Of a stretch of DNA of 40,000 nucleotides, positions 1 to 40,000 are shown one piece after another. Source of the stretch: Fervidicoccaceae archaeon. GTDB lineage: Archaea > Thermoproteota > Thermoprotei_A > Sulfolobales > Fervidicoccaceae. Location of the stretch: assembly GCA_038878695.1 (NCBI GenBank), contig JAVZVD010000002.1, positions 158,734 through 198,733 of the forward strand, read 5' to 3'. A program made the translations under genes and the position numbers. The notes beneath the pieces are model-generated. The model did no database searches. It saw nothing but the letters and a program-made list of their open reading frames with translations, and was not told the DNA's origin. How positions within the stretch are numbered: position 1 is the stretch's first letter; every line of letters begins with the position of its first letter.

Positions 1-463
1 CGCGGGCCAGGGCCTCGCACGCTGCCTTGCTCGCTCCGTAGACCGAGACGGGCTCGAGGGGGGCCTCCTCGTCCACGGGTATCCGCTTGGGCTCGCCGTA
101 GACCGAGCTGGACGAGGCCAGCGCGAGCTTCTCCACGCCCCTCCTCCTCGAGGCCTCGAGCACGTTGAACGTGGCCACGACGTTCTCCTCGAAGTGGATC
201 CTCGGCTCGACGGAGCTCACCCTGACCTCGGGGTTGGCCGCGAAGTGCAACACGACGTCGACCCCCTCCACCGCCCTCAGCGCCACGCTCGGGTCCTTGA
301 GGTCGCCCACGATCATCTCGACGCTCGACGCGCAGCTCCTCAGGTTCTCGAGTCTCCCCGTGCTCAAATTGTCGACGACCCTCACCGCGCAGCCTCTGCG
401 CACGAGCTCTTCGACGACGTGGCTCCCAATGAATCCCGCTCCTCCCGTCACGAGCGCTCTCAC
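1..463 (-). CDS. NAD-dependent epimerase/dehydratase (extended SDR, UDP-sugar 4-epimerase-like); N-terminal ~154 codons only, 3' end lies beyond the window edge
   Basis: Not in the ORF track (GTG start, truncated). My reverse-complement translation from 463 downward reads VRALVTGGAGFIGSHVVEELVRRGCAVRVVDNLS..., which carries the TGGAGFIG Rossmann motif of sugar epimerases. The GTG at 461-463 overlaps the TGA (460-462) of the upstream gene (GTGA coupling). Confidence 0.8.
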   Translation of the reverse strand, partial: MRALVTGGAGFIGSHVVEELVRRGCAVRVVDNLSTGRLENLRSCASSVEMIVGDLKDPSVALRAVEGVDVVLHFAANPEVRVSSVEPRIHFEENVVATFNVLEASRRRGVEKLALASSSSVYGEPKRIPVDEEAPLEPVSVYGASKAACEALAR

Positions 464-1263
464 GGTCTAGCCTCCTCGGCCCCGGCTCTATCGACCGCGA
501 GAGCCGACAAGATCTTCTCGGCCTCCTCGAGGTCTTTGATCGTGTTTATCGGGAGCCACCTGGAGGCCGGCACGATCAACGAGGCCAGCTTGCGCCTCCT
601 CGCGAGCTCGGGCATCAGCGTCGTCTCGAGCTCCACGGGCTCAGCGGGCCTCGGCGGCACGAGGTCTAGGAGAAGTCGCAGAGCCTCGTCCTCGAGGGCG
701 TACATCCCGGCGTTGACGAGTAAGTCCAGTCGGGGCTTCTCCTCGAACCCCTCGACTAGTCCGTCGCTCCCGACCCTGGCCACGCCGAAGGGGAGCCTGT
801 AGCCAGAGGCCAGAACCGCCGTCGCGAGGGCTCCGCTCCTAGCGTGCTCGAGGTGAGCCAGGAGGAGTCTCAGCGGGAGGCTGGAGTCCAGGAACAAATC
901 GTCGGGGAACGCTATCACGCTCCTCCCCTTCACGAGGCCCGACTCCACGGCTCGCCTCAGAGCCACGGCCTTGCCCACTCTCCCCCTGGGCTCCGGGTCC
1001 ACGGAGTACTCCATCTTTATTCCCCGCCTCGTGTTCCTCTCCAGGTGCTCGATCACTTGTTCGGCCCCATAGCCGAGCAGGAGAACGAACTCTCTGAAGC
1101 CGCTCGACGCGAAGTATTCTATCGCCCAATCGATCAGCGGCTTGCCGAGGAGCTCGACGAGGGGCTTGGGCTTGCTCGAGCCCATTCTCCTGCCGGCGCC
1201 GCCGGCCGGCAGCACCACGGGGGTGTTGGCTGCGAGCTCCTCGAGCTCGCGGAACGTCGTCAA
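460..1263 (-). CDS. Sugar-1-phosphate nucleotidyltransferase (NTP_transferase family)
   Basis: 267-aa ORF. The N-terminus VVLPAGGAGRRMGSSKPKPLVELLGKPLIDW matches the G-x-G-x-R...K-P-L signature of glucose/mannose-1-P nucleotidyltransferases. TTG start; stop overlaps the epimerase start. Confidence 0.8.
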   Translation of the reverse strand: MTTFRELEELAANTPVVLPAGGAGRRMGSSKPKPLVELLGKPLIDWAIEYFASSGFREFVLLLGYGAEQVIEHLERNTRRGIKMEYSVDPEPRGRVGKAVALRRAVESGLVKGRSVIAFPDDLFLDSSLPLRLLLAHLEHARSGALATAVLASGYRLPFGVARVGSDGLVEGFEEKPRLDLLVNAGMYALEDEALRLLLDLVPPRPAEPVELETTLMPELARRRKLASLIVPASRWLPINTIKDLEEAEKILSALAVDRAGAEEARP

Positions 1264-1311
1264 GGCTGGGGAACCACGCCGAAGGATCGGCGCGCTGCGC
1301 TAAAATCTTAC

Positions 1312-2220
1312 TCAACCACTCGGGCCCAGGAGCGCACGGAGATACCTCAGAGCCGAGTCCGGCGCTATCGTGACGATCACGCTGCCCTCCGGCATCCTCT
1401 TAGCGACCTCGACCGACGCCCTGACGTTTGCCCCGGCGGATATCCCCACGAGCAGGCCCTCCTCTCTCGCCAAAGCCCTCGCCGTCTCGATGGCCTCGAC
1501 TCTAGACACCTCCGCGATCTCGTCGACCACGGACAAGTCGAGGTTGGGGTAGACCTCTTTCGACGCGAGCCCGTCTATGTACTCGGCGCCGGGGCCTCCG
1601 ACGAGCTTTGAGCCCCTGGGCGTAACGGCAACGACCCTTATCCTCGGCGACCTCTCCTTGAGGAATCTCCCCACTCCCGATATCGTACCGCCCGTCCCCA
1701 CCCCCATCACGAACGCGTCGATCCTGCCGCTTGTGTCCTCCCATATCTCCCTGGCCGTCGTCTCGTAGTGGGCCCTCACGTTGGCGGGATTAGCATATTG
1801 ATTCAGGAAGACCCCGCCGCGCTTCCTCGCGATATCCTCGGCCACCCTCACGTAATACCTAGGCGAGCTCGGGTCGGAGCTCCCGAGCTCCACCTCGGCC
1901 CCCGTTAGCTTTATCAGTGAGAGCTTCTCGGGGCTCACCTCCTCGTCCACGACGATCACGGGCCTGAGGCCGAACGCTCTCGCGACGACGGCCACGGAGA
2001 CCGCCATGTTGCCCGAGGAGGCTTCCACCACCACGTCGCCCTCTCTCAGCCCGAGCCTCTCGAGAGCATCTCTCATCATGTAGAGAGCAGCTCTGTCCTT
2101 GTGGCTGCCGGTCGGGTTCAGGTACTCGAGCTTGACGCAGATCTCGCGGCCCGGAGGCGCCAGCCTCCCGAGCCTCACCATTGGGGTCTTACCGATGAGC
2201 TTTACGACCTCGAAGACCAA
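1312..2220 (-). CDS. PLP-dependent cysteine synthase / cystathionine beta-synthase family enzyme
   Basis: 302 aa. LEYLNPTGSHKDRAALYMM contains the PLP-lysine motif (S-x-K-D-R). GVGTGGTISGVGRFLKE is the phosphate-binding glycine loop typical of CysK/CysM/OPSS. Confidence 0.8.
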   Translation of the reverse strand: MVFEVVKLIGKTPMVRLGRLAPPGREICVKLEYLNPTGSHKDRAALYMMRDALERLGLREGDVVVEASSGNMAVSVAVVARAFGLRPVIVVDEEVSPEKLSLIKLTGAEVELGSSDPSSPRYYVRVAEDIARKRGGVFLNQYANPANVRAHYETTAREIWEDTSGRIDAFVMGVGTGGTISGVGRFLKERSPRIRVVAVTPRGSKLVGGPGAEYIDGLASKEVYPNLDLSVVDEIAEVSRVEAIETARALAREEGLLVGISAGANVRASVEVAKRMPEGSVIVTIAPDSALRYLRALLGPSG

Positions 2221-2258
2221 GGCCTAGCGCCTCTTCCCCCTCCTCTGCTCGGGGAGCT

Positions 2259-3245
2259 TTATCGAGATTCGCCTCGCCGCGCCGCCTCCTCGAGCGCGAT
2301 CTCCGCGGCCCTCGCCGCCCCCTCGGGGTAGCTCGGCGGCCTCCTGCCCTCTGCCTCCTCGATCGCTCTCCTCAGCTCGCGGGCGTCCACTTTCTCCAGG
2401 AAGATCCCGTTCAGCTTCTCGGCCAGCAGCCTCGCGTCCTCCCTCGTCACGGAGAGCCTCCACCGCGGGTTGTGGGCCACGACGACGGGCTTACCGTAGG
2501 CGAGAGCCGCGTTGAGGGCCGTGACGCCGGGATGGGCCACGACCACTCTCGCCCCAGCCAGCCACCTCCCGAAGTCCGGGTCGAAGTCGAAGACGACCCA
2601 GCCGGGCCTCGCGTACTTCGCGGGGCTCACTCTGCCCGTCTGGAGCACTACGCTCTCGAGGCCCGACTCGAGCAGCTCGTCGAAGAGCTCCTCGTAGCCG
2701 TACGTGCCGGCCGTCACGAGGACGTAGCCTCCGTCGAAGGGCTCCCGCTCGGGGAGCTCGTAGACGGGGCCCACGACCTCGCCCCGAGGATAAAGCTCCA
2801 GCTGCTCCTCCCACTGGAGCAGAGTTCTGGAGGCTATCCCGAGCCTGTAGAGGTAGCGCGCGGCCGCGCTGGTCGTCGCTATCCTATCGCAGCACTCGAG
2901 ATTCAAGACGGGGGCTCTCCTTAGCCTGGCCGCCAGGGCCGGGGCCACGGCCTGATTGCTGCCCGTCGAGATCAGGGCTCCGAGGTCCCGCGGCAGAGCT
3001 CTCAGAGACCTGGCGAGAGATCTGGCGAAGGCCCCCGCCGAGAGCAACAGAGGCCTCGGGTCATCGGGGGACCTGAGACGAGGGACCGAGAAGAGGCGGC
3101 CGAGCCTCGAGGCTCTCCTCTCAGTCCAGGAGTCGCCGTCGGTCGCGACGAAGATCAGCTCGGCTCTCCCGAGCAGCCTCTGAGCTATGGCAATGGCGTA
3201 GCCCGTGTGCCCTCCTCCTCCGGCCGTCAGAGCCACGACGCTCAA
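2259..3245 (-). CDS. Alg14/Alg13-like (MurG/GT28-like) single-chain glycosyltransferase, Agl24-like
   Basis: 328 aa. The N-terminal LTAGGGGHTGYAIA is a GGxGGH-type motif as in Alg14/Agl24. The C-terminal VVAHPGVTALNAALAYGKPVVVAHNP resembles the Alg13/MurG nucleotide-sugar-binding half. Confidence 0.55.
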   Translation of the reverse strand: MSVVALTAGGGGHTGYAIAIAQRLLGRAELIFVATDGDSWTERRASRLGRLFSVPRLRSPDDPRPLLLSAGAFARSLARSLRALPRDLGALISTGSNQAVAPALAARLRRAPVLNLECCDRIATTSAAARYLYRLGIASRTLLQWEEQLELYPRGEVVGPVYELPEREPFDGGYVLVTAGTYGYEELFDELLESGLESVVLQTGRVSPAKYARPGWVVFDFDPDFGRWLAGARVVVAHPGVTALNAALAYGKPVVVAHNPRWRLSVTREDARLLAEKLNGIFLEKVDARELRRAIEEAEGRRPPSYPEGAARAAEIALEEAARRGESR

Positions 3246-3332
3246 GGGCCCCGACCCCTCTCGGTCCGGGGGGCCGCCTCGATCGAGCTCCGCGAGAGCG
3301 CTCAGCTTTTACGCGACTCTTCAGATTAATTA

Positions 3333-3626
3333 TTGTGGCGAGAGGACTTGAGCGAGCGCGTCGATATAAAGAGACTGAAAGAGATAGTCGGCGAGATAGT
3401 CTCGGCAGCCGTCGGCGAGATCGAGGAAGGAGCCCCGAGGATTACTCTCGCGGCCCTCGAGAGAGACCCCTCTACCGGCAGAGAGACCTGGAGAGTGAAC
3501 GTGGCTTACACGCCGAAGCCCAAGAGAGCCGGCGAGCCTGCTTACACCAGGTTCGCCATGCTCGAGGTCGACGCGAGCACGGGAGAGCTGCTGAGGCTGA
3601 GAGAGGGGCTGCACTGGGCGATCTGA
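3333..3626 (+). CDS. Hypothetical small protein (97 aa from TTG 3333; alternative TTG start at 3348)
   Basis: The ORF has normal amino-acid composition (EIVGEIVSAAVGEIEEG..., WRVNVAYTPKP..., FAMLEVDASTGELLRLREG). An AT-rich box (ttaattatt, 3326-3334) sits at its 5' end, which favours the downstream start or a leaderless transcript. No family recognised. Confidence 0.5.
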   Translation: MWREDLSERVDIKRLKEIVGEIVSAAVGEIEEGAPRITLAALERDPSTGRETWRVNVAYTPKPKRAGEPAYTRFAMLEVDASTGELLRLREGLHWAI

Positions 3627-3689
3627 GCTCAGAGGCCGCGGGTCTCTTTTTCCCCGCGGCCGCTTCCTCTCCCGAGCCGTGGGCGCGAG

Positions 3690-4940
3690 TTGAGCGGGGC
3701 TCCCAGGCTGAAGCTCACGCTGAGGAGGGCCGAGGTAGTCGAGAGGAGGTGCGCTCGGTGCGGATTCTGTAAGCTCGTCAACGCGTGCCACTCGCCGAGG
3801 GCCTGCGTCGGCTGTCTCTCCTGCTACTGGGCCTGCCCGCGCGAGGCCAGGGTCCTGGTCGAGAGAGGGCTCGAAGTAGAGCTCGTGCCCATCGCGGTGG
3901 ACGGGGCCGAGGTCCTCGTGCCTGAGGGAGTCAGCCTGGCCGACGCGCTGAGAGCAGCGGGCTTCGTCTTCGATCCCCCGGGCTCCAAGAGGCCCTCGCT
4001 CGCCTGCGGAACGGGGGGCTGCTGGGCCTGCGCGCTGCTCGTCGACGGGAGGCTCGAGAGGGCGTGCGTGACGCCGGTCCGCAGAGGCATGAGGGTCGAG
4101 ACGTCGGTCGAGGGCGTGGAGCCCCTCAGGATAATACACGGGCCGGAGCCCCACCTCGTCGGCGGGAAGGCCACTCCGTGGTGGGAGGTCGATTACGAGA
4201 GTTACGTCGAGGCCGCGATCTGGGCCGCCGGCTGCAACCTGAGGTGTCCTCAGTGTCAGAACTACGCGGTAACATACGACAACGTCGGGACGCCCGCGAC
4301 CCCCAGGGAGGCCGCGAGGAGGCTCGCCGCGTGCCATAGGCGCTATGGGACGAGGGGCGTCGCGATAAGCGGCGGAGAGCCCACGATCAACAGGAGATGG
4401 CTCGTCGAGTTCTTCAGAGAACTCAGCACGCTCGTGGGCCCGGGGGTCAGGAGGCACCTCGATAGCAACGGGACCGTCCTGACGCCCGACTACATCGACG
4501 AGCTCGTCGAGGCGGGCTGCAACAACATAGGCGTCGAGCCGAAGTGCTCTCGAGTCGAGACCTACATGAGGATAACGGGGGTCTCGGACGAGGAGCTCGC
4601 CTCGAGATATCTCGAGACGGCTTGGAGAGCCGCGAAGTACGTGCGAGACCGCTACGGCGAGGAGGTGTATCTCGGCGTCGGCCTCGTCTACAACAAAGCG
4701 CTGGTGAGCCTCGACGAGGTCGCCGAGGCCGGAGACAGAATAGCGTCGATAGACTGCGAAGTCCAGGTCACCGTCTTAGATTACTACCCCGCGTTCAGGA
4801 GGCTCGACATATCGAGGCCGAGCCCGGCCGAGATGATCGAGGTCAAGAGGGTCCTCGAGGAGAGGGGGCTGAAGCGCGTGATCGTCCAGACGTCGCTCGG
4901 ACACGTAGGGCCGGGCGATAGGAGGGCTCGGCTCGCCTAG
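3690..4940 (+). CDS. Radical SAM enzyme (PflA/activase-like core) with N-terminal 4Fe-4S ferredoxin-like and 2Fe-2S-like Cys clusters
   Basis: 416 aa. AAGCNLRCPQCQNY is the CxxxCxxC radical SAM motif followed by QN, as in PflA-like activases. The N-terminus has CARCGFCKLVNAC...CVGCLSCYWACP (ferredoxin-like) and LACGTGGCWACALLVDG...ACV (2Fe-2S-like). GGEPT is the SAM-binding motif. Confidence 0.75.
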   Translation: MSGAPRLKLTLRRAEVVERRCARCGFCKLVNACHSPRACVGCLSCYWACPREARVLVERGLEVELVPIAVDGAEVLVPEGVSLADALRAAGFVFDPPGSKRPSLACGTGGCWACALLVDGRLERACVTPVRRGMRVETSVEGVEPLRIIHGPEPHLVGGKATPWWEVDYESYVEAAIWAAGCNLRCPQCQNYAVTYDNVGTPATPREAARRLAACHRRYGTRGVAISGGEPTINRRWLVEFFRELSTLVGPGVRRHLDSNGTVLTPDYIDELVEAGCNNIGVEPKCSRVETYMRITGVSDEELASRYLETAWRAAKYVRDRYGEEVYLGVGLVYNKALVSLDEVAEAGDRIASIDCEVQVTVLDYYPAFRRLDISRPSPAEMIEVKRVLEERGLKRVIVQTSLGHVGPGDRRARLA

Positions 4941-5007
4941 CTGCTCGGGGGCGCGTTATCGTTATTTCTCGGGCGAGCCCCCGAGTGACCCGAGGAGGCG
5001 CAATAGG

Positions 5008-5760
5008 GTGCCCCGAATAGGCTCGGCCCGAGGACCTCCGCGCGTCAGCGTCGTGATCCCCGCGAGGAACGAGGGGAGGTTCATCGGGAGGTCCGTCAAG
5101 GTCGCTCGCTCGGCCAGGGGGGTGTCCGAGGTCATCGTGGTGGACGGGGGGAGCACGGACGACACGAGAGAAGTCGCGAGGAGGGCCGGGGCCGAGGTGG
5201 TGGCTCAGAGCGATCTGCGCTACCCCGGCAAGGGCATCGCCATGAGAGACGGCTTCTACTACTCCACGGGCGACGTCGTGGTCTTCGTTGACGCCGACAT
5301 CAAGAACTTGGGGCCGCAATTCATCGAGAGGCTCTACGAGCCCATAGCGAGGGGGGAGGCCGACTTCGTCAAGGGGACCTACGCGAGGGCGGGGGGCAGA
5401 GTCACGGAGCTCGTGGCCAAGCCCCTCCTGGCCATGCTCTACCCGGAGCTCTCGAGGTTCGGCCAGCCGCTCAGCGGGGAGATAGCCGGGACTAGGAGGG
5501 CGTTCAAGTGCGTCGACTGGCCCCCCGGCTGGGGAGTAGACGTCGCGGTGCTCATAGACGTCCACAGAGCTGGCCTCAGGATCGCGGAGGTAGATCTAGG
5601 CTACAAGGACCACGACATGAAGCCTCTCTCGCTGCTCACGGAAATGGCGAGGGAGGTGGCCGAGACTATACTCCTGAGAGCGGCGAGAGACGGGAAGATA
5701 AGCCTGGGGGAGGCCTCGAGGCTCGCCGAGAGGCTCGTCAAGGAGGCGACCAAGCCTTGA
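5008..5760 (+). CDS. Glucosyl-3-phosphoglycerate synthase-like glycosyltransferase (GT81/GT2-fold)
   Basis: 250 aa. VSVVIPARNE, VVDGGSTDDT and VFVDADI (DxD) are present. GGRVTELVAKPLLAMLYPEL, QPLSGEIAG and GWGVDVAVLID closely parallel motifs I recall from mycobacterial GpgS (GGRVTELVARPLL, QPLSGEYA, GYGVEIGLLID). Confidence 0.7.
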   Translation: MPRIGSARGPPRVSVVIPARNEGRFIGRSVKVARSARGVSEVIVVDGGSTDDTREVARRAGAEVVAQSDLRYPGKGIAMRDGFYYSTGDVVVFVDADIKNLGPQFIERLYEPIARGEADFVKGTYARAGGRVTELVAKPLLAMLYPELSRFGQPLSGEIAGTRRAFKCVDWPPGWGVDVAVLIDVHRAGLRIAEVDLGYKDHDMKPLSLLTEMAREVAETILLRAARDGKISLGEASRLAERLVKEATKP

Positions 5761-6473
5761 GATACGTCGTGGTGGGGGCGACGCACTTCGCCGAGCTAGC
5801 CCTCAGGACCATTCGAGAGCACGACCTCAGCCCCCTGATCTCTGTCGTCGAGAGGTCGACCGAGGTGGCCGAGACGCTGGCCAGAGCCCACGGGGCTTCG
5901 GCCTTCCACGGAGATCTCGAGGACCTAGCTACCCTCGAGAAGGCGGGGGCTCGGAGGGCCGACTTCTTCCTGGCCGCGACCGAGTCGGACTCGCTGAACC
6001 TCAGGCTCGGCGAGTTGGCGAAGAACGTGCTCAAGGTCCCCAGGGTCCTCGTCTTCCTCCGCAATCCCATGAACGCCGAGCTCGCGCGAGAGAAAGGGCT
6101 CGAGCCCGTGGCTCCCGACGAGCTAGCCCTAGCCGACCTGATCGTCAAACTTAGCTCGAGCGAGTGGGTCGAGATCCCCCTCCCCGGCGAGCTCGGCGTC
6201 TCGGTCTTGTTCTACAGAGTCTCGGGGAGGGGCTCTCCGCCCCTCGGCGAGGTGAGGGCGGCGGTCGAGGAGCTCGGGGGCCTCCTGATCGTCAGATCTC
6301 CCGCCGGGGAGCTCGCGCGCTCGGAGCCAAGGCTGGGGCGCGGGTGGACCCTCACGGCGGTCGTCCCACGCGAGAGGCGAGAAGAGCTCCTCAAGAGGCT
6401 TGCGAGGATCTGCTCTAGGCGAGCCGAGAGGGGCGAGGAGGCCCCGGAGGCCGAGGCTTGGTCGAGTGGCTGA
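5757..6473 (+). CDS. RCK/TrkA-like regulatory protein (TrkA-N plus TrkA-C-like domains)
   Basis: Start re-set to TTG 5757, in frame with track ORF 5508..6473 and overlapping the upstream TGA (TTGA). LRYVVVGATHFAELALRTIREH...FHGDLEDLATLEKAGARRADFFLAATESDSLNL has the TrkA-N layout. The glycine motif is degenerate (G-A-T-H-F-A rather than G-x-G-x-x-G). Confidence 0.6.
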   Translation: MRYVVVGATHFAELALRTIREHDLSPLISVVERSTEVAETLARAHGASAFHGDLEDLATLEKAGARRADFFLAATESDSLNLRLGELAKNVLKVPRVLVFLRNPMNAELAREKGLEPVAPDELALADLIVKLSSSEWVEIPLPGELGVSVLFYRVSGRGSPPLGEVRAAVEELGGLLIVRSPAGELARSEPRLGRGWTLTAVVPRERREELLKRLARICSRRAERGEEAPEAEAWSSG

Positions 6474-7198
6474 TATCGAGAGAGGCCCTGATTCTCCTGG
6501 CCAAAGTGGGAGCGGCCGCCGCCGTTCTGCTCCTCGCCCGCGAGGCGGCGAGGAGGCTCGAGAGGCTCGCTCGCGGGAGAGCCGGAGAGCTTCGGCAGTT
6601 CGCCTCCGTCGCCAAGCACGTGGTGTACGCTCTCGCGGCCCTCGCCGCCTTGTCTCTCGTAGTTGGGCAGGCCCCGATCTACGTCATAGCGATACTGCTC
6701 GCCGGCCTCCTCGTGGCAGGGGCGGACGTGCTCAGGAACTGGGGCTCGGGCCTCTACGCCAGGATAGCTCACGGCCTGAGCGTGGGAGACGAGGTCGAGG
6801 TTGAGGGGAGGGAGGGCGTCGTCGTCAGGGTGGACTGGAAGGGGGTCCTCGTCGAGACTCCGGGCGGCGACAGGATCTTCGTGCCGAGCTCCTACTTAGC
6901 CACGAGGCCCGTCACCGTGAAGAGCGCGGCCGCGATCTCGACGGCCAAGATCGAGGTGCTGGTCCCGATCGAGCGAGATGGTCCTGGGACCGCCTCGACT
7001 CTCCTCGACGTAGTCTCGGCGATTAGGGGGGAGCTAGCCTCCGACCCCTCGATTAGGAAGCTCGGGCAGAGAGGCGGGTGCTCCGTGTACGAGATAGAGC
7101 TCGAGGTGCTCAACAGGAGGAAGCTGAGAGACCTCGTCAACGAGATAGATAGAGCCCTCAGAGAGTCCCTGGGAGAAGAGATCGAGGTGAGAGCCTGA
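6458..7198 (+). CDS. Small-conductance mechanosensitive channel (MscS family)
   Basis: 246 aa. N-terminal TM helices are followed by GDEVEVEGREGVVVRVDWKGVLVETPGGDRIFVPSS, the typical MscS beta-domain pattern. The gene overlaps the RCK gene end by 16 nt. Confidence 0.7.
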   Translation: MVEWLISREALILLAKVGAAAAVLLLAREAARRLERLARGRAGELRQFASVAKHVVYALAALAALSLVVGQAPIYVIAILLAGLLVAGADVLRNWGSGLYARIAHGLSVGDEVEVEGREGVVVRVDWKGVLVETPGGDRIFVPSSYLATRPVTVKSAAAISTAKIEVLVPIERDGPGTASTLLDVVSAIRGELASDPSIRKLGQRGGCSVYEIELEVLNRRKLRDLVNEIDRALRESLGEEIEVRA

Positions 7199-7241
7199 GG
7201 CCCCGATAGCTCGGCGAGCTCGCGCCGAATTTCGCCATCCT

Positions 7242-8423
7242 TTAGGCGCGGCGCGAGGACGCTCGGGCGCTTCCCCGCGTCGGCTCGCTCTCTATCATCC
7301 GCAGGTACTCCGCGAGCCTCAGCTTGAACCTATCGTAGGAGAACTTCCTCGAGACCTCGGCCGCTCTGCTCCCGAGGCGCCTCAGCTCCTCCCCGTCGCT
7401 CTCGAGCTCTCCGACGATCCTAGGGATCTCCCTCACGTCGATGTAGCCGAGCCTCTGGTCCACCCCCGAGACCACGTCCGTCCAGAGCCCCCCGCCTCTG
7501 TAGACTATCGGGACGCAGCCCGCCGCCATGGCCTCGACCGCCGCTATCCCGAAGTGCTCCGAGTAGGGCGGATGAACGTAGAACCTAGCCATCCCGAGGA
7601 TCTCTCGGAGCTCTCGCCTGTCGACGTTGATCTTGAGCTCGACGTTTCCGAGGCCCCACTCCTCGATCGCGCTCCTCATCCTCTCGATGACGGGCCTCGA
7701 GTACCTCCCGGCCGAGCCGACGAACACGAAGTCGTAGCCCGAGAGCTCCCTCGCCGCGATCAGGAGGTCCTCGAGCCTCTTCTCGGGCGTGAACCTCGAG
7801 ACCGTGACTATCAGCTTCTCTCTCCCTCCTCTCTGAGCCTCCGCGAAGTACTCCACGTCGACGGGCGGGTGGAGCACCCCGAGCCTCCCCCGCGCTCTCG
7901 GGTAGAGCGCCGCGACCTTCTCGGCCGTCCAGGAGCTATTCGTCAAGATGAGCCTCGGCGAGCCCTCAATTCTCCTGGCTAATCGAACGACGAGCTCGTG
8001 GTAGAGGTCGTACAGGAGACCCGAGCCGTAGCCTGGGGCGACGGTGGGGTAGTGGATGTAAGAGACGTCCACGTCGGTCGGGACGTTGGTCCCGGTGTCG
8101 ATGACGAGGTCGAAGCCGCGACGCTCCTCCTCGAGCTCTCTCAGGAACTTTTCGGCCAAGATCAGGCGCTTCAGCCTCACGAACCTCTCCTCTAGGATCG
8201 AGTCGAGCGCGTTGTAGAGGAGGGGGGTCGGAGAGGCTCTCAGCCTGGGCTCGTAGCCTCGCTCGAGCAGAGACAGCGAGCGCTCGAGAGCCTCTCTGTC
8301 TCTCACAAAGGTCCGGATCTCGACCTCGTGGCCCAGCTCTTCCAGAGCTCTGCAGAGCTCCATTGAGAATTTCTCCACGCCTCCGGCGAGCTCGAATAAC
8401 GCGTGGAAGACCAGGGCTCTCAC
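7242..8423 (-). CDS. GT4-family glycosyltransferase (paralogue A)
   Basis: 393 aa. The C-terminal half has FTPEKR...YVHPPYSEHFGIAAVEAMAAGCVPIV, the E-x7-E type GT4/GT-B signature. Confidence 0.8.
   Translation of the reverse strand: MRALVFHALFELAGGVEKFSMELCRALEELGHEVEIRTFVRDREALERSLSLLERGYEPRLRASPTPLLYNALDSILEERFVRLKRLILAEKFLRELEEERRGFDLVIDTGTNVPTDVDVSYIHYPTVAPGYGSGLLYDLYHELVVRLARRIEGSPRLILTNSSWTAEKVAALYPRARGRLGVLHPPVDVEYFAEAQRGGREKLIVTVSRFTPEKRLEDLLIAARELSGYDFVFVGSAGRYSRPVIERMRSAIEEWGLGNVELKINVDRRELREILGMARFYVHPPYSEHFGIAAVEAMAAGCVPIVYRGGGLWTDVVSGVDQRLGYIDVREIPRIVGELESDGEELRRLGSRAAEVSRKFSYDRFKLRLAEYLRMIESEPTRGSARASSRRA
7418..7581. repeat. 164-nt inverted repeat, copy 1 (inside GT4 paralogue A)
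   Basis: The reverse complement of 7418-7581 equals 9493-9656 at 162 of 164 positions by base-by-base comparison. Mismatches are 7564/9510 and 7455/9619. Confidence 0.95.
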
Positions 8424-8662
8424 GTTCGCGGCACCCGAGGCGGTTCTAGACTGCTCGCTCGGACCTGATAAATAAAAAGGCCTGGAGATCCTCTAGGCCA
8501 GCCAAATGGTGATGCGAGTTTTAACCTAATTGGAAAAACCCGCCATCGAGTCAGAATTTCCCCGATCTTAAATCCCGCGTCGAGCCGCGCCGGCCCGATG
8601 CGGATGGAGGGCGTCTCAATATTAAGGAGCTCCGACCCTCGTCGGAGGTCGGAGAATAGAGC
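8424..8662. promoter_or_regulatory. Divergent promoter region between GT4 paralogues A and B
   Basis: The interval is AT-richer than its flanks. One TATA-like box (ataaataaaaa, 8468-8478) lies about 45-55 nt from the minus-strand start. Another (caatattaagg, 8618-8628) lies about 35-45 nt before GTG 8663. A hairpin with an 8-bp stem (8630-8637 with 8647-8654) includes a GGAGGT Shine-Dalgarno-like sequence (8644-8649). Confidence 0.4.
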
Positions 8663-9808
8663 GTGAGAGTGGCTCTCCTCCTGGATTTGTTCGGAGTATG
8701 TGGCGGTGGACAAAAGGTTAGCCTCGAGATGGCTAGAGCCCTCGAGGAGGGCGGTTGGCGCGTCGTTTTCCTGTCGACCTCCCGCGAGAACCTAAGCGAG
8801 TGCGCTGAGCTCTTGGGCATCGAGGGAGATTTCCCGGTCGTCGAGGTACGCGACTTCGTTGAAAGCGTTCTGGCGAGGACCGGGAGATTTGTGCGCTATC
8901 GAGCGCTGCGCTTAATAGTGGGCGCCCTCGACGCGGCGAAGCGTTTGGCCGAGCGCTTCGACGCGGTCCTCATCGATTCTCAAAGCAGTATGCCGCTCAG
9001 AGGCGCCGATGTATCATATCTTCACGGTGTTTACACCGCGAAGAGCGCGGGACGCGTCGGTCCGTTCTACGAGGCCCTCTTGAGATACGAAGCTAGCCGG
9101 CTCCTCGGGAGGCCGAAGCTCGTTCTCTCCAATAGCAACTGGGTCGCGAGGATCGTCGAGAGAGCATATGACGTCGAGACGCGGGTCCTGCATCCGCCGG
9201 TGGACTTCGGCTATTTCGAGTACGATGGCCGCAAGAAAGAGAAAATCGTGGTCACGACCTCGAGAATCAGCCTCGAGAAGAAGGTCCACCTGCTCCCGCG
9301 AATCGCGGAGCGCCTCCGAGGCTACGAGTGGTACCTCGTCGCTTCGACCCTCTCCTCGCTTTCACCGACCTACGCGGACGCCATCCTCGCCGCGATCGAG
9401 CGCGAAATCCGCTCCCGGAAGACCGAGAACTTCCACGTGCTAACGGACCTCGAGCGAAGAGAGCTCAGAGAGCTGCTCTTGAGAGCTAGCTACTACGTTC
9501 ATCCGCCCTGCTCGGAGCACTTCGGGATAGCGGCGGTCGAGGCCATGGCGGCGGGCTGCGTCCCGATAGTCTACAGAGGCGGGGGGCTCTGGACGGACGT
9601 GGTCTCGGGGGTGGACCATAGGCTCGGCTACATCGACGTGAGGGAGATCCCTAGGACGATCGAGAGGCTAGACTCGATGAGCGCTGGGGATCTAAATTAC
9701 CTCCGTGAACGAGTCATCGAGCGCGCCAAGAAGTTCGACTCCCCGCTCTTCAGGCGGAAGTTCTTGGAAATCGTCGAGGGGGTCTCGAGAAGCGCGGCGC
9801 CACGTTGA
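8663..9808 (+). CDS. GT4-family glycosyltransferase (paralogue B)
   Basis: 381 aa with the same architecture as paralogue A: SLEKK...YVHPPCSEHFGIAAVEAMAAGCVPIV. Confidence 0.8.
   Translation: MRVALLLDLFGVCGGGQKVSLEMARALEEGGWRVVFLSTSRENLSECAELLGIEGDFPVVEVRDFVESVLARTGRFVRYRALRLIVGALDAAKRLAERFDAVLIDSQSSMPLRGADVSYLHGVYTAKSAGRVGPFYEALLRYEASRLLGRPKLVLSNSNWVARIVERAYDVETRVLHPPVDFGYFEYDGRKKEKIVVTTSRISLEKKVHLLPRIAERLRGYEWYLVASTLSSLSPTYADAILAAIEREIRSRKTENFHVLTDLERRELRELLLRASYYVHPPCSEHFGIAAVEAMAAGCVPIVYRGGGLWTDVVSGVDHRLGYIDVREIPRTIERLDSMSAGDLNYLRERVIERAKKFDSPLFRRKFLEIVEGVSRSAAPR
9493..9656. repeat. 164-nt inverted repeat, copy 2 (inside GT4 paralogue B)
   Basis: See copy 1; 162/164 identity in inverted orientation. 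Confidence 0.95.
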
Positions 9809-9830
9809 AGGCCGCGTCTTTTTCAGGATC
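9809..9830 (+). terminator. Putative archaeal T-tract terminator after GT4 paralogue B
   Basis: A TTTTT run at 9819-9823 lies 11 nt after the TGA stop (9806-9808). Confidence 0.35.
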
Positions 9831-10431
9831 GGGGTCGAGACTTGATTCGAAACTAAACATCGACTAGTTCGACCTCGATCGAGCCTGGGTCGACCCAAGT
9901 GAGGGGGTTTCAGCTGGGCCTAGCCTTCTCCGGCTCATGGCGGGATCCTCGCAGCGATGGCTAATTTTTAGTTCTTTGTTACGTTATTTTGCGCTAGGTC
10001 GTTCTTCTTCAGGGAATCACCGTACGCCGGACTCTGGGTACGCCCCCTGGCTTCGAGCTCGAACGTCTCGAGATCAAGCTTGCACGTGCTTGGACTTCGC
10101 TGCCTGGCCTCGGCCTTTTCTCCACGTCCTTTCCTAGGACCGCGGAGCATACGCCCGTCAATATCATCAATTCACGAATACGCTCACGGATATCGATGCG
10201 CGCTTCGCCGGACAAACCGCAGCCGCGCCTATTAAAACTATCGCTCCGTAAATTGTTAGAATTAAGCTCATCCGAGGGTCTTCATATTCCCACCTTTTCT
10301 TTTAAATAATGCATCACGAAGTTTACGAAGTTTACCGAGCTGGCGGAGCTATTCCACCGATTGTGGCGATGACGCCTGAGGCTATAAGGGCTACGAACAA
10401 CTATAGGCGCCTTAGGGGGTCGTGATCGATC

Positions 10432-11706
10432 GTGACCCTGGAGAAAAGCGATGTTATCGTAGTAGCTGACGTAGTGCCGCCAAACGTCGTACCAACCGGC
10501 GGGGGCCTAAGGTCTACACGTTCTATCAAGGAGTACTCCAAGCACTTCTACGTCAACCTAGTGACACCGGCTACGCGTAAGTTTACGCGCTACGAGCTAC
10601 AGCTATTAAGGGACGATCTCATGGTGCAAGACGTTTACCCGGTTGAGGCGAGGTTAAAGATCCTGGGCGATGGTAGGTTCGCTTTCACGTACCTAGCCAT
10701 CCCACCTAAAGCGCTGAGAATGTTGCTGAGAATTGATAAGTTAAGGGCAAGGCCCAAAGCGATCGTTGTCTTAAACGAGCCGTGTGATTGCCTATGTATT
10801 GGTAGGCTGCTAAAGGAGGAGCTCAACGCCCCTTCTCTCGCGATGCTTCAACTCCCACTCTTCTACCGCGACGAGAGTAGGAGGGAGGCCATCACGAATG
10901 CCCTCAGGCTCTGGTACGATGAGCTATATGGAGACAGCTACGTAGCTAAGCTCGTTAGGAAACTAAAGGCAAGACTAGAGTTGCTGCTGACGCACTCTAG
11001 AATCGCTGAAGAGCTTCTCGAAAGCTATGACGTGTTAATAGCGGTGAGTAAGGCCGTTTTCGTCGAGATGGGCGGGGAGCCGTTCGGCAAGTTCTACGTC
11101 ATGGACCCGGGGGTCTCGCTCAACGAGGAGGACGAAAAGTTGATATCGAAAATAAAGGAGAGCGCTAGAGAAAAAGGTAACTACGTAGTATTTGGCGGGC
11201 GCGTGGACGCCCTAAAGGGATTTGTGGAAGCGTTGTACGCGTTCAGAGAAATTTGCAAAGGGAACTCATCGCTGAGGCTCGTTATAACAGGGCACGTTAG
11301 CGATAGGCTGAGAGTGCGAGTGGAGGAGTTCGCGAGGAGGCTCGGGCTCGAAGATAGAATTGTCCTAACCGGGGCCGTTCCTAGGGCCGAGAGATTTAGA
11401 ATCGTGGCTAAGGCTAATCTGATGCTCTACCCAAGTCACGCGGACGCATTCTCCTACGCCGTATTGGAGTCGCTACATCTAGGCACGCCGGTGGTAGCAT
11501 ACGATATACCTGCGCTGAGACTGTATTACGGCGGGCGTCCTGGAGTAAGGCTCGTAAGGGAGGGCGACGTGGAGGCGTTAGTCGCCGAGGCTCTGAACAC
11601 CCTCGACTCGAAAAGCGTAGAGGTCGAGCCACCTCAACTAAGGAGCTGGGATGAAATTATGCAAGAGGAAACGAACCTAATAAAGAGGGTCATGCTCGAG
11701 AAATGA
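10432..11706 (+). CDS. GT4-family glycosyltransferase (paralogue C, compositionally atypical)
   Basis: 424 aa. GRVDALKGF...LVITGHV...MLYPSHADAFSYAVLESLHLGTPVVAYD is a GT-B/GT4 C-terminal signature. GC is visibly lower (one counted line 30/60) and the gene uses more A/T-ending codons than its neighbours. Confidence 0.75.
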   Translation: MTLEKSDVIVVADVVPPNVVPTGGGLRSTRSIKEYSKHFYVNLVTPATRKFTRYELQLLRDDLMVQDVYPVEARLKILGDGRFAFTYLAIPPKALRMLLRIDKLRARPKAIVVLNEPCDCLCIGRLLKEELNAPSLAMLQLPLFYRDESRREAITNALRLWYDELYGDSYVAKLVRKLKARLELLLTHSRIAEELLESYDVLIAVSKAVFVEMGGEPFGKFYVMDPGVSLNEEDEKLISKIKESAREKGNYVVFGGRVDALKGFVEALYAFREICKGNSSLRLVITGHVSDRLRVRVEEFARRLGLEDRIVLTGAVPRAERFRIVAKANLMLYPSHADAFSYAVLESLHLGTPVVAYDIPALRLYYGGRPGVRLVREGDVEALVAEALNTLDSKSVEVEPPQLRSWDEIMQEETNLIKRVMLEK

Positions 11707-12600
11707 TTAGTCGTTCTCCACACTCGTACTATTCACGCAAAGAGCTCACCAAGTAATTTGGAGAAGTTGGGACGGCTGAGACGGTAAAGCTCATTGAAGG
11801 AGCTCACTCGTCTACCCGAATTTGTGCATGGGACTCGTAAACCTCGATGAGGGGGCGTCGCGGTGGAGCGCGTGAGCCATCGCAGCGCACCGCACGAGGC
11901 CTGGTACTACGGTTAAGTCGCGGTCGCGCTTGAACATCGCAGTACCTGGTGATGAAACCCGCACTACCAGCCTATACCACGTTCTTAGAGTGGAGTCGGT
12001 GGAAGGAGGTGCTTGCACATTGAGGCATACTCGAGTTGAAGTCGACTCCCAGAGCCGAGCGGGGTCGATTAAGGTGGGCTCGATGAGAGCGCAGCCCTGG
12101 GTGCGCTCAGAGTCCGGTTGGGATGCAGCGGCTCACCTATGCACATCTAATGAAGAAGTATGGTCTAGATAGACACGTGGCGTCAGCACACCTCGCAGCG
12201 CTCAAGTGCATTCCGGTCAACTCGCAGGAGCCGCGCGACGACGAGGCCGCCCGATTTGTCTAAGCGAATGAGCCCCCTCTCTCTCCATCGAGAGGAGGAT
12301 CCGGCGGATCCTCTGATAGAGGGCCGACCTGCTCCCGGGGAATCTGGCGGAGGCCAGTCTGGCCAAGTGGGCCAGGTAGACGCCGGGCTCTCGGAGAAGC
12401 TGCCCGGCGACGAAGGCCCGCAGAGAGTTCCGCCGATCGAGCAGGCAATAGCATTTAACCGAGAGACTGAGATTTCGTGCTCGGGCCGTCTCGGGTCACC
12501 TCCGGGGGCGGTGGTGGCGGAGGCGGAGAGCTTGGGCAGTCACCTTCGGAGGATCCGGGGCGGCCCCCGGTTAAAGCGAATCGACGTGTTCGAGAAGCGC

Positions 12601-12835
12601 TAGCCGGCCCGAGCTAGCTCCCAGCTTGCTCGCGGCTAGCCCGAGCTAGCTGCTAGCTGGCTGCTAGCAGCCTGCTGGCAGCTGCCAGCAAGCTGCCGGC
12701 AGCTTGCTAGCGAGCAAGCTAGCAGCTTGCTTAAGCTAGCTAGCGAGCTAGCTACCGGGATCCCCTCGAGGGGATCCCCCGAGAGGGGGGAGAAGGGATC
12801 CCCTCGCGAAAATTCGGCAGCAGGCTGCTAGCTGC
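12601..12835. repeat. Dense array of nested perfect palindromes and inverted repeats built from GCTAGC / CAGCTG / GGATCC / CTCGAG words
   Basis: Eleven GCTAGC sites start at 12613, 12635, 12645, 12652, 12663, 12706, 12718, 12735, 12739, 12747 and 12827. Perfect palindromes lie at 12659-12672 (14 nt), 12673-12690 (18 nt), 12687-12708 (22 nt), 12735-12744 (10 nt) and 12757-12778 (22 nt). Long-range inverted pairs are 12663-12677 with 12818-12832 (15 nt) and 12623-12633 with 12710-12720 (11 nt). Direct repeats are 12607-12619 = 12639-12651 and 12757-12768 = 12795-12806. Stop codons occur in all frames. Confidence 0.9.
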
Positions 12836-12840
12836 TATAA

Positions 12841-12912
12841 ACGACGCGCGCATCGGTATAGGTACGCGCATAGCAGAGCGCATAGAGCGCTATAGCGTAT
12901 AGAGCGCGTCGT
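12841..12912. repeat. Stem-enclosed short-repeat block (GCGCATAG / ATAGAGCGC words)
   Basis: A 9-bp perfect stem (acgacgcgc 12841-12849 with gcgcgtcgt 12904-12912) encloses 54 nt. Inside are GCGCATAG twice (12866, 12878), ATAGAGCGC twice (12882, 12899) and the palindrome cgctatagcg (12888-12897). Confidence 0.8.
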
Positions 12913-12924
12913 CCCTGGGGATGG

Positions 12925-12988
12925 AGGAGAGAATCAATCAGAAAAGACTGAAAAGCTCTAAGGCCTCGCGCTCCTCCCGAGAGGCCTT
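12925..12988 (-). terminator. Possible terminator of the FkbM methyltransferase gene
   Basis: An 8-bp hairpin (aaggcctc 12960-12967 with gaggcctt 12981-12988) is followed on the minus strand by two TTTT tracts (plus-strand A runs at 12942-12945 and 12951-12954). It lies about 95 nt past the stop. Confidence 0.3.
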
Positions 12989-13080
12989 CTTGAGATTCCC
13001 ATAGGGTTCTCGATAGAAAGGGGCCTCGGGCGCAGGAGCTGCGTAGGAGCTAGGTCTATACGGAAGATCTAAGCGCGAGC

Positions 13081-13929
13081 TTATCTCATTGGCTCGAGAA
13101 CATAATATATCGGAGGCGTCTCCGGAGATATCCTTCTCATCGCGTATCCTCTCTCTTCAGCGAATTCCCTTATCCTCTCCGGCTCCCAAGCTTCGACTAT
13201 CACCGTCGGGCGAAATCTCTCTAAGGTTTTGACCAGCCCCTTGAGCACCTCCAGCTCGGCACCTTCCACGTCTATCTTCACGCAATCGACTCTCTCGACT
13301 CCGAGCTCGTCTAATACGTCGTCTAAGGCCCTAGCTCTGACTTCAACGGAGCCCAGCCCGCGATTCACCTTCAGGCTGTGGTGACCTCCCGAGTCCCCGA
13401 TGAACAGCTTCAGTGCGCCCTCCCCGCTCCAAGCGGCTATGTTCAGAGCGACGACGTTGCTCAGGCCGTTCAGCTCGATGTTCTCGACGAGGGTCTCATA
13501 GTTCTCGGGGTGGGGTTCCACGGCCACGACCAGGCCCTCATCCCCGACGATCTTCGCCACTGGGACGGTGTATTTCCCCACGTGGGCTCCGACGTCCACG
13601 AATACGCAGCCCCTGCACACTCTGAGATGATCCCACATCCATCTCTCGAATTCATGGTGAATTATAGCGATGCACTCGGAATCTACGCAACGTAGTTTGT
13701 ACTTGCCAAAGTTGAGCGTAGCGCGCTTTGCTAGTTGATTCTTGACGCGCAAAGCGAGATGCTCTAGAAATGCCGATCTACGTATGATGATGTTCGGGAT
13801 GGAATCTACGAGGGCCCAGAGGAGTAGCCGCGTCTTATCGGCGACGGTGAGCCCTCGGGAGACCGCCTCGGCTCTAAGTTTTAACATTAAAAGATAGCCG
13901 CGCGCGCTGGGCACGCGTCTCTCGACCAT
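13081..13929 (-). CDS. FkbM-family SAM-dependent methyltransferase
   Basis: 282 aa. VFVDVGAHVGKYTVPVAK...VVAVEPHPENYETLVENIELNGL...VKIDVEGAELEVLKG is the classic FkbM pattern. Confidence 0.8.
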   Translation of the reverse strand: MVERRVPSARGYLLMLKLRAEAVSRGLTVADKTRLLLWALVDSIPNIIIRRSAFLEHLALRVKNQLAKRATLNFGKYKLRCVDSECIAIIHHEFERWMWDHLRVCRGCVFVDVGAHVGKYTVPVAKIVGDEGLVVAVEPHPENYETLVENIELNGLSNVVALNIAAWSGEGALKLFIGDSGGHHSLKVNRGLGSVEVRARALDDVLDELGVERVDCVKIDVEGAELEVLKGLVKTLERFRPTVIVEAWEPERIREFAEERGYAMRRISPETPPIYYVLEPMR

Positions 13930-14216
13930 CGCGCCTCGCTCCCCTCTCAGCCTCTGGAAGTTTTCCGGCGCCTGCTCAGCTCGATCGATGGAGCGGAGCG
14001 GGATTACATCCTCGCGATTAAAAGCTTAATCTCCGGATTCGGGGATCGCTTTTCGCTCACCGACTTGATAATTGATCGAGCCCGTGAAATTCGACGGTGG
14101 TGACCCAGCGATAGAGCGCGAGCGCTCACCGGGGGGCTCGCCCGCCGGAATCGAGCCCGCGGAGCGACGGTTCGAGAGGCTTCGGCGAAGACTCGCCGAG
14201 CGCAATGAGAGGGGGC

Positions 14217-14390
14217 TCAGACCTCCTCGCGCGAGGCTCCGCCCGCGAGTGCGGCATCGAGTATCAACGCAGCCCCCAATAGGCTCAGAATCCACGGCCA
14301 GATCGCGTTCATCGAGAGCAGCACCGATACGCCTATCAGGAGCGCTCCGCCCCAGATGGCCTGCCTGATCCTCCTGCTTCTCCCGCTCAA
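14217..14390 (-). CDS. Possible 57-aa membrane protein
   Basis: My own translation (below the track length cut-off), TTG start: MSGRSRRIRQAIWGGALLIGVSVLLSMNAIWPWILSLLGAALILDAALAGGASREEV. It has a basic N-terminus followed by two hydrophobic helices. Confidence 0.3.
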   Translation of the reverse strand: MSGRSRRIRQAIWGGALLIGVSVLLSMNAIWPWILSLLGAALILDAALAGGASREEV

Positions 14391-14464
14391 GGAGCTCCCC
14401 CCGTTCTCCTCGCGCTCCGCGCCGTTTTAAGGGGTGGAGCGGCCTCGGGCAGCCTGCTCCGCGC

Positions 14465-14728
14465 TCACATGTAGGCCTCGGAGCTCCTCGGCCTGGCGGC
14501 GATCTCGGCCAGCGCCTCCGAGAGCCTGAGAGCTCTCTCGAAGCTCTTGACGATGACCCCCTCGTAGAGCTCCAGGAGCTCCGCCAGCCTCTCCTCGGCC
14601 CTCTCGCTCAGGGGCTCGAGCTGGAGCTCTAGACATATCCTGACGTAGCCTTCGACCTCGGCGCAGACCCTCGTGGACCTGTCGCTCTTCCTCTCTATCG
14701 AGACGGAGCCCAAGCCCGGCCCCGGCAT
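14465..14728 (-). CDS. Hypothetical 87-aa helical, acidic protein translationally coupled to glnA
   Basis: The ATG (14726-14728) shares one base with the glnA TAA stop (14728-14730), giving TAATG. Composition is coding-like (LELQLEPLSERAEERLAELLELYEGVIVKSFERALRLSEALAEIA). No family recognised. Confidence 0.5.
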   Translation of the reverse strand: MPGPGLGSVSIERKSDRSTRVCAEVEGYVRICLELQLEPLSERAEERLAELLELYEGVIVKSFERALRLSEALAEIAARPRSSEAYM

Positions 14729-16080
14729 TATAGGCCCGCGTAGAGATAAATCTCGTACGGGTGGGGCCTCGACTCCACCTCCCTCGCCTCCCTCCTCTTC
14801 AGCTCGACGTAAGCCTCGACGAGCTCCCTCGAGAACACGGGCCTCAGGTAGTCGTTGTCGCTCTCCAGCTCGTCGAGGGCCTCGCCGAGGCTCGACGGAA
14901 GAGTCCCGACGCCGAGCCTCCTCCTCTCCTCCTCGCTGAGCTCGTAGGCGTTGACCTCGAGGGGGTCCCCGGGGTCGAGCCTCCTCTTAACGCCGTCGAG
15001 CCCGGCCATTATCGTGGCGGCTAGAGCCAGATAAGGATTCGCCGTGGGATCGGGGGCTCTGAACTCGATCCTCGTCCTCGACGGGCCGTTCGATGCGGGG
15101 ACCCTGACGACCGCCGTCCTGTTGTAGTAGCCCCAGACCGCGTAGACCGGGGCCTCGTAGCCCGGCACGAGCCTCCTGTAGCTGTTCGTCGTCGGGGCCA
15201 CGAGAGCCGAGAGGCTCCTCGCGTGCTCGAGCACTCCGGCCACGAAGCTCCGAGCGAGCTCGCTCAGCCCCCCCTCCTCGTCGGCGAAGAGGTTCCTGGA
15301 GCCGTCGAGGGCCCAGAGGCTGAAGTGCAGGTGCATCCCGCTTCCGTTGTCTCCGTAGACGGGCTTCGCGAGGAACGACGCGGTCAGCCCCCTCTTCCCG
15401 GCCAAGTTTCTGGCGGCCCACTTCGTCGTCAGGACCTCGTCTCCGACGAACACGGGGTCTCCGGCTCGCAGCGAAAGCTCGATCTGAGAGGCCGCGACCT
15501 CGTGGTGAGACACCACGGCTCCGTAGCCGAGGAGCTCGAGCGCCGACGATAGATCCAGCCTGAAGTCCATGAGGGGGTCGGTCGGCTCGACGCTGTGGTA
15601 GGACCTCTTGAGCTGAATCGGGTAGGAGCCCTGGGAGTCGAGGAGGTGCTCTATCGAGTAGCCGGAGCCTCTGTGGAGCTGCTCGACCTGCACTCTGAGA
15701 GACTTGAAGAGGAAGAACTCCACCTCGGCCCCGACCACCGCTCTCATCCCGAGCTCGGCCAAGTGCTCGATCACCCTCTCGGCGACGAGCCTGGGATCTC
15801 TCTCGAGCCTGATTCCCCCGGGCTCGTATATCCTGCAGAGAGCCCTCGCCGCCCTCTCTTGCCACGGTATGGGCCTCAGGGTCTCGGGGACGACCTCGAG
15901 GAGCAGGTCGCTCCTCTCGACTCTGGCGAGGCCGCAGACGCTGCTCCCATCGAAGGAGGCGGGGAACCTAGACGACTCGAGGGCCTCGGCCGGGACCTCG
16001 ACCCCTCTGAGGTAGCCGGCGAGGTCGCAGTACTGCAGCTGGACCCTCTCGTATCTTTTGTTCTGGGATCCCCCGCTCAA
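14728..16080 (-). CDS. glnA: Glutamine synthetase, type I
   Basis: 450 aa. GS hallmarks are present: FDGSS, GSGMHLHFSLW, NSYRRLVPGYEAP, RIEFRAPDPTANPYL. Confidence 0.9.
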   Translation of the reverse strand: MSGGSQNKRYERVQLQYCDLAGYLRGVEVPAEALESSRFPASFDGSSVCGLARVERSDLLLEVVPETLRPIPWQERAARALCRIYEPGGIRLERDPRLVAERVIEHLAELGMRAVVGAEVEFFLFKSLRVQVEQLHRGSGYSIEHLLDSQGSYPIQLKRSYHSVEPTDPLMDFRLDLSSALELLGYGAVVSHHEVAASQIELSLRAGDPVFVGDEVLTTKWAARNLAGKRGLTASFLAKPVYGDNGSGMHLHFSLWALDGSRNLFADEEGGLSELARSFVAGVLEHARSLSALVAPTTNSYRRLVPGYEAPVYAVWGYYNRTAVVRVPASNGPSRTRIEFRAPDPTANPYLALAATIMAGLDGVKRRLDPGDPLEVNAYELSEEERRRLGVGTLPSSLGEALDELESDNDYLRPVFSRELVEAYVELKRREAREVESRPHPYEIYLYAGL

Positions 16081-16195
16081 GTCGAGGCACCGTTCCGCTC
16101 TCTAACGGCTCGCTCAGAACGCGTAAAAAACGATGACGGTCGGGCATCGAAACATTTATTCTAAGATGGCCACCCACCGAGCGAGGAGGGGCCGA
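16081..16195. promoter_or_regulatory. Divergent glnA / Lrp-family regulator promoter region
   Basis: gtaaaaaacg (about 16121-16130; TTTTTTAC on the minus strand) lies about 40-50 nt upstream of the glnA start. aaacatttattctaag (16150-16165) lies 30-45 nt upstream of ATG 16196. Confidence 0.4.
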
Positions 16196-16696
16196 ATGCC
16201 CGATCGGGGAGCTGTCGAGGTCGACGAGCTGGACCTCGCCTTAATCGAGGCCCTCAGGAGGAACGCCAGAGCGAGCCTGCGCGAGATAGCCAGGCAGATC
16301 GGCCGATCTCCCTCCGTCGTCTTGAGCAGGCTGAGGAGGCTCGAGTCCGAGGGCGTGATCAGAGGCTACACCGCTCTGATCGACTACAAGAAGATAGGCT
16401 ACGACGTCTGCGCCCTCACGCTGCTCCAGGTCGACGGAGCTCACATAGCCGAGGTCGAGAGAGCCCTCGCCTCCGAGCCCAACGTTAGGATCGTGTTCGA
16501 CGTGACCGGAGAATACGACGTGGCAGCGATAAGCGTCTTCAAATCGGTCTCGGAGCTGGACTCGTTCATCAAGAGGACCCTCGGCAACCCCCACGTGAGG
16601 AGGTCCGTCACGAATCTCGTGCTCAGAGTGGTCAAGGACGAGCCGCACGTGAGCCGCCCCCTCGTCGAGCGCGAGAGGAGCGGGCGCGGCGCTTGA
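16196..16696 (+). CDS. Lrp/AsnC-family transcriptional regulator
   Basis: LDLALIEALRRNARASLREIARQIGRSPSVVLSRLRRLESEGVIRGY is the HTH, followed by a RAM/ACT-like domain (LLQVDGAHIAEVERALASEPNVRIVFDVTGEYD). Start chosen at ATG 16196 because the track starts (16133/16166) overlap the TATA-like box; this choice is uncertain. Confidence 0.8.
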   Translation: MPDRGAVEVDELDLALIEALRRNARASLREIARQIGRSPSVVLSRLRRLESEGVIRGYTALIDYKKIGYDVCALTLLQVDGAHIAEVERALASEPNVRIVFDVTGEYDVAAISVFKSVSELDSFIKRTLGNPHVRRSVTNLVLRVVKDEPHVSRPLVERERSGRGA

Positions 16697-16828
16697 GGTC
16701 GAGTCGAACTTCGGGCCTCGCCGCCTCGAAGATCGTCGGCGGAGAGAGCGAGGTCTGGAGAGTCGCGTGAGAGAATCGCGAGACCTTTTAATAGCGATCT
16801 AGACGAGAGAGCGAGGAGGGCGGTTGGA

Positions 16829-17392
16829 TTGCCGAGATACGCGGTCTTGGTCATAGACATGCTCGAGGACTTCGTGCGCGGCTCTCTCAAGTGCGAGCGA
16901 GCTCTCTCCATAATTCCCAACCTCAAGAGGCTCCTCGATAGGGCCAGGAGGCTGGGCGTCCCCGTCGTGTACGCCAACGACGCGCACGTGCCCGGCGTAG
17001 ATCACGAGTTCAAGCTCTGGGGCCCCCACGCCGTGAGAGGGACGGAGGGGGCTCGCGTGGTCAGAGAGCTCGAGCCTACGAGCGCGGACTACGTGGTCGA
17101 GAAGAGGAGATATAGCGCGTTCTTCGAGACGGGCCTGGATCTCCTCCTGAGAGAGCTCGGCGTAGCCTCCGTGGCTCTCGCGGGCCTTCACACGAACATA
17201 TGCGTGAAGCACACCGCCGCCGACGCGTTCTACAGAGGATACGAGGTAATCGTGCTCAGAGACGCCGTCCAGGCCTTCACCGACGAGGACCACGAGTGGG
17301 GCCTCAAGTACATGGAGAAGGTCTACGGGGCGAAGATCGTGACCGTCGACGAGTTCCTCGCGATGGTCGAGGGAGAGAGGGCGAGGGCCTGA
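16829..17392 (+). CDS. Isochorismatase-family cysteine hydrolase (nicotinamidase-like)
   Basis: 187 aa. AVLVIDMLEDF, VVYANDAH, KRRYSAFFETGLDLLLRELGV and LAGLHTNICVKHTAADA (catalytic Cys context) are present. Confidence 0.75.
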   Translation: MPRYAVLVIDMLEDFVRGSLKCERALSIIPNLKRLLDRARRLGVPVVYANDAHVPGVDHEFKLWGPHAVRGTEGARVVRELEPTSADYVVEKRRYSAFFETGLDLLLRELGVASVALAGLHTNICVKHTAADAFYRGYEVIVLRDAVQAFTDEDHEWGLKYMEKVYGAKIVTVDEFLAMVEGERARA

Positions 17393-17501
17393 GCTCGAAG
17401 GGGGGCGAGACGCCGATCGCCGAAGCCCCAGTCAGTCGAGCTAGCTCGACCGGTTTAAATTCGAGCGCAGCGTCGAGGATCTCCCCCGAGACGGGCCGCC
17501 G

Positions 17502-18713
17502 GTGCGCGCCGTGCCGTTGATAGCTCACATAGCCGATACGCACTTGGGCTACGCTCAGCTCTCCCTAGAGGAGCGCGAGGAGGACGTCTACTCGCTCTTC
17601 GAGGAGGCGGTGAGAAGGGCGGTCCTCGAGGAGAGAGCGGACCTAGTCGTTTTGTCGGGCGACGTCTTCGATAAGCCGAGGCCCCCCAACAAGGCCCTGG
17701 TGCGCTTCAGGAGAGCCCTCGAGGTGGCCGAGGAGAGAGGAGTCAAGGTCGTGGCGGTGGCCGGGGAGCACGACCTCGTCAAGACGAGGAGAGACGTGAG
17801 CGTGCTCGAGGTGGCCCCCCTGCTCGTCGAGGGGCTCGTCGTCCTCTGGCCCCCCGGCTCGAGCGGTAGACCTCACAAGCTCGAGGTGAGGACCTCGAGC
17901 TCGACTCTGGTGCTCTACGGGGCTCCGGCCTACCCGAGGACTCCTCAGAGGCTCGAGCACTACAGAGGCCTCTTCGCACGCTACGAGCGCGAGGCGAGGG
18001 CCGAGGAGGGAGTCAAGGTCCTCGCGGCTCATCTACCGGTGGAGGGCTTCATGAGCTCGGAGTTCGAGCCCAGCCTGCCTCGAGCTCATCTGCCCCGCGG
18101 CTTCTCGTACTACGCTCTAGGCCATCTCCACGCCAGAGCCTGGGCGAGGACCGAGGAGGGGGCCCTCTTGGCCTACCCGGGCAGCATCGACGTGCTGAAC
18201 AGAGGAGAAATAGAGAGCTGGAGGAGAGAGGGCAAGGGCTTCTACCTCGTGGATCTCTCGGGCGACGAGGCGAGGATCGAGAGGGTGGACCTAGACGTGA
18301 GGCCTCAAATAGCGATAGAGGGGGAGCTCGGCGAGGTCTTGACGTTGCTAGGGAGAGAGCTCGGGGCTCTCGAGCGTAGGAGGCCTCTCGTCTTCCTCGA
18401 GGTGGAGGTGGAGAGCGGGCAGAGAGACAGAGCGAGGGCCGAGATCGAGAAGATGCTGCGCGGCAGAGTGCTCGACTACAGGCTCGTGCTGAGAGAGAAG
18501 ATGATCGAGCTCGGCCCGGTCTCGTTCTCGGCCTCGAAGTCGCGCAGCGAGGTCGAGGTCGTGTCGAGCATCTTGGGCTTGAGCGAGGAGTTGGCGAGAG
18601 CTCTCGTGGAGCTGAAAGCCTGCCTCGCCTCGCGCAGGAGCGCCGACGAGTGCAGGGTCGAGGTCGAGCGCTACCTCGAGCTGATCGAGAGCGGGGGGAG
18701 GAGGGGGGCGTGA
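17502..18713 (+). CDS. mre11: Mre11 DNA double-strand-break repair nuclease
   Basis: 403 aa. Phosphoesterase motifs are present: HIADTHLG, LSGDVFD, VAGEHD, GHLH. Confidence 0.85.
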   Translation: MRAVPLIAHIADTHLGYAQLSLEEREEDVYSLFEEAVRRAVLEERADLVVLSGDVFDKPRPPNKALVRFRRALEVAEERGVKVVAVAGEHDLVKTRRDVSVLEVAPLLVEGLVVLWPPGSSGRPHKLEVRTSSSTLVLYGAPAYPRTPQRLEHYRGLFARYEREARAEEGVKVLAAHLPVEGFMSSEFEPSLPRAHLPRGFSYYALGHLHARAWARTEEGALLAYPGSIDVLNRGEIESWRREGKGFYLVDLSGDEARIERVDLDVRPQIAIEGELGEVLTLLGRELGALERRRPLVFLEVEVESGQRDRARAEIEKMLRGRVLDYRLVLREKMIELGPVSFSASKSRSEVEVVSSILGLSEELARALVELKACLASRRSADECRVEVERYLELIESGGRRGA

Positions 18714-21481
18714 TAGTCGAGAGGATCAGGCTCGAGGGCTTCAGGAGCTACTACGAGGCCTCGGAGATCGAGCTGGGAGAGGGGCTCACGGTGATCATCG
18801 GCGAGAACGGAGCCGGTAAGTCCAGCATAGTCGAGGCGCTCTACTTCGCTCTGCTGGGCGAGCTCCTCCGGGGGAAGATCGAGGAGGTGCTCAATAATCG
18901 AGGCAGACCGCTCGAGGTCAGAGTTCGGCTGCGCGGAGACAGGGGGATCGTCGAGATCGCGAGAGGGAGGGGGAGGAGGCCTCAGCACTCCTTCGATGAG
19001 CTCAAAGTGGACGGAAAGCTCGTCGCGCGCGGCGCGAGGGAGACCACGAGCTTTCTGGCCGAGAGGGTGCTCGCTCTAGGACCCGAAGGGGCCTCGGCCC
19101 TCGAGAGAGTCCTGAGGACTTGCGTCGTCTCTCAGGGAGGCCTCGCGGAGATCATATCGATGCTGAGCAGGCCCGGAGCCAGGCTCCAGGACTGGGTCAA
19201 CGAGCAGCTGGGCCTGAAGGACTACGAGCTAGCTTACGAGAGGCTCGGGGAGCTATCGCTGGAGGCCCCCAAGCTCAAGAGCTCAGCGCTCTCCGTGGCC
19301 CTCGGCTCCCCCTCCTATAGAGTCACCGAGGAGGGGCTGAGGTCCCTGAGAACGGACCTCGAGAGAGGCGAGAGGATTCTGCGAGAGAGGGAGAAGAGGA
19401 GGGGGGAGTTGGAGAAGAGGAGGGGGGAGATCGAGGAGGGCGCGAGGCGGCTGAGGAGAGAGCTGGAGGAGGTCGAAAGGAGGCGCGAGGAGCTGAGGAG
19501 AGAGCTGGAGGAGGTCGAGGAGAGAGGCAGGAGAGCGAGGGAGCTTGAGGCCTCAATAGCCACCCTCGAGCGGGAGGTCTCCGCGGAGAGGGAGGCTCTA
19601 GCGAGAGCCGAGGAGAGGCTGAGGGCCCTCGGAGCCCCCCTCGTGGGGGAGGCCGAGCTCGAGAGGATCGAGGCTCTCGCCAAGGTCTCGGCCGAGCTCG
19701 AGAGGCTCGGAGCTCTCTCGCGGGCCCTCTCGCCCGCGTTCGAGGAGGCGATCGAGCTGAGGTCTCTCGTCGAGATCCTAGAGTCCGAGGGCCTGGCGGT
19801 CAGCGAGGATTTCTCCGCTCTATCGAAATCCGTCGAGAGAGCTCTGAGAGAGCTCGAGTTCTCGCGGAGCGAGGCCGAGAGGCTCTCGAGAGAGCTCGAC
19901 AGAGTGAGGAGAGAGCTCGAGGAGCTCGCGCGGAGAGCGGCCGAGGCTGCTAAGAAGATGGGCGCGACCGCCGACGCCGGGCCCCCGCCGACGGATCTCG
20001 AGGCCTACGGCGAGCTCGCCGACTTCCTCGAGAGGAGAGCGGAGGAGATCGTCGAGAGGCTCGTGAGCGAGGTCAGCTCGCTGGAGAGCAAGAGGGTCAG
20101 CGCCGCGAGGGGGGTCTGCGTGGTGTGCGGGGGTCTCCTAACCGAGGAGAGGAGGCGTAGGATGCTCGAGGAGGCGTCGAGCAGGCTTGCGCCGAGGGAG
20201 AGGGAGCTGGCGGAGGCGAGGAGCTCGCTAGGAGAGCTGAGGGAGATTCTCAGAGAGCTCAGGTCGAGGCTTGCCGAGGCCTCGGACCTCTCGAGGAGAC
20301 TCGAAGAAGCGGCCAGGAGGGCGTCCGAGGCGTCTAAGATGGGGGGAGAGGAGGTCCTCAGGAGGAGGCTCGAGGTCCTCGAGAGGGTCGGGGAGCTCGC
20401 GAGGTCTCTATTGACGGACCTCAGAAGATGCGAGGCCCTGGGGCTCGCTCGAGCCCCCGAGGTCGGAGAAGTCGGGGAGCTCGTCGCGAGAGCTCGCGAG
20501 GTCGCGGCCTGGGCCGAGGGGCTCTCGGGGGAGCTCGCCGAGCTCTCGGGGGAGCTCGCCGGAGAGCGCTCGAGGCTTCTCGAGCTCATGCCGCCGGAGC
20601 TGAGGCCCGAGGTCGAGAAGAAATCGGCGAGGGAGCTCGAGGAGCTGGCCAGAGCGCTCAGGGAGAGGCTGAGGCGCCACTCCGAGATCGCGAGCGAGAT
20701 GGAGAGCAGGAGGAGGAGGCTGGAGAGGCTCGAGTCCGAGTTGTCCTCTCTCCGTTCTCAGCTCGAGTCCCTCAAATACGACGAGGTCAGGCACCGAGAA
20801 CTCAGGAGGGAGCTAGACGCCCTCTCGTCGAGAGCGGGGGAGCTCGCGGGCTCGATCGCCTCGCTCGAGAGCGAGCTGAGGCGGTGCGAGGATGAGCTGA
20901 GGTCGCTCGAGGCCGATCTGTCAGCCTCGAGGGAGGACCTGGAGAGCTTGGCGAGGCTCGGCGGGAGACTCGAGGCTCTGCTGAGGCTCAGGGGCCTCTT
21001 TCACAGAGAGGGCCTGCCGGCGAAGATAAGGAGATACGCGTTGAAGAGGGTCGAGGTCGAGATGAATAGGCTCCTTCAATTATTCGACCTAGAGTACAGA
21101 GAGGTGGAGATCGGAGAGGACCTGAGCCTGAGGTTCCTGGGGCCGAGGGGGTCCGCCTCTTTCTCTCAGCTGAGCGGGGGGGAGAGCGTGGCCGCCGCGA
21201 TATCGTTCCTGCTGGCTCTCAGAAGGACCGTCGAGGAGCTTCTCATCGGCAAGAGCGTCCTCGGCTTCATGGTCTTGGACGAGCCGACGATCCATCTCGA
21301 CGACGAGAGGAGAACGGCCCTCGCTAGAATATTCTCGGAGTTCCAGGGAGGCAGGGTGATACCTCAGCTCATCGTCGTGACCCACGAGGACGACATGAAG
21401 GAGGTGGGGGACTCGGTGGTGCTGGTCGAGAGAGTCGGGGGAGCGTCGAGGGCGAGGAGGCTGGAGGCCGAGGTCTCTTGA
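18710..21481 (+). CDS. rad50: Rad50 ATPase
   Basis: Start re-set to GTG 18710, overlapping the mre11 TGA (GTGA). Walker A is GENGAGKSS. The zinc hook CVVC lies at codons 470-473 of 923 within a long E/R/L coiled coil. The signature is LSGGES and Walker B is FMVLDEPTIHLD. Confidence 0.9.
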   Translation: MIVERIRLEGFRSYYEASEIELGEGLTVIIGENGAGKSSIVEALYFALLGELLRGKIEEVLNNRGRPLEVRVRLRGDRGIVEIARGRGRRPQHSFDELKVDGKLVARGARETTSFLAERVLALGPEGASALERVLRTCVVSQGGLAEIISMLSRPGARLQDWVNEQLGLKDYELAYERLGELSLEAPKLKSSALSVALGSPSYRVTEEGLRSLRTDLERGERILREREKRRGELEKRRGEIEEGARRLRRELEEVERRREELRRELEEVEERGRRARELEASIATLEREVSAEREALARAEERLRALGAPLVGEAELERIEALAKVSAELERLGALSRALSPAFEEAIELRSLVEILESEGLAVSEDFSALSKSVERALRELEFSRSEAERLSRELDRVRRELEELARRAAEAAKKMGATADAGPPPTDLEAYGELADFLERRAEEIVERLVSEVSSLESKRVSAARGVCVVCGGLLTEERRRRMLEEASSRLAPRERELAEARSSLGELREILRELRSRLAEASDLSRRLEEAARRASEASKMGGEEVLRRRLEVLERVGELARSLLTDLRRCEALGLARAPEVGEVGELVARAREVAAWAEGLSGELAELSGELAGERSRLLELMPPELRPEVEKKSARELEELARALRERLRRHSEIASEMESRRRRLERLESELSSLRSQLESLKYDEVRHRELRRELDALSSRAGELAGSIASLESELRRCEDELRSLEADLSASREDLESLARLGGRLEALLRLRGLFHREGLPAKIRRYALKRVEVEMNRLLQLFDLEYREVEIGEDLSLRFLGPRGSASFSQLSGGESVAAAISFLLALRRTVEELLIGKSVLGFMVLDEPTIHLDDERRTALARIFSEFQGGRVIPQLIVVTHEDDMKEVGDSVVLVERVGGASRARRLEAEVS

Positions 21482-22617
21482 TGAGCGAGCTCCTCGAGGT
21501 CTTGGCGGCCAGGAGGGGCGAGCTCGAGAAGAAGATAGCCAGGCTCCTCGAGGAGGGGGGCCGAGGAGTCGGCGTAAAGTGGAGGCCTCTCCCCGAGCTG
21601 GAGCGCTTCCCCAGACCCGAAGGCCTGGTGGTCTCGGCAGTCGACGGGGGGAGCAACAGGAGGTCCCTGCTCTCGCTAGAGGTCTACGTCGTGAAGGCCT
21701 ACTCCGAGTCTGCGAGATTGCTCCCGAGCCTCGCGCTCGAGCCCCTCAGGAGGCGCAGGATCATAGACGTGGACGTCATGCTCCCTCCCCGCAACGTCGG
21801 CGAGAGGCTAACGCTCTACAGGCAAGTGGCCGAGGTCAAGCTGATGCTCGCCTCGGCGAGCTCATCGGATTTGATCCTCGCGGACGGGAGCGTGGAGTCT
21901 CTCGCGGCTAGGCCCATTCACGTCAAGCTGGTGGAGCTCGACCGAGGCGGGGGCCTCGTGCCGGACTGCGAGGAGCTCGCCTCGGAGATAGAGCGCGACC
22001 TGGCCTCGGGCAGCCCGAGAGCCATGGTCTCGAAGCCTCTGATCGAGGAGCTGGCTTCGACCGAGCGAGCGAGAGAGGAGCTCGCGGAGGAGATAAGACT
22101 CGTCGAGGCCGCGGAGAAGGCCGCGTCGCTCAAGCTCCTGCTCGACGCCGTGGCGGAGCGAGGAGCGAGCCTAGTCTTCGTCACGAAGACCGGGCGCTCG
22201 AACAGGCTCTTTGGGGCCTCGGTCCCCGACCAGTACGTGCTGCACGTCTCGACGAAGTCGTCGGGCTACTGCCGAGTCGGGGAGCCGAGCAGTCTCGCTG
22301 AGCTGCTGGGAGCGGGTCTCCTCCCGAGGTACTGCGGCCTTAGGAGCGCGGCCGAGAGGGTGATCGCCGAGAGAGGCTACGTGAGGCTCGCGCCGGGAGG
22401 CCCCGTGCTCGGGATCGACCTGATCGGCCCGAGCTCTTCGAGGAGACCTCTCGAAGAGGTCCTGCCTCTGCTCTCCGCCCTGTCGCCGAGCGGCTACCCG
22501 ACGCTTCTCCAGCTCGTGGACCGCGAATCTCACATATACAACGAAGAGGTAGATAGGGTGGTGACTGCGCTGGGCCTCTCGACGGAGTTTACGGGCAGGG
22601 AGGTGTTGGAGCCCTGA
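21478..22617 (+). CDS. nurA: NurA 5'-3' nuclease
   Basis: 379 aa. The ATGA overlaps the rad50 stop. VSAVDGGSN and LILADGS are typical NurA acidic motifs, and the gene sits in the mre11/rad50/herA cluster. Confidence 0.7.
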   Translation: MMSELLEVLAARRGELEKKIARLLEEGGRGVGVKWRPLPELERFPRPEGLVVSAVDGGSNRRSLLSLEVYVVKAYSESARLLPSLALEPLRRRRIIDVDVMLPPRNVGERLTLYRQVAEVKLMLASASSSDLILADGSVESLAARPIHVKLVELDRGGGLVPDCEELASEIERDLASGSPRAMVSKPLIEELASTERAREELAEEIRLVEAAEKAASLKLLLDAVAERGASLVFVTKTGRSNRLFGASVPDQYVLHVSTKSSGYCRVGEPSSLAELLGAGLLPRYCGLRSAAERVIAERGYVRLAPGGPVLGIDLIGPSSSRRPLEEVLPLLSALSPSGYPTLLQLVDRESHIYNEEVDRVVTALGLSTEFTGREVLEP

Positions 22618-22646
22618 GGTCGGCCGAGGAGGTCGCGGAGATAGGC

Positions 22647-24293
22647 GTGGTCATCGGCGAGACCACCCCAGGGAGGGCTCTGTTCCTAGCCAAGAGGCCC
22701 CCGAGGCTGGGAGAGTTCGTGATCATAGAGCACGACGAGGGATTCGTCCTGGGTATGGTCGAGGACTCGGTCGCCGGGAGCCCCTTCATATCGGACGACT
22801 CGACGGACATCGAGGCGGTCTCCAAGATGCTGCAGATCGTCGGCAGGGACAGGTTCTACCTGAAGGGCTCGGCCAGGACCCTCTCGAGGCTCGAGGACCT
22901 CATGGTCAGGAGGAAGGTGCGACCGGTCAAGACGCCGCCGAGGCCTGGAGCGAGAGTATTCGAGGCCGACGAGGGGGTCCTGAACAGGATATTCACGCCC
23001 CCCGGTCGTCCGCTGCTCGGCGGCGAGGCTTACTACGACGAGAAGACCAGGAGGGGCTACGTGAGAATAGGGTCTCTGGCCACGAATCCCAACGTCCCGG
23101 TCTACGTCAGCGTCGATAAGCTCGTGGCCCGCCACTGCGCCGTCCTGGCCATGACTGGGGCCGGCAAGTCGAACGCGGTGGCCGTGCTCTCGAATAGGAT
23201 AGCCAGAGCCTTCGGCGGGACCATCGTGATATTTGACTTCCACGGAGAGTACCTCGACGCGTTCGACAGCGAGGTCTCCAACGTGATAGAGCCCAGAATA
23301 AACCCCGACTCGCTCAAGCTCCACGAGATAGGGGCTCTCGCGAGCATCGTGCCGTCTTATCACAAGCAGTACAGAGCTCTGCGAGCCCTCTACGGACTCG
23401 CCAGAGCCCTCAGGAGCTCGGGGGAGGGCGGTGGGAAGAACGTCGTTGAGCTCATGATAGAGCTCGCGGACGCGATCGAGGACCGCGAGGCCGGGGAGGG
23501 GCTCCGCTCGCTCCTCGCCTCCTCGATCGCCCGGCCAGAGAGGCTGCCCTCGGAGGCCGAGGAGCACTATCGCAGGCTCGTTAAGCTCAGCTCCGACGTG
23601 TTGCACGAGGTGGCGGGGAAGCTCGAGGACCTCCTCTCCAGGTACAGAGGCTTCTTGAGCTCGAGCGCTCCCCGCGATCTCTCGAGGCTCATCGTGCCGC
23701 GCAAGCTCAACGTCGTGGACCTCTCGCACGTCGATAGGGAAGGCTGCGACGTCTTCGTGTCCTTCGTCTCGAGGAGCCTCCTCGAGGCCAGGAAGAGGTG
23801 GGTTGTGAGCGGGGGGCGCGAGGGCTACCCGACGCCCGCCCTCCTCGTCCTCGAGGAGGCCCACACGCTCGTGCCGAAGGGGGAGGAGCAGACGAACACG
23901 AAGACCGTGTTCTCACAGATAGCGAGAGAGGGGAGGAAGTTCGGCGTGGGCCTATGCCTCGTGAGCCAGAGGCCCAAGAGCCTCGACGAGAACAGCCTCA
24001 GCCAGACGTGCAGCAAGATAGTCCTCAGGATCGTCGAGCCCGAAGACCAATATTATGTTCAGAGGACTAGCGAGCAGCTCAGCCGGGAGCTCGTCTCGCT
24101 TCTGCCGAGTCTCGACGTGGGCGAGGCCGTGGTCTTCGGCGAGTTCGCTCTCTTTCCAGCCCTCGTCAAGATCGACGAGTTCGGGGCGAAGAGCATGGGC
24201 AGAGACCCCGACGTCGTGGGGGAGTGGCTGAAGACTTCGAGAGAGAGCGGCCGAGAGCTCGATGAGTTCATCGAGATGCAGTTCTCGAGCTGA
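22647..24293 (+). CDS. herA: HerA hexameric DNA helicase/translocase
   Basis: 548 aa. The N-terminal barrel reads GVVIGETTPGRALFLAKRPPRLGEFVIIEHD. Walker A is AMTGAGKSNAV and Walker B is LLVLEEAH, followed by REGRKFGVGLCLVSQRP. Confidence 0.85.
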   Translation: MVIGETTPGRALFLAKRPPRLGEFVIIEHDEGFVLGMVEDSVAGSPFISDDSTDIEAVSKMLQIVGRDRFYLKGSARTLSRLEDLMVRRKVRPVKTPPRPGARVFEADEGVLNRIFTPPGRPLLGGEAYYDEKTRRGYVRIGSLATNPNVPVYVSVDKLVARHCAVLAMTGAGKSNAVAVLSNRIARAFGGTIVIFDFHGEYLDAFDSEVSNVIEPRINPDSLKLHEIGALASIVPSYHKQYRALRALYGLARALRSSGEGGGKNVVELMIELADAIEDREAGEGLRSLLASSIARPERLPSEAEEHYRRLVKLSSDVLHEVAGKLEDLLSRYRGFLSSSAPRDLSRLIVPRKLNVVDLSHVDREGCDVFVSFVSRSLLEARKRWVVSGGREGYPTPALLVLEEAHTLVPKGEEQTNTKTVFSQIAREGRKFGVGLCLVSQRPKSLDENSLSQTCSKIVLRIVEPEDQYYVQRTSEQLSRELVSLLPSLDVGEAVVFGEFALFPALVKIDEFGAKSMGRDPDVVGEWLKTSRESGRELDEFIEMQFSS

Positions 24294-24424
24294 TGGAGGC
24301 TAGGGGTCGCCGAGCGATTTAAACCCTATTCTCCTATTTTATATGGGTTAATTATCGATTTAATAATTCTTATTTCAGAGAATCGAATATTAGTTGCAAA
24401 AATCCTTCGAGCCGCGGGGAGAAA
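24294..24424 (+). promoter_or_regulatory. AT-rich promoter region of the transporter gene
   Basis: This is the most AT-rich 130 nt in the window. TATA-like boxes include ttttatat (about 24338-24345) and gaatattag (24384-24392). The latter lies 33-41 nt before TTG 24425. Confidence 0.4.
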
Positions 24425-26500
24425 TTGAACAGACCCAAGGGGGAGGGGAGCAGACTAGCCTCCGTGGCCCTCGTCGCGTGGGCCGGGGCCTTCCTCGAGT
24501 GGCTCGACTTCTACACCTACGGCATTCTGGCCAAGGTGGTCGCCAGAGTATTCTTCCCCTCGACGGATCCCATAGCCTCGCTCATTGCATCCTATGGCGC
24601 TCTGGCCGTCGGCTTCCTCTTCAGGCCGCTCGGCGCGATACTCTTCGGCAAGATAGGCGATCAGCTCGGGCGCAAGAGGGCCTTCGTCATCGCCGCTCTC
24701 CTCATGTTGGTCGGGACCGTCGGCGTGGGCCTCGCGCCTAGCTACGCTCAGGTGGGGGTCCTAGCCTCGATCTTGGTCTTCGCGTTGAGGATAGTTCAGG
24801 GTCTAGCGCTGGGCGGAGGCTACGGGGCCGCGATCACGTACCTCGGCGAGTTCGCGCCGGAGCACAGGAGAGGGCTGATAACCGGTGTGCTCTTCACCAC
24901 GCCAGCGGCCGGGATGGGCGTCGCGGGCAGCATCCAGACCTTCATCAGCGGCTGGCTCGGCGCGGAGCAGTTCGCCGCGTGGGGCTGGAGGCTCAACTTC
25001 ATCGTGGCCGGCGCCCTCGTCTTCGCCGTCGCTCTGATCCTCCACCTGATCTACAGAGAGACTCCCATCTTCGACATGCTAAAGAGAGTGAGGCGCGTCA
25101 CCTCGAGCCCGGTCAGAGAGGTCTTCTCGAAGCGCTACCTGCCCCTAGTCCTCATGGCGTGGATCGGCGTGGTCGGGGCCCACGGGCCCGTGTGGTACAC
25201 GAACAACTACTTCAACTCGCAGTATCTGCAGATAGCCGGCGGCTTGAGCACGAGCGAGGCGAACAAGATACTGAGCACCGCAATATATGCCTCTCTGTGG
25301 ACCTATCCGCTCTTCGGCTGGCTCTCCGACAAGATAGGCAGGAAGCCCGTGCTCCTCCTCGGCATCTACGGCAATGCGCTGTGGTTCCCCGTGGCCTTCA
25401 AGCTCTACGACAAGTACCTCGCGGTAGGAGACGAGACGGGGCTCTGGCTGACCACTCTGACGATGACTCTCTTCAACGGAGTGGGCTACAGCGGAGCCAT
25501 GTCGGCTCTCCTGCTCGAGCTGTTCCCGGCTAGAATAAGGCTCTCCTCCGTTGCTCTCTCCTACAATCTGGGCTACGGTCTGACGGGCGGCTTTACTCCC
25601 CTAGTAGTCACGTCGATCTACAGGGTCACGGGCGATTTGTACCAGGCAGTCGTGCTCTGGTCGACGCTGGTGCCAATGATCATGGGGGCCCTCTACGCGC
25701 TGAGGGGGCCCGAGACGTTGGGCACGAGGATCTGGGCGGAGCTGAGCGCCGGCAGATTCGCCAAGAGGCCTCCGCTCGTGGTGCCACCCGGAGTCCCGCT
25801 CGTTGAAGCGGCCAAGCGCATGATCGAGAGCGGGGTCAGGGCGGCCTTCGTCGTGGGCAGCGGCGTCGGAGTGCTCGAGGAGAGGGCCTTGGTTAGGGCC
25901 ATAGCGCGAGGGGCAGGCCTCGGCTCTCCGGTCTCCGAGCACGCCGTGCGCGTGGAGTGCGTGCGCGAGGACGAGCCCGTGACGAAGATATTCGTCGTGA
26001 TTGAGGAGAAGTTCCTCAGGCACGCGCCTATCTGTGACTCGAGCGGAGAGCTCGTGGGATACGTCAGCGCCAGGGAGCTCGTGAACGAGGCCCTCGCTCT
26101 AGACTCCATCGCGAAGAAGAGGGCCTCGCTGAGATTCAGAGTTCGCGACGTGGCGGCGAGAGACTTGGTCTACGTGAGGCCCGGCGCGCCGCTGAGGGAG
26201 GTCGCTAGGATCATGGCGGAGAACAACGTAGGCTTCGTGCCGATCTTAAGCGATGGAGAGATCGTCGGAGTGCTCTCCGAGTACGATCTGTTGAGAGCCA
26301 TCGCGTTGGGGGCAGACCTCGGCGCCCCGGTGGAGGCCCTAGCTAGAAGAGAGGGCATAATCACGGTGAACGGGGACTCCACGTTGAGGGAGGCCGCCGA
26401 GCTGATGCTGAGGCACAACATAAGGCACCTGCCGGTGCTCGACAACGGGAGAGTGGCTGCGGTAGTATCGATCAGAGACGTCATCAAGGCCGTGGGCTGA
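24425..26500 (+). CDS. MFS transporter (metabolite:H+ symporter, ProP-like MHS type) fused to four C-terminal CBS domains
   Basis: 691 aa. GAFLEWLDFYTYGILA and LGAILFGKIGDQLGRKRAF are MHS-type motifs, with about 12 hydrophobic segments. After about residue 440 there are four CBS-like units, starting near PLVEAAKRMIESGVRAAFVV, VTKIFVVIEEKFLRHAPICD, PLREVARIMAENNVGFVPIL and TLREAAELMLRHNIRHLPVL. Confidence 0.75.
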   Translation: MNRPKGEGSRLASVALVAWAGAFLEWLDFYTYGILAKVVARVFFPSTDPIASLIASYGALAVGFLFRPLGAILFGKIGDQLGRKRAFVIAALLMLVGTVGVGLAPSYAQVGVLASILVFALRIVQGLALGGGYGAAITYLGEFAPEHRRGLITGVLFTTPAAGMGVAGSIQTFISGWLGAEQFAAWGWRLNFIVAGALVFAVALILHLIYRETPIFDMLKRVRRVTSSPVREVFSKRYLPLVLMAWIGVVGAHGPVWYTNNYFNSQYLQIAGGLSTSEANKILSTAIYASLWTYPLFGWLSDKIGRKPVLLLGIYGNALWFPVAFKLYDKYLAVGDETGLWLTTLTMTLFNGVGYSGAMSALLLELFPARIRLSSVALSYNLGYGLTGGFTPLVVTSIYRVTGDLYQAVVLWSTLVPMIMGALYALRGPETLGTRIWAELSAGRFAKRPPLVVPPGVPLVEAAKRMIESGVRAAFVVGSGVGVLEERALVRAIARGAGLGSPVSEHAVRVECVREDEPVTKIFVVIEEKFLRHAPICDSSGELVGYVSARELVNEALALDSIAKKRASLRFRVRDVAARDLVYVRPGAPLREVARIMAENNVGFVPILSDGEIVGVLSEYDLLRAIALGADLGAPVEALARREGIITVNGDSTLREAAELMLRHNIRHLPVLDNGRVAAVVSIRDVIKAVG

Positions 26501-26679
26501 GGCCTCCGCCATCGAGCTGCGCCTCACCTCCATTCCCCTCTTTTCCCCTCCTAAGACGAGGTCTCACGAATCGCTCGCCGAGCTCTCCTCGGCGATTCTA
26601 TTGCCGAGCGCGGCGAGAGAGGGGATAAGAGCGAGGTCGCTCGAGCTCCTAGCCGCGGCTCCTAGACGGGCGAGAGACT

Positions 26680-27210
26680 TTGAGCCCTGTTGTTTATACT
26701 GTGGGGTACTCTGGGCGAACTCCGCGCGAGCTGATCGAGCTGCTGCGGAGCAATGGGGTCGAGAGAGTCGTCGACGTCAGGAGGTGGAACTACTCGAGGA
26801 GAGCTCCCGAGTTCTCGGGACCGGCTCTAGCCGGGGCCCTCGCGCTCGAGGACATCGACTACGTCTGGATCCCCGAGCTGGGCGGCTATAGGCGCTTCGG
26901 CGTCGACGCCGATGACAGAGGAGTGGGCAGCTGCTTGGGAGCCGAGGGTTTCAGAGCCTACGCCGCCTACATTACGACGAGGCTCGACGTCAGGCCCGCT
27001 CTGAGGAAGCTCGAGTATCTCGCGTCGGAGAAGACCAGCGCTCTGCTCTGCAGAGAGAGGAGCCCGACAGCGTGTCATAGGAGGATCCTATCGGACTACC
27101 TGATGGTCAGGGGATTCAGAGTGATTCACGTGGTGGGGCGGGGGGAGCTATTGGAGCTCGGGCTCAGCCCCTGCGCTAGGGCGTCGAGCGGAGAGCTCGA
27201 GTACGTCTAG
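26680..27210 (+). CDS. DUF488-family protein
   Basis: 176 aa. VYTVGYSGRTPRELIELLRSNGVERVVDVRR and ALLCRERSPTACHRRILSDYL are the characteristic N- and C-terminal DUF488 motifs. Confidence 0.7.
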   Translation: MSPVVYTVGYSGRTPRELIELLRSNGVERVVDVRRWNYSRRAPEFSGPALAGALALEDIDYVWIPELGGYRRFGVDADDRGVGSCLGAEGFRAYAAYITTRLDVRPALRKLEYLASEKTSALLCRERSPTACHRRILSDYLMVRGFRVIHVVGRGELLELGLSPCARASSGELEYV

Positions 27211-27435
27211 GAGCTCATAGGCTTCGCCAATGGCCCTCGGCAGAACGATCGGTCGAGAGCCGCCCCCAGCTTTTAAGCCTCTTCGATCACACGAACGCGC
27301 GGGCCGTGAAGAGTTTGCCGAAAGCCCGATCCTCGCCGAGGCTCGGAGATGAGGTCTCTCCCGAAGGCTGAGCCCCTCTGAGGCTGCTAGAGCGCGAACG
27401 CTACGCGAGGCGATCCTCGAGGTGAGCTCGAGGTC

Positions 27436-27975
27436 TTGAGAGGAGTCTTAGTGGGGGAGGAGGCTATCAAGGCTCTCGGAGGCCTCATCGACGACTCGAT
27501 CCTGGTCTTCCTGGGAAATAGGCTGCGGGGCGACGACGCGGCCGGTCTCCTTGTGGGGGAGCTCCTCCTGGCCTCCTGCGCGACGCGACGCGCTATCGTC
27601 TGCGAGTCCCAGCTGGAGCTGTGCTTGAGCGAGCTGAGCGGGAGGCTCGAGAAGGCGAGGAGGCTCATAATAATCGACGCGATCGAGGCGGGCCTCGAGG
27701 CCGGCCAGATAGCGTTGGCGCCCCTAGACGAGTTCTCGAGCTCGATCGACTTCTCCTCCTCTCACGGCATCTCGATGAGGCTCCTGTCTCGAGTCCTTAA
27801 ATGGCGCTACGGCGTCGAGGAGGCGTGGGTCCTCGGCGTGCAGGCCTCGGAGCTGGGGGCGGTGAGGCTCGAGATCTCCTCAGAAGTCAGAGAGGGCTGC
27901 GAGGTCCTCGCGGAGGCTCTGCTGAGCTCGCTCCCCGAATGCAGGCTCGGACGAGGGCTCGGGGCTTTTGATTAA
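27436..27975 (+). CDS. [NiFe]-hydrogenase maturation endopeptidase (HycI/HybD-like)
   Basis: 179 aa. FLGNRLRGDDAAGLLVG (the GNxxxxDDxxG motif), IIIDAIEAG and SSHGISM supply the Asp/Asp/His metal ligands typical of this protease family. Confidence 0.7.
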   Translation: MRGVLVGEEAIKALGGLIDDSILVFLGNRLRGDDAAGLLVGELLLASCATRRAIVCESQLELCLSELSGRLEKARRLIIIDAIEAGLEAGQIALAPLDEFSSSIDFSSSHGISMRLLSRVLKWRYGVEEAWVLGVQASELGAVRLEISSEVREGCEVLAEALLSSLPECRLGRGLGAFD

Positions 27976-28121
27976 GCTATGTTAAATGGAACCTCCTTAA
28001 TGAACGCCAGATGTTATCACAACCGGTCGCGCAAGTGCTCCGGGACTTAATATTTTTTTCTCTCAATGTGGAACGAAAATAATTATAAGGCTATTAGGAA
28101 GCCGAGTGCTGGGGCCAATCG
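27976..28121 (+). promoter_or_regulatory. Promoter region of the hydrogenase operon
   Basis: An AT-rich stretch with aaaataattataa (about 28076-28088) lies 35-45 nt upstream of GTG 28122. Confidence 0.4.
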
Positions 28122-28493
28122 GTGACGGCGAGTCAGATCGCTGTGGTCGTGTTGGCTCTAGCGCTCGCGCTGCTGACCTCGGTAGCCCTCTTTGCGGCTT
28201 CGGCGCTCCTCTCCTTCAAGGGCTCGCGCCCTTTAGAGCGCGACTCGTCTCTCGGCAGGAGACCCTTCACCGGCGGCGTGACTCTGGGCCCCCAGAGGTT
28301 CCGCTACTACACCGAGCTTATGGCGCTCGTCTCGTTCTTCCTGCTCGCCGAGGCCTTGGCGATCTTCTTATTGTTCTCCCCCGCCGGCTTGGAGACCGCC
28401 CTCTTCGCCCTGCTCGGCCTCGGCGGTATACTCTCGTCGGCTGTCTTGTTCCAGAGGAGGCGGAGAGCTCATGGGATTGGGAGACCTCAATAG
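28122..28493 (+). CDS. NuoA-like small membrane subunit
   Basis: 123 aa with three hydrophobic helices. It has the size, topology and first-gene position of NuoA/ND3. The assignment rests mainly on position and topology. Confidence 0.5.
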   Translation: MTASQIAVVVLALALALLTSVALFAASALLSFKGSRPLERDSSLGRRPFTGGVTLGPQRFRYYTELMALVSFFLLAEALAIFLLFSPAGLETALFALLGLGGILSSAVLFQRRRRAHGIGRPQ

Positions 28494-28938
28494 ATACATC
28501 AAGAAGAGCCTCTGGCTCTTCCACTTCAACGCCAGCAGCTGCAACGGCTGCGATATAGAGATAGTCGCGGCTCTCACGCCGAGGTTCGACGCGGAGAGGT
28601 TCGGAGCTCTCCTCGTCCCTAGCCCCAGGCACGCCGACGCTCTCGTGGTCACCGGCTCGGTCAATAGGCTCTCGGTCGACGCACTCAGGCAGATCTACAG
28701 CCAGATGCCCGAGCCGAAGGTCGTAATCGCCGTCGGCGCCTGCGCCTGCAGCGGGGGCGTGTTCCACGACTGCTACAACGTGATCGGGGGAGTCGATAAG
28801 GTCATACCGGTGGACGTTTACGTGCCGGGCTGCGCCGTTAAGCCCGAGGCGATAATCAAGGCGCTGGGCCTCGTGGCTGGCGTCAAGAGCGAGAAGAGGA
28901 AGAGGGGCAAAGCGAGGCCGATAGTAGTGGAGGCCTGA
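28471..28938 (+). CDS. Group 4 [NiFe]-hydrogenase small subunit (NuoB-like)
   Basis: 155 aa. SSCNGCDIE, HADALVVTGSV, GACACSGG and VPGCAVKPE give the four Cys of the proximal 4Fe-4S cluster in hydrogenase-type (CxxC) rather than Nuo-type (CC) spacing. Confidence 0.85.
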   Translation: MGLGDLNRYIKKSLWLFHFNASSCNGCDIEIVAALTPRFDAERFGALLVPSPRHADALVVTGSVNRLSVDALRQIYSQMPEPKVVIAVGACACSGGVFHDCYNVIGGVDKVIPVDVYVPGCAVKPEAIIKALGLVAGVKSEKRKRGKARPIVVEA

Positions 28939-28943
28939 TAGCT

Positions 28944-30566
28944 TTGGGCGGGAGACCCCTAGAGAACGTCGTGACGGTGGAACCGGAGGGATTGAGGGAG
29001 GCCGTAGAGCACCAAGTCAAGAGGGGCTACGGCCACCTCGTCACGATAACGGGGGTCGACGCGGGGGAGAAGATCAGGGTCCTCTATCACTTGTCTAGCC
29101 TGTCGGGCGACATGACTCACTTAGAGGTCTCGGTCCCCAAGAAGGTCGGGGCTTCTCTCCCCACGATAGCAGACGTGATACCGGGTTCTCTCTTCTACGA
29201 GATGGAGGTTCGCGATCTCTTCGGGGTTAGGTTCGAGGGGAACCCCTGGGAAGCCTATCGGTACCCGCTCCCCGAAACTTACCCGCGAGACGCGACCCCG
29301 CCTCTCTGGAAGGAGGCGGAGAACGAGAAGGTCAGGGAAATCATTTGGCGCGACGGCGATGCCCTCGGCCAAATTCAGACTAGCGCCGAGGGAGTGAGCG
29401 TCCCCTTTGGCCCCTATCATCCAGCCCTCAAGGAGCCCGAGCACTTCAGGCTGATCGTGGACGGCGAGACCGTCGTTGACGTCATACCGAGGCTGGGATA
29501 CGTCCACAGGGGCATCGAGAAAATCGCTGAGAGGAGGACCTACCTGAAGAACGTCTACCTCTTCGAGAGGGTGTGCGGCATCTGCAGTTTCATACACACG
29601 TACACCTACGTCCTGGCGGCCGAGAGCGTGGCCAAGGTGGAGCCGAGCAGGAGAGCCGAGTGGCTGAGGACTCTCGTGGCCGAGCTCGAGAGGGTCCACT
29701 CGCACCTCCTGTGGATAGGGCTCGTCGGGTACTGGATGGGCTTCGACACCATGTTCATGTGGCTGTGGGGCGTCCGCGAGAAGGTCATGGACGTCCTCGA
29801 GATCGTATGCGGCAATAGAGTGATGAAGGGCTTCGCGACAATAGGAGGCACCGTCAGAGACGTCACAGACTCTCAGCTCGAGCAAGTCAAGAGGGCTCTC
29901 CGAGAGATCGAGAAGCAGGCCTCCGACGTGATGGAGAGGATCCTCTCCTTCGACCTCTTCATCCACAGGACCAGAGGCTTCGGCGAGTTCGACGTCGAGA
30001 CCGCGAGGAGGATGTGCGCCGTTGGCCCCTACAGGAGAATCACGGGTGACCCCTACGACATAAGGAAGGTGGAGCCCTACGGAGCCTACCAAGAGCTGGG
30101 CTTCGAGCCCATAACAGAGAAGAGGGCCGACGCCTATCACTCCGTGCTCGTCAGGCTCAAGGAGACGATGCAGTCGATCGAGATGTGCAGGAGAATCGCC
30201 GAGGAGCTCCCCGCCGGCGCGGCGGTTCCCCAGAGATTTTACATGGCCTCTCCCCAGCCCGGCGAGGCCGTTGCTAGAACCGAGGCCCCCAGGGGCGAGC
30301 TCTTCTACTTCATTAAGTCGGCTGGCAAGCCCACCCCCGATAGAGTCAAGGTCAGAACGCCGAGCCTCGCCAACATGCTGCTCGCCGCTACGCTCCTGCG
30401 CGGAGCGACTCTCTCCGACGTCCCCATCATCTTCACGATGATAGACCCCTGCTTCAGCTGCACCGATAGGGTCCTGGTGTACGACGTGCGAACCAGGACC
30501 GCCAGGATGCTCAGGGAGGAGGACTTCATTAAGATGAGCAGAAAGAGGTGGGCTAGCTGTGAGTGA
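28944..30566 (+). CDS. Group 4 [NiFe]-hydrogenase large subunit with fused N-terminal NuoC-like domain (HycE-like architecture)
   Basis: 540 aa. The N-terminal ~130 aa are NuoC/30-kDa-like (FYEMEVRDLFGVRFEGNPW). The L1 motif is ERVCGICSFIH (Cys211/Cys214, nt 29574-29585). The L2 motif is DPCFSCTDR (Cys503/Cys506, nt 30444-30470), followed by a 31-aa tail. Confidence 0.85.
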   Translation: MGGRPLENVVTVEPEGLREAVEHQVKRGYGHLVTITGVDAGEKIRVLYHLSSLSGDMTHLEVSVPKKVGASLPTIADVIPGSLFYEMEVRDLFGVRFEGNPWEAYRYPLPETYPRDATPPLWKEAENEKVREIIWRDGDALGQIQTSAEGVSVPFGPYHPALKEPEHFRLIVDGETVVDVIPRLGYVHRGIEKIAERRTYLKNVYLFERVCGICSFIHTYTYVLAAESVAKVEPSRRAEWLRTLVAELERVHSHLLWIGLVGYWMGFDTMFMWLWGVREKVMDVLEIVCGNRVMKGFATIGGTVRDVTDSQLEQVKRALREIEKQASDVMERILSFDLFIHRTRGFGEFDVETARRMCAVGPYRRITGDPYDIRKVEPYGAYQELGFEPITEKRADAYHSVLVRLKETMQSIEMCRRIAEELPAGAAVPQRFYMASPQPGEAVARTEAPRGELFYFIKSAGKPTPDRVKVRTPSLANMLLAATLLRGATLSDVPIIFTMIDPCFSCTDRVLVYDVRTRTARMLREEDFIKMSRKRWASCE

Positions 30567-31530
30567 GCTCGCTCTCGAGGCCTTGCTCAGGACCTTGGTC
30601 TTCCCCGGCCTATTGTTCGCGACGATCTTCGCGCTGTTCTTGCAGTGGGTGGAGAGGAAGTCCGTGGCTAGGATCCAGTGGAGGATCGGGCCCAAGTTCA
30701 CCGGGCCCCGCGGGCTCCTACAGCCCCTCTACGACTTCCTCAAGCTCCTCACGAAACGCGAGATAGTCCCGGAAGGAGCTGACCCCCTGCTCTTCAGGCT
30801 GGCCCCGGCGATCTCGCTGGGAGTGCCGGTCTTCGGCCTGGCCCTCCTGCCTCTCTCCGGAATAAAGTCCCCTCTAGGCTTCGAGGGAGACTTCGTCCTC
30901 ATGCTCTTCGTGCTCTCGTTCGGAGCCTTCGCGATGGCTCTCGCCGGCTTCGCTGTGCTCAGCCCCTATACGTCGGTCGGAGTCGGCAGGCACGTGCTAC
31001 AGTACTCGGTCTACGAGGCCCTTCTCTCGATCGCGCTGATCCTCGCTGCTCTGCAGGCTAAGGCGCTGAGCGTGGAGGGCGTCTTGAGCTATCAGGCTCA
31101 GCATGGCCCGCTGTTGATCTATCAGCCGCTCGGCTTCGTGGCGGCCCTATTAGCGCTCATGGCGAAGCTCGAGAAGCAGCCCTTCGACCTCCCCGAGGCC
31201 AAGCAAGAGATCGTCGGCGGGTGGCTGACGGAGTACTCCGGCCGAGGTCTGGCTTTCCTCAAGCTCTACAAGGACCTCATGCTATTCTTCGGGGCCTCTC
31301 TCATGGCCGTGGCCTACTTAGGAGGACCCCTCGGCCCAGGCCACGACGCCGCGCCGATCATTGGGACGGCCTACTTCCTGCTCAAAGTGCTGCTGATATC
31401 GCTGCTGATCTTCGTGGTGAGAGGTATCGCCGCGAGGATCCGAGTCCTCGCGCTCGGAGAGTACTTCTGGGTGAGGCTCGCTCCCCTCCTCCTCGCGCAA
31501 GCAGCTCTCGTGCTCTTGGTCCTGAGGTGA
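30559..31530 (+). CDS. NuoH-like membrane subunit (HycD/MbhM/EchB-type)
   Basis: 323 aa. LQWVERKSVARIQWRIGP is the canonical NuoH N-terminal motif, and the protein is polytopic. Confidence 0.8.
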   Translation: MSELALEALLRTLVFPGLLFATIFALFLQWVERKSVARIQWRIGPKFTGPRGLLQPLYDFLKLLTKREIVPEGADPLLFRLAPAISLGVPVFGLALLPLSGIKSPLGFEGDFVLMLFVLSFGAFAMALAGFAVLSPYTSVGVGRHVLQYSVYEALLSIALILAALQAKALSVEGVLSYQAQHGPLLIYQPLGFVAALLALMAKLEKQPFDLPEAKQEIVGGWLTEYSGRGLAFLKLYKDLMLFFGASLMAVAYLGGPLGPGHDAAPIIGTAYFLLKVLLISLLIFVVRGIAARIRVLALGEYFWVRLAPLLLAQAALVLLVLR

Positions 31531-31537
31531 TCCGCTC

Positions 31538-31918
31538 GTGCCCAAGAGAGGCGCGACCGGGATGTTGAGCGAGGCCCTTAGGCGATTGGTCACCGAGCCC
31601 ATCACCGAGCCCTACGTGGTCGAGGACCTCGAAGAGCAGCCCCACCTGCGCGGGAGACCTCTGCTCATCCCGGAGAAGTGCACCGGCTGTAGGCTGTGCT
31701 ACATGGTCTGCCCCTCCTCTGCAATAACCATGGTCACGGTAGGGACCAGGAGGGTCGGGCAGAGAGAAGTCCCGCTGCAGCATCCCAGGTTCGATTACTT
31801 CAGGTGCATATACTGCGGCATGTGCTCCTACGTCTGCACGTTCAAGGCCATAGAACTCGAGAGAAAGCTCGTGCCGCTACACGTGGGGCCGAAGCCAAGC
31901 GGGGGCGAGGGCGCTTGA
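31538..31918 (+). CDS. NuoI-like 2x[4Fe-4S] ferredoxin subunit
   Basis: 126 aa with CTGCRLCYMVCP and CIYCGMCSYVC. Confidence 0.8.
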   Translation: MPKRGATGMLSEALRRLVTEPITEPYVVEDLEEQPHLRGRPLLIPEKCTGCRLCYMVCPSSAITMVTVGTRRVGQREVPLQHPRFDYFRCIYCGMCSYVCTFKAIELERKLVPLHVGPKPSGGEGA

Positions 31919-32361
31919 TAGGGGAGGCTCTGGCCGCGGTCGGCGCTGTTCTCGTTCTCCTGGCCCTTGTGGTCAGGAGGCTCTCCGTCGCCGTGGTCTC
32001 CCTATTTTTCGGGAGCGCGCTCGCGGGCCTTTCGATAGCTATGCTCGTTAGCCCCGCCGCCGGCGTCGTCGTAGCAACGCTCTACGCGGGGCTCCTCGTC
32101 ACCTTAATCCTGATAGCCTTGGCCGTCGTCCCGACCTCGCCCGAGGAGATGGAGCCCAGGATCGATTACGGGCACTTCCTCGCTCTGGTCTTCGGGCTCT
32201 CCTCCACCTATCTGATCTCAGTGCTCGTCCTCGAGCACGCCGGGCTCCTGGGCCTGAGCGAGCCAAGGGCCATGGCCATTCAAGACGTCGGAGCCCTGGC
32301 CCTCCTCATGCTCACAACGGCTATCGGAGTGGTAATGTCGATGTGGGGTGTGGAGGAGTGA
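31915..32361 (+). CDS. NuoJ-like membrane subunit
   Basis: Start re-set to TTG 31915, overlapping the upstream TGA (TTGA). The 148-aa protein has hydrophobic helices, an acidic loop and a further helix, and sits between the I-like and K-like genes. Confidence 0.5.
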   Translation: MIGEALAAVGAVLVLLALVVRRLSVAVVSLFFGSALAGLSIAMLVSPAAGVVVATLYAGLLVTLILIALAVVPTSPEEMEPRIDYGHFLALVFGLSSTYLISVLVLEHAGLLGLSEPRAMAIQDVGALALLMLTTAIGVVMSMWGVEE

Positions 32362-32663
32362 CCGGCGTGAGCTCTTCTTTCGTGACCGCGGTTGGGGTCG
32401 TCCTCGCCATGGGAGGCCTCGTCGCGGTCGCCGCTACGCGCAACTTGGTCAGAGTACTCATCGGGCTGCAATCGCTCGGCCTCGGAGCGATTCTGGTCCT
32501 TTCGTCGGCCGGCCTGAGCTCCGCCTTTTCGCCCACTTACGCCGTAGTGCTCGCGGCCTCGGCCGCAGCAGCGATGGAGGCCGCGAGCATAATCGTCGTG
32601 GTGGTCGTCTACAGGAAGTTCAAGACTAGCGACCCGAGGAGGATCTCCGAGCTCAAATGGTAG
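32343..32663 (+). CDS. NuoK-like membrane subunit (MnhC/HyfE-like)
   Basis: 106 aa (or 101 aa from GTG 32358, which overlaps the upstream TGA). RNLVRVLIGLQSLGLGAIL resembles the NuoK helix-2 motif; three TM helices. Confidence 0.65.
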   Translation: MGCGGVTGVSSSFVTAVGVVLAMGGLVAVAATRNLVRVLIGLQSLGLGAILVLSSAGLSSAFSPTYAVVLAASAAAAMEAASIIVVVVVYRKFKTSDPRRISELKW

Positions 32664-32676
32664 GAGGTGCGAGGCC

Positions 32677-34377
32677 TTGGCCGAGGTCAATCCCCTCCTG
32701 ATCCCGCTGGCGACCCTCGCGGCCTGCGTCTTGGAGCCGGCGTTGGGCAAGATCTCGAGGAGGGCGGGCGAGGGCCTTGCTGTGGTCGCCTCGGCCCTGG
32801 CCGCCGCCCTCTCGCTTTACCTATTTTCTCAGCCCCATAGGTGGCCCCTCTACTTGGGACCGTATCTCCCGCACGTCTCCTTCTACGTCGATCAACTCTC
32901 CGTCTTCATGCTCTGCGTGATAAACTGCATAGGAGCTCTCGTTGTCTACTACAGCGTCGGCTACATGGGACGCGACAGAGACTTCATTAGATACTACGCG
33001 TTGATACTCCTCTTCATCGGTTCAATGTCGGGCCTCGTCGTGGCTGGAGACCTCGTGCTCCTCTATATATTTTGGGAGATGGTGGGGATATGCAGCGCCC
33101 TCCTCATAGCCTATTGGTGGGAGAAGCCCGAGGCCAGGAGAGCCGGCCTCAAGGCCTTCGTGGTCACGAGGACCGCCGACTTTGGCATGTTGATAGGCGT
33201 CGCACTAGCCTACGCCGCTGCCGGCACGACCAGCGTGCCGGAGCTCCTGAGCTCGGCCTCGGGTCTGCCCGCTAGAATGGCCCAGCTCATCGGGCTTCTC
33301 CTCTTCGTCGGAGCCATGGGTAAGTCCGCTCAGTTCCCGTTGTTGGTCTGGCTCCCCGATGCCATGGAGGGGCCCACGACGGTTAGCGCCCTTATACACG
33401 CCGCCACCATGGTCAAGGCCGGCGTCTACTTGGTCGCCAGAATGTACCCGCTGATCTCGCTTTTCCCAGCTCTGATGCACTTGATCGCTGTCATCGCTCT
33501 AATAACCGTGCTCATGTCGGGCTTCGCCGCGATTGGGTCGAGAGACGTCAAGAGGGTTCTGGCCTTCAGCACGATCAATCACCTCTCGCTCATGTTCCTG
33601 GCCCTCGGCCTGGGAGCCTGGACCGCCTCTCAGCTCCACCTGCTTAGCCACTCGCTCTTCAAGGCCCTCCTCTTCCTCACGGCGGGTCTCGTGATTCACG
33701 AGACAGGCACCAGAGACATCTTCCAGATGAGGGGTCTCTATAGAGGCGGGCTGAGGATCTCGGCCATCTGCTTCCTAATAGGCGCTCTGAGCCTGGCCGG
33801 ACTCCCGCCCTTCCCCGGCTTCGTCACGAAGGAGATGGTGCTGGGGCTGCTTCACGGAGCGCTCCCCGAGGCCCTCGCATCGTTGGTGGTCTTCACGGTA
33901 TCCTTCACGTCGGCTCTCTACATCTTCAGGGCGTTCTTCGCGATGTTCTTGGGCGAGCCCAGCGGCCACTACCACGAGAGAGACAAGTTCATGGTCCCAG
34001 TCATCGTGTTGCTCTGCGTCGCCACGACCCTCGGCCTCTACCCGGTCCTCAGCGCCGCTCGCGCCTTCGGAGCGGAGCACTTGCACGCGGCCGTTGAGCC
34101 GCTCCCGCTCCTGGCCGCTCTGCTGGGCGTGGCGGTCTCCTACGCGCTCTGGGGCAGAAACGCGGCCCCCGAAATGAGGAGGTCTCTCGGCCCACTGGCC
34201 AGTGCGGCGGAGAGGAGCTTCCTCCTGGACGACGCCTACACGATGCTCGCCAAATTCGTCGCCGATAAAGTGAGCCGAGTTGCCACGATGATTCAGACAG
34301 GCGTTCCCTCGATAAACACCTCGTGGATCCTGGCCTTCGTTTTAGCGCTCGCGCTCCTCGTCTCGTTAGTGTGGTGA
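32677..34377 (+). CDS. NuoL/MrpA-like antiporter subunit
   Basis: 566 aa. WEMVGICSALLIAYW, GKSAQFPLLVWLPDAMEGPT and SALIHAATMVKAGVY are proton-antiporter core motifs. The C-terminal amphipathic segment FLLDDAYTMLAKFVADKVSRVA plus a final TM anchor resembles the NuoL lateral helix. Confidence 0.85.
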   Translation: MAEVNPLLIPLATLAACVLEPALGKISRRAGEGLAVVASALAAALSLYLFSQPHRWPLYLGPYLPHVSFYVDQLSVFMLCVINCIGALVVYYSVGYMGRDRDFIRYYALILLFIGSMSGLVVAGDLVLLYIFWEMVGICSALLIAYWWEKPEARRAGLKAFVVTRTADFGMLIGVALAYAAAGTTSVPELLSSASGLPARMAQLIGLLLFVGAMGKSAQFPLLVWLPDAMEGPTTVSALIHAATMVKAGVYLVARMYPLISLFPALMHLIAVIALITVLMSGFAAIGSRDVKRVLAFSTINHLSLMFLALGLGAWTASQLHLLSHSLFKALLFLTAGLVIHETGTRDIFQMRGLYRGGLRISAICFLIGALSLAGLPPFPGFVTKEMVLGLLHGALPEALASLVVFTVSFTSALYIFRAFFAMFLGEPSGHYHERDKFMVPVIVLLCVATTLGLYPVLSAARAFGAEHLHAAVEPLPLLAALLGVAVSYALWGRNAAPEMRRSLGPLASAAERSFLLDDAYTMLAKFVADKVSRVATMIQTGVPSINTSWILAFVLALALLVSLVW

Positions 34378-34384
34378 GAGCGAC

Positions 34385-35785
34385 ATGACCCCCCTCGGAG
34401 CCCTCGCGAGCGAGACCTCGGTCCTGCTCCTCACCTCGGCGGGAGTGACCGCTATAGCCTCGACGGGCCTCCTCGGCGAGGCGAGGAGCAGGAGTATATC
34501 GACCTATCTTCTGACGGCGTGGACTGGGCTCCTCCTATTGATCTTCGTTGGCGCGAGGAGCCCGGCCGGCTTCATAGGCGCTACCTCGGCCGCCATAGGG
34601 CTCGCCGCGGCTCTCTCTTCAAGCTGTATCATCAGGGAGAGAGGCAAGTTCCTGCACGACGCTGTGCTCCTCGCTCTCGTCGCGTCGGCCTATCTCGTGG
34701 CTCAGAGCAGAGACCTCATCAGGCTCTTCGTCTATTGGGAGCTCATGAGCGTGTCGATACTGGTCCTAACGGTGTTCCACTGGCACAGAGAGAACCTAGA
34801 GTCGGCCCTCAAGTACGTCATGATGTGCGGCGTCGGCAGCTTGCTCGCTCTGGTCGGCATCGGCATGACCGTGGCCGAGGCGGGCAGCACGTCGATCGAG
34901 GCCGTGGCCCGCGCGAGTCCGCTGGCGAAGGCCCTCATGGCCGTGGGCTTCGGCGTAGAGGCCGCGATCTTCCCGCTGCACTTCTGGCTCCCCGACGTCC
35001 ACATGGCCGCTCCCAGCACCGCTAGCGCTCTCTTATCCGGCATAGCCATAGAGACGGGCGCCTACGTGGCCGCCAGCGTGGCCTTGCTCGACGCGCACGT
35101 CGCCAAGGCGTTCGCGCTGGCCGCCCTCATCGGAGCATTCATTGGCAACTTAGCGGCCATAAGGCAGGACGACATGAAGCGGATGCTCGCCTACAGCAGC
35201 GTAGCTCACGTCAGCTACATAGTTTTGGGCCTCGTGGCTGGAGCCGCCCTCGCCAAGACGTACGCTCAGCTCCACATAATGGCCCACGGCCTTCTCAAGG
35301 GAGCGGCCTTCCTGCTCTCCGGCCTCTTCATAGCTCTGTGGGGCACGAGGAGCCTAAGCGTATTGGCCGGGAAGCTCGAGAGGACCATAGCGTTGAAGTT
35401 CTCCATCGTGGCCTTGGGCCTCGGCCTAACGGGGGTCCCCCCGTTCCTCACGTTCTGGAGCGAGGCTTTCACGTTCATAGGGCTCGTGACGACGAACTTC
35501 TTCGCGGCCACGATGGCCGTCGGTATGGCGATCGCGATACTGATCTCGGCCGCGTTCTACTTCAGACTGTTCTACTCTCTGAGCGTTGGGAAGGGGCCGG
35601 TCCTCCACGATGGGAGCGGAGAGAGCGGCGGGAACTCGGAGGAGAGGCCCGAGCTAGGCGCGAGCGAGACGGTGGCGCTGGTCGCGATCCTGGCTCTCAT
35701 CATCGTGGCCATAGCCTTGAGCGCCTTCCCGAAGACCTTGATCGACTACTTCAACCTCGGACAAATGATGTTGCCCCCAGCCTAA
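34385..35785 (+). CDS. NuoN/NuoM/MrpD-like antiporter subunit
   Basis: 466 aa. WELMSVS, FGVEAAIFPLHFWLPDVHMAAPS, SALLSGIAIETGAY and MLAYSSVAHVSY are present. Confidence 0.8.
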   Translation: MTPLGALASETSVLLLTSAGVTAIASTGLLGEARSRSISTYLLTAWTGLLLLIFVGARSPAGFIGATSAAIGLAAALSSSCIIRERGKFLHDAVLLALVASAYLVAQSRDLIRLFVYWELMSVSILVLTVFHWHRENLESALKYVMMCGVGSLLALVGIGMTVAEAGSTSIEAVARASPLAKALMAVGFGVEAAIFPLHFWLPDVHMAAPSTASALLSGIAIETGAYVAASVALLDAHVAKAFALAALIGAFIGNLAAIRQDDMKRMLAYSSVAHVSYIVLGLVAGAALAKTYAQLHIMAHGLLKGAAFLLSGLFIALWGTRSLSVLAGKLERTIALKFSIVALGLGLTGVPPFLTFWSEAFTFIGLVTTNFFAATMAVGMAIAILISAAFYFRLFYSLSVGKGPVLHDGSGESGGNSEERPELGASETVALVAILALIIVAIALSAFPKTLIDYFNLGQMMLPPA

Positions 35786-35957
35786 TGGACCGGGGAGCGC
35801 CGACGACCCCGAGCCACTCGTGATTTCAAGGGCCCTCGATTTTTGAGAAGCCCGTCGAGCTCGTCGGGACTTAACTCGTTGAGCCTCCCCGCAGTAGACT
35901 CGTTCGAGCCTGTCCTCGCCTGGGCCGCTCGAGGCGCCGCCCGATTCCTCGGCGCGC

Positions 35958-36983
35958 TCAGCGCGCCGCCTCGCTCACAGACTTCAGGAGCTCCTTGAGG
36001 GTCAACACGTCGAGCACGTCCTCGACCATGTCGAGCGAGTAGCCGAGCACCCTCGAGAGGCTCATGAGGAGCCCGTAGCGCGCCGCCTCGCCCCCAGCGG
36101 CGCTCTCTAAGAGCCTCCTGACCTCGATCCTCCTGGACTCGATCTCGTCCGCGAGCCGAAGGGCGGCCCCCGCATCCAGCTTGGAGAGAGCCGAGGCGGC
36201 CCTAGAGAAAATGGAGCTAGCCTCCTCGACCATCGCCACCAAGTCCTCGCCAATGGAGCCCCCCCTTAAGGCGATCTTCGAGGCCTCCTCGGCCATCGAC
36301 GCGACGTGATCGGCAACGCGCTCGAGAGCCTTGAAGCCGTGGTAGTAGTGGAGAGCCTCGGCTGGGCTCTCGAGGCCGGCCTCGGCCGGGGAGACCTCGC
36401 CCGAGAGCACGGCCACGAGCCTCCTCGTCAGACTCAGATAGAGCCTGTCGACTAGGTCGTCCCTCGCCCTGACGCTCTGGAGTTGGGAGAGGTCGCCCCT
36501 CTTCATCCCCTCGACAAGGTCCCTGAACATGTAGCTTACGTGCCTCGCCGCCAGAGCTACGGCCTCGCCGACGCCCAGGTCGAGCTGACTCCCGACGACT
36601 CTCATCGTCAGGCCCGAGCTAGACTCGTCCGTAACGACGACATCCATAATCTTCGAGGAGACGAGGTCGCGGAGAGTCTGAGCGATGGTCGAGCCGGATT
36701 CGTCGTGGAGCACCCTGAATACTCTGTAGCCGGCCACGTAGGCCGAGACCAGGGCCTTGGCCGCGGCGCTCGCGCTCGAGGAGCGCAGGTCGATGACCCT
36801 CTCGGGAGCTCGAGGTCTCTCCGCTCTCTCGAAGGAGGGAGAGATCCTGAGGCTGTTATCGGGGAGGACCTCGATGAGCACTCTAGAGCCCTTACCTACT
36901 CCGGCCCTTCTCGCCCAATCCCTCGGGAGCGAGACTATGAGCGTGGAGCGCCCCGTCAGCTGGACCCTCCTGACGTATAGCAC
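35958..36983 (-). CDS. phoU: Archaeal phosphate-uptake regulator: N-terminal AbrB/SpoVT domain fused to PhoU-like helical domains
   Basis: 341 aa. VQLTGRSTLIVSLPRDWARRAGVGKGSRVLIEVLPDNSLRISP is the AbrB-type swapped hairpin. The remainder is helical and PhoU-like (VRARDDLVDRLYL..., ALERVADHVASMAE). It is divergent from pstS. Confidence 0.7.
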   Translation of the reverse strand: MLYVRRVQLTGRSTLIVSLPRDWARRAGVGKGSRVLIEVLPDNSLRISPSFERAERPRAPERVIDLRSSSASAAAKALVSAYVAGYRVFRVLHDESGSTIAQTLRDLVSSKIMDVVVTDESSSGLTMRVVGSQLDLGVGEAVALAARHVSYMFRDLVEGMKRGDLSQLQSVRARDDLVDRLYLSLTRRLVAVLSGEVSPAEAGLESPAEALHYYHGFKALERVADHVASMAEEASKIALRGGSIGEDLVAMVEEASSIFSRAASALSKLDAGAALRLADEIESRRIEVRRLLESAAGGEAARYGLLMSLSRVLGYSLDMVEDVLDVLTLKELLKSVSEAAR

Positions 36984-37094
36984 GAAGACCGACCTCTATA
37001 TGCATCTATATAGTAGTATATATTAATTTTGATTCTATTTCGATCGCGCATATTAGCCGGCGGGTGAGCCCTCGAGCTCGAGGACTGAGCGCTC
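36984..37094. promoter_or_regulatory. Divergent phoU-like / pstS promoter region
   Basis: The interval is very AT-rich. TCTATAT occurs at 36995-37001 and again at 37005-37011 (10-nt phasing), then gtatatattaatttt. gcatattag (about 37048-37056) lies about 40 nt before TTG 37095. Confidence 0.4.
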
Positions 37095-38225
37095 TTGAGG
37101 AGCAGGGCCCTCTACGTCGTCGCCCTCGCCGCCGCGCTCGCAGCCGCCGCCCTCTTCTTGAGCTTGAGACCGGGGGAAAAGCCCGCGGAGTCGACGGGGA
37201 CGACGACCCCCGCGACCGCTACGCCCGAGAAGGTCACGCTCCTGGGATCAGGCTCGACGTTCGTGCACCCTCAGCTAGACGCCTGGGCCAAGGAGTTCAT
37301 GAGGAGGGGCCCAGGCGTCGTCATCGAGTACAGCCCTACGGGTAGCGGGGCTGGCCAGGAGCAGTTCCTGGCGAAGCTCGTTGACTTCGCTTGCAGCGAT
37401 CCCCCGCTGCCCAGCGGGGCTCTCGCGCAGGCCAAGAGGGATCCCAGAGGCGTGATCCAGCTCCCCCTCGTCATCGGGTCGGTGGTCGTGATCTATAATC
37501 TGCCGGGCCTCGAGGGGAGGCTCAGGCTGAGCGGAGAGGTCCTGGCCGCCATATACCTGGGCGAGATAGAGTATTGGGACGACCCGAGGATAGCCTCTCT
37601 AAACTCCGATCTGAGGCTCCCGCACGAGAGGATCGTCGCCGTGCACAGGTCTGACTCCAGCGGGACGACCCAAATCTTCACAGAGTTCCTGAGGAAGTCG
37701 TCGAGGGGTCTGTGGCCGCCCGAGTTGGTCGGGAAAGCCGTCGAATGGCCCGTCGATAAGACCGGGAGAGGACTGGGGGGGAAAGGCAATCAGGGCGTGG
37801 CCGACTTGGTCTCGAGGACCCCCGGCTCGATAGGCTACGTCGAGTACGCGTACGCTGCTCTCGCCAAGCTCCCCCACGCGCTGATCGAGAACGCGGAGGG
37901 GAGATTCGTCGATGCGTCGCCCGAGACCATGACGAGTGCGCTGAGAGGGGCTCTGGCGAAGCTCCCGCCGAGACCGGACGACGACTTCAACGAGTTCTGG
38001 GGCGGCGTCATCTTCGCTCCAGGCGAGGACTCCTATCCCATCACCTCGTTCTCTTTCCTGCTTCTATACAAGAGCTATCCGCCGAGCAAGGCTGAGGCCG
38101 TGAGGAGGTTCGTCGAGTTCATCTATACCGAGGGGAGGGGCCTCATGGTCGAGGGCTACGTGCCCGTGCCCGAGGAGCTCGCGTCTTACGCTCTGAGAGC
38201 CGTCGAGATTATCGGGAGCGGGTAG
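37095..38225 (+). CDS. pstS: Phosphate ABC transporter substrate-binding protein
   Basis: 376 aa. A signal/anchor helix is followed by LLGSGSTFVHPQLDAWAKEF, SPTGSGAGQEQF, RSDSSGTTQIFTEFL and GSIGYVEYAYA. Confidence 0.85.
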   Translation: MRSRALYVVALAAALAAAALFLSLRPGEKPAESTGTTTPATATPEKVTLLGSGSTFVHPQLDAWAKEFMRRGPGVVIEYSPTGSGAGQEQFLAKLVDFACSDPPLPSGALAQAKRDPRGVIQLPLVIGSVVVIYNLPGLEGRLRLSGEVLAAIYLGEIEYWDDPRIASLNSDLRLPHERIVAVHRSDSSGTTQIFTEFLRKSSRGLWPPELVGKAVEWPVDKTGRGLGGKGNQGVADLVSRTPGSIGYVEYAYAALAKLPHALIENAEGRFVDASPETMTSALRGALAKLPPRPDDDFNEFWGGVIFAPGEDSYPITSFSFLLLYKSYPPSKAEAVRRFVEFIYTEGRGLMVEGYVPVPEELASYALRAVEIIGSG

Positions 38226-38231
38226 AGAACG

Positions 38232-39158
38232 ATGAGGCTCGGGAGGCCTCTAGGCGACTTGGTTTTTTTCTATTGTCTCGCTGCTCCCGCTGCGGCGATG
38301 GTCTTAGCCTTCGCGCTCCTCTTCTACGCTCACATCGACTTGAGCCGCGAGGCCCTCGAGCTCCAGGGCCTCAAGACCTTCGCCGGCGCGAGGTGGAGGC
38401 CCTCCCTCGAGCCCCCGCCGAAGAGCGAGTACGGTCTGCTCCCAGCGATCGTCGGGACTCTCACTTCCGCCGGCATCGCTCTCCTCATCGCCCTCCCCGT
38501 CTCGGTACTCCTCGCGGTGTTTCTCGTCGAGATAGCGCCTCGCTCCCTCTCCCATCTCCTCGGGCTTATCATTGACGCTCTCGCCGGCCTCCCATCGGTC
38601 GTGTACGGGCTGTGGGGCCTCTATTTCCTGGGTCCCTTCTTGAGGAAGAACCTAATGGAGCCCCTCCACGAGCTCTTGGGCTTCCTGCCCTTCTTCTCGT
38701 GTAAGCCCCTCTCGGGGGCGAGCGTCCTCACGGCGGGGATCCTGCTCTCTATCATGATCACCCCCTTCGCCTCCGCTCTCGTGTACGAGGCGTACAGGAG
38801 CGTGCCCTCGGTCTACATCGAGGCCGCCTACTCCCTCGGAATGACCAGGTATGAGCAGGCGATGACGAGGCTCTCGATGATAAGAGGTGCCGTGGTCTCG
38901 GCGGCTCTGCTAGGCCTCGGGAGGGCCATGAGCGAGACCGCGGCCGTGACCATGGTGGTAGGAAACGCCTACGTACTCAGCCCCTGCGTCTTCTCTCCAG
39001 CCTACACGATCACATCGCTCATAGCCAATCAATTCGCCGAGTCCCGCGGCTACCCCCTCATGCTCAGCTCCCTCTTCGCGGGTAGCCTGCTTCTGCTTTG
39101 CGTCGGGCTCATTGTCAACGCGGCTGGCCTGAGAGCTCTCAGGAGCGTGAGACTGTGA
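38232..39158 (+). CDS. pstC: Phosphate ABC transporter permease PstC
   Basis: 308 aa, polytopic. The EAA-type loop is SVYIEAAYSLGMTRYEQAMTRLSMIRGAVVSA. Confidence 0.8.
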   Translation: MRLGRPLGDLVFFYCLAAPAAAMVLAFALLFYAHIDLSREALELQGLKTFAGARWRPSLEPPPKSEYGLLPAIVGTLTSAGIALLIALPVSVLLAVFLVEIAPRSLSHLLGLIIDALAGLPSVVYGLWGLYFLGPFLRKNLMEPLHELLGFLPFFSCKPLSGASVLTAGILLSIMITPFASALVYEAYRSVPSVYIEAAYSLGMTRYEQAMTRLSMIRGAVVSAALLGLGRAMSETAAVTMVVGNAYVLSPCVFSPAYTITSLIANQFAESRGYPLMLSSLFAGSLLLLCVGLIVNAAGLRALRSVRL

Positions 39159-40000
39159 GCTGGGCGAGGAAGCTCAAGGACAGGCTCTTCTCGGCTCTGG
39201 CCTCGCTCGTGGCTCTCGCCTTCGCGGCGGTCGCCCTCCACGTGGTCCTCTACGTGACTTGGAGAGGGCTCCCCGTCCTTGCCTCGGAGGGGCTCTCGCT
39301 GCTCTTCGAGAAGCCCGCAGCCGTGACGGCAGAGAGGCCGGGCGGCGTGGCTCCCGCCCTCGTCGGCACTCTATATTTGACAGCGTCCTCGCTCGCGATA
39401 GCTGCTCCGATGGCCGCGCTGGCGGCGGTCTTCTCGGTGGAGTTCCCCCGGAGCCCTCTGTCCAGGCTCGTCAGACTCACGTCGAGAGCTCTGCTCGAAG
39501 TCCCGACGATAAGCGTGGGCCTATTGGTCTTCTCGTTGTTGGTCCTCCCATTGGGGAGATTCACGGGATTGGCCGGGACCGTCGCCCTCGCCCTCGTGAT
39601 GCTGCCCTACGTGTACGTCTACGCGGAGTCCGCTCTGTCCTCAGTGCCCTCGACCTACGTCGAGGCCGGCTACGCGCTGGGCATGAGGAGAGCTCAGGTG
39701 GCTCTAGGCCTGAGACTGAAGATGGCGAAGAGAGGGGTGTGGAGGGGAGTGCTCATGGCTACGATGAAAGCGATGGGCGAGACGGCTCCCCTCCTATTCA
39801 CGGTCTACGGGGCTAGATCCGTAGTGTTCGGAGGCCCGCTTCAGCCGATAGATGCTCTCCCTCTGATGATATTCCAGTTCATTCAGAGCGGCTACGAGAA
39901 TTGGAGGGCTCTCGCGTGGGGAGGAGCCTTCGTGCTATTGGTCCTCTACATGGCGATGTACGCCGCGTACAGATTGGCCTTGAGAGGCGAGACTAAGTGA
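39155..40000 (+). CDS. pstA: Phosphate ABC transporter permease PstA
   Basis: Start re-set to GTG 39155, overlapping the pstC TGA (GTGA). The EAA loop is STYVEAGYALGMRRAQVALGLRLKMAKRGV. The TGA stop falls at 39998-40000, so the gene is complete. Confidence 0.8.
   Translation: MSWARKLKDRLFSALASLVALAFAAVALHVVLYVTWRGLPVLASEGLSLLFEKPAAVTAERPGGVAPALVGTLYLTASSLAIAAPMAALAAVFSVEFPRSPLSRLVRLTSRALLEVPTISVGLLVFSLLVLPLGRFTGLAGTVALALVMLPYVYVYAESALSSVPSTYVEAGYALGMRRAQVALGLRLKMAKRGVWRGVLMATMKAMGETAPLLFTVYGARSVVFGGPLQPIDALPLMIFQFIQSGYENWRALAWGGAFVLLVLYMAMYAAYRLALRGETK

Follow-up and report, generated by a model that had tools for sequence, protein, structure and literature searches.

A 235-nt block at positions 12601-12835 of the window (the whole 40-kb stretch of DNA analyzed here, from an uncultured hot-spring Thermoproteota archaeon) carries a cluster of perfect palindromes that we confirm to be real and statistically exceptional. 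The block is low-complexity quasi-palindromic DNA, a known kind of sequence, of a size and density that are unusual for an archaeal genome. Our leading reading, to which we give about an even chance of being correct, is that it represents single-copy, non-coding, cryptically simple and self-complementary DNA, formed by slippage and hairpin-templated template switching within dispensable DNA and containing no dedicated element.

Genomic setting

The block is situated in the sugar-gene island of its host, in a gap between two convergent genes:

10432-11706, plus strand: GT4 glycosyltransferase gene, left of the gap
11707-13080: gene-free gap of 1,375 nt between the convergent genes, lacking gene calls, codon periodicity, and Pfam matches
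12942-12988, minus strand: terminator-like hairpin with arms 12960-12970 and 12978-12988, located by repeat search and sequence reading
13081-13929, minus strand: FkbM methyltransferase gene, right of the gap

An earlier note on this DNA had described the block as non-coding, and its frames are indeed all closed. NCBI lists no protein in the gap, the accessions of the flanking proteins being consecutive, and no gene is called between 11707 and 13080 on a Logan contig that covers the locus (SRR27170998_1374). Codon-position GC periodicity is absent throughout the gap, none of its ORFs matches a Pfam family, and a comparison of its largest ORF with 5.8 billion proteins returned no homologue; neither the Pfam scan of the ORFs nor the homologue search of the largest one revealed gene remnants. 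Two T4 tracts (12954-12951 and 12945-12942) come after the terminator-like hairpin on the minus strand, beyond the FkbM stop codon, an arrangement that probably places the block outside the FkbM transcription unit. Scanning found no intrinsic-terminator-like site within the block itself, and a terminator reading of the block was rejected. The ~900 nt on its left (11707-12600, 51-67% GC) also lack a gene call, codon periodicity, a Pfam match, and a homologue of the largest ORF; this segment could be decayed DNA or an uncharacterized RNA.

Three GT4-type glycosyltransferase genes (7242-11706) precede the gap, which is followed by the FkbM gene, then by those for glutamine synthetase, an Lrp/AsnC regulator, and an isochorismatase-family protein (the last as called on the Logan contig), and then by the genes for Mre11, Rad50, NurA, and HerA, with hydrogenase/complex-I-like and phosphate-transport genes further to the right. 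The complete mre11-rad50-nurA-herA cluster occupies 17502-24293, ~5 kb from the block, and the Rad50 coiled-coil region (19326-19600) is the sole other low-complexity stretch in the window. Two small genes on the minus strand (14427-14728; 82 and 57 amino acids as called both in Logan and by NCBI) lie between glutamine synthetase and FkbM, are kept in sister strains, and have no Pfam match.

The glycosylation-gene island is strain-variable and foreign in GC content: the glycosyltransferase and FkbM segments have 49-57% GC, compared with ~63-65% in their surroundings and ~63% in the window as a whole. Sister strain GCA_038815895.1 (contig JAWBAU010000022.1) lacks window positions 8633-10816, a 2.2-kb segment with one glycosyltransferase gene plus the 5' part of the gene after it. 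The junction in that strain (locus L233, 9824-9831) carries a GGAGCTC microhomology, with an identity of 96.9% beyond it versus 99.1% before it. Such a microhomology-flanked 2.2-kb deletion in another strain indicates that illegitimate rearrangement operates in the island. The same strain has two added genes between the isochorismatase and Lrp homologues (locus L109, 1773-3799; window ~16700-16740), an amine-oxidase-like gene of 433 amino acids and one of 240 amino acids without assignment, both absent from the window. A comparison with orthologous loci was limited by the nearest glutamine synthetases, which are 52% identical in GTDB and 66-68% identical in a large protein collection and whose loci are not syntenic.

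Anatomy of the block

Using a script, we located perfect palindromes at 12659-12672 (14 nt), 12673-12690 (18 nt), 12687-12708 (22 nt), 12735-12744 (10 nt), and 12757-12778 (22 nt), which are the five that the earlier note had listed. The long-range inverted pairs it had described (12663-12677 with 12818-12832, and 12623-12633 with 12710-12720) are both present, as are its two direct repeats (12607-12619 = 12639-12651 and 12757-12768 = 12795-12806). Its count of 11 GCTAGC sites within 12601-12835 was reproduced, together with one CAGCTG, one CTTAAG, one CTCGAG, and two GCCGGC sites. A 12th GCTAGC, at 12599, spans the left border of this interval, and 12 sites in ~235 nt correspond to a density ~190-fold above that of the rest of the window. 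The block and its immediate surroundings comprise the following features:

12295-12313: outlying hairpin GAGGATCCG-G-CGGATCCTC (= GAGGATCCGGCGGATCCTC), containing two GGATCC sites
12599-12756: AGC/GCT zone, a self-complementary simple sequence of AGCT type that includes 11 of the 12 GCTAGC sites, defined by triplet cover, TRF, autocorrelation, and folding
12599-12640: hairpin A, inside the AGC/GCT zone
12644-12731: hairpin B, 88 nt, inside the AGC/GCT zone
12734-12753: hairpin C, inside the AGC/GCT zone
12757-12806: GGGATCCCCTCGAG-type (GGATCC) zone, defined by repeat search and TRF (period 14-15)
12818-12835: inverted copy of 12660-12677, 18 nt, 94% complementary with an exact 15-nt core
12842-12913: hairpin G, a second low-complexity quasi-palindrome built from GCGC/ATAG words (TRF period 9), beyond the interval of the earlier note

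Overall, the AGC/GCT zone (12599-12756) folds as a quasi-palindrome of ~130 nt. The hairpins at 12701-12720 and 12734-12753 form a pair, and the difference between them is a complementary change in both arms. According to repeat search and TRF, two interleaved palindromes make up a 14-nt unit that is present ~3.5 times in the adjoining GGATCC zone; the parts of this zone are the 22-nt perfect palindrome at 12757-12778, a degenerate middle copy, and a third copy, GGGATCCCCTCG, at 12795-12806. The inverted 18-mer at 12818-12835 is displaced by 140 nt over this zone. In hairpin G, outer arms at 12841-12849 and 12904-12912 enclose ~4 degenerate copies of AGAGCGCAT. Six of the 18 GGATCC sites of the window fall within a 500-nt span (12297-12796).

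A self-complementary simple sequence

The three neighboring tracts (AGC/GCT, GGATCC, and GCGC/ATAG) each use a different small set of words. AGC and GCT triplets cover 71% of 12601-12756, compared with 15 ± 6% elsewhere in the window, and the two are equally frequent, with 24 occurrences each in 12599-12756. The identity autocorrelation of the core peaks at lags 4 (0.55), 7, 11, 18, 21, 25, and 32, and TRF reports periods of 4, 7, 11, 18, 21, and 32. For 12644-12754, TRF gives a period of 4 with consensus AGCT and ~29 copies, at 66% matches and 17% indels, figures that make "(AGCT)n" a loose label for the core. The block thus combines a few over-represented words with short-period repetition, the hallmarks of simple or cryptically simple DNA, a concept reportedly introduced by Tautz, Trick and Dover in 1986.

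The simplest description of the core, overlooked in the earlier note, is that of a degenerate self-complementary (AGCT)n-type simple sequence, from which most of the seemingly extraordinary sites and palindromes follow. The reverse complement of AGCT is AGCT again, and (AGCT)n is the same as (CTAG)n, with GCTAGC every 4 nt. Because the core is self-complementary, GCTAGC, AGCT, and GCWGC sites and many short palindromes arise automatically, and self-pairing becomes possible in many registers. Ungapped reflection scores accordingly reveal many near-equivalent symmetry centers in the core instead of a single one, as expected of a slippery self-complementary repeat.

The argument that CTAG is rare in prokaryotes carries little weight here, since CTAG is only mildly depleted (observed/expected 0.74), and the rest of the sequence shows no avoidance of GCTAGC (10 observed versus 12.2 expected outside the block). 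Restriction avoidance and restriction-modification were rejected as explanations because GCTAGC is not depleted; the Pfam-scanned ORFs of the window include no restriction-modification gene, and nothing indicates a cognate restriction system. Across the 40 kb, CTCGAG and GAGCTC occur 150 and 140 times, respectively, against Markov expectations of 151 and 137 from shorter words, so that these counts reflect codon and trinucleotide usage (CTC-GAG, GAG-CTC) and no special signal. An LZ-style parse allowing inverted copies (minimum length 6) discriminated the block poorly from background.

Palindromes and folding relative to composition

When 150-nt segments are compared, the block is the top folding outlier of the 40-kb window, lying 5.4 sd below the GC-corrected mean. 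For 331 nt, the predicted structure has an energy of -190 kcal/mol (z between about -7 and -8), and folding persists in predictions at 85 C. Against dinucleotide shuffles, RNA folding of the two strands yields z = -6.9 and -8.3 and DNA folding z = -8.0; the multi-hairpin structure suggested from the sequence alone is supported. Four palindromes of at least 14 nt were never reached in 2,000 dinucleotide shuffles of the 235 nt, and a reference set of 1.44 Mb from unrelated prokaryotic and viral loci contains 22 palindromes of at least 18 nt and no comparable cluster.

If the AGC/GCT zone is shuffled with its own dinucleotides, a palindrome of at least 18 nt appears in 9% of trials, and 2.7% of shuffles match the total palindrome length of the zone. 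Much of the palindromy thus stems from the self-complementary vocabulary. Measured against shuffles of the same kind, folding reaches z = -6.3 for the 158-nt zone (12599-12756) and z = -4.6 for hairpin B, and exceeds composition only marginally in the GGATCC zone (z = -1.9) and hairpin G (z = -2.0). The long-range pairing of the core (z = -6.3) and its perfect 18- and 22-nt palindromes could equally result from selection for structure. When G-U pairs are disallowed, both strands still fold equally well (-175.5 versus -174.8 kcal/mol), which indicates Watson-Crick symmetry at the DNA level. Such strand symmetry is expected of a process or function acting on DNA, not of selection at the RNA level.

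Assembly support

Logan contig SRR27170998_1374, the product of a different assembler, is 100% identical to the window over 9627-19929 (10.3 kb), block included, and probably derives from the same read set. Every canonical 25-mer and 31-mer from 12551-12950 occurs just once in the window, which makes the de Bruijn path through the block unambiguous, and the block is internal to a contig reported as 259,945 bp. The glutamine synthetase and FkbM proteins encoded in the window match, with full identity, proteins on that contig of an NCBI MAG labelled "Fervidicoccaceae archaeon". Contigs from four other assemblies of the species (~97-99.7% identical) end at 11570, 12992, 13511, and 13664, on both sides of the block, and none of the four crosses it. 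In a sister MAG, the contigs with the left and right flanks end face to face, consistent with the same gene order. A 1,093-nt Logan contig likewise stops at 14084, the site of an indel in two other strains, which suggests that contig breaks at this locus come from strain mixtures. Agreement between the assemblies, which probably share reads, makes a library artefact unlikely.

Searches for copies and known families

No repeat of at least 14 nt is common to the block and the rest of the 40-kb window, and no similar tract occurs in ~6 kb of added sequence from the same species. A search for further copies, of the sort that the earlier note had recommended, returned none in ~46 kb of this genome. 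Exact scans with the GGATCC-zone 22-mer gave no match in IMG/VR or JGI metagenomes, and those with the AGC/GCT-zone 22-mer and the 20-mer hairpin C gave none in IMG/VR; the 15-nt arm gave 26 single matches, which we judged to be due to chance. In JGI metagenomes, homologues of FkbM (43% identity or less) have no palindrome clusters in their vicinity. Searches with blastn against plasmids and phages returned chance matches only, and a vector or synthetic origin, raised before as a concern, finds no counterpart in any vector or plasmid match.

At gathering score, Rfam 15 yields nothing, and once the threshold is relaxed the sole matches are to generic hairpin models of miRNAs and IRESs (20-44 bits against cutoffs of 31-268); tRNA genes are absent. 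The previous impression that the block fits no CRISPR, REP, origin, or IS-end class is borne out. A CRISPR array was rejected because repeat search and TRF detect only irregular, overlapping repeat families. A replication origin was rejected because the longest AT run in 11707-13080 is 6 nt, the Pfam-scanned ORFs include no orc1/cdc6, and the cumulative GC skew has no turning point here.

Discussion

Several explanations other than a simple-sequence origin have to be weighed against these data. An artefact of library or assembly, such as polymerase-made self-priming DNA or a mis-join, would fit the restriction of the block to the window and the Logan contig (probably the same reads), the contigs of four other assemblies that stop before crossing it, and the ability of polymerases to make hairpin-forming, reverse-complementary short-motif DNA in vitro (PMC13061963). 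We nevertheless regard this as very unlikely, given the 100% agreement of two assemblers over 10.3 kb, the uniqueness of 25- and 31-mers, the internal position of the block in a contig reported as 259,945 bp, the sister-MAG flank contigs that end face to face, and the lack of any vector or plasmid match; the assembly or cloning artefact entertained in the earlier note is unlikely on the same grounds, with the reservation that the two assemblers worked from one read set. A remnant of a mobile element, plasmid, or virus (a MITE or PATE, a hairpin terminus, or a single-strand origin at an integration junction) appears improbable to us. Its attraction lies in the strain-variable island of foreign GC content, in the 15-18-nt inverted arms, and in the rows of hairpins, which are also known from IS200/IS605 ends and rolling-circle single-strand origins. 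Like MITEs and PATEs (IS200/IS605-derived), the block is small and non-coding, with inverted arms and hairpins. Terminal-inverted-repeat-like arms do exist (12660-12677/12818-12835; 15-nt exact, 18-nt 94%), but they are internal to the low-complexity zone, the left one lying inside the main quasi-palindrome, and the flanks, ending in GCTGGCT on one side and beginning with TGCTATAAA on the other, have no target-site duplication in common. The block further differs from such elements in having no second copy in the ~46 kb searched, no repeat of at least 14 nt shared with the rest of the window, and no nearby transposase; no integrase or Rep was found among the Pfam-scanned ORFs either, no tRNA gene is present, and the IMG/VR, phage, and plasmid collections contain no match. 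No k-mer of at least 25 nt occurs twice, and both assemblies continue across the block. These observations also speak against a MITE bounded by the 15-nt arms, as had been suggested.

At the RNA level, the very stable predicted fold (-190 kcal/mol over 331 nt) and weak TATA-like boxes at 12453-12458 and 12836-12841 would be compatible with a gene for a highly structured non-coding RNA or with an element acting at the RNA level, yet the equivalence of the strands, to neither of which G-U pairs add anything, the low complexity with many competing registers, and the absence of an Rfam family at gathering score render this highly improbable. Equal folding of both strands even without G-U pairs weakens the structured RNA option of the earlier note in the same way. 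A functional cis-acting element, either an array for a dimeric GCTAGC/CTAG-binding protein or a cruciform platform (a centromere-like site, domain boundary, recombination site, or insulator), would be matched by strand symmetry, which is as expected at the DNA level, by pairing beyond composition (z = -6.3) with folds that persist at 85 C, and by the ~190-fold enrichment of GCTAGC (12 in ~235 nt). We still consider it unlikely. Successive GCTAGC sites are spaced by 14, 22, 10, 7, 11, 43, 12, 17, 4, 8, and 80 nt, and comparison of the 12 sites reveals no consensus past the hexamer itself, an irregularity (4-80 nt) that tells equally against the operator array previously envisaged. Moreover, the Pfam-scanned ORFs of the window include no partition, recombinase, or restriction-modification gene, GCTAGC elsewhere is neither avoided nor distinctive, nothing comparable occurs near FkbM homologues, and the adjoining tracts use other vocabularies.

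We therefore return to cryptically simple, self-complementary DNA without a dedicated element as the favored reading, in which both the mutational mechanism and the absence of function are inferred; the anatomy, the statistics, the non-coding status, the strand symmetry, and the lack of other copies in the sequence searched are direct observations. Hairpin-prone repeats would expand and shuffle through replication slippage, and intrastrand or nascent-strand template switching (snap-back copying) would make or re-perfect reverse-complement arms, one event each. This kind of template switching could account for the adjacent perfect palindromes of 14, 18, and 22 nt, for a period of 32 nt, and for the inverted 18-mer displaced to 12818-12835, and the 14-nt GGGATCCCCTCGAG and 9-nt AGAGCGCAT repeats may be other products of the same local process. 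This growth and reshaping would have taken place in dispensable intergenic DNA, within an island prone to rearrangement. A dedicated function is improbable for the tract; it could have side effects, through hairpin or cruciform extrusion or as a fragile or recombinogenic spot. Counting against the simple-sequence reading, compact archaeal genomes do not usually contain long tracts of cryptically simple sequence.

A single template-switch event can create or repair a perfect stem (PMC8794818), quasipalindromes act as hotspots of template switching (PMC7202029), and hairpin-forming, reverse-complementary short motifs are the sequences that polymerases self-extend best in vitro (PMC13061963). The literature backs the mechanism in general, not at this particular locus. 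As in known quasipalindrome and template-switch hotspots (PMC7202029; PMC8794818), imperfect inverted repeats of the block adjoin perfect ones, and a reverse-complement copy is displaced locally (12660-12677/12818-12835). Template-switch studies, however, follow single mutation events with known ancestors, whereas the block is known from one sequence state.

Under a related proposal, self-templated DNA elongation from a hairpin primer in a hyperthermophile left the tract behind in vivo as a fossil. It would be the chromosomal counterpart of the palindromic DNA made by thermophilic polymerases in vitro, and would have arisen essentially de novo at a repair junction of the glycosylation island instead of by rearrangement of pre-existing DNA. 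We assign this a low probability. The palindromic, restriction-site-rich DNA of thermophilic polymerases arises in vitro at the hairpin-coil transition. Products of this "doodling" or hairpin elongation are the subject of Ogata and Miura 2000 and Liang et al. 2004, as cited in PMC13061963. The block resembles them in being palindromic and repetitive, in its reverse-complementary short motifs, and in its richness in one restriction-type hexamer, and its presumed (hyper)thermophilic host matches their thermophilic setting. The in vitro products are kilobase-long and highly regular, in contrast to the block, which is 158-315 nt in length, degenerate, and chromosomal.

Compared with cryptically simple DNA and self-complementary microsatellites in general, the block likewise has a very small word set, overlapping periods, multiple registers, and a non-coding site. 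Unlike an (AGCT)n microsatellite, it is not a clean tandem array (66% matches), it forms a ~130-nt quasi-palindrome with pairing beyond composition, and it is flanked by two simple tracts of other words in a compact archaeal genome. Its position between convergent genes as a set of extragenic palindromes recalls REP/BIME elements (PMC3733652; PMC2817692). REPs, however, are 20-40 bp in length, occur in tens to hundreds of copies, and have GTAG/CGTC heads and RAYT transposases (PMC3733652; PMC2817692), none of which was found for the block: the 40-kb window plus ~6 kb contain no second copy, assemblies run through the block, and the Pfam scan of large ORFs, in this window only, revealed no RAYT (Y1 transposase) gene.

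If the simple-sequence reading is true, the block matters little for gene function. It would then illustrate that "extraordinary" clusters of palindromes and restriction sites can come from a self-complementary simple repeat, and that palindrome scans should be tested against local composition. The block is also a candidate fragile or recombinogenic site in a hypervariable surface-glycosylation island, a few kilobases from the Mre11-Rad50-NurA-HerA genes. Should long palindromic simple tracts recur in hyperthermophiles, they would offer a natural system for hairpin-driven sequence birth and for palindrome tolerance at high temperature.

A 2.4-kb contig of a bacterial MAG (L047) has clusters of 14-20-nt perfect palindromes at both ends (39-120 and 2081-2200), which may be a contig-end assembly artefact. 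Among the matches listed for a triple-GCTAGC pattern in IMG/VR are many contigs with plain (CTAG)n- or (GCTAGC)-type tandem repeats. In one viral contig, IMGVR_UViG_3300027885_000007 (locus L170, 3611-3740), degenerate (CTAG)n is followed by a GCGC-rich, palindromic, low-complexity stretch, a loose likeness to the succession of vocabularies in the block.

Follow-up and report, generated by a model that had tools for sequence, protein, structure and literature searches.

The 40-kb stretch of Fervidicoccaceae DNA that we analyzed (the window) contains, at 28122-35785 on the plus strand, a compact block of nine genes that follow the nuo order (A-like, B, fused C-D, H, I, J-like, K, L, and M/N-like), with the gene for a HycI-type endopeptidase upstream. 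An initial annotation had described this arrangement; we find all of its elements where it placed them, every gene on the plus strand. A small correction concerns position 27436, where the protease gene begins; the nuo-order block itself starts at 28122. The features are as follows:

27436..27975, +, HycI-type hydrogenase maturation endopeptidase (PF01750, 1.6e-8; TIGR00072, 1.5e-18)
27976..28121, +, AT-rich intergenic gap, with AAAATAATTATAAGG ~30 nt ahead of the A-like start (sequence read directly)
28122..28493, +, A-like subunit, 123 aa, ~3 TM helices (no direct Pfam match)
28471..28938, +, NuoB/MbhJ-type small subunit (PF01058, 1.9e-32; SSCNGCDIE)
28944..30566, +, fused NuoC-like domain and [NiFe] large subunit, 540 aa (PF00329, PF00374, PF00346)
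30559..31530, +, NuoH-like membrane anchor of the redox module (PF00146, 4.6e-73)
31538..31918, +, NuoI-type 2x[4Fe-4S] ferredoxin-like subunit, 126 aa (Fer4 families; TIGR01971 NuoI, 4.8e-17)
31915..32361, +, NuoJ-like subunit, 148 aa, ~5 TM helices (no direct Pfam match; family alignment)
32343..32663, +, NuoK-like subunit, 106 aa (PF00420, 1.8e-10)
32677..34377, +, NuoL-type antiporter-like subunit, 566 aa (PF00361, PF00662; TIGR01974 above cut-off)
34385..35785, +, NuoM/N-like antiporter-like subunit, 466 aa (PF00361, 9.7e-45)

Within the block, genes overlap by 23, 8, 4, and 19 nt or are separated by 5, 7, 13, and 7 nt, and the TTG start of the J-like gene overlaps the TGA stop of I. The AT-rich gap of 146 nt that separates the protease gene from the block, with its AAAATAATTATAAGG, is probably the operon's archaeal promoter. 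The cluster contains only two antiporter-like genes, lacks small subunits of Mrp type, and has no additional ORF between genes. Genes for NuoEFG, FpoF, HycB, or CooF are found neither in the cluster nor among the other ORFs scanned in the window, in agreement with the first description of a locus without an electron-input module and with just two antiporter-like subunits; the scanned ORFs likewise include no ferredoxin, hyp, or ferredoxin-reducing-enzyme genes.

The catalytic subunits support the reading, also made initially, of a genuine [NiFe] hydrogenase core. The large subunit carries the L1 and L2 motifs RVC211GIC214SFIH and DPC503FSC506TDR, both as originally quoted, and C211, C214, H218, D501, P502, C503, C506, D508, and R509 are invariant among 25 homologs (alignment A1). 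A C-terminal extension of 31 residues follows R509, the chain of solved MbhL ends at exactly ...DPCLSCTDR, and a protease homolog adjoins the cluster in most related loci. Given the motif, the tail, and the neighboring gene, the HycI-type protease is expected to cut after R509 and remove the tail. The best solved matches of the large subunit are MbhL (3.4e-79) and HycE (3.7e-79), then Nqo4 (1.2e-52), and those of the small subunit are MbhJ (1.1e-47) and HycG (5.8e-42), with complex I PSST behind (1.6e-33). The small subunit, whose CNGCDIE motif was also quoted correctly, has the CxxC of hydrogenases as opposed to the CC of Nuo, and its ligands (C24, C27, C91 or C93, and C121) are those for one proximal [4Fe-4S] cluster. 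It is the combination of invariant L1/L2 cysteines, C-terminal extension, adjacent protease gene, and best matches to MbhL/HycE and MbhJ/HycG that argues for a true hydrogenase core.

Among solved structures, H is closest to NdhA (3.9e-33) and Nqo8 (6.3e-32), with MbhM (9.7e-26) and HycD (1.1e-20) behind them. The I subunit contains two CxxCxxCxxxCP/T motifs, has PDB matches that include MbsN, HycF, and TYKY, and is where ferredoxin likely docks and its electrons enter. For the J-like protein, whose TM3 carries a YAG motif, 27 of the 35 members of its family (alignment A3) match PF00499 (NuoJ; best 7.8e-13), and the top PDB matches of the family profile are NuoJ/Nqo10/ND6 (4.4e-6 for Escherichia coli NuoJ vs. 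0.038 for MbhD), supporting its assignment as a NuoJ homolog. The A-like protein has a long TM1-TM2 loop with a PFTGG motif, invariant G52 and E77 (TM2), and helices at 3-34, 57-85, and 90-116 in its AF2 model (pLDDT 68.5); the domain is universal in the family; it is present in 66 related loci and joined to subunit I in 4 of them. Its family profile (A2) has ND3 as best PDB match (8b9z_A; E=0.019, collinear over residues 5-101), PF00507 is the family most frequently matched (7/30 members, best 0.0018), homologs are named "NADH:ubiquinone oxidoreductase subunit 3 (subunit A)" in IMG, and an hhalign comparison with genuine NuoA of Thermofilaceae returns E=2.8e-4 (probability 41%). On these marginal scores the A-like protein is probably a NuoA/ND3 homolog, so that the claim of complex I-type A and J subunits stands for J and is probable, on weaker evidence, for A. 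In the family alignment the K-like subunit shows Gln43 and Glu79; we take these, from E. coli NuoK, to be the position of the TM2 Glu and the retained TM3 Glu, respectively.

The L subunit exceeds the cut-off of TIGR01974 (411.8 vs. 407.5 bits), and its best solved matches are NdhF (6.2e-84), Nqo12 (1.1e-83), and NuoL (2.2e-80), with MrpA (1e-63) and MbhH (6e-47) far behind. Its key residues are canonical (E134, K216, H241, K247, K385-E386). The hydropathy layout of the tail, with TM15 at ~472-492, a non-membrane, moderately amphipathic stretch of ~54 residues (493-546), and a terminal TM helix (548-566), is compatible with a lateral helix of reduced length, in line with the lateral-helix-like tail of the initial annotation. 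The M/N-like subunit is roughly equidistant from MbsH, NdhD, MrpD, MbhH, and Nqo14, and its best NCBIfam match, NuoM (TIGR01972), falls below the cut-off. Its key residues are all acidic: E119 (TM5), E192 (TM7), E223 (TM8), and E360 (TM12). The TM7 and TM8 positions are Lys in the aligned solved homologs (NdhD, two NuoM, and Nqo14), and ~45 family loci share the Glu of TM7 and that of TM12.

A Fervidicoccaceae MAG protein is 100% identical, and Thermogladius, Infirmifilum, and Thermofilum pendens have homologs of 45-55% identity. The order (protease)-A-B-C-D-H-I-J-K-L-N recurs across Thermoproteota, Nitrososphaerales, and Bathyarchaeia (~70 public loci), and also in the complete genomes of Thermogladius, T. 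pendens, and Infirmifilum. These ~70 loci form one clade in a neighbor-joining tree of D subunits, in which Bathyarchaeia loci of the same order fall together with the window copy. Most Bathyarchaeia and Nitrososphaerales loci have L and N only, and a few carry a fused double module of ~1,080 aa; in the window copy C and D are fused and there are two antiporter-like subunits. The novelty implied at first does not hold, because public genomes already show this gene order in the clade to which the large subunit belongs, essentially the outcome that the initial annotation had itself set against its claim, although the clade is described from genomes only; the kind has also been presented in print as connecting hydrogenases with complex I (PMC7886697; bioRxiv 10.1101/2024.07.04.601786).

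Loh et al. (2021) named the architecture Hfo, an "Fpo-like" group 4g hydrogenase presumed to be ferredoxin-coupled and ion-translocating (PMC7886697). Relatives are placed in HydDB group 4g, none of them characterized biochemically (PMC7886697, PMC5037454), which is consistent with the suggested membership in an uncharacterized group 4 subgroup. Like the window cluster, Hfo (subgroup 4g-6 and sister groups) has intact L1/L2 Ni-Fe motifs within a nuo/fpo-type cluster (A,B,C,D,H,I,J,K,L...N) and lacks a NuoEFG or FpoFO input module and a Mrp-type Na+ module; it comprises all 11 Fpo/Nuo core subunits, whereas the window copy lacks M, has two antiporter-like subunits, and fuses C and D, and the likeness to subgroup 4g-6 is one of published description and gene order rather than of Hfo sequences. 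The short-armed Heimdallarchaeia complexes of Appler et al. (2024; groups 4j, 4m, 4p, and 4q) also lack NuoEFG and combine a NuoBCDI arm with a NuoD for which [NiFe] hydrogenase activity is predicted, and ferredoxin is proposed to dock at NuoI (bioRxiv 10.1101/2024.07.04.601786); they are Asgard complexes in AF2-Multimer models, whereas the window is from Thermoproteota, and the likeness is one of description, not of sequence relationship. Mbh of Pyrococcus furiosus (group 4d; PDB 6CFW), which holds the best solved matches of the catalytic subunits, is a ferredoxin-dependent, H2-evolving, energy-conserving enzyme whose large subunit undergoes processing C-terminal to the DR of L2. Its 14 subunits include MbhA-G as a Mrp-type module, MbhD/E as a NuoJ equivalent in two pieces, MbhI, and a single antiporter-like subunit, whereas the window encodes a single full-length NuoJ-type subunit, a NuoA-like subunit, and a true NuoL with tail plus the M/N-like subunit, without Mrp small subunits. 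The 11-subunit complex I/NDH-1/Fpo-like complexes (Moparthi & Hagerhall 2011, PMC3144371) share the gene order and the absent NADH module and are closest to the window's H, J, K, and L, but their NuoD lacks the Ni-Fe cysteines, their NuoB has the CC motif, and they have three antiporter-like subunits with canonical Lys/Glu, as opposed to Ni-Fe cysteines, CxxC, and two such subunits, one with Lys-to-Glu changes.

We propose, with a probability of roughly 0.8, that these nine genes specify a membrane-bound, energy-converting [NiFe] hydrogenase with the equivalent of ten subunits, which is Fpo/Nuo-like (Hfo-like, HydDB group 4g) and likelier H2-evolving and gradient-building. Its most likely function would be H2 evolution from reduced ferredoxin coupled to ion export, and the direct oxidation of ferredoxin suggested initially is a reasonable inference. 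Ferredoxin reduced by fermentative oxidation of 2-oxoacids or aldehydes would dock on the NuoI-like subunit, and electrons would pass through its two [4Fe-4S] clusters and the single NuoB-like cluster to the Ni-Fe site of the fused C-D protein, which lies in its D half and whose ligands are seen in the sequence; 2 H+ would be reduced to H2 there. Hyp proteins encoded elsewhere would mature the large subunit, with the adjacent protease as the finishing step. By homology, the redox step would be coupled to ion export via an A-loop/H/J/K interface of complex I type, not Mbh type, and the ions would leave through a short membrane arm in which the short lateral helix of L links two antiporter-like subunits, the M/N-like one and the canonical NuoL-like one. 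We expect the enzyme to work in both directions, with H2 evolution and gradient building likelier in a fermenting organism. We infer donor, direction, coupling ion, and stoichiometry alike, since group 4g members of this architecture are without assays (PMC7886697).

The same enzyme might run backwards, with the membrane potential driving uphill reduction of ferredoxin with H2. The group 4 enzymes Ech, Eha, and Ehb are known to run in the ferredoxin-reducing direction, and nothing in the sequence fixes the direction here. This operation has been proposed for Bathyarchaeia Hfo, of the same architecture, in acetogenesis (Loh et al., PMC7886697). It is nevertheless unlikely in this host, a Fervidicoccaceae archaeon, and no CO2-fixation or Wood-Ljungdahl genes occur among the ORFs scanned in the window, which spans only 40 kb. 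Cultured relatives in the host's order and neighboring orders are fermentative organotrophs. The same argument has been made for Desulfurococcus (PMC6182646).

Much less probable is an oxidoreductase that passes electrons from ferredoxin to quinone or another lipophilic acceptor, a relative of the 11-subunit type of complex I in which the cysteines are relics, as might be read from the nuo gene order, from Nuo models being the best NCBIfam matches of D, H, and L, and from the NCBI annotation of homologs as NADH-quinone oxidoreductase subunits. The Nuo models of D all score below their cut-offs, however, the B subunit is of hydrogenase type, the C-terminal extension and dedicated protease gene are retained, and T. 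pendens has a separate true nuo operon directly beside its copy of the cluster; moreover, neither the four cysteines nor the motif residues that flank them vary across phyla, which is unexpected of relics. We also consider it very doubtful that the cluster encodes a Mbs/Mbx-like sulfane-sulfur reductase, despite solved MbsL, MbsH, and MbsN among the matches and the many relatives that live with sulfur: Mbs lacks the Ni-Fe cysteines, and MbsL matches the large subunit far more weakly (2.4e-50) than MbhL or HycE (~3.5e-79). A formate- or CO-linked hydrogenlyase, to which we give the same standing, is opposed by the absence of FdhF, HycB, CooS, and CooF from the cluster and from the ORFs scanned in the window. 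Hydrogenase-like redox subunits beside complex I-like H, J, and L could also reflect a recent chimera or assembly artifact that brought a hydrogenase module and a nuo membrane-arm operon together in this MAG alone, but conserved synteny in complete genomes and ~70 loci of several archaeal classes refutes this reading, whose probability is negligible.

The architecture of this Hfo-like hydrogenase is thus already known, and the window copy adds a member to a type described from genomes. The Lys-to-Glu changes at TM7 and TM8 of the M/N-like subunit, and the fusion of the A-like domain to subunit I in some relatives, may be new to the literature. Because the M/N-like subunit lacks the TM7 and TM8 Lys and the K-like subunit appears to lack one NuoK Glu, the membrane arm of the enzyme may not pump in the manner of complex I.

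The cluster consists of ten co-directional genes on the + strand, called from an ORF listing with translation and from Pfam and NCBIfam scans of the window proteins; we name the subunits after their Nuo counterparts.

Gene layout of the cluster (window coordinates)
27436-27975 (+): HycI-type maturation protease (PF01750 1.6e-8; TIGR00072 1.5e-18)
Between the protease gene and the A-like gene: AT-rich gap of 146 nt, read from the sequence, containing AAAATAATTATAAGG
28122-28493 (+): A-like subunit (family profile; no Pfam match of the window protein itself)
28471-28938 (+): NuoB-type small subunit, 155 aa (PF01058)
28944-30566 (+): fused NuoC and large subunit (C-D), 540 aa (L1 and L2 motifs)
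30559-31530 (+): NuoH (PF00146)
31538-31918 (+): NuoI-type 2x[4Fe-4S] protein
31915-32361 (+): J-like subunit, whose TTG start overlaps the TGA stop of I
32343-32663 (+): NuoK
32677-34377 (+): NuoL (PF00361)
34385-35785 (+): NuoM/N-like subunit (PF00361)

The nine genes from 28122 to 35785 are tightly packed, neighbors either overlapping by 4-23 nt or standing 5-13 nt apart; since these gaps do not exceed 13 nt, there is no room for further subunit ORFs, and a convergent PhoU-like gene comes next after the M/N-like gene. The operon has only two antiporter-like (PF00361) genes. Scans of the window ORFs against Pfam and NCBIfam found no NuoEFG or FpoFO input module and no Mrp-type Na+ module in the cluster, and no ferredoxin, hyp, NuoEFG, FdhF, or CooS/F gene among the ORFs scanned in the 40-kb window. 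The initial annotation, which placed a complex-I-ordered cluster at 27436-35785, had the genes and their order right, although 27436 is the start of the protease gene and the nuo-order block starts at 28122. The motifs it quoted (RVC211GIC214SFIH, DPC503FSC506TDR, and CNGCDIE) are all present exactly in the window proteins, and the scans bear out its count of two antiporter-like subunits and no electron-input module.

The flanks of the window encode Mre11/Rad50/NurA/HerA, an MFS-CBS transporter, a DUF488 protein, PhoU, and PstSCA. Upstream of the cluster, on the same strand, lies a complete Mre11/Rad50/NurA/HerA DNA-end-resection operon (17502-24293), and downstream (35958-40000) are a PhoU/MazE-domain gene and a PstS-PstC-PstA phosphate transporter; a PhoU/MazE-type gene also adjoins the related cluster of Thermofilum pendens (L002:8290-9312). 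At positions 10001-12000, where family-4 glycosyltransferase genes follow one another, G+C falls to 0.53 (vs ~0.65 elsewhere); this segment is a possible acquired surface-glycan island.

By every sequence criterion, the redox genes encode a true [NiFe] hydrogenase module of group 4. The fused C-D protein has a 100% identical counterpart in a Fervidicoccaceae MAG, and proteins of Infirmifilum, Thermogladius, and T. pendens share 45-55% identity with it. The published group 4 motif definitions, C[GS][ILV]C[AGNS]xxH for L1 and [DE][PL]Cx[AGST]Cx[DE][RL] for L2 (PMC7886697), are both satisfied, by C211-G-I-C214-S-F-I-H218 and D501-P-C503-F-S-C506-T-D-R509, respectively. Across 25 full-length homologues (alignment A1), C211, G212, I213, C214, S215, and H218 are invariant, as are D501, P502, C503, F504, C506, D508, and R509 in the L2 region; the two cysteine pairs that had been read as Ni-Fe ligands (C211/C214 and C503/C506) thus align with L1 and L2 and are genuine. 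Among solved structures, C-D matches MbhL (3.4e-79) and HycE (3.7e-79) best, with Nqo4 (1.2e-52) and the sulfur-reducing MbsL (2.4e-50) far behind, and the small subunit, which has the ligands of one proximal [4Fe-4S] cluster (C24, C27, C91 or C93, and C121), matches MbhJ (1.1e-47) ahead of HycG (5.8e-42) and the PSST subunit of complex I (1.6e-33). Both D and H score under the curated cut-offs of all Nuo "equivalog" models in NCBIfam. Other group 4 traits are present, namely a short NuoB-related small subunit with NuoH-like (PF00146) and antiporter-like (2x PF00361) membrane genes alongside. As the solved MbhL chain stops exactly at ...DPCLSCTDR, ending at the DR of L2, the 31 residues of C-D after R509 look like a tail removed by the endopeptidase.

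Among the membrane subunits, H, L, and J are of complex-I type. H is closest to NdhA and Nqo8 (~4e-33), ahead of MbhM (1e-25) and HycD (1e-20), and L is of the NuoL/NdhF type (6e-84 to 2e-80 against solved structures, vs 1e-63 for MrpA and 6e-47 for MbhH), passes the NuoL subfamily cut-off in NCBIfam, and keeps all of the canonical residues (E134, K216, H241, K247, and K385-E386). By hydropathy, the tail of L comprises TM15 (~472-492) and a final TM helix (548-566), separated by ~54 moderately amphipathic, non-membrane residues; this hydropathy, the tail layout, and NuoL alignments reaching residue 538 together predict a shortened lateral helix that would span a single neighbor. The single-sequence AF2 model of L (pLDDT 43) is too poor to display such a helix. 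On direct scanning, neither the J-like nor the A-like window protein had a Pfam or NCBIfam match, even at E<=10, and we gathered their counterparts from related loci into family alignments of 35 (A3, J-like) and 30 (A2, A-like) sequences. Pfam NuoJ (PF00499) is matched by 27 of the 35 J-like members (best 7.8e-13), and the best solved matches of the J profile are Escherichia coli NuoJ (4.4e-6), mycobacterial NuoJ, Nqo10, and ND6, with MbhD reaching only 0.038. Judged by these profiles, the J-like protein is a full-length NuoJ, not the split MbhD/E form, which upholds its earlier assignment as NuoJ-related rather than Mbh/Mrp-type.

The A-like protein is probably a NuoA homologue, the evidence being consistent but weak. 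Its three-TM topology, long TM1-TM2 loop, and invariant TM2 glutamate (E77) fit the NuoA/ND3 family (PF00507, COG0838), and its AF2 model consists of three helices, residues 35-56 forming a disordered loop. The top solved match of the A2 profile is ND3, collinear over nearly the whole length at a weak E=0.019, and no Mbh chain is matched at E<=10. PF00507 is the family matched by most A2 members, yet by just 7 of the 30 and weakly (best E 0.0018), and many homologues are named "NADH:ubiquinone oxidoreductase subunit 3 (subunit A)" in IMG. An hhalign comparison with true Thermofilaceae NuoA aligned TM1, the loop, and the TM2 glutamate (E=2.8e-4, with a probability of only 41%). A Foldseek search with the A-like protein gave no match, and phmmer queried with the genuine T. 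pendens NuoA did not pick out any A-like protein of the related loci, so that the relationship is visible at the profile level only. The original proposal of a NuoA-like subunit is thus probable, on weak scores (ND3 E=0.019; hhalign 41%). Whatever its name, the protein clearly belongs to the complex, because its profile finds the domain in 66 related loci and it is fused to "NuoI" elsewhere: the clusters of T. pendens, Thermogladius calderae/KZ2Tp1, and Infirmifilum have no separate A gene, and their 233-aa "NuoI" carries a 2x[4Fe-4S] domain followed by a C-terminal A-like three-helix domain (E 1e-10 to 1e-14).

Natural I-A fusions in related loci (A-like profile)
L002:11611-12312
L001:11625-12326
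L006:10583-11329
L007:3472-4173

A single-protein scan of genome contigs found no relatives; an alignment-based pattern scan of one genome per species was needed and gave 80 loci, which we annotated with the window proteins. Dozens of Nitrososphaerales (non-ammonia-oxidizing lineages) and Bathyarchaeia, one Thermoplasmata MAG, and several members of the Thermoproteota have protease-A-B-C-D-H-I-J-K-L-N as their standard order, with a C-D fusion in the Thermoproteota loci. Variant orders are B-CD-[I-A]-H-J-K-L-N and protease-B-C-D-I-A-H-J-K-[double module]-N. The double module, found in some Bathyarchaeia (L050:13160-16390 and L043:13208-16450), is one ORF of ~1080 aa in which two antiporter-like modules follow in tandem and the L-type tail belongs to the second, so that these loci (protease-B-C-D-I-A-H-J-K-LL-N) have three antiporter-like modules when N is counted. 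A neighbor-joining tree built on D subunits groups all these loci, including the Bathyarchaeia ones that have this order, in a single clade distinct from Mbh-like and other group 4 clusters, and the window D subunit is basal within the fused-CD Thermoproteota branch. Four contigs (L004, L047, L057, and L070) are labeled Saccharibacteria, Acidiferrales/Acidoferrum, or "bacterium," and their D subunits nest within archaeal clades, which suggests mis-binning, or possibly transfer. The hydrogenase-type cluster of T. pendens (L002:9586-21614; CP000505.1 ~1.009-1.021 Mb) is separated by 170 nt from a true nuoA-B-C-D-H-I-J... operon downstream, whose products match Pfam NuoA and NuoJ. With the genes of both related complexes adjacent, the cluster is not a replacement for complex I.

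Several known systems share parts of this architecture. A true complex I would account for the gene order and the H, L, and J matches; it is rejected because of the Ni-Fe cysteines, a CNGC motif in place of the tandem CC of NuoB, two antiporter-like subunits instead of three, and the sub-cut-off NuoD and NuoH scores, NuoD of complex I/NDH-1 lacking the Ni-Fe ligands. Mbh (group 4d) provides the best large- and small-subunit matches, but its Mrp-derived MbhA-G, split NuoJ equivalent, and MbhI have no counterparts among the cluster genes. Mbs/Mbx is rejected on the C-D match (MbsL 2.4e-50 vs MbhL 3.4e-79), and formate hydrogenlyase is rejected together with CO-dependent Coo, as no FdhF or CooS/F is found among the window ORFs scanned. 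Ehr-type complexes are said to lack the Ni-Fe cysteines by definition; the window C-D keeps them, and this assignment too is rejected.

The closest described system is Hfo, the "Fpo-like" hydrogenase of Bathyarchaeia named by Loh et al. 2021: an 11-subunit [NiFe] hydrogenase with Fpo/Nuo gene organization and intact L1/L2, without FpoFO/NuoEFG or an Mrp-type module, which HydDB places in the heterogeneous, uncharacterized group 4g, which has Hfo-like relatives in Pyrodictium delaneyi and Ca. Methanomethylicus, and which, according to its authors, "closes the evolutionary gap" to complex I (PMC7886697). Group 4g itself has been described as "loosely clustered" and without known function (PMC5037454), and as polyphyletic (PMC13582414). 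The window cluster shares with Hfo the Fpo/Nuo gene organization, including A (probably NuoA-related) and J homologues, and likewise has no FpoFO/NuoEFG input and no Mrp-type Na+ module. Hfo has all 11 core subunits (with L, M, and N), whereas the window has only two PF00361 genes, and we therefore file it as Hfo-like, not as Hfo proper. Earlier or contemporary statements that NuoA and NuoJ relatives are absent from hydrogenases (PMC3144371, PMC13399641) are overtaken by Hfo-like clusters. We found nothing specific in the literature on the hydrogenases of Gagatemarchaeaceae, Thermogladius, or Fervidicoccus. For a place in group 4g in or beside subgroup 4g-6, the clade that the window shares with Bathyarchaeia loci of like gene order is indirect evidence. 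The cluster is thus a further case of the Hfo-like, putatively group 4g kind and its novelty is low: the newness implied at the outset does not hold, the same gene order being known from related public loci (one D-subunit clade) and from Hfo (PMC7886697), while the reading as an architectural intermediate between membrane-bound hydrogenases and complex I is correct in substance, with hydrogenase-type redox subunits and complex-I-type H, L, and J by sequence matches.

The M/N-like subunit departs from its solved homologues at the lysines of TM7 and TM8. E192 stands in TM7 (GFGVEAA) and E223 in TM8 (IAIETG), where the aligned proteins have Lys (NdhD GFGIKMP / LAKLGAY; NuoM AFAVKMP / LLKTAAY; Nqo14 GLGFKAA / SVKAAAF); E119 is the usual TM5 glutamate, and E360 in TM12 matches NuoM and NdhD. 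The TM7 and TM12 glutamates are kept in ~45 family loci from three archaeal classes, and the lysines are retained in two outgroup hydrogenase loci (L072 and L075). We came across no published description of the Lys-to-Glu change in reading not dedicated to this point. The K-like subunit (32343-32663) retains the TM3 glutamate (E79) and has Gln43 across the whole family, at what we take to be the position of the TM2 glutamate in E. coli NuoK. It is conceivable, as a speculation that we consider unlikely, that the family links H2 formation and the membrane by a mechanism different from that of complex I or Mbh, with the M/N-like subunit feeding a single canonical NuoL pump as a relay of carboxylates (a prolonged "E-channel") or as a cation site; such an arrangement would suit the small free energy span from ferredoxin to H2. 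If true, it would imply, together with the I-A fusions, that hydrogenases had the NuoA-type coupling loop before the origin of quinone reduction.

The sequence contains the ligands for Ni-Fe and for three [4Fe-4S] clusters (subunit I with two, B with one), a processing tail with an adjacent protease gene, and a complex-I-type set of membrane subunits. We infer that reduced ferredoxin would dock on subunit I, that electrons would pass from I through B to the Ni-Fe site, where protons would be reduced to H2, and that the reaction would be linked to ion export by way of the A-loop/H/J/K interface and the short arm. A fermenting Fervidicoccaceae archaeon would more probably run the enzyme toward H2 evolution than in reverse, as proposed for Bathyarchaeia, where H2 would drive ferredoxin reduction and the gradient would be consumed.

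The interest of the cluster is modest, as a putative group 4g kind known from genomes, with cultured carriers, a Lys-to-Glu subunit, and an I-A fusion. Added here is that the two-antiporter form is widespread in Thermoproteota, non-ammonia-oxidizing Nitrososphaerales, and Bathyarchaeia, and that its carriers include cultured, genetically simple hyperthermophiles (T. pendens, Thermogladius, and Infirmifilum), practical sources from which a group 4g enzyme could first be studied biochemically or by cryo-EM; for such work, the M/N-like Lys-to-Glu changes and the natural I-A fusion offer two handles. The intermediate step has already been published for Bathyarchaeia and Heimdallarchaeia (the latter by Appler et al., bioRxiv 10.1101/2024.07.04.601786), so that the window contributes little at the level of concept. 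Among living systems, these complexes most closely depict the transition between energy-converting hydrogenases and respiratory complex I, with a predicted working Ni-Fe site and an arm that appears already to hold NuoA-, NuoH-, NuoJ-, NuoK-, and NuoL-type parts.
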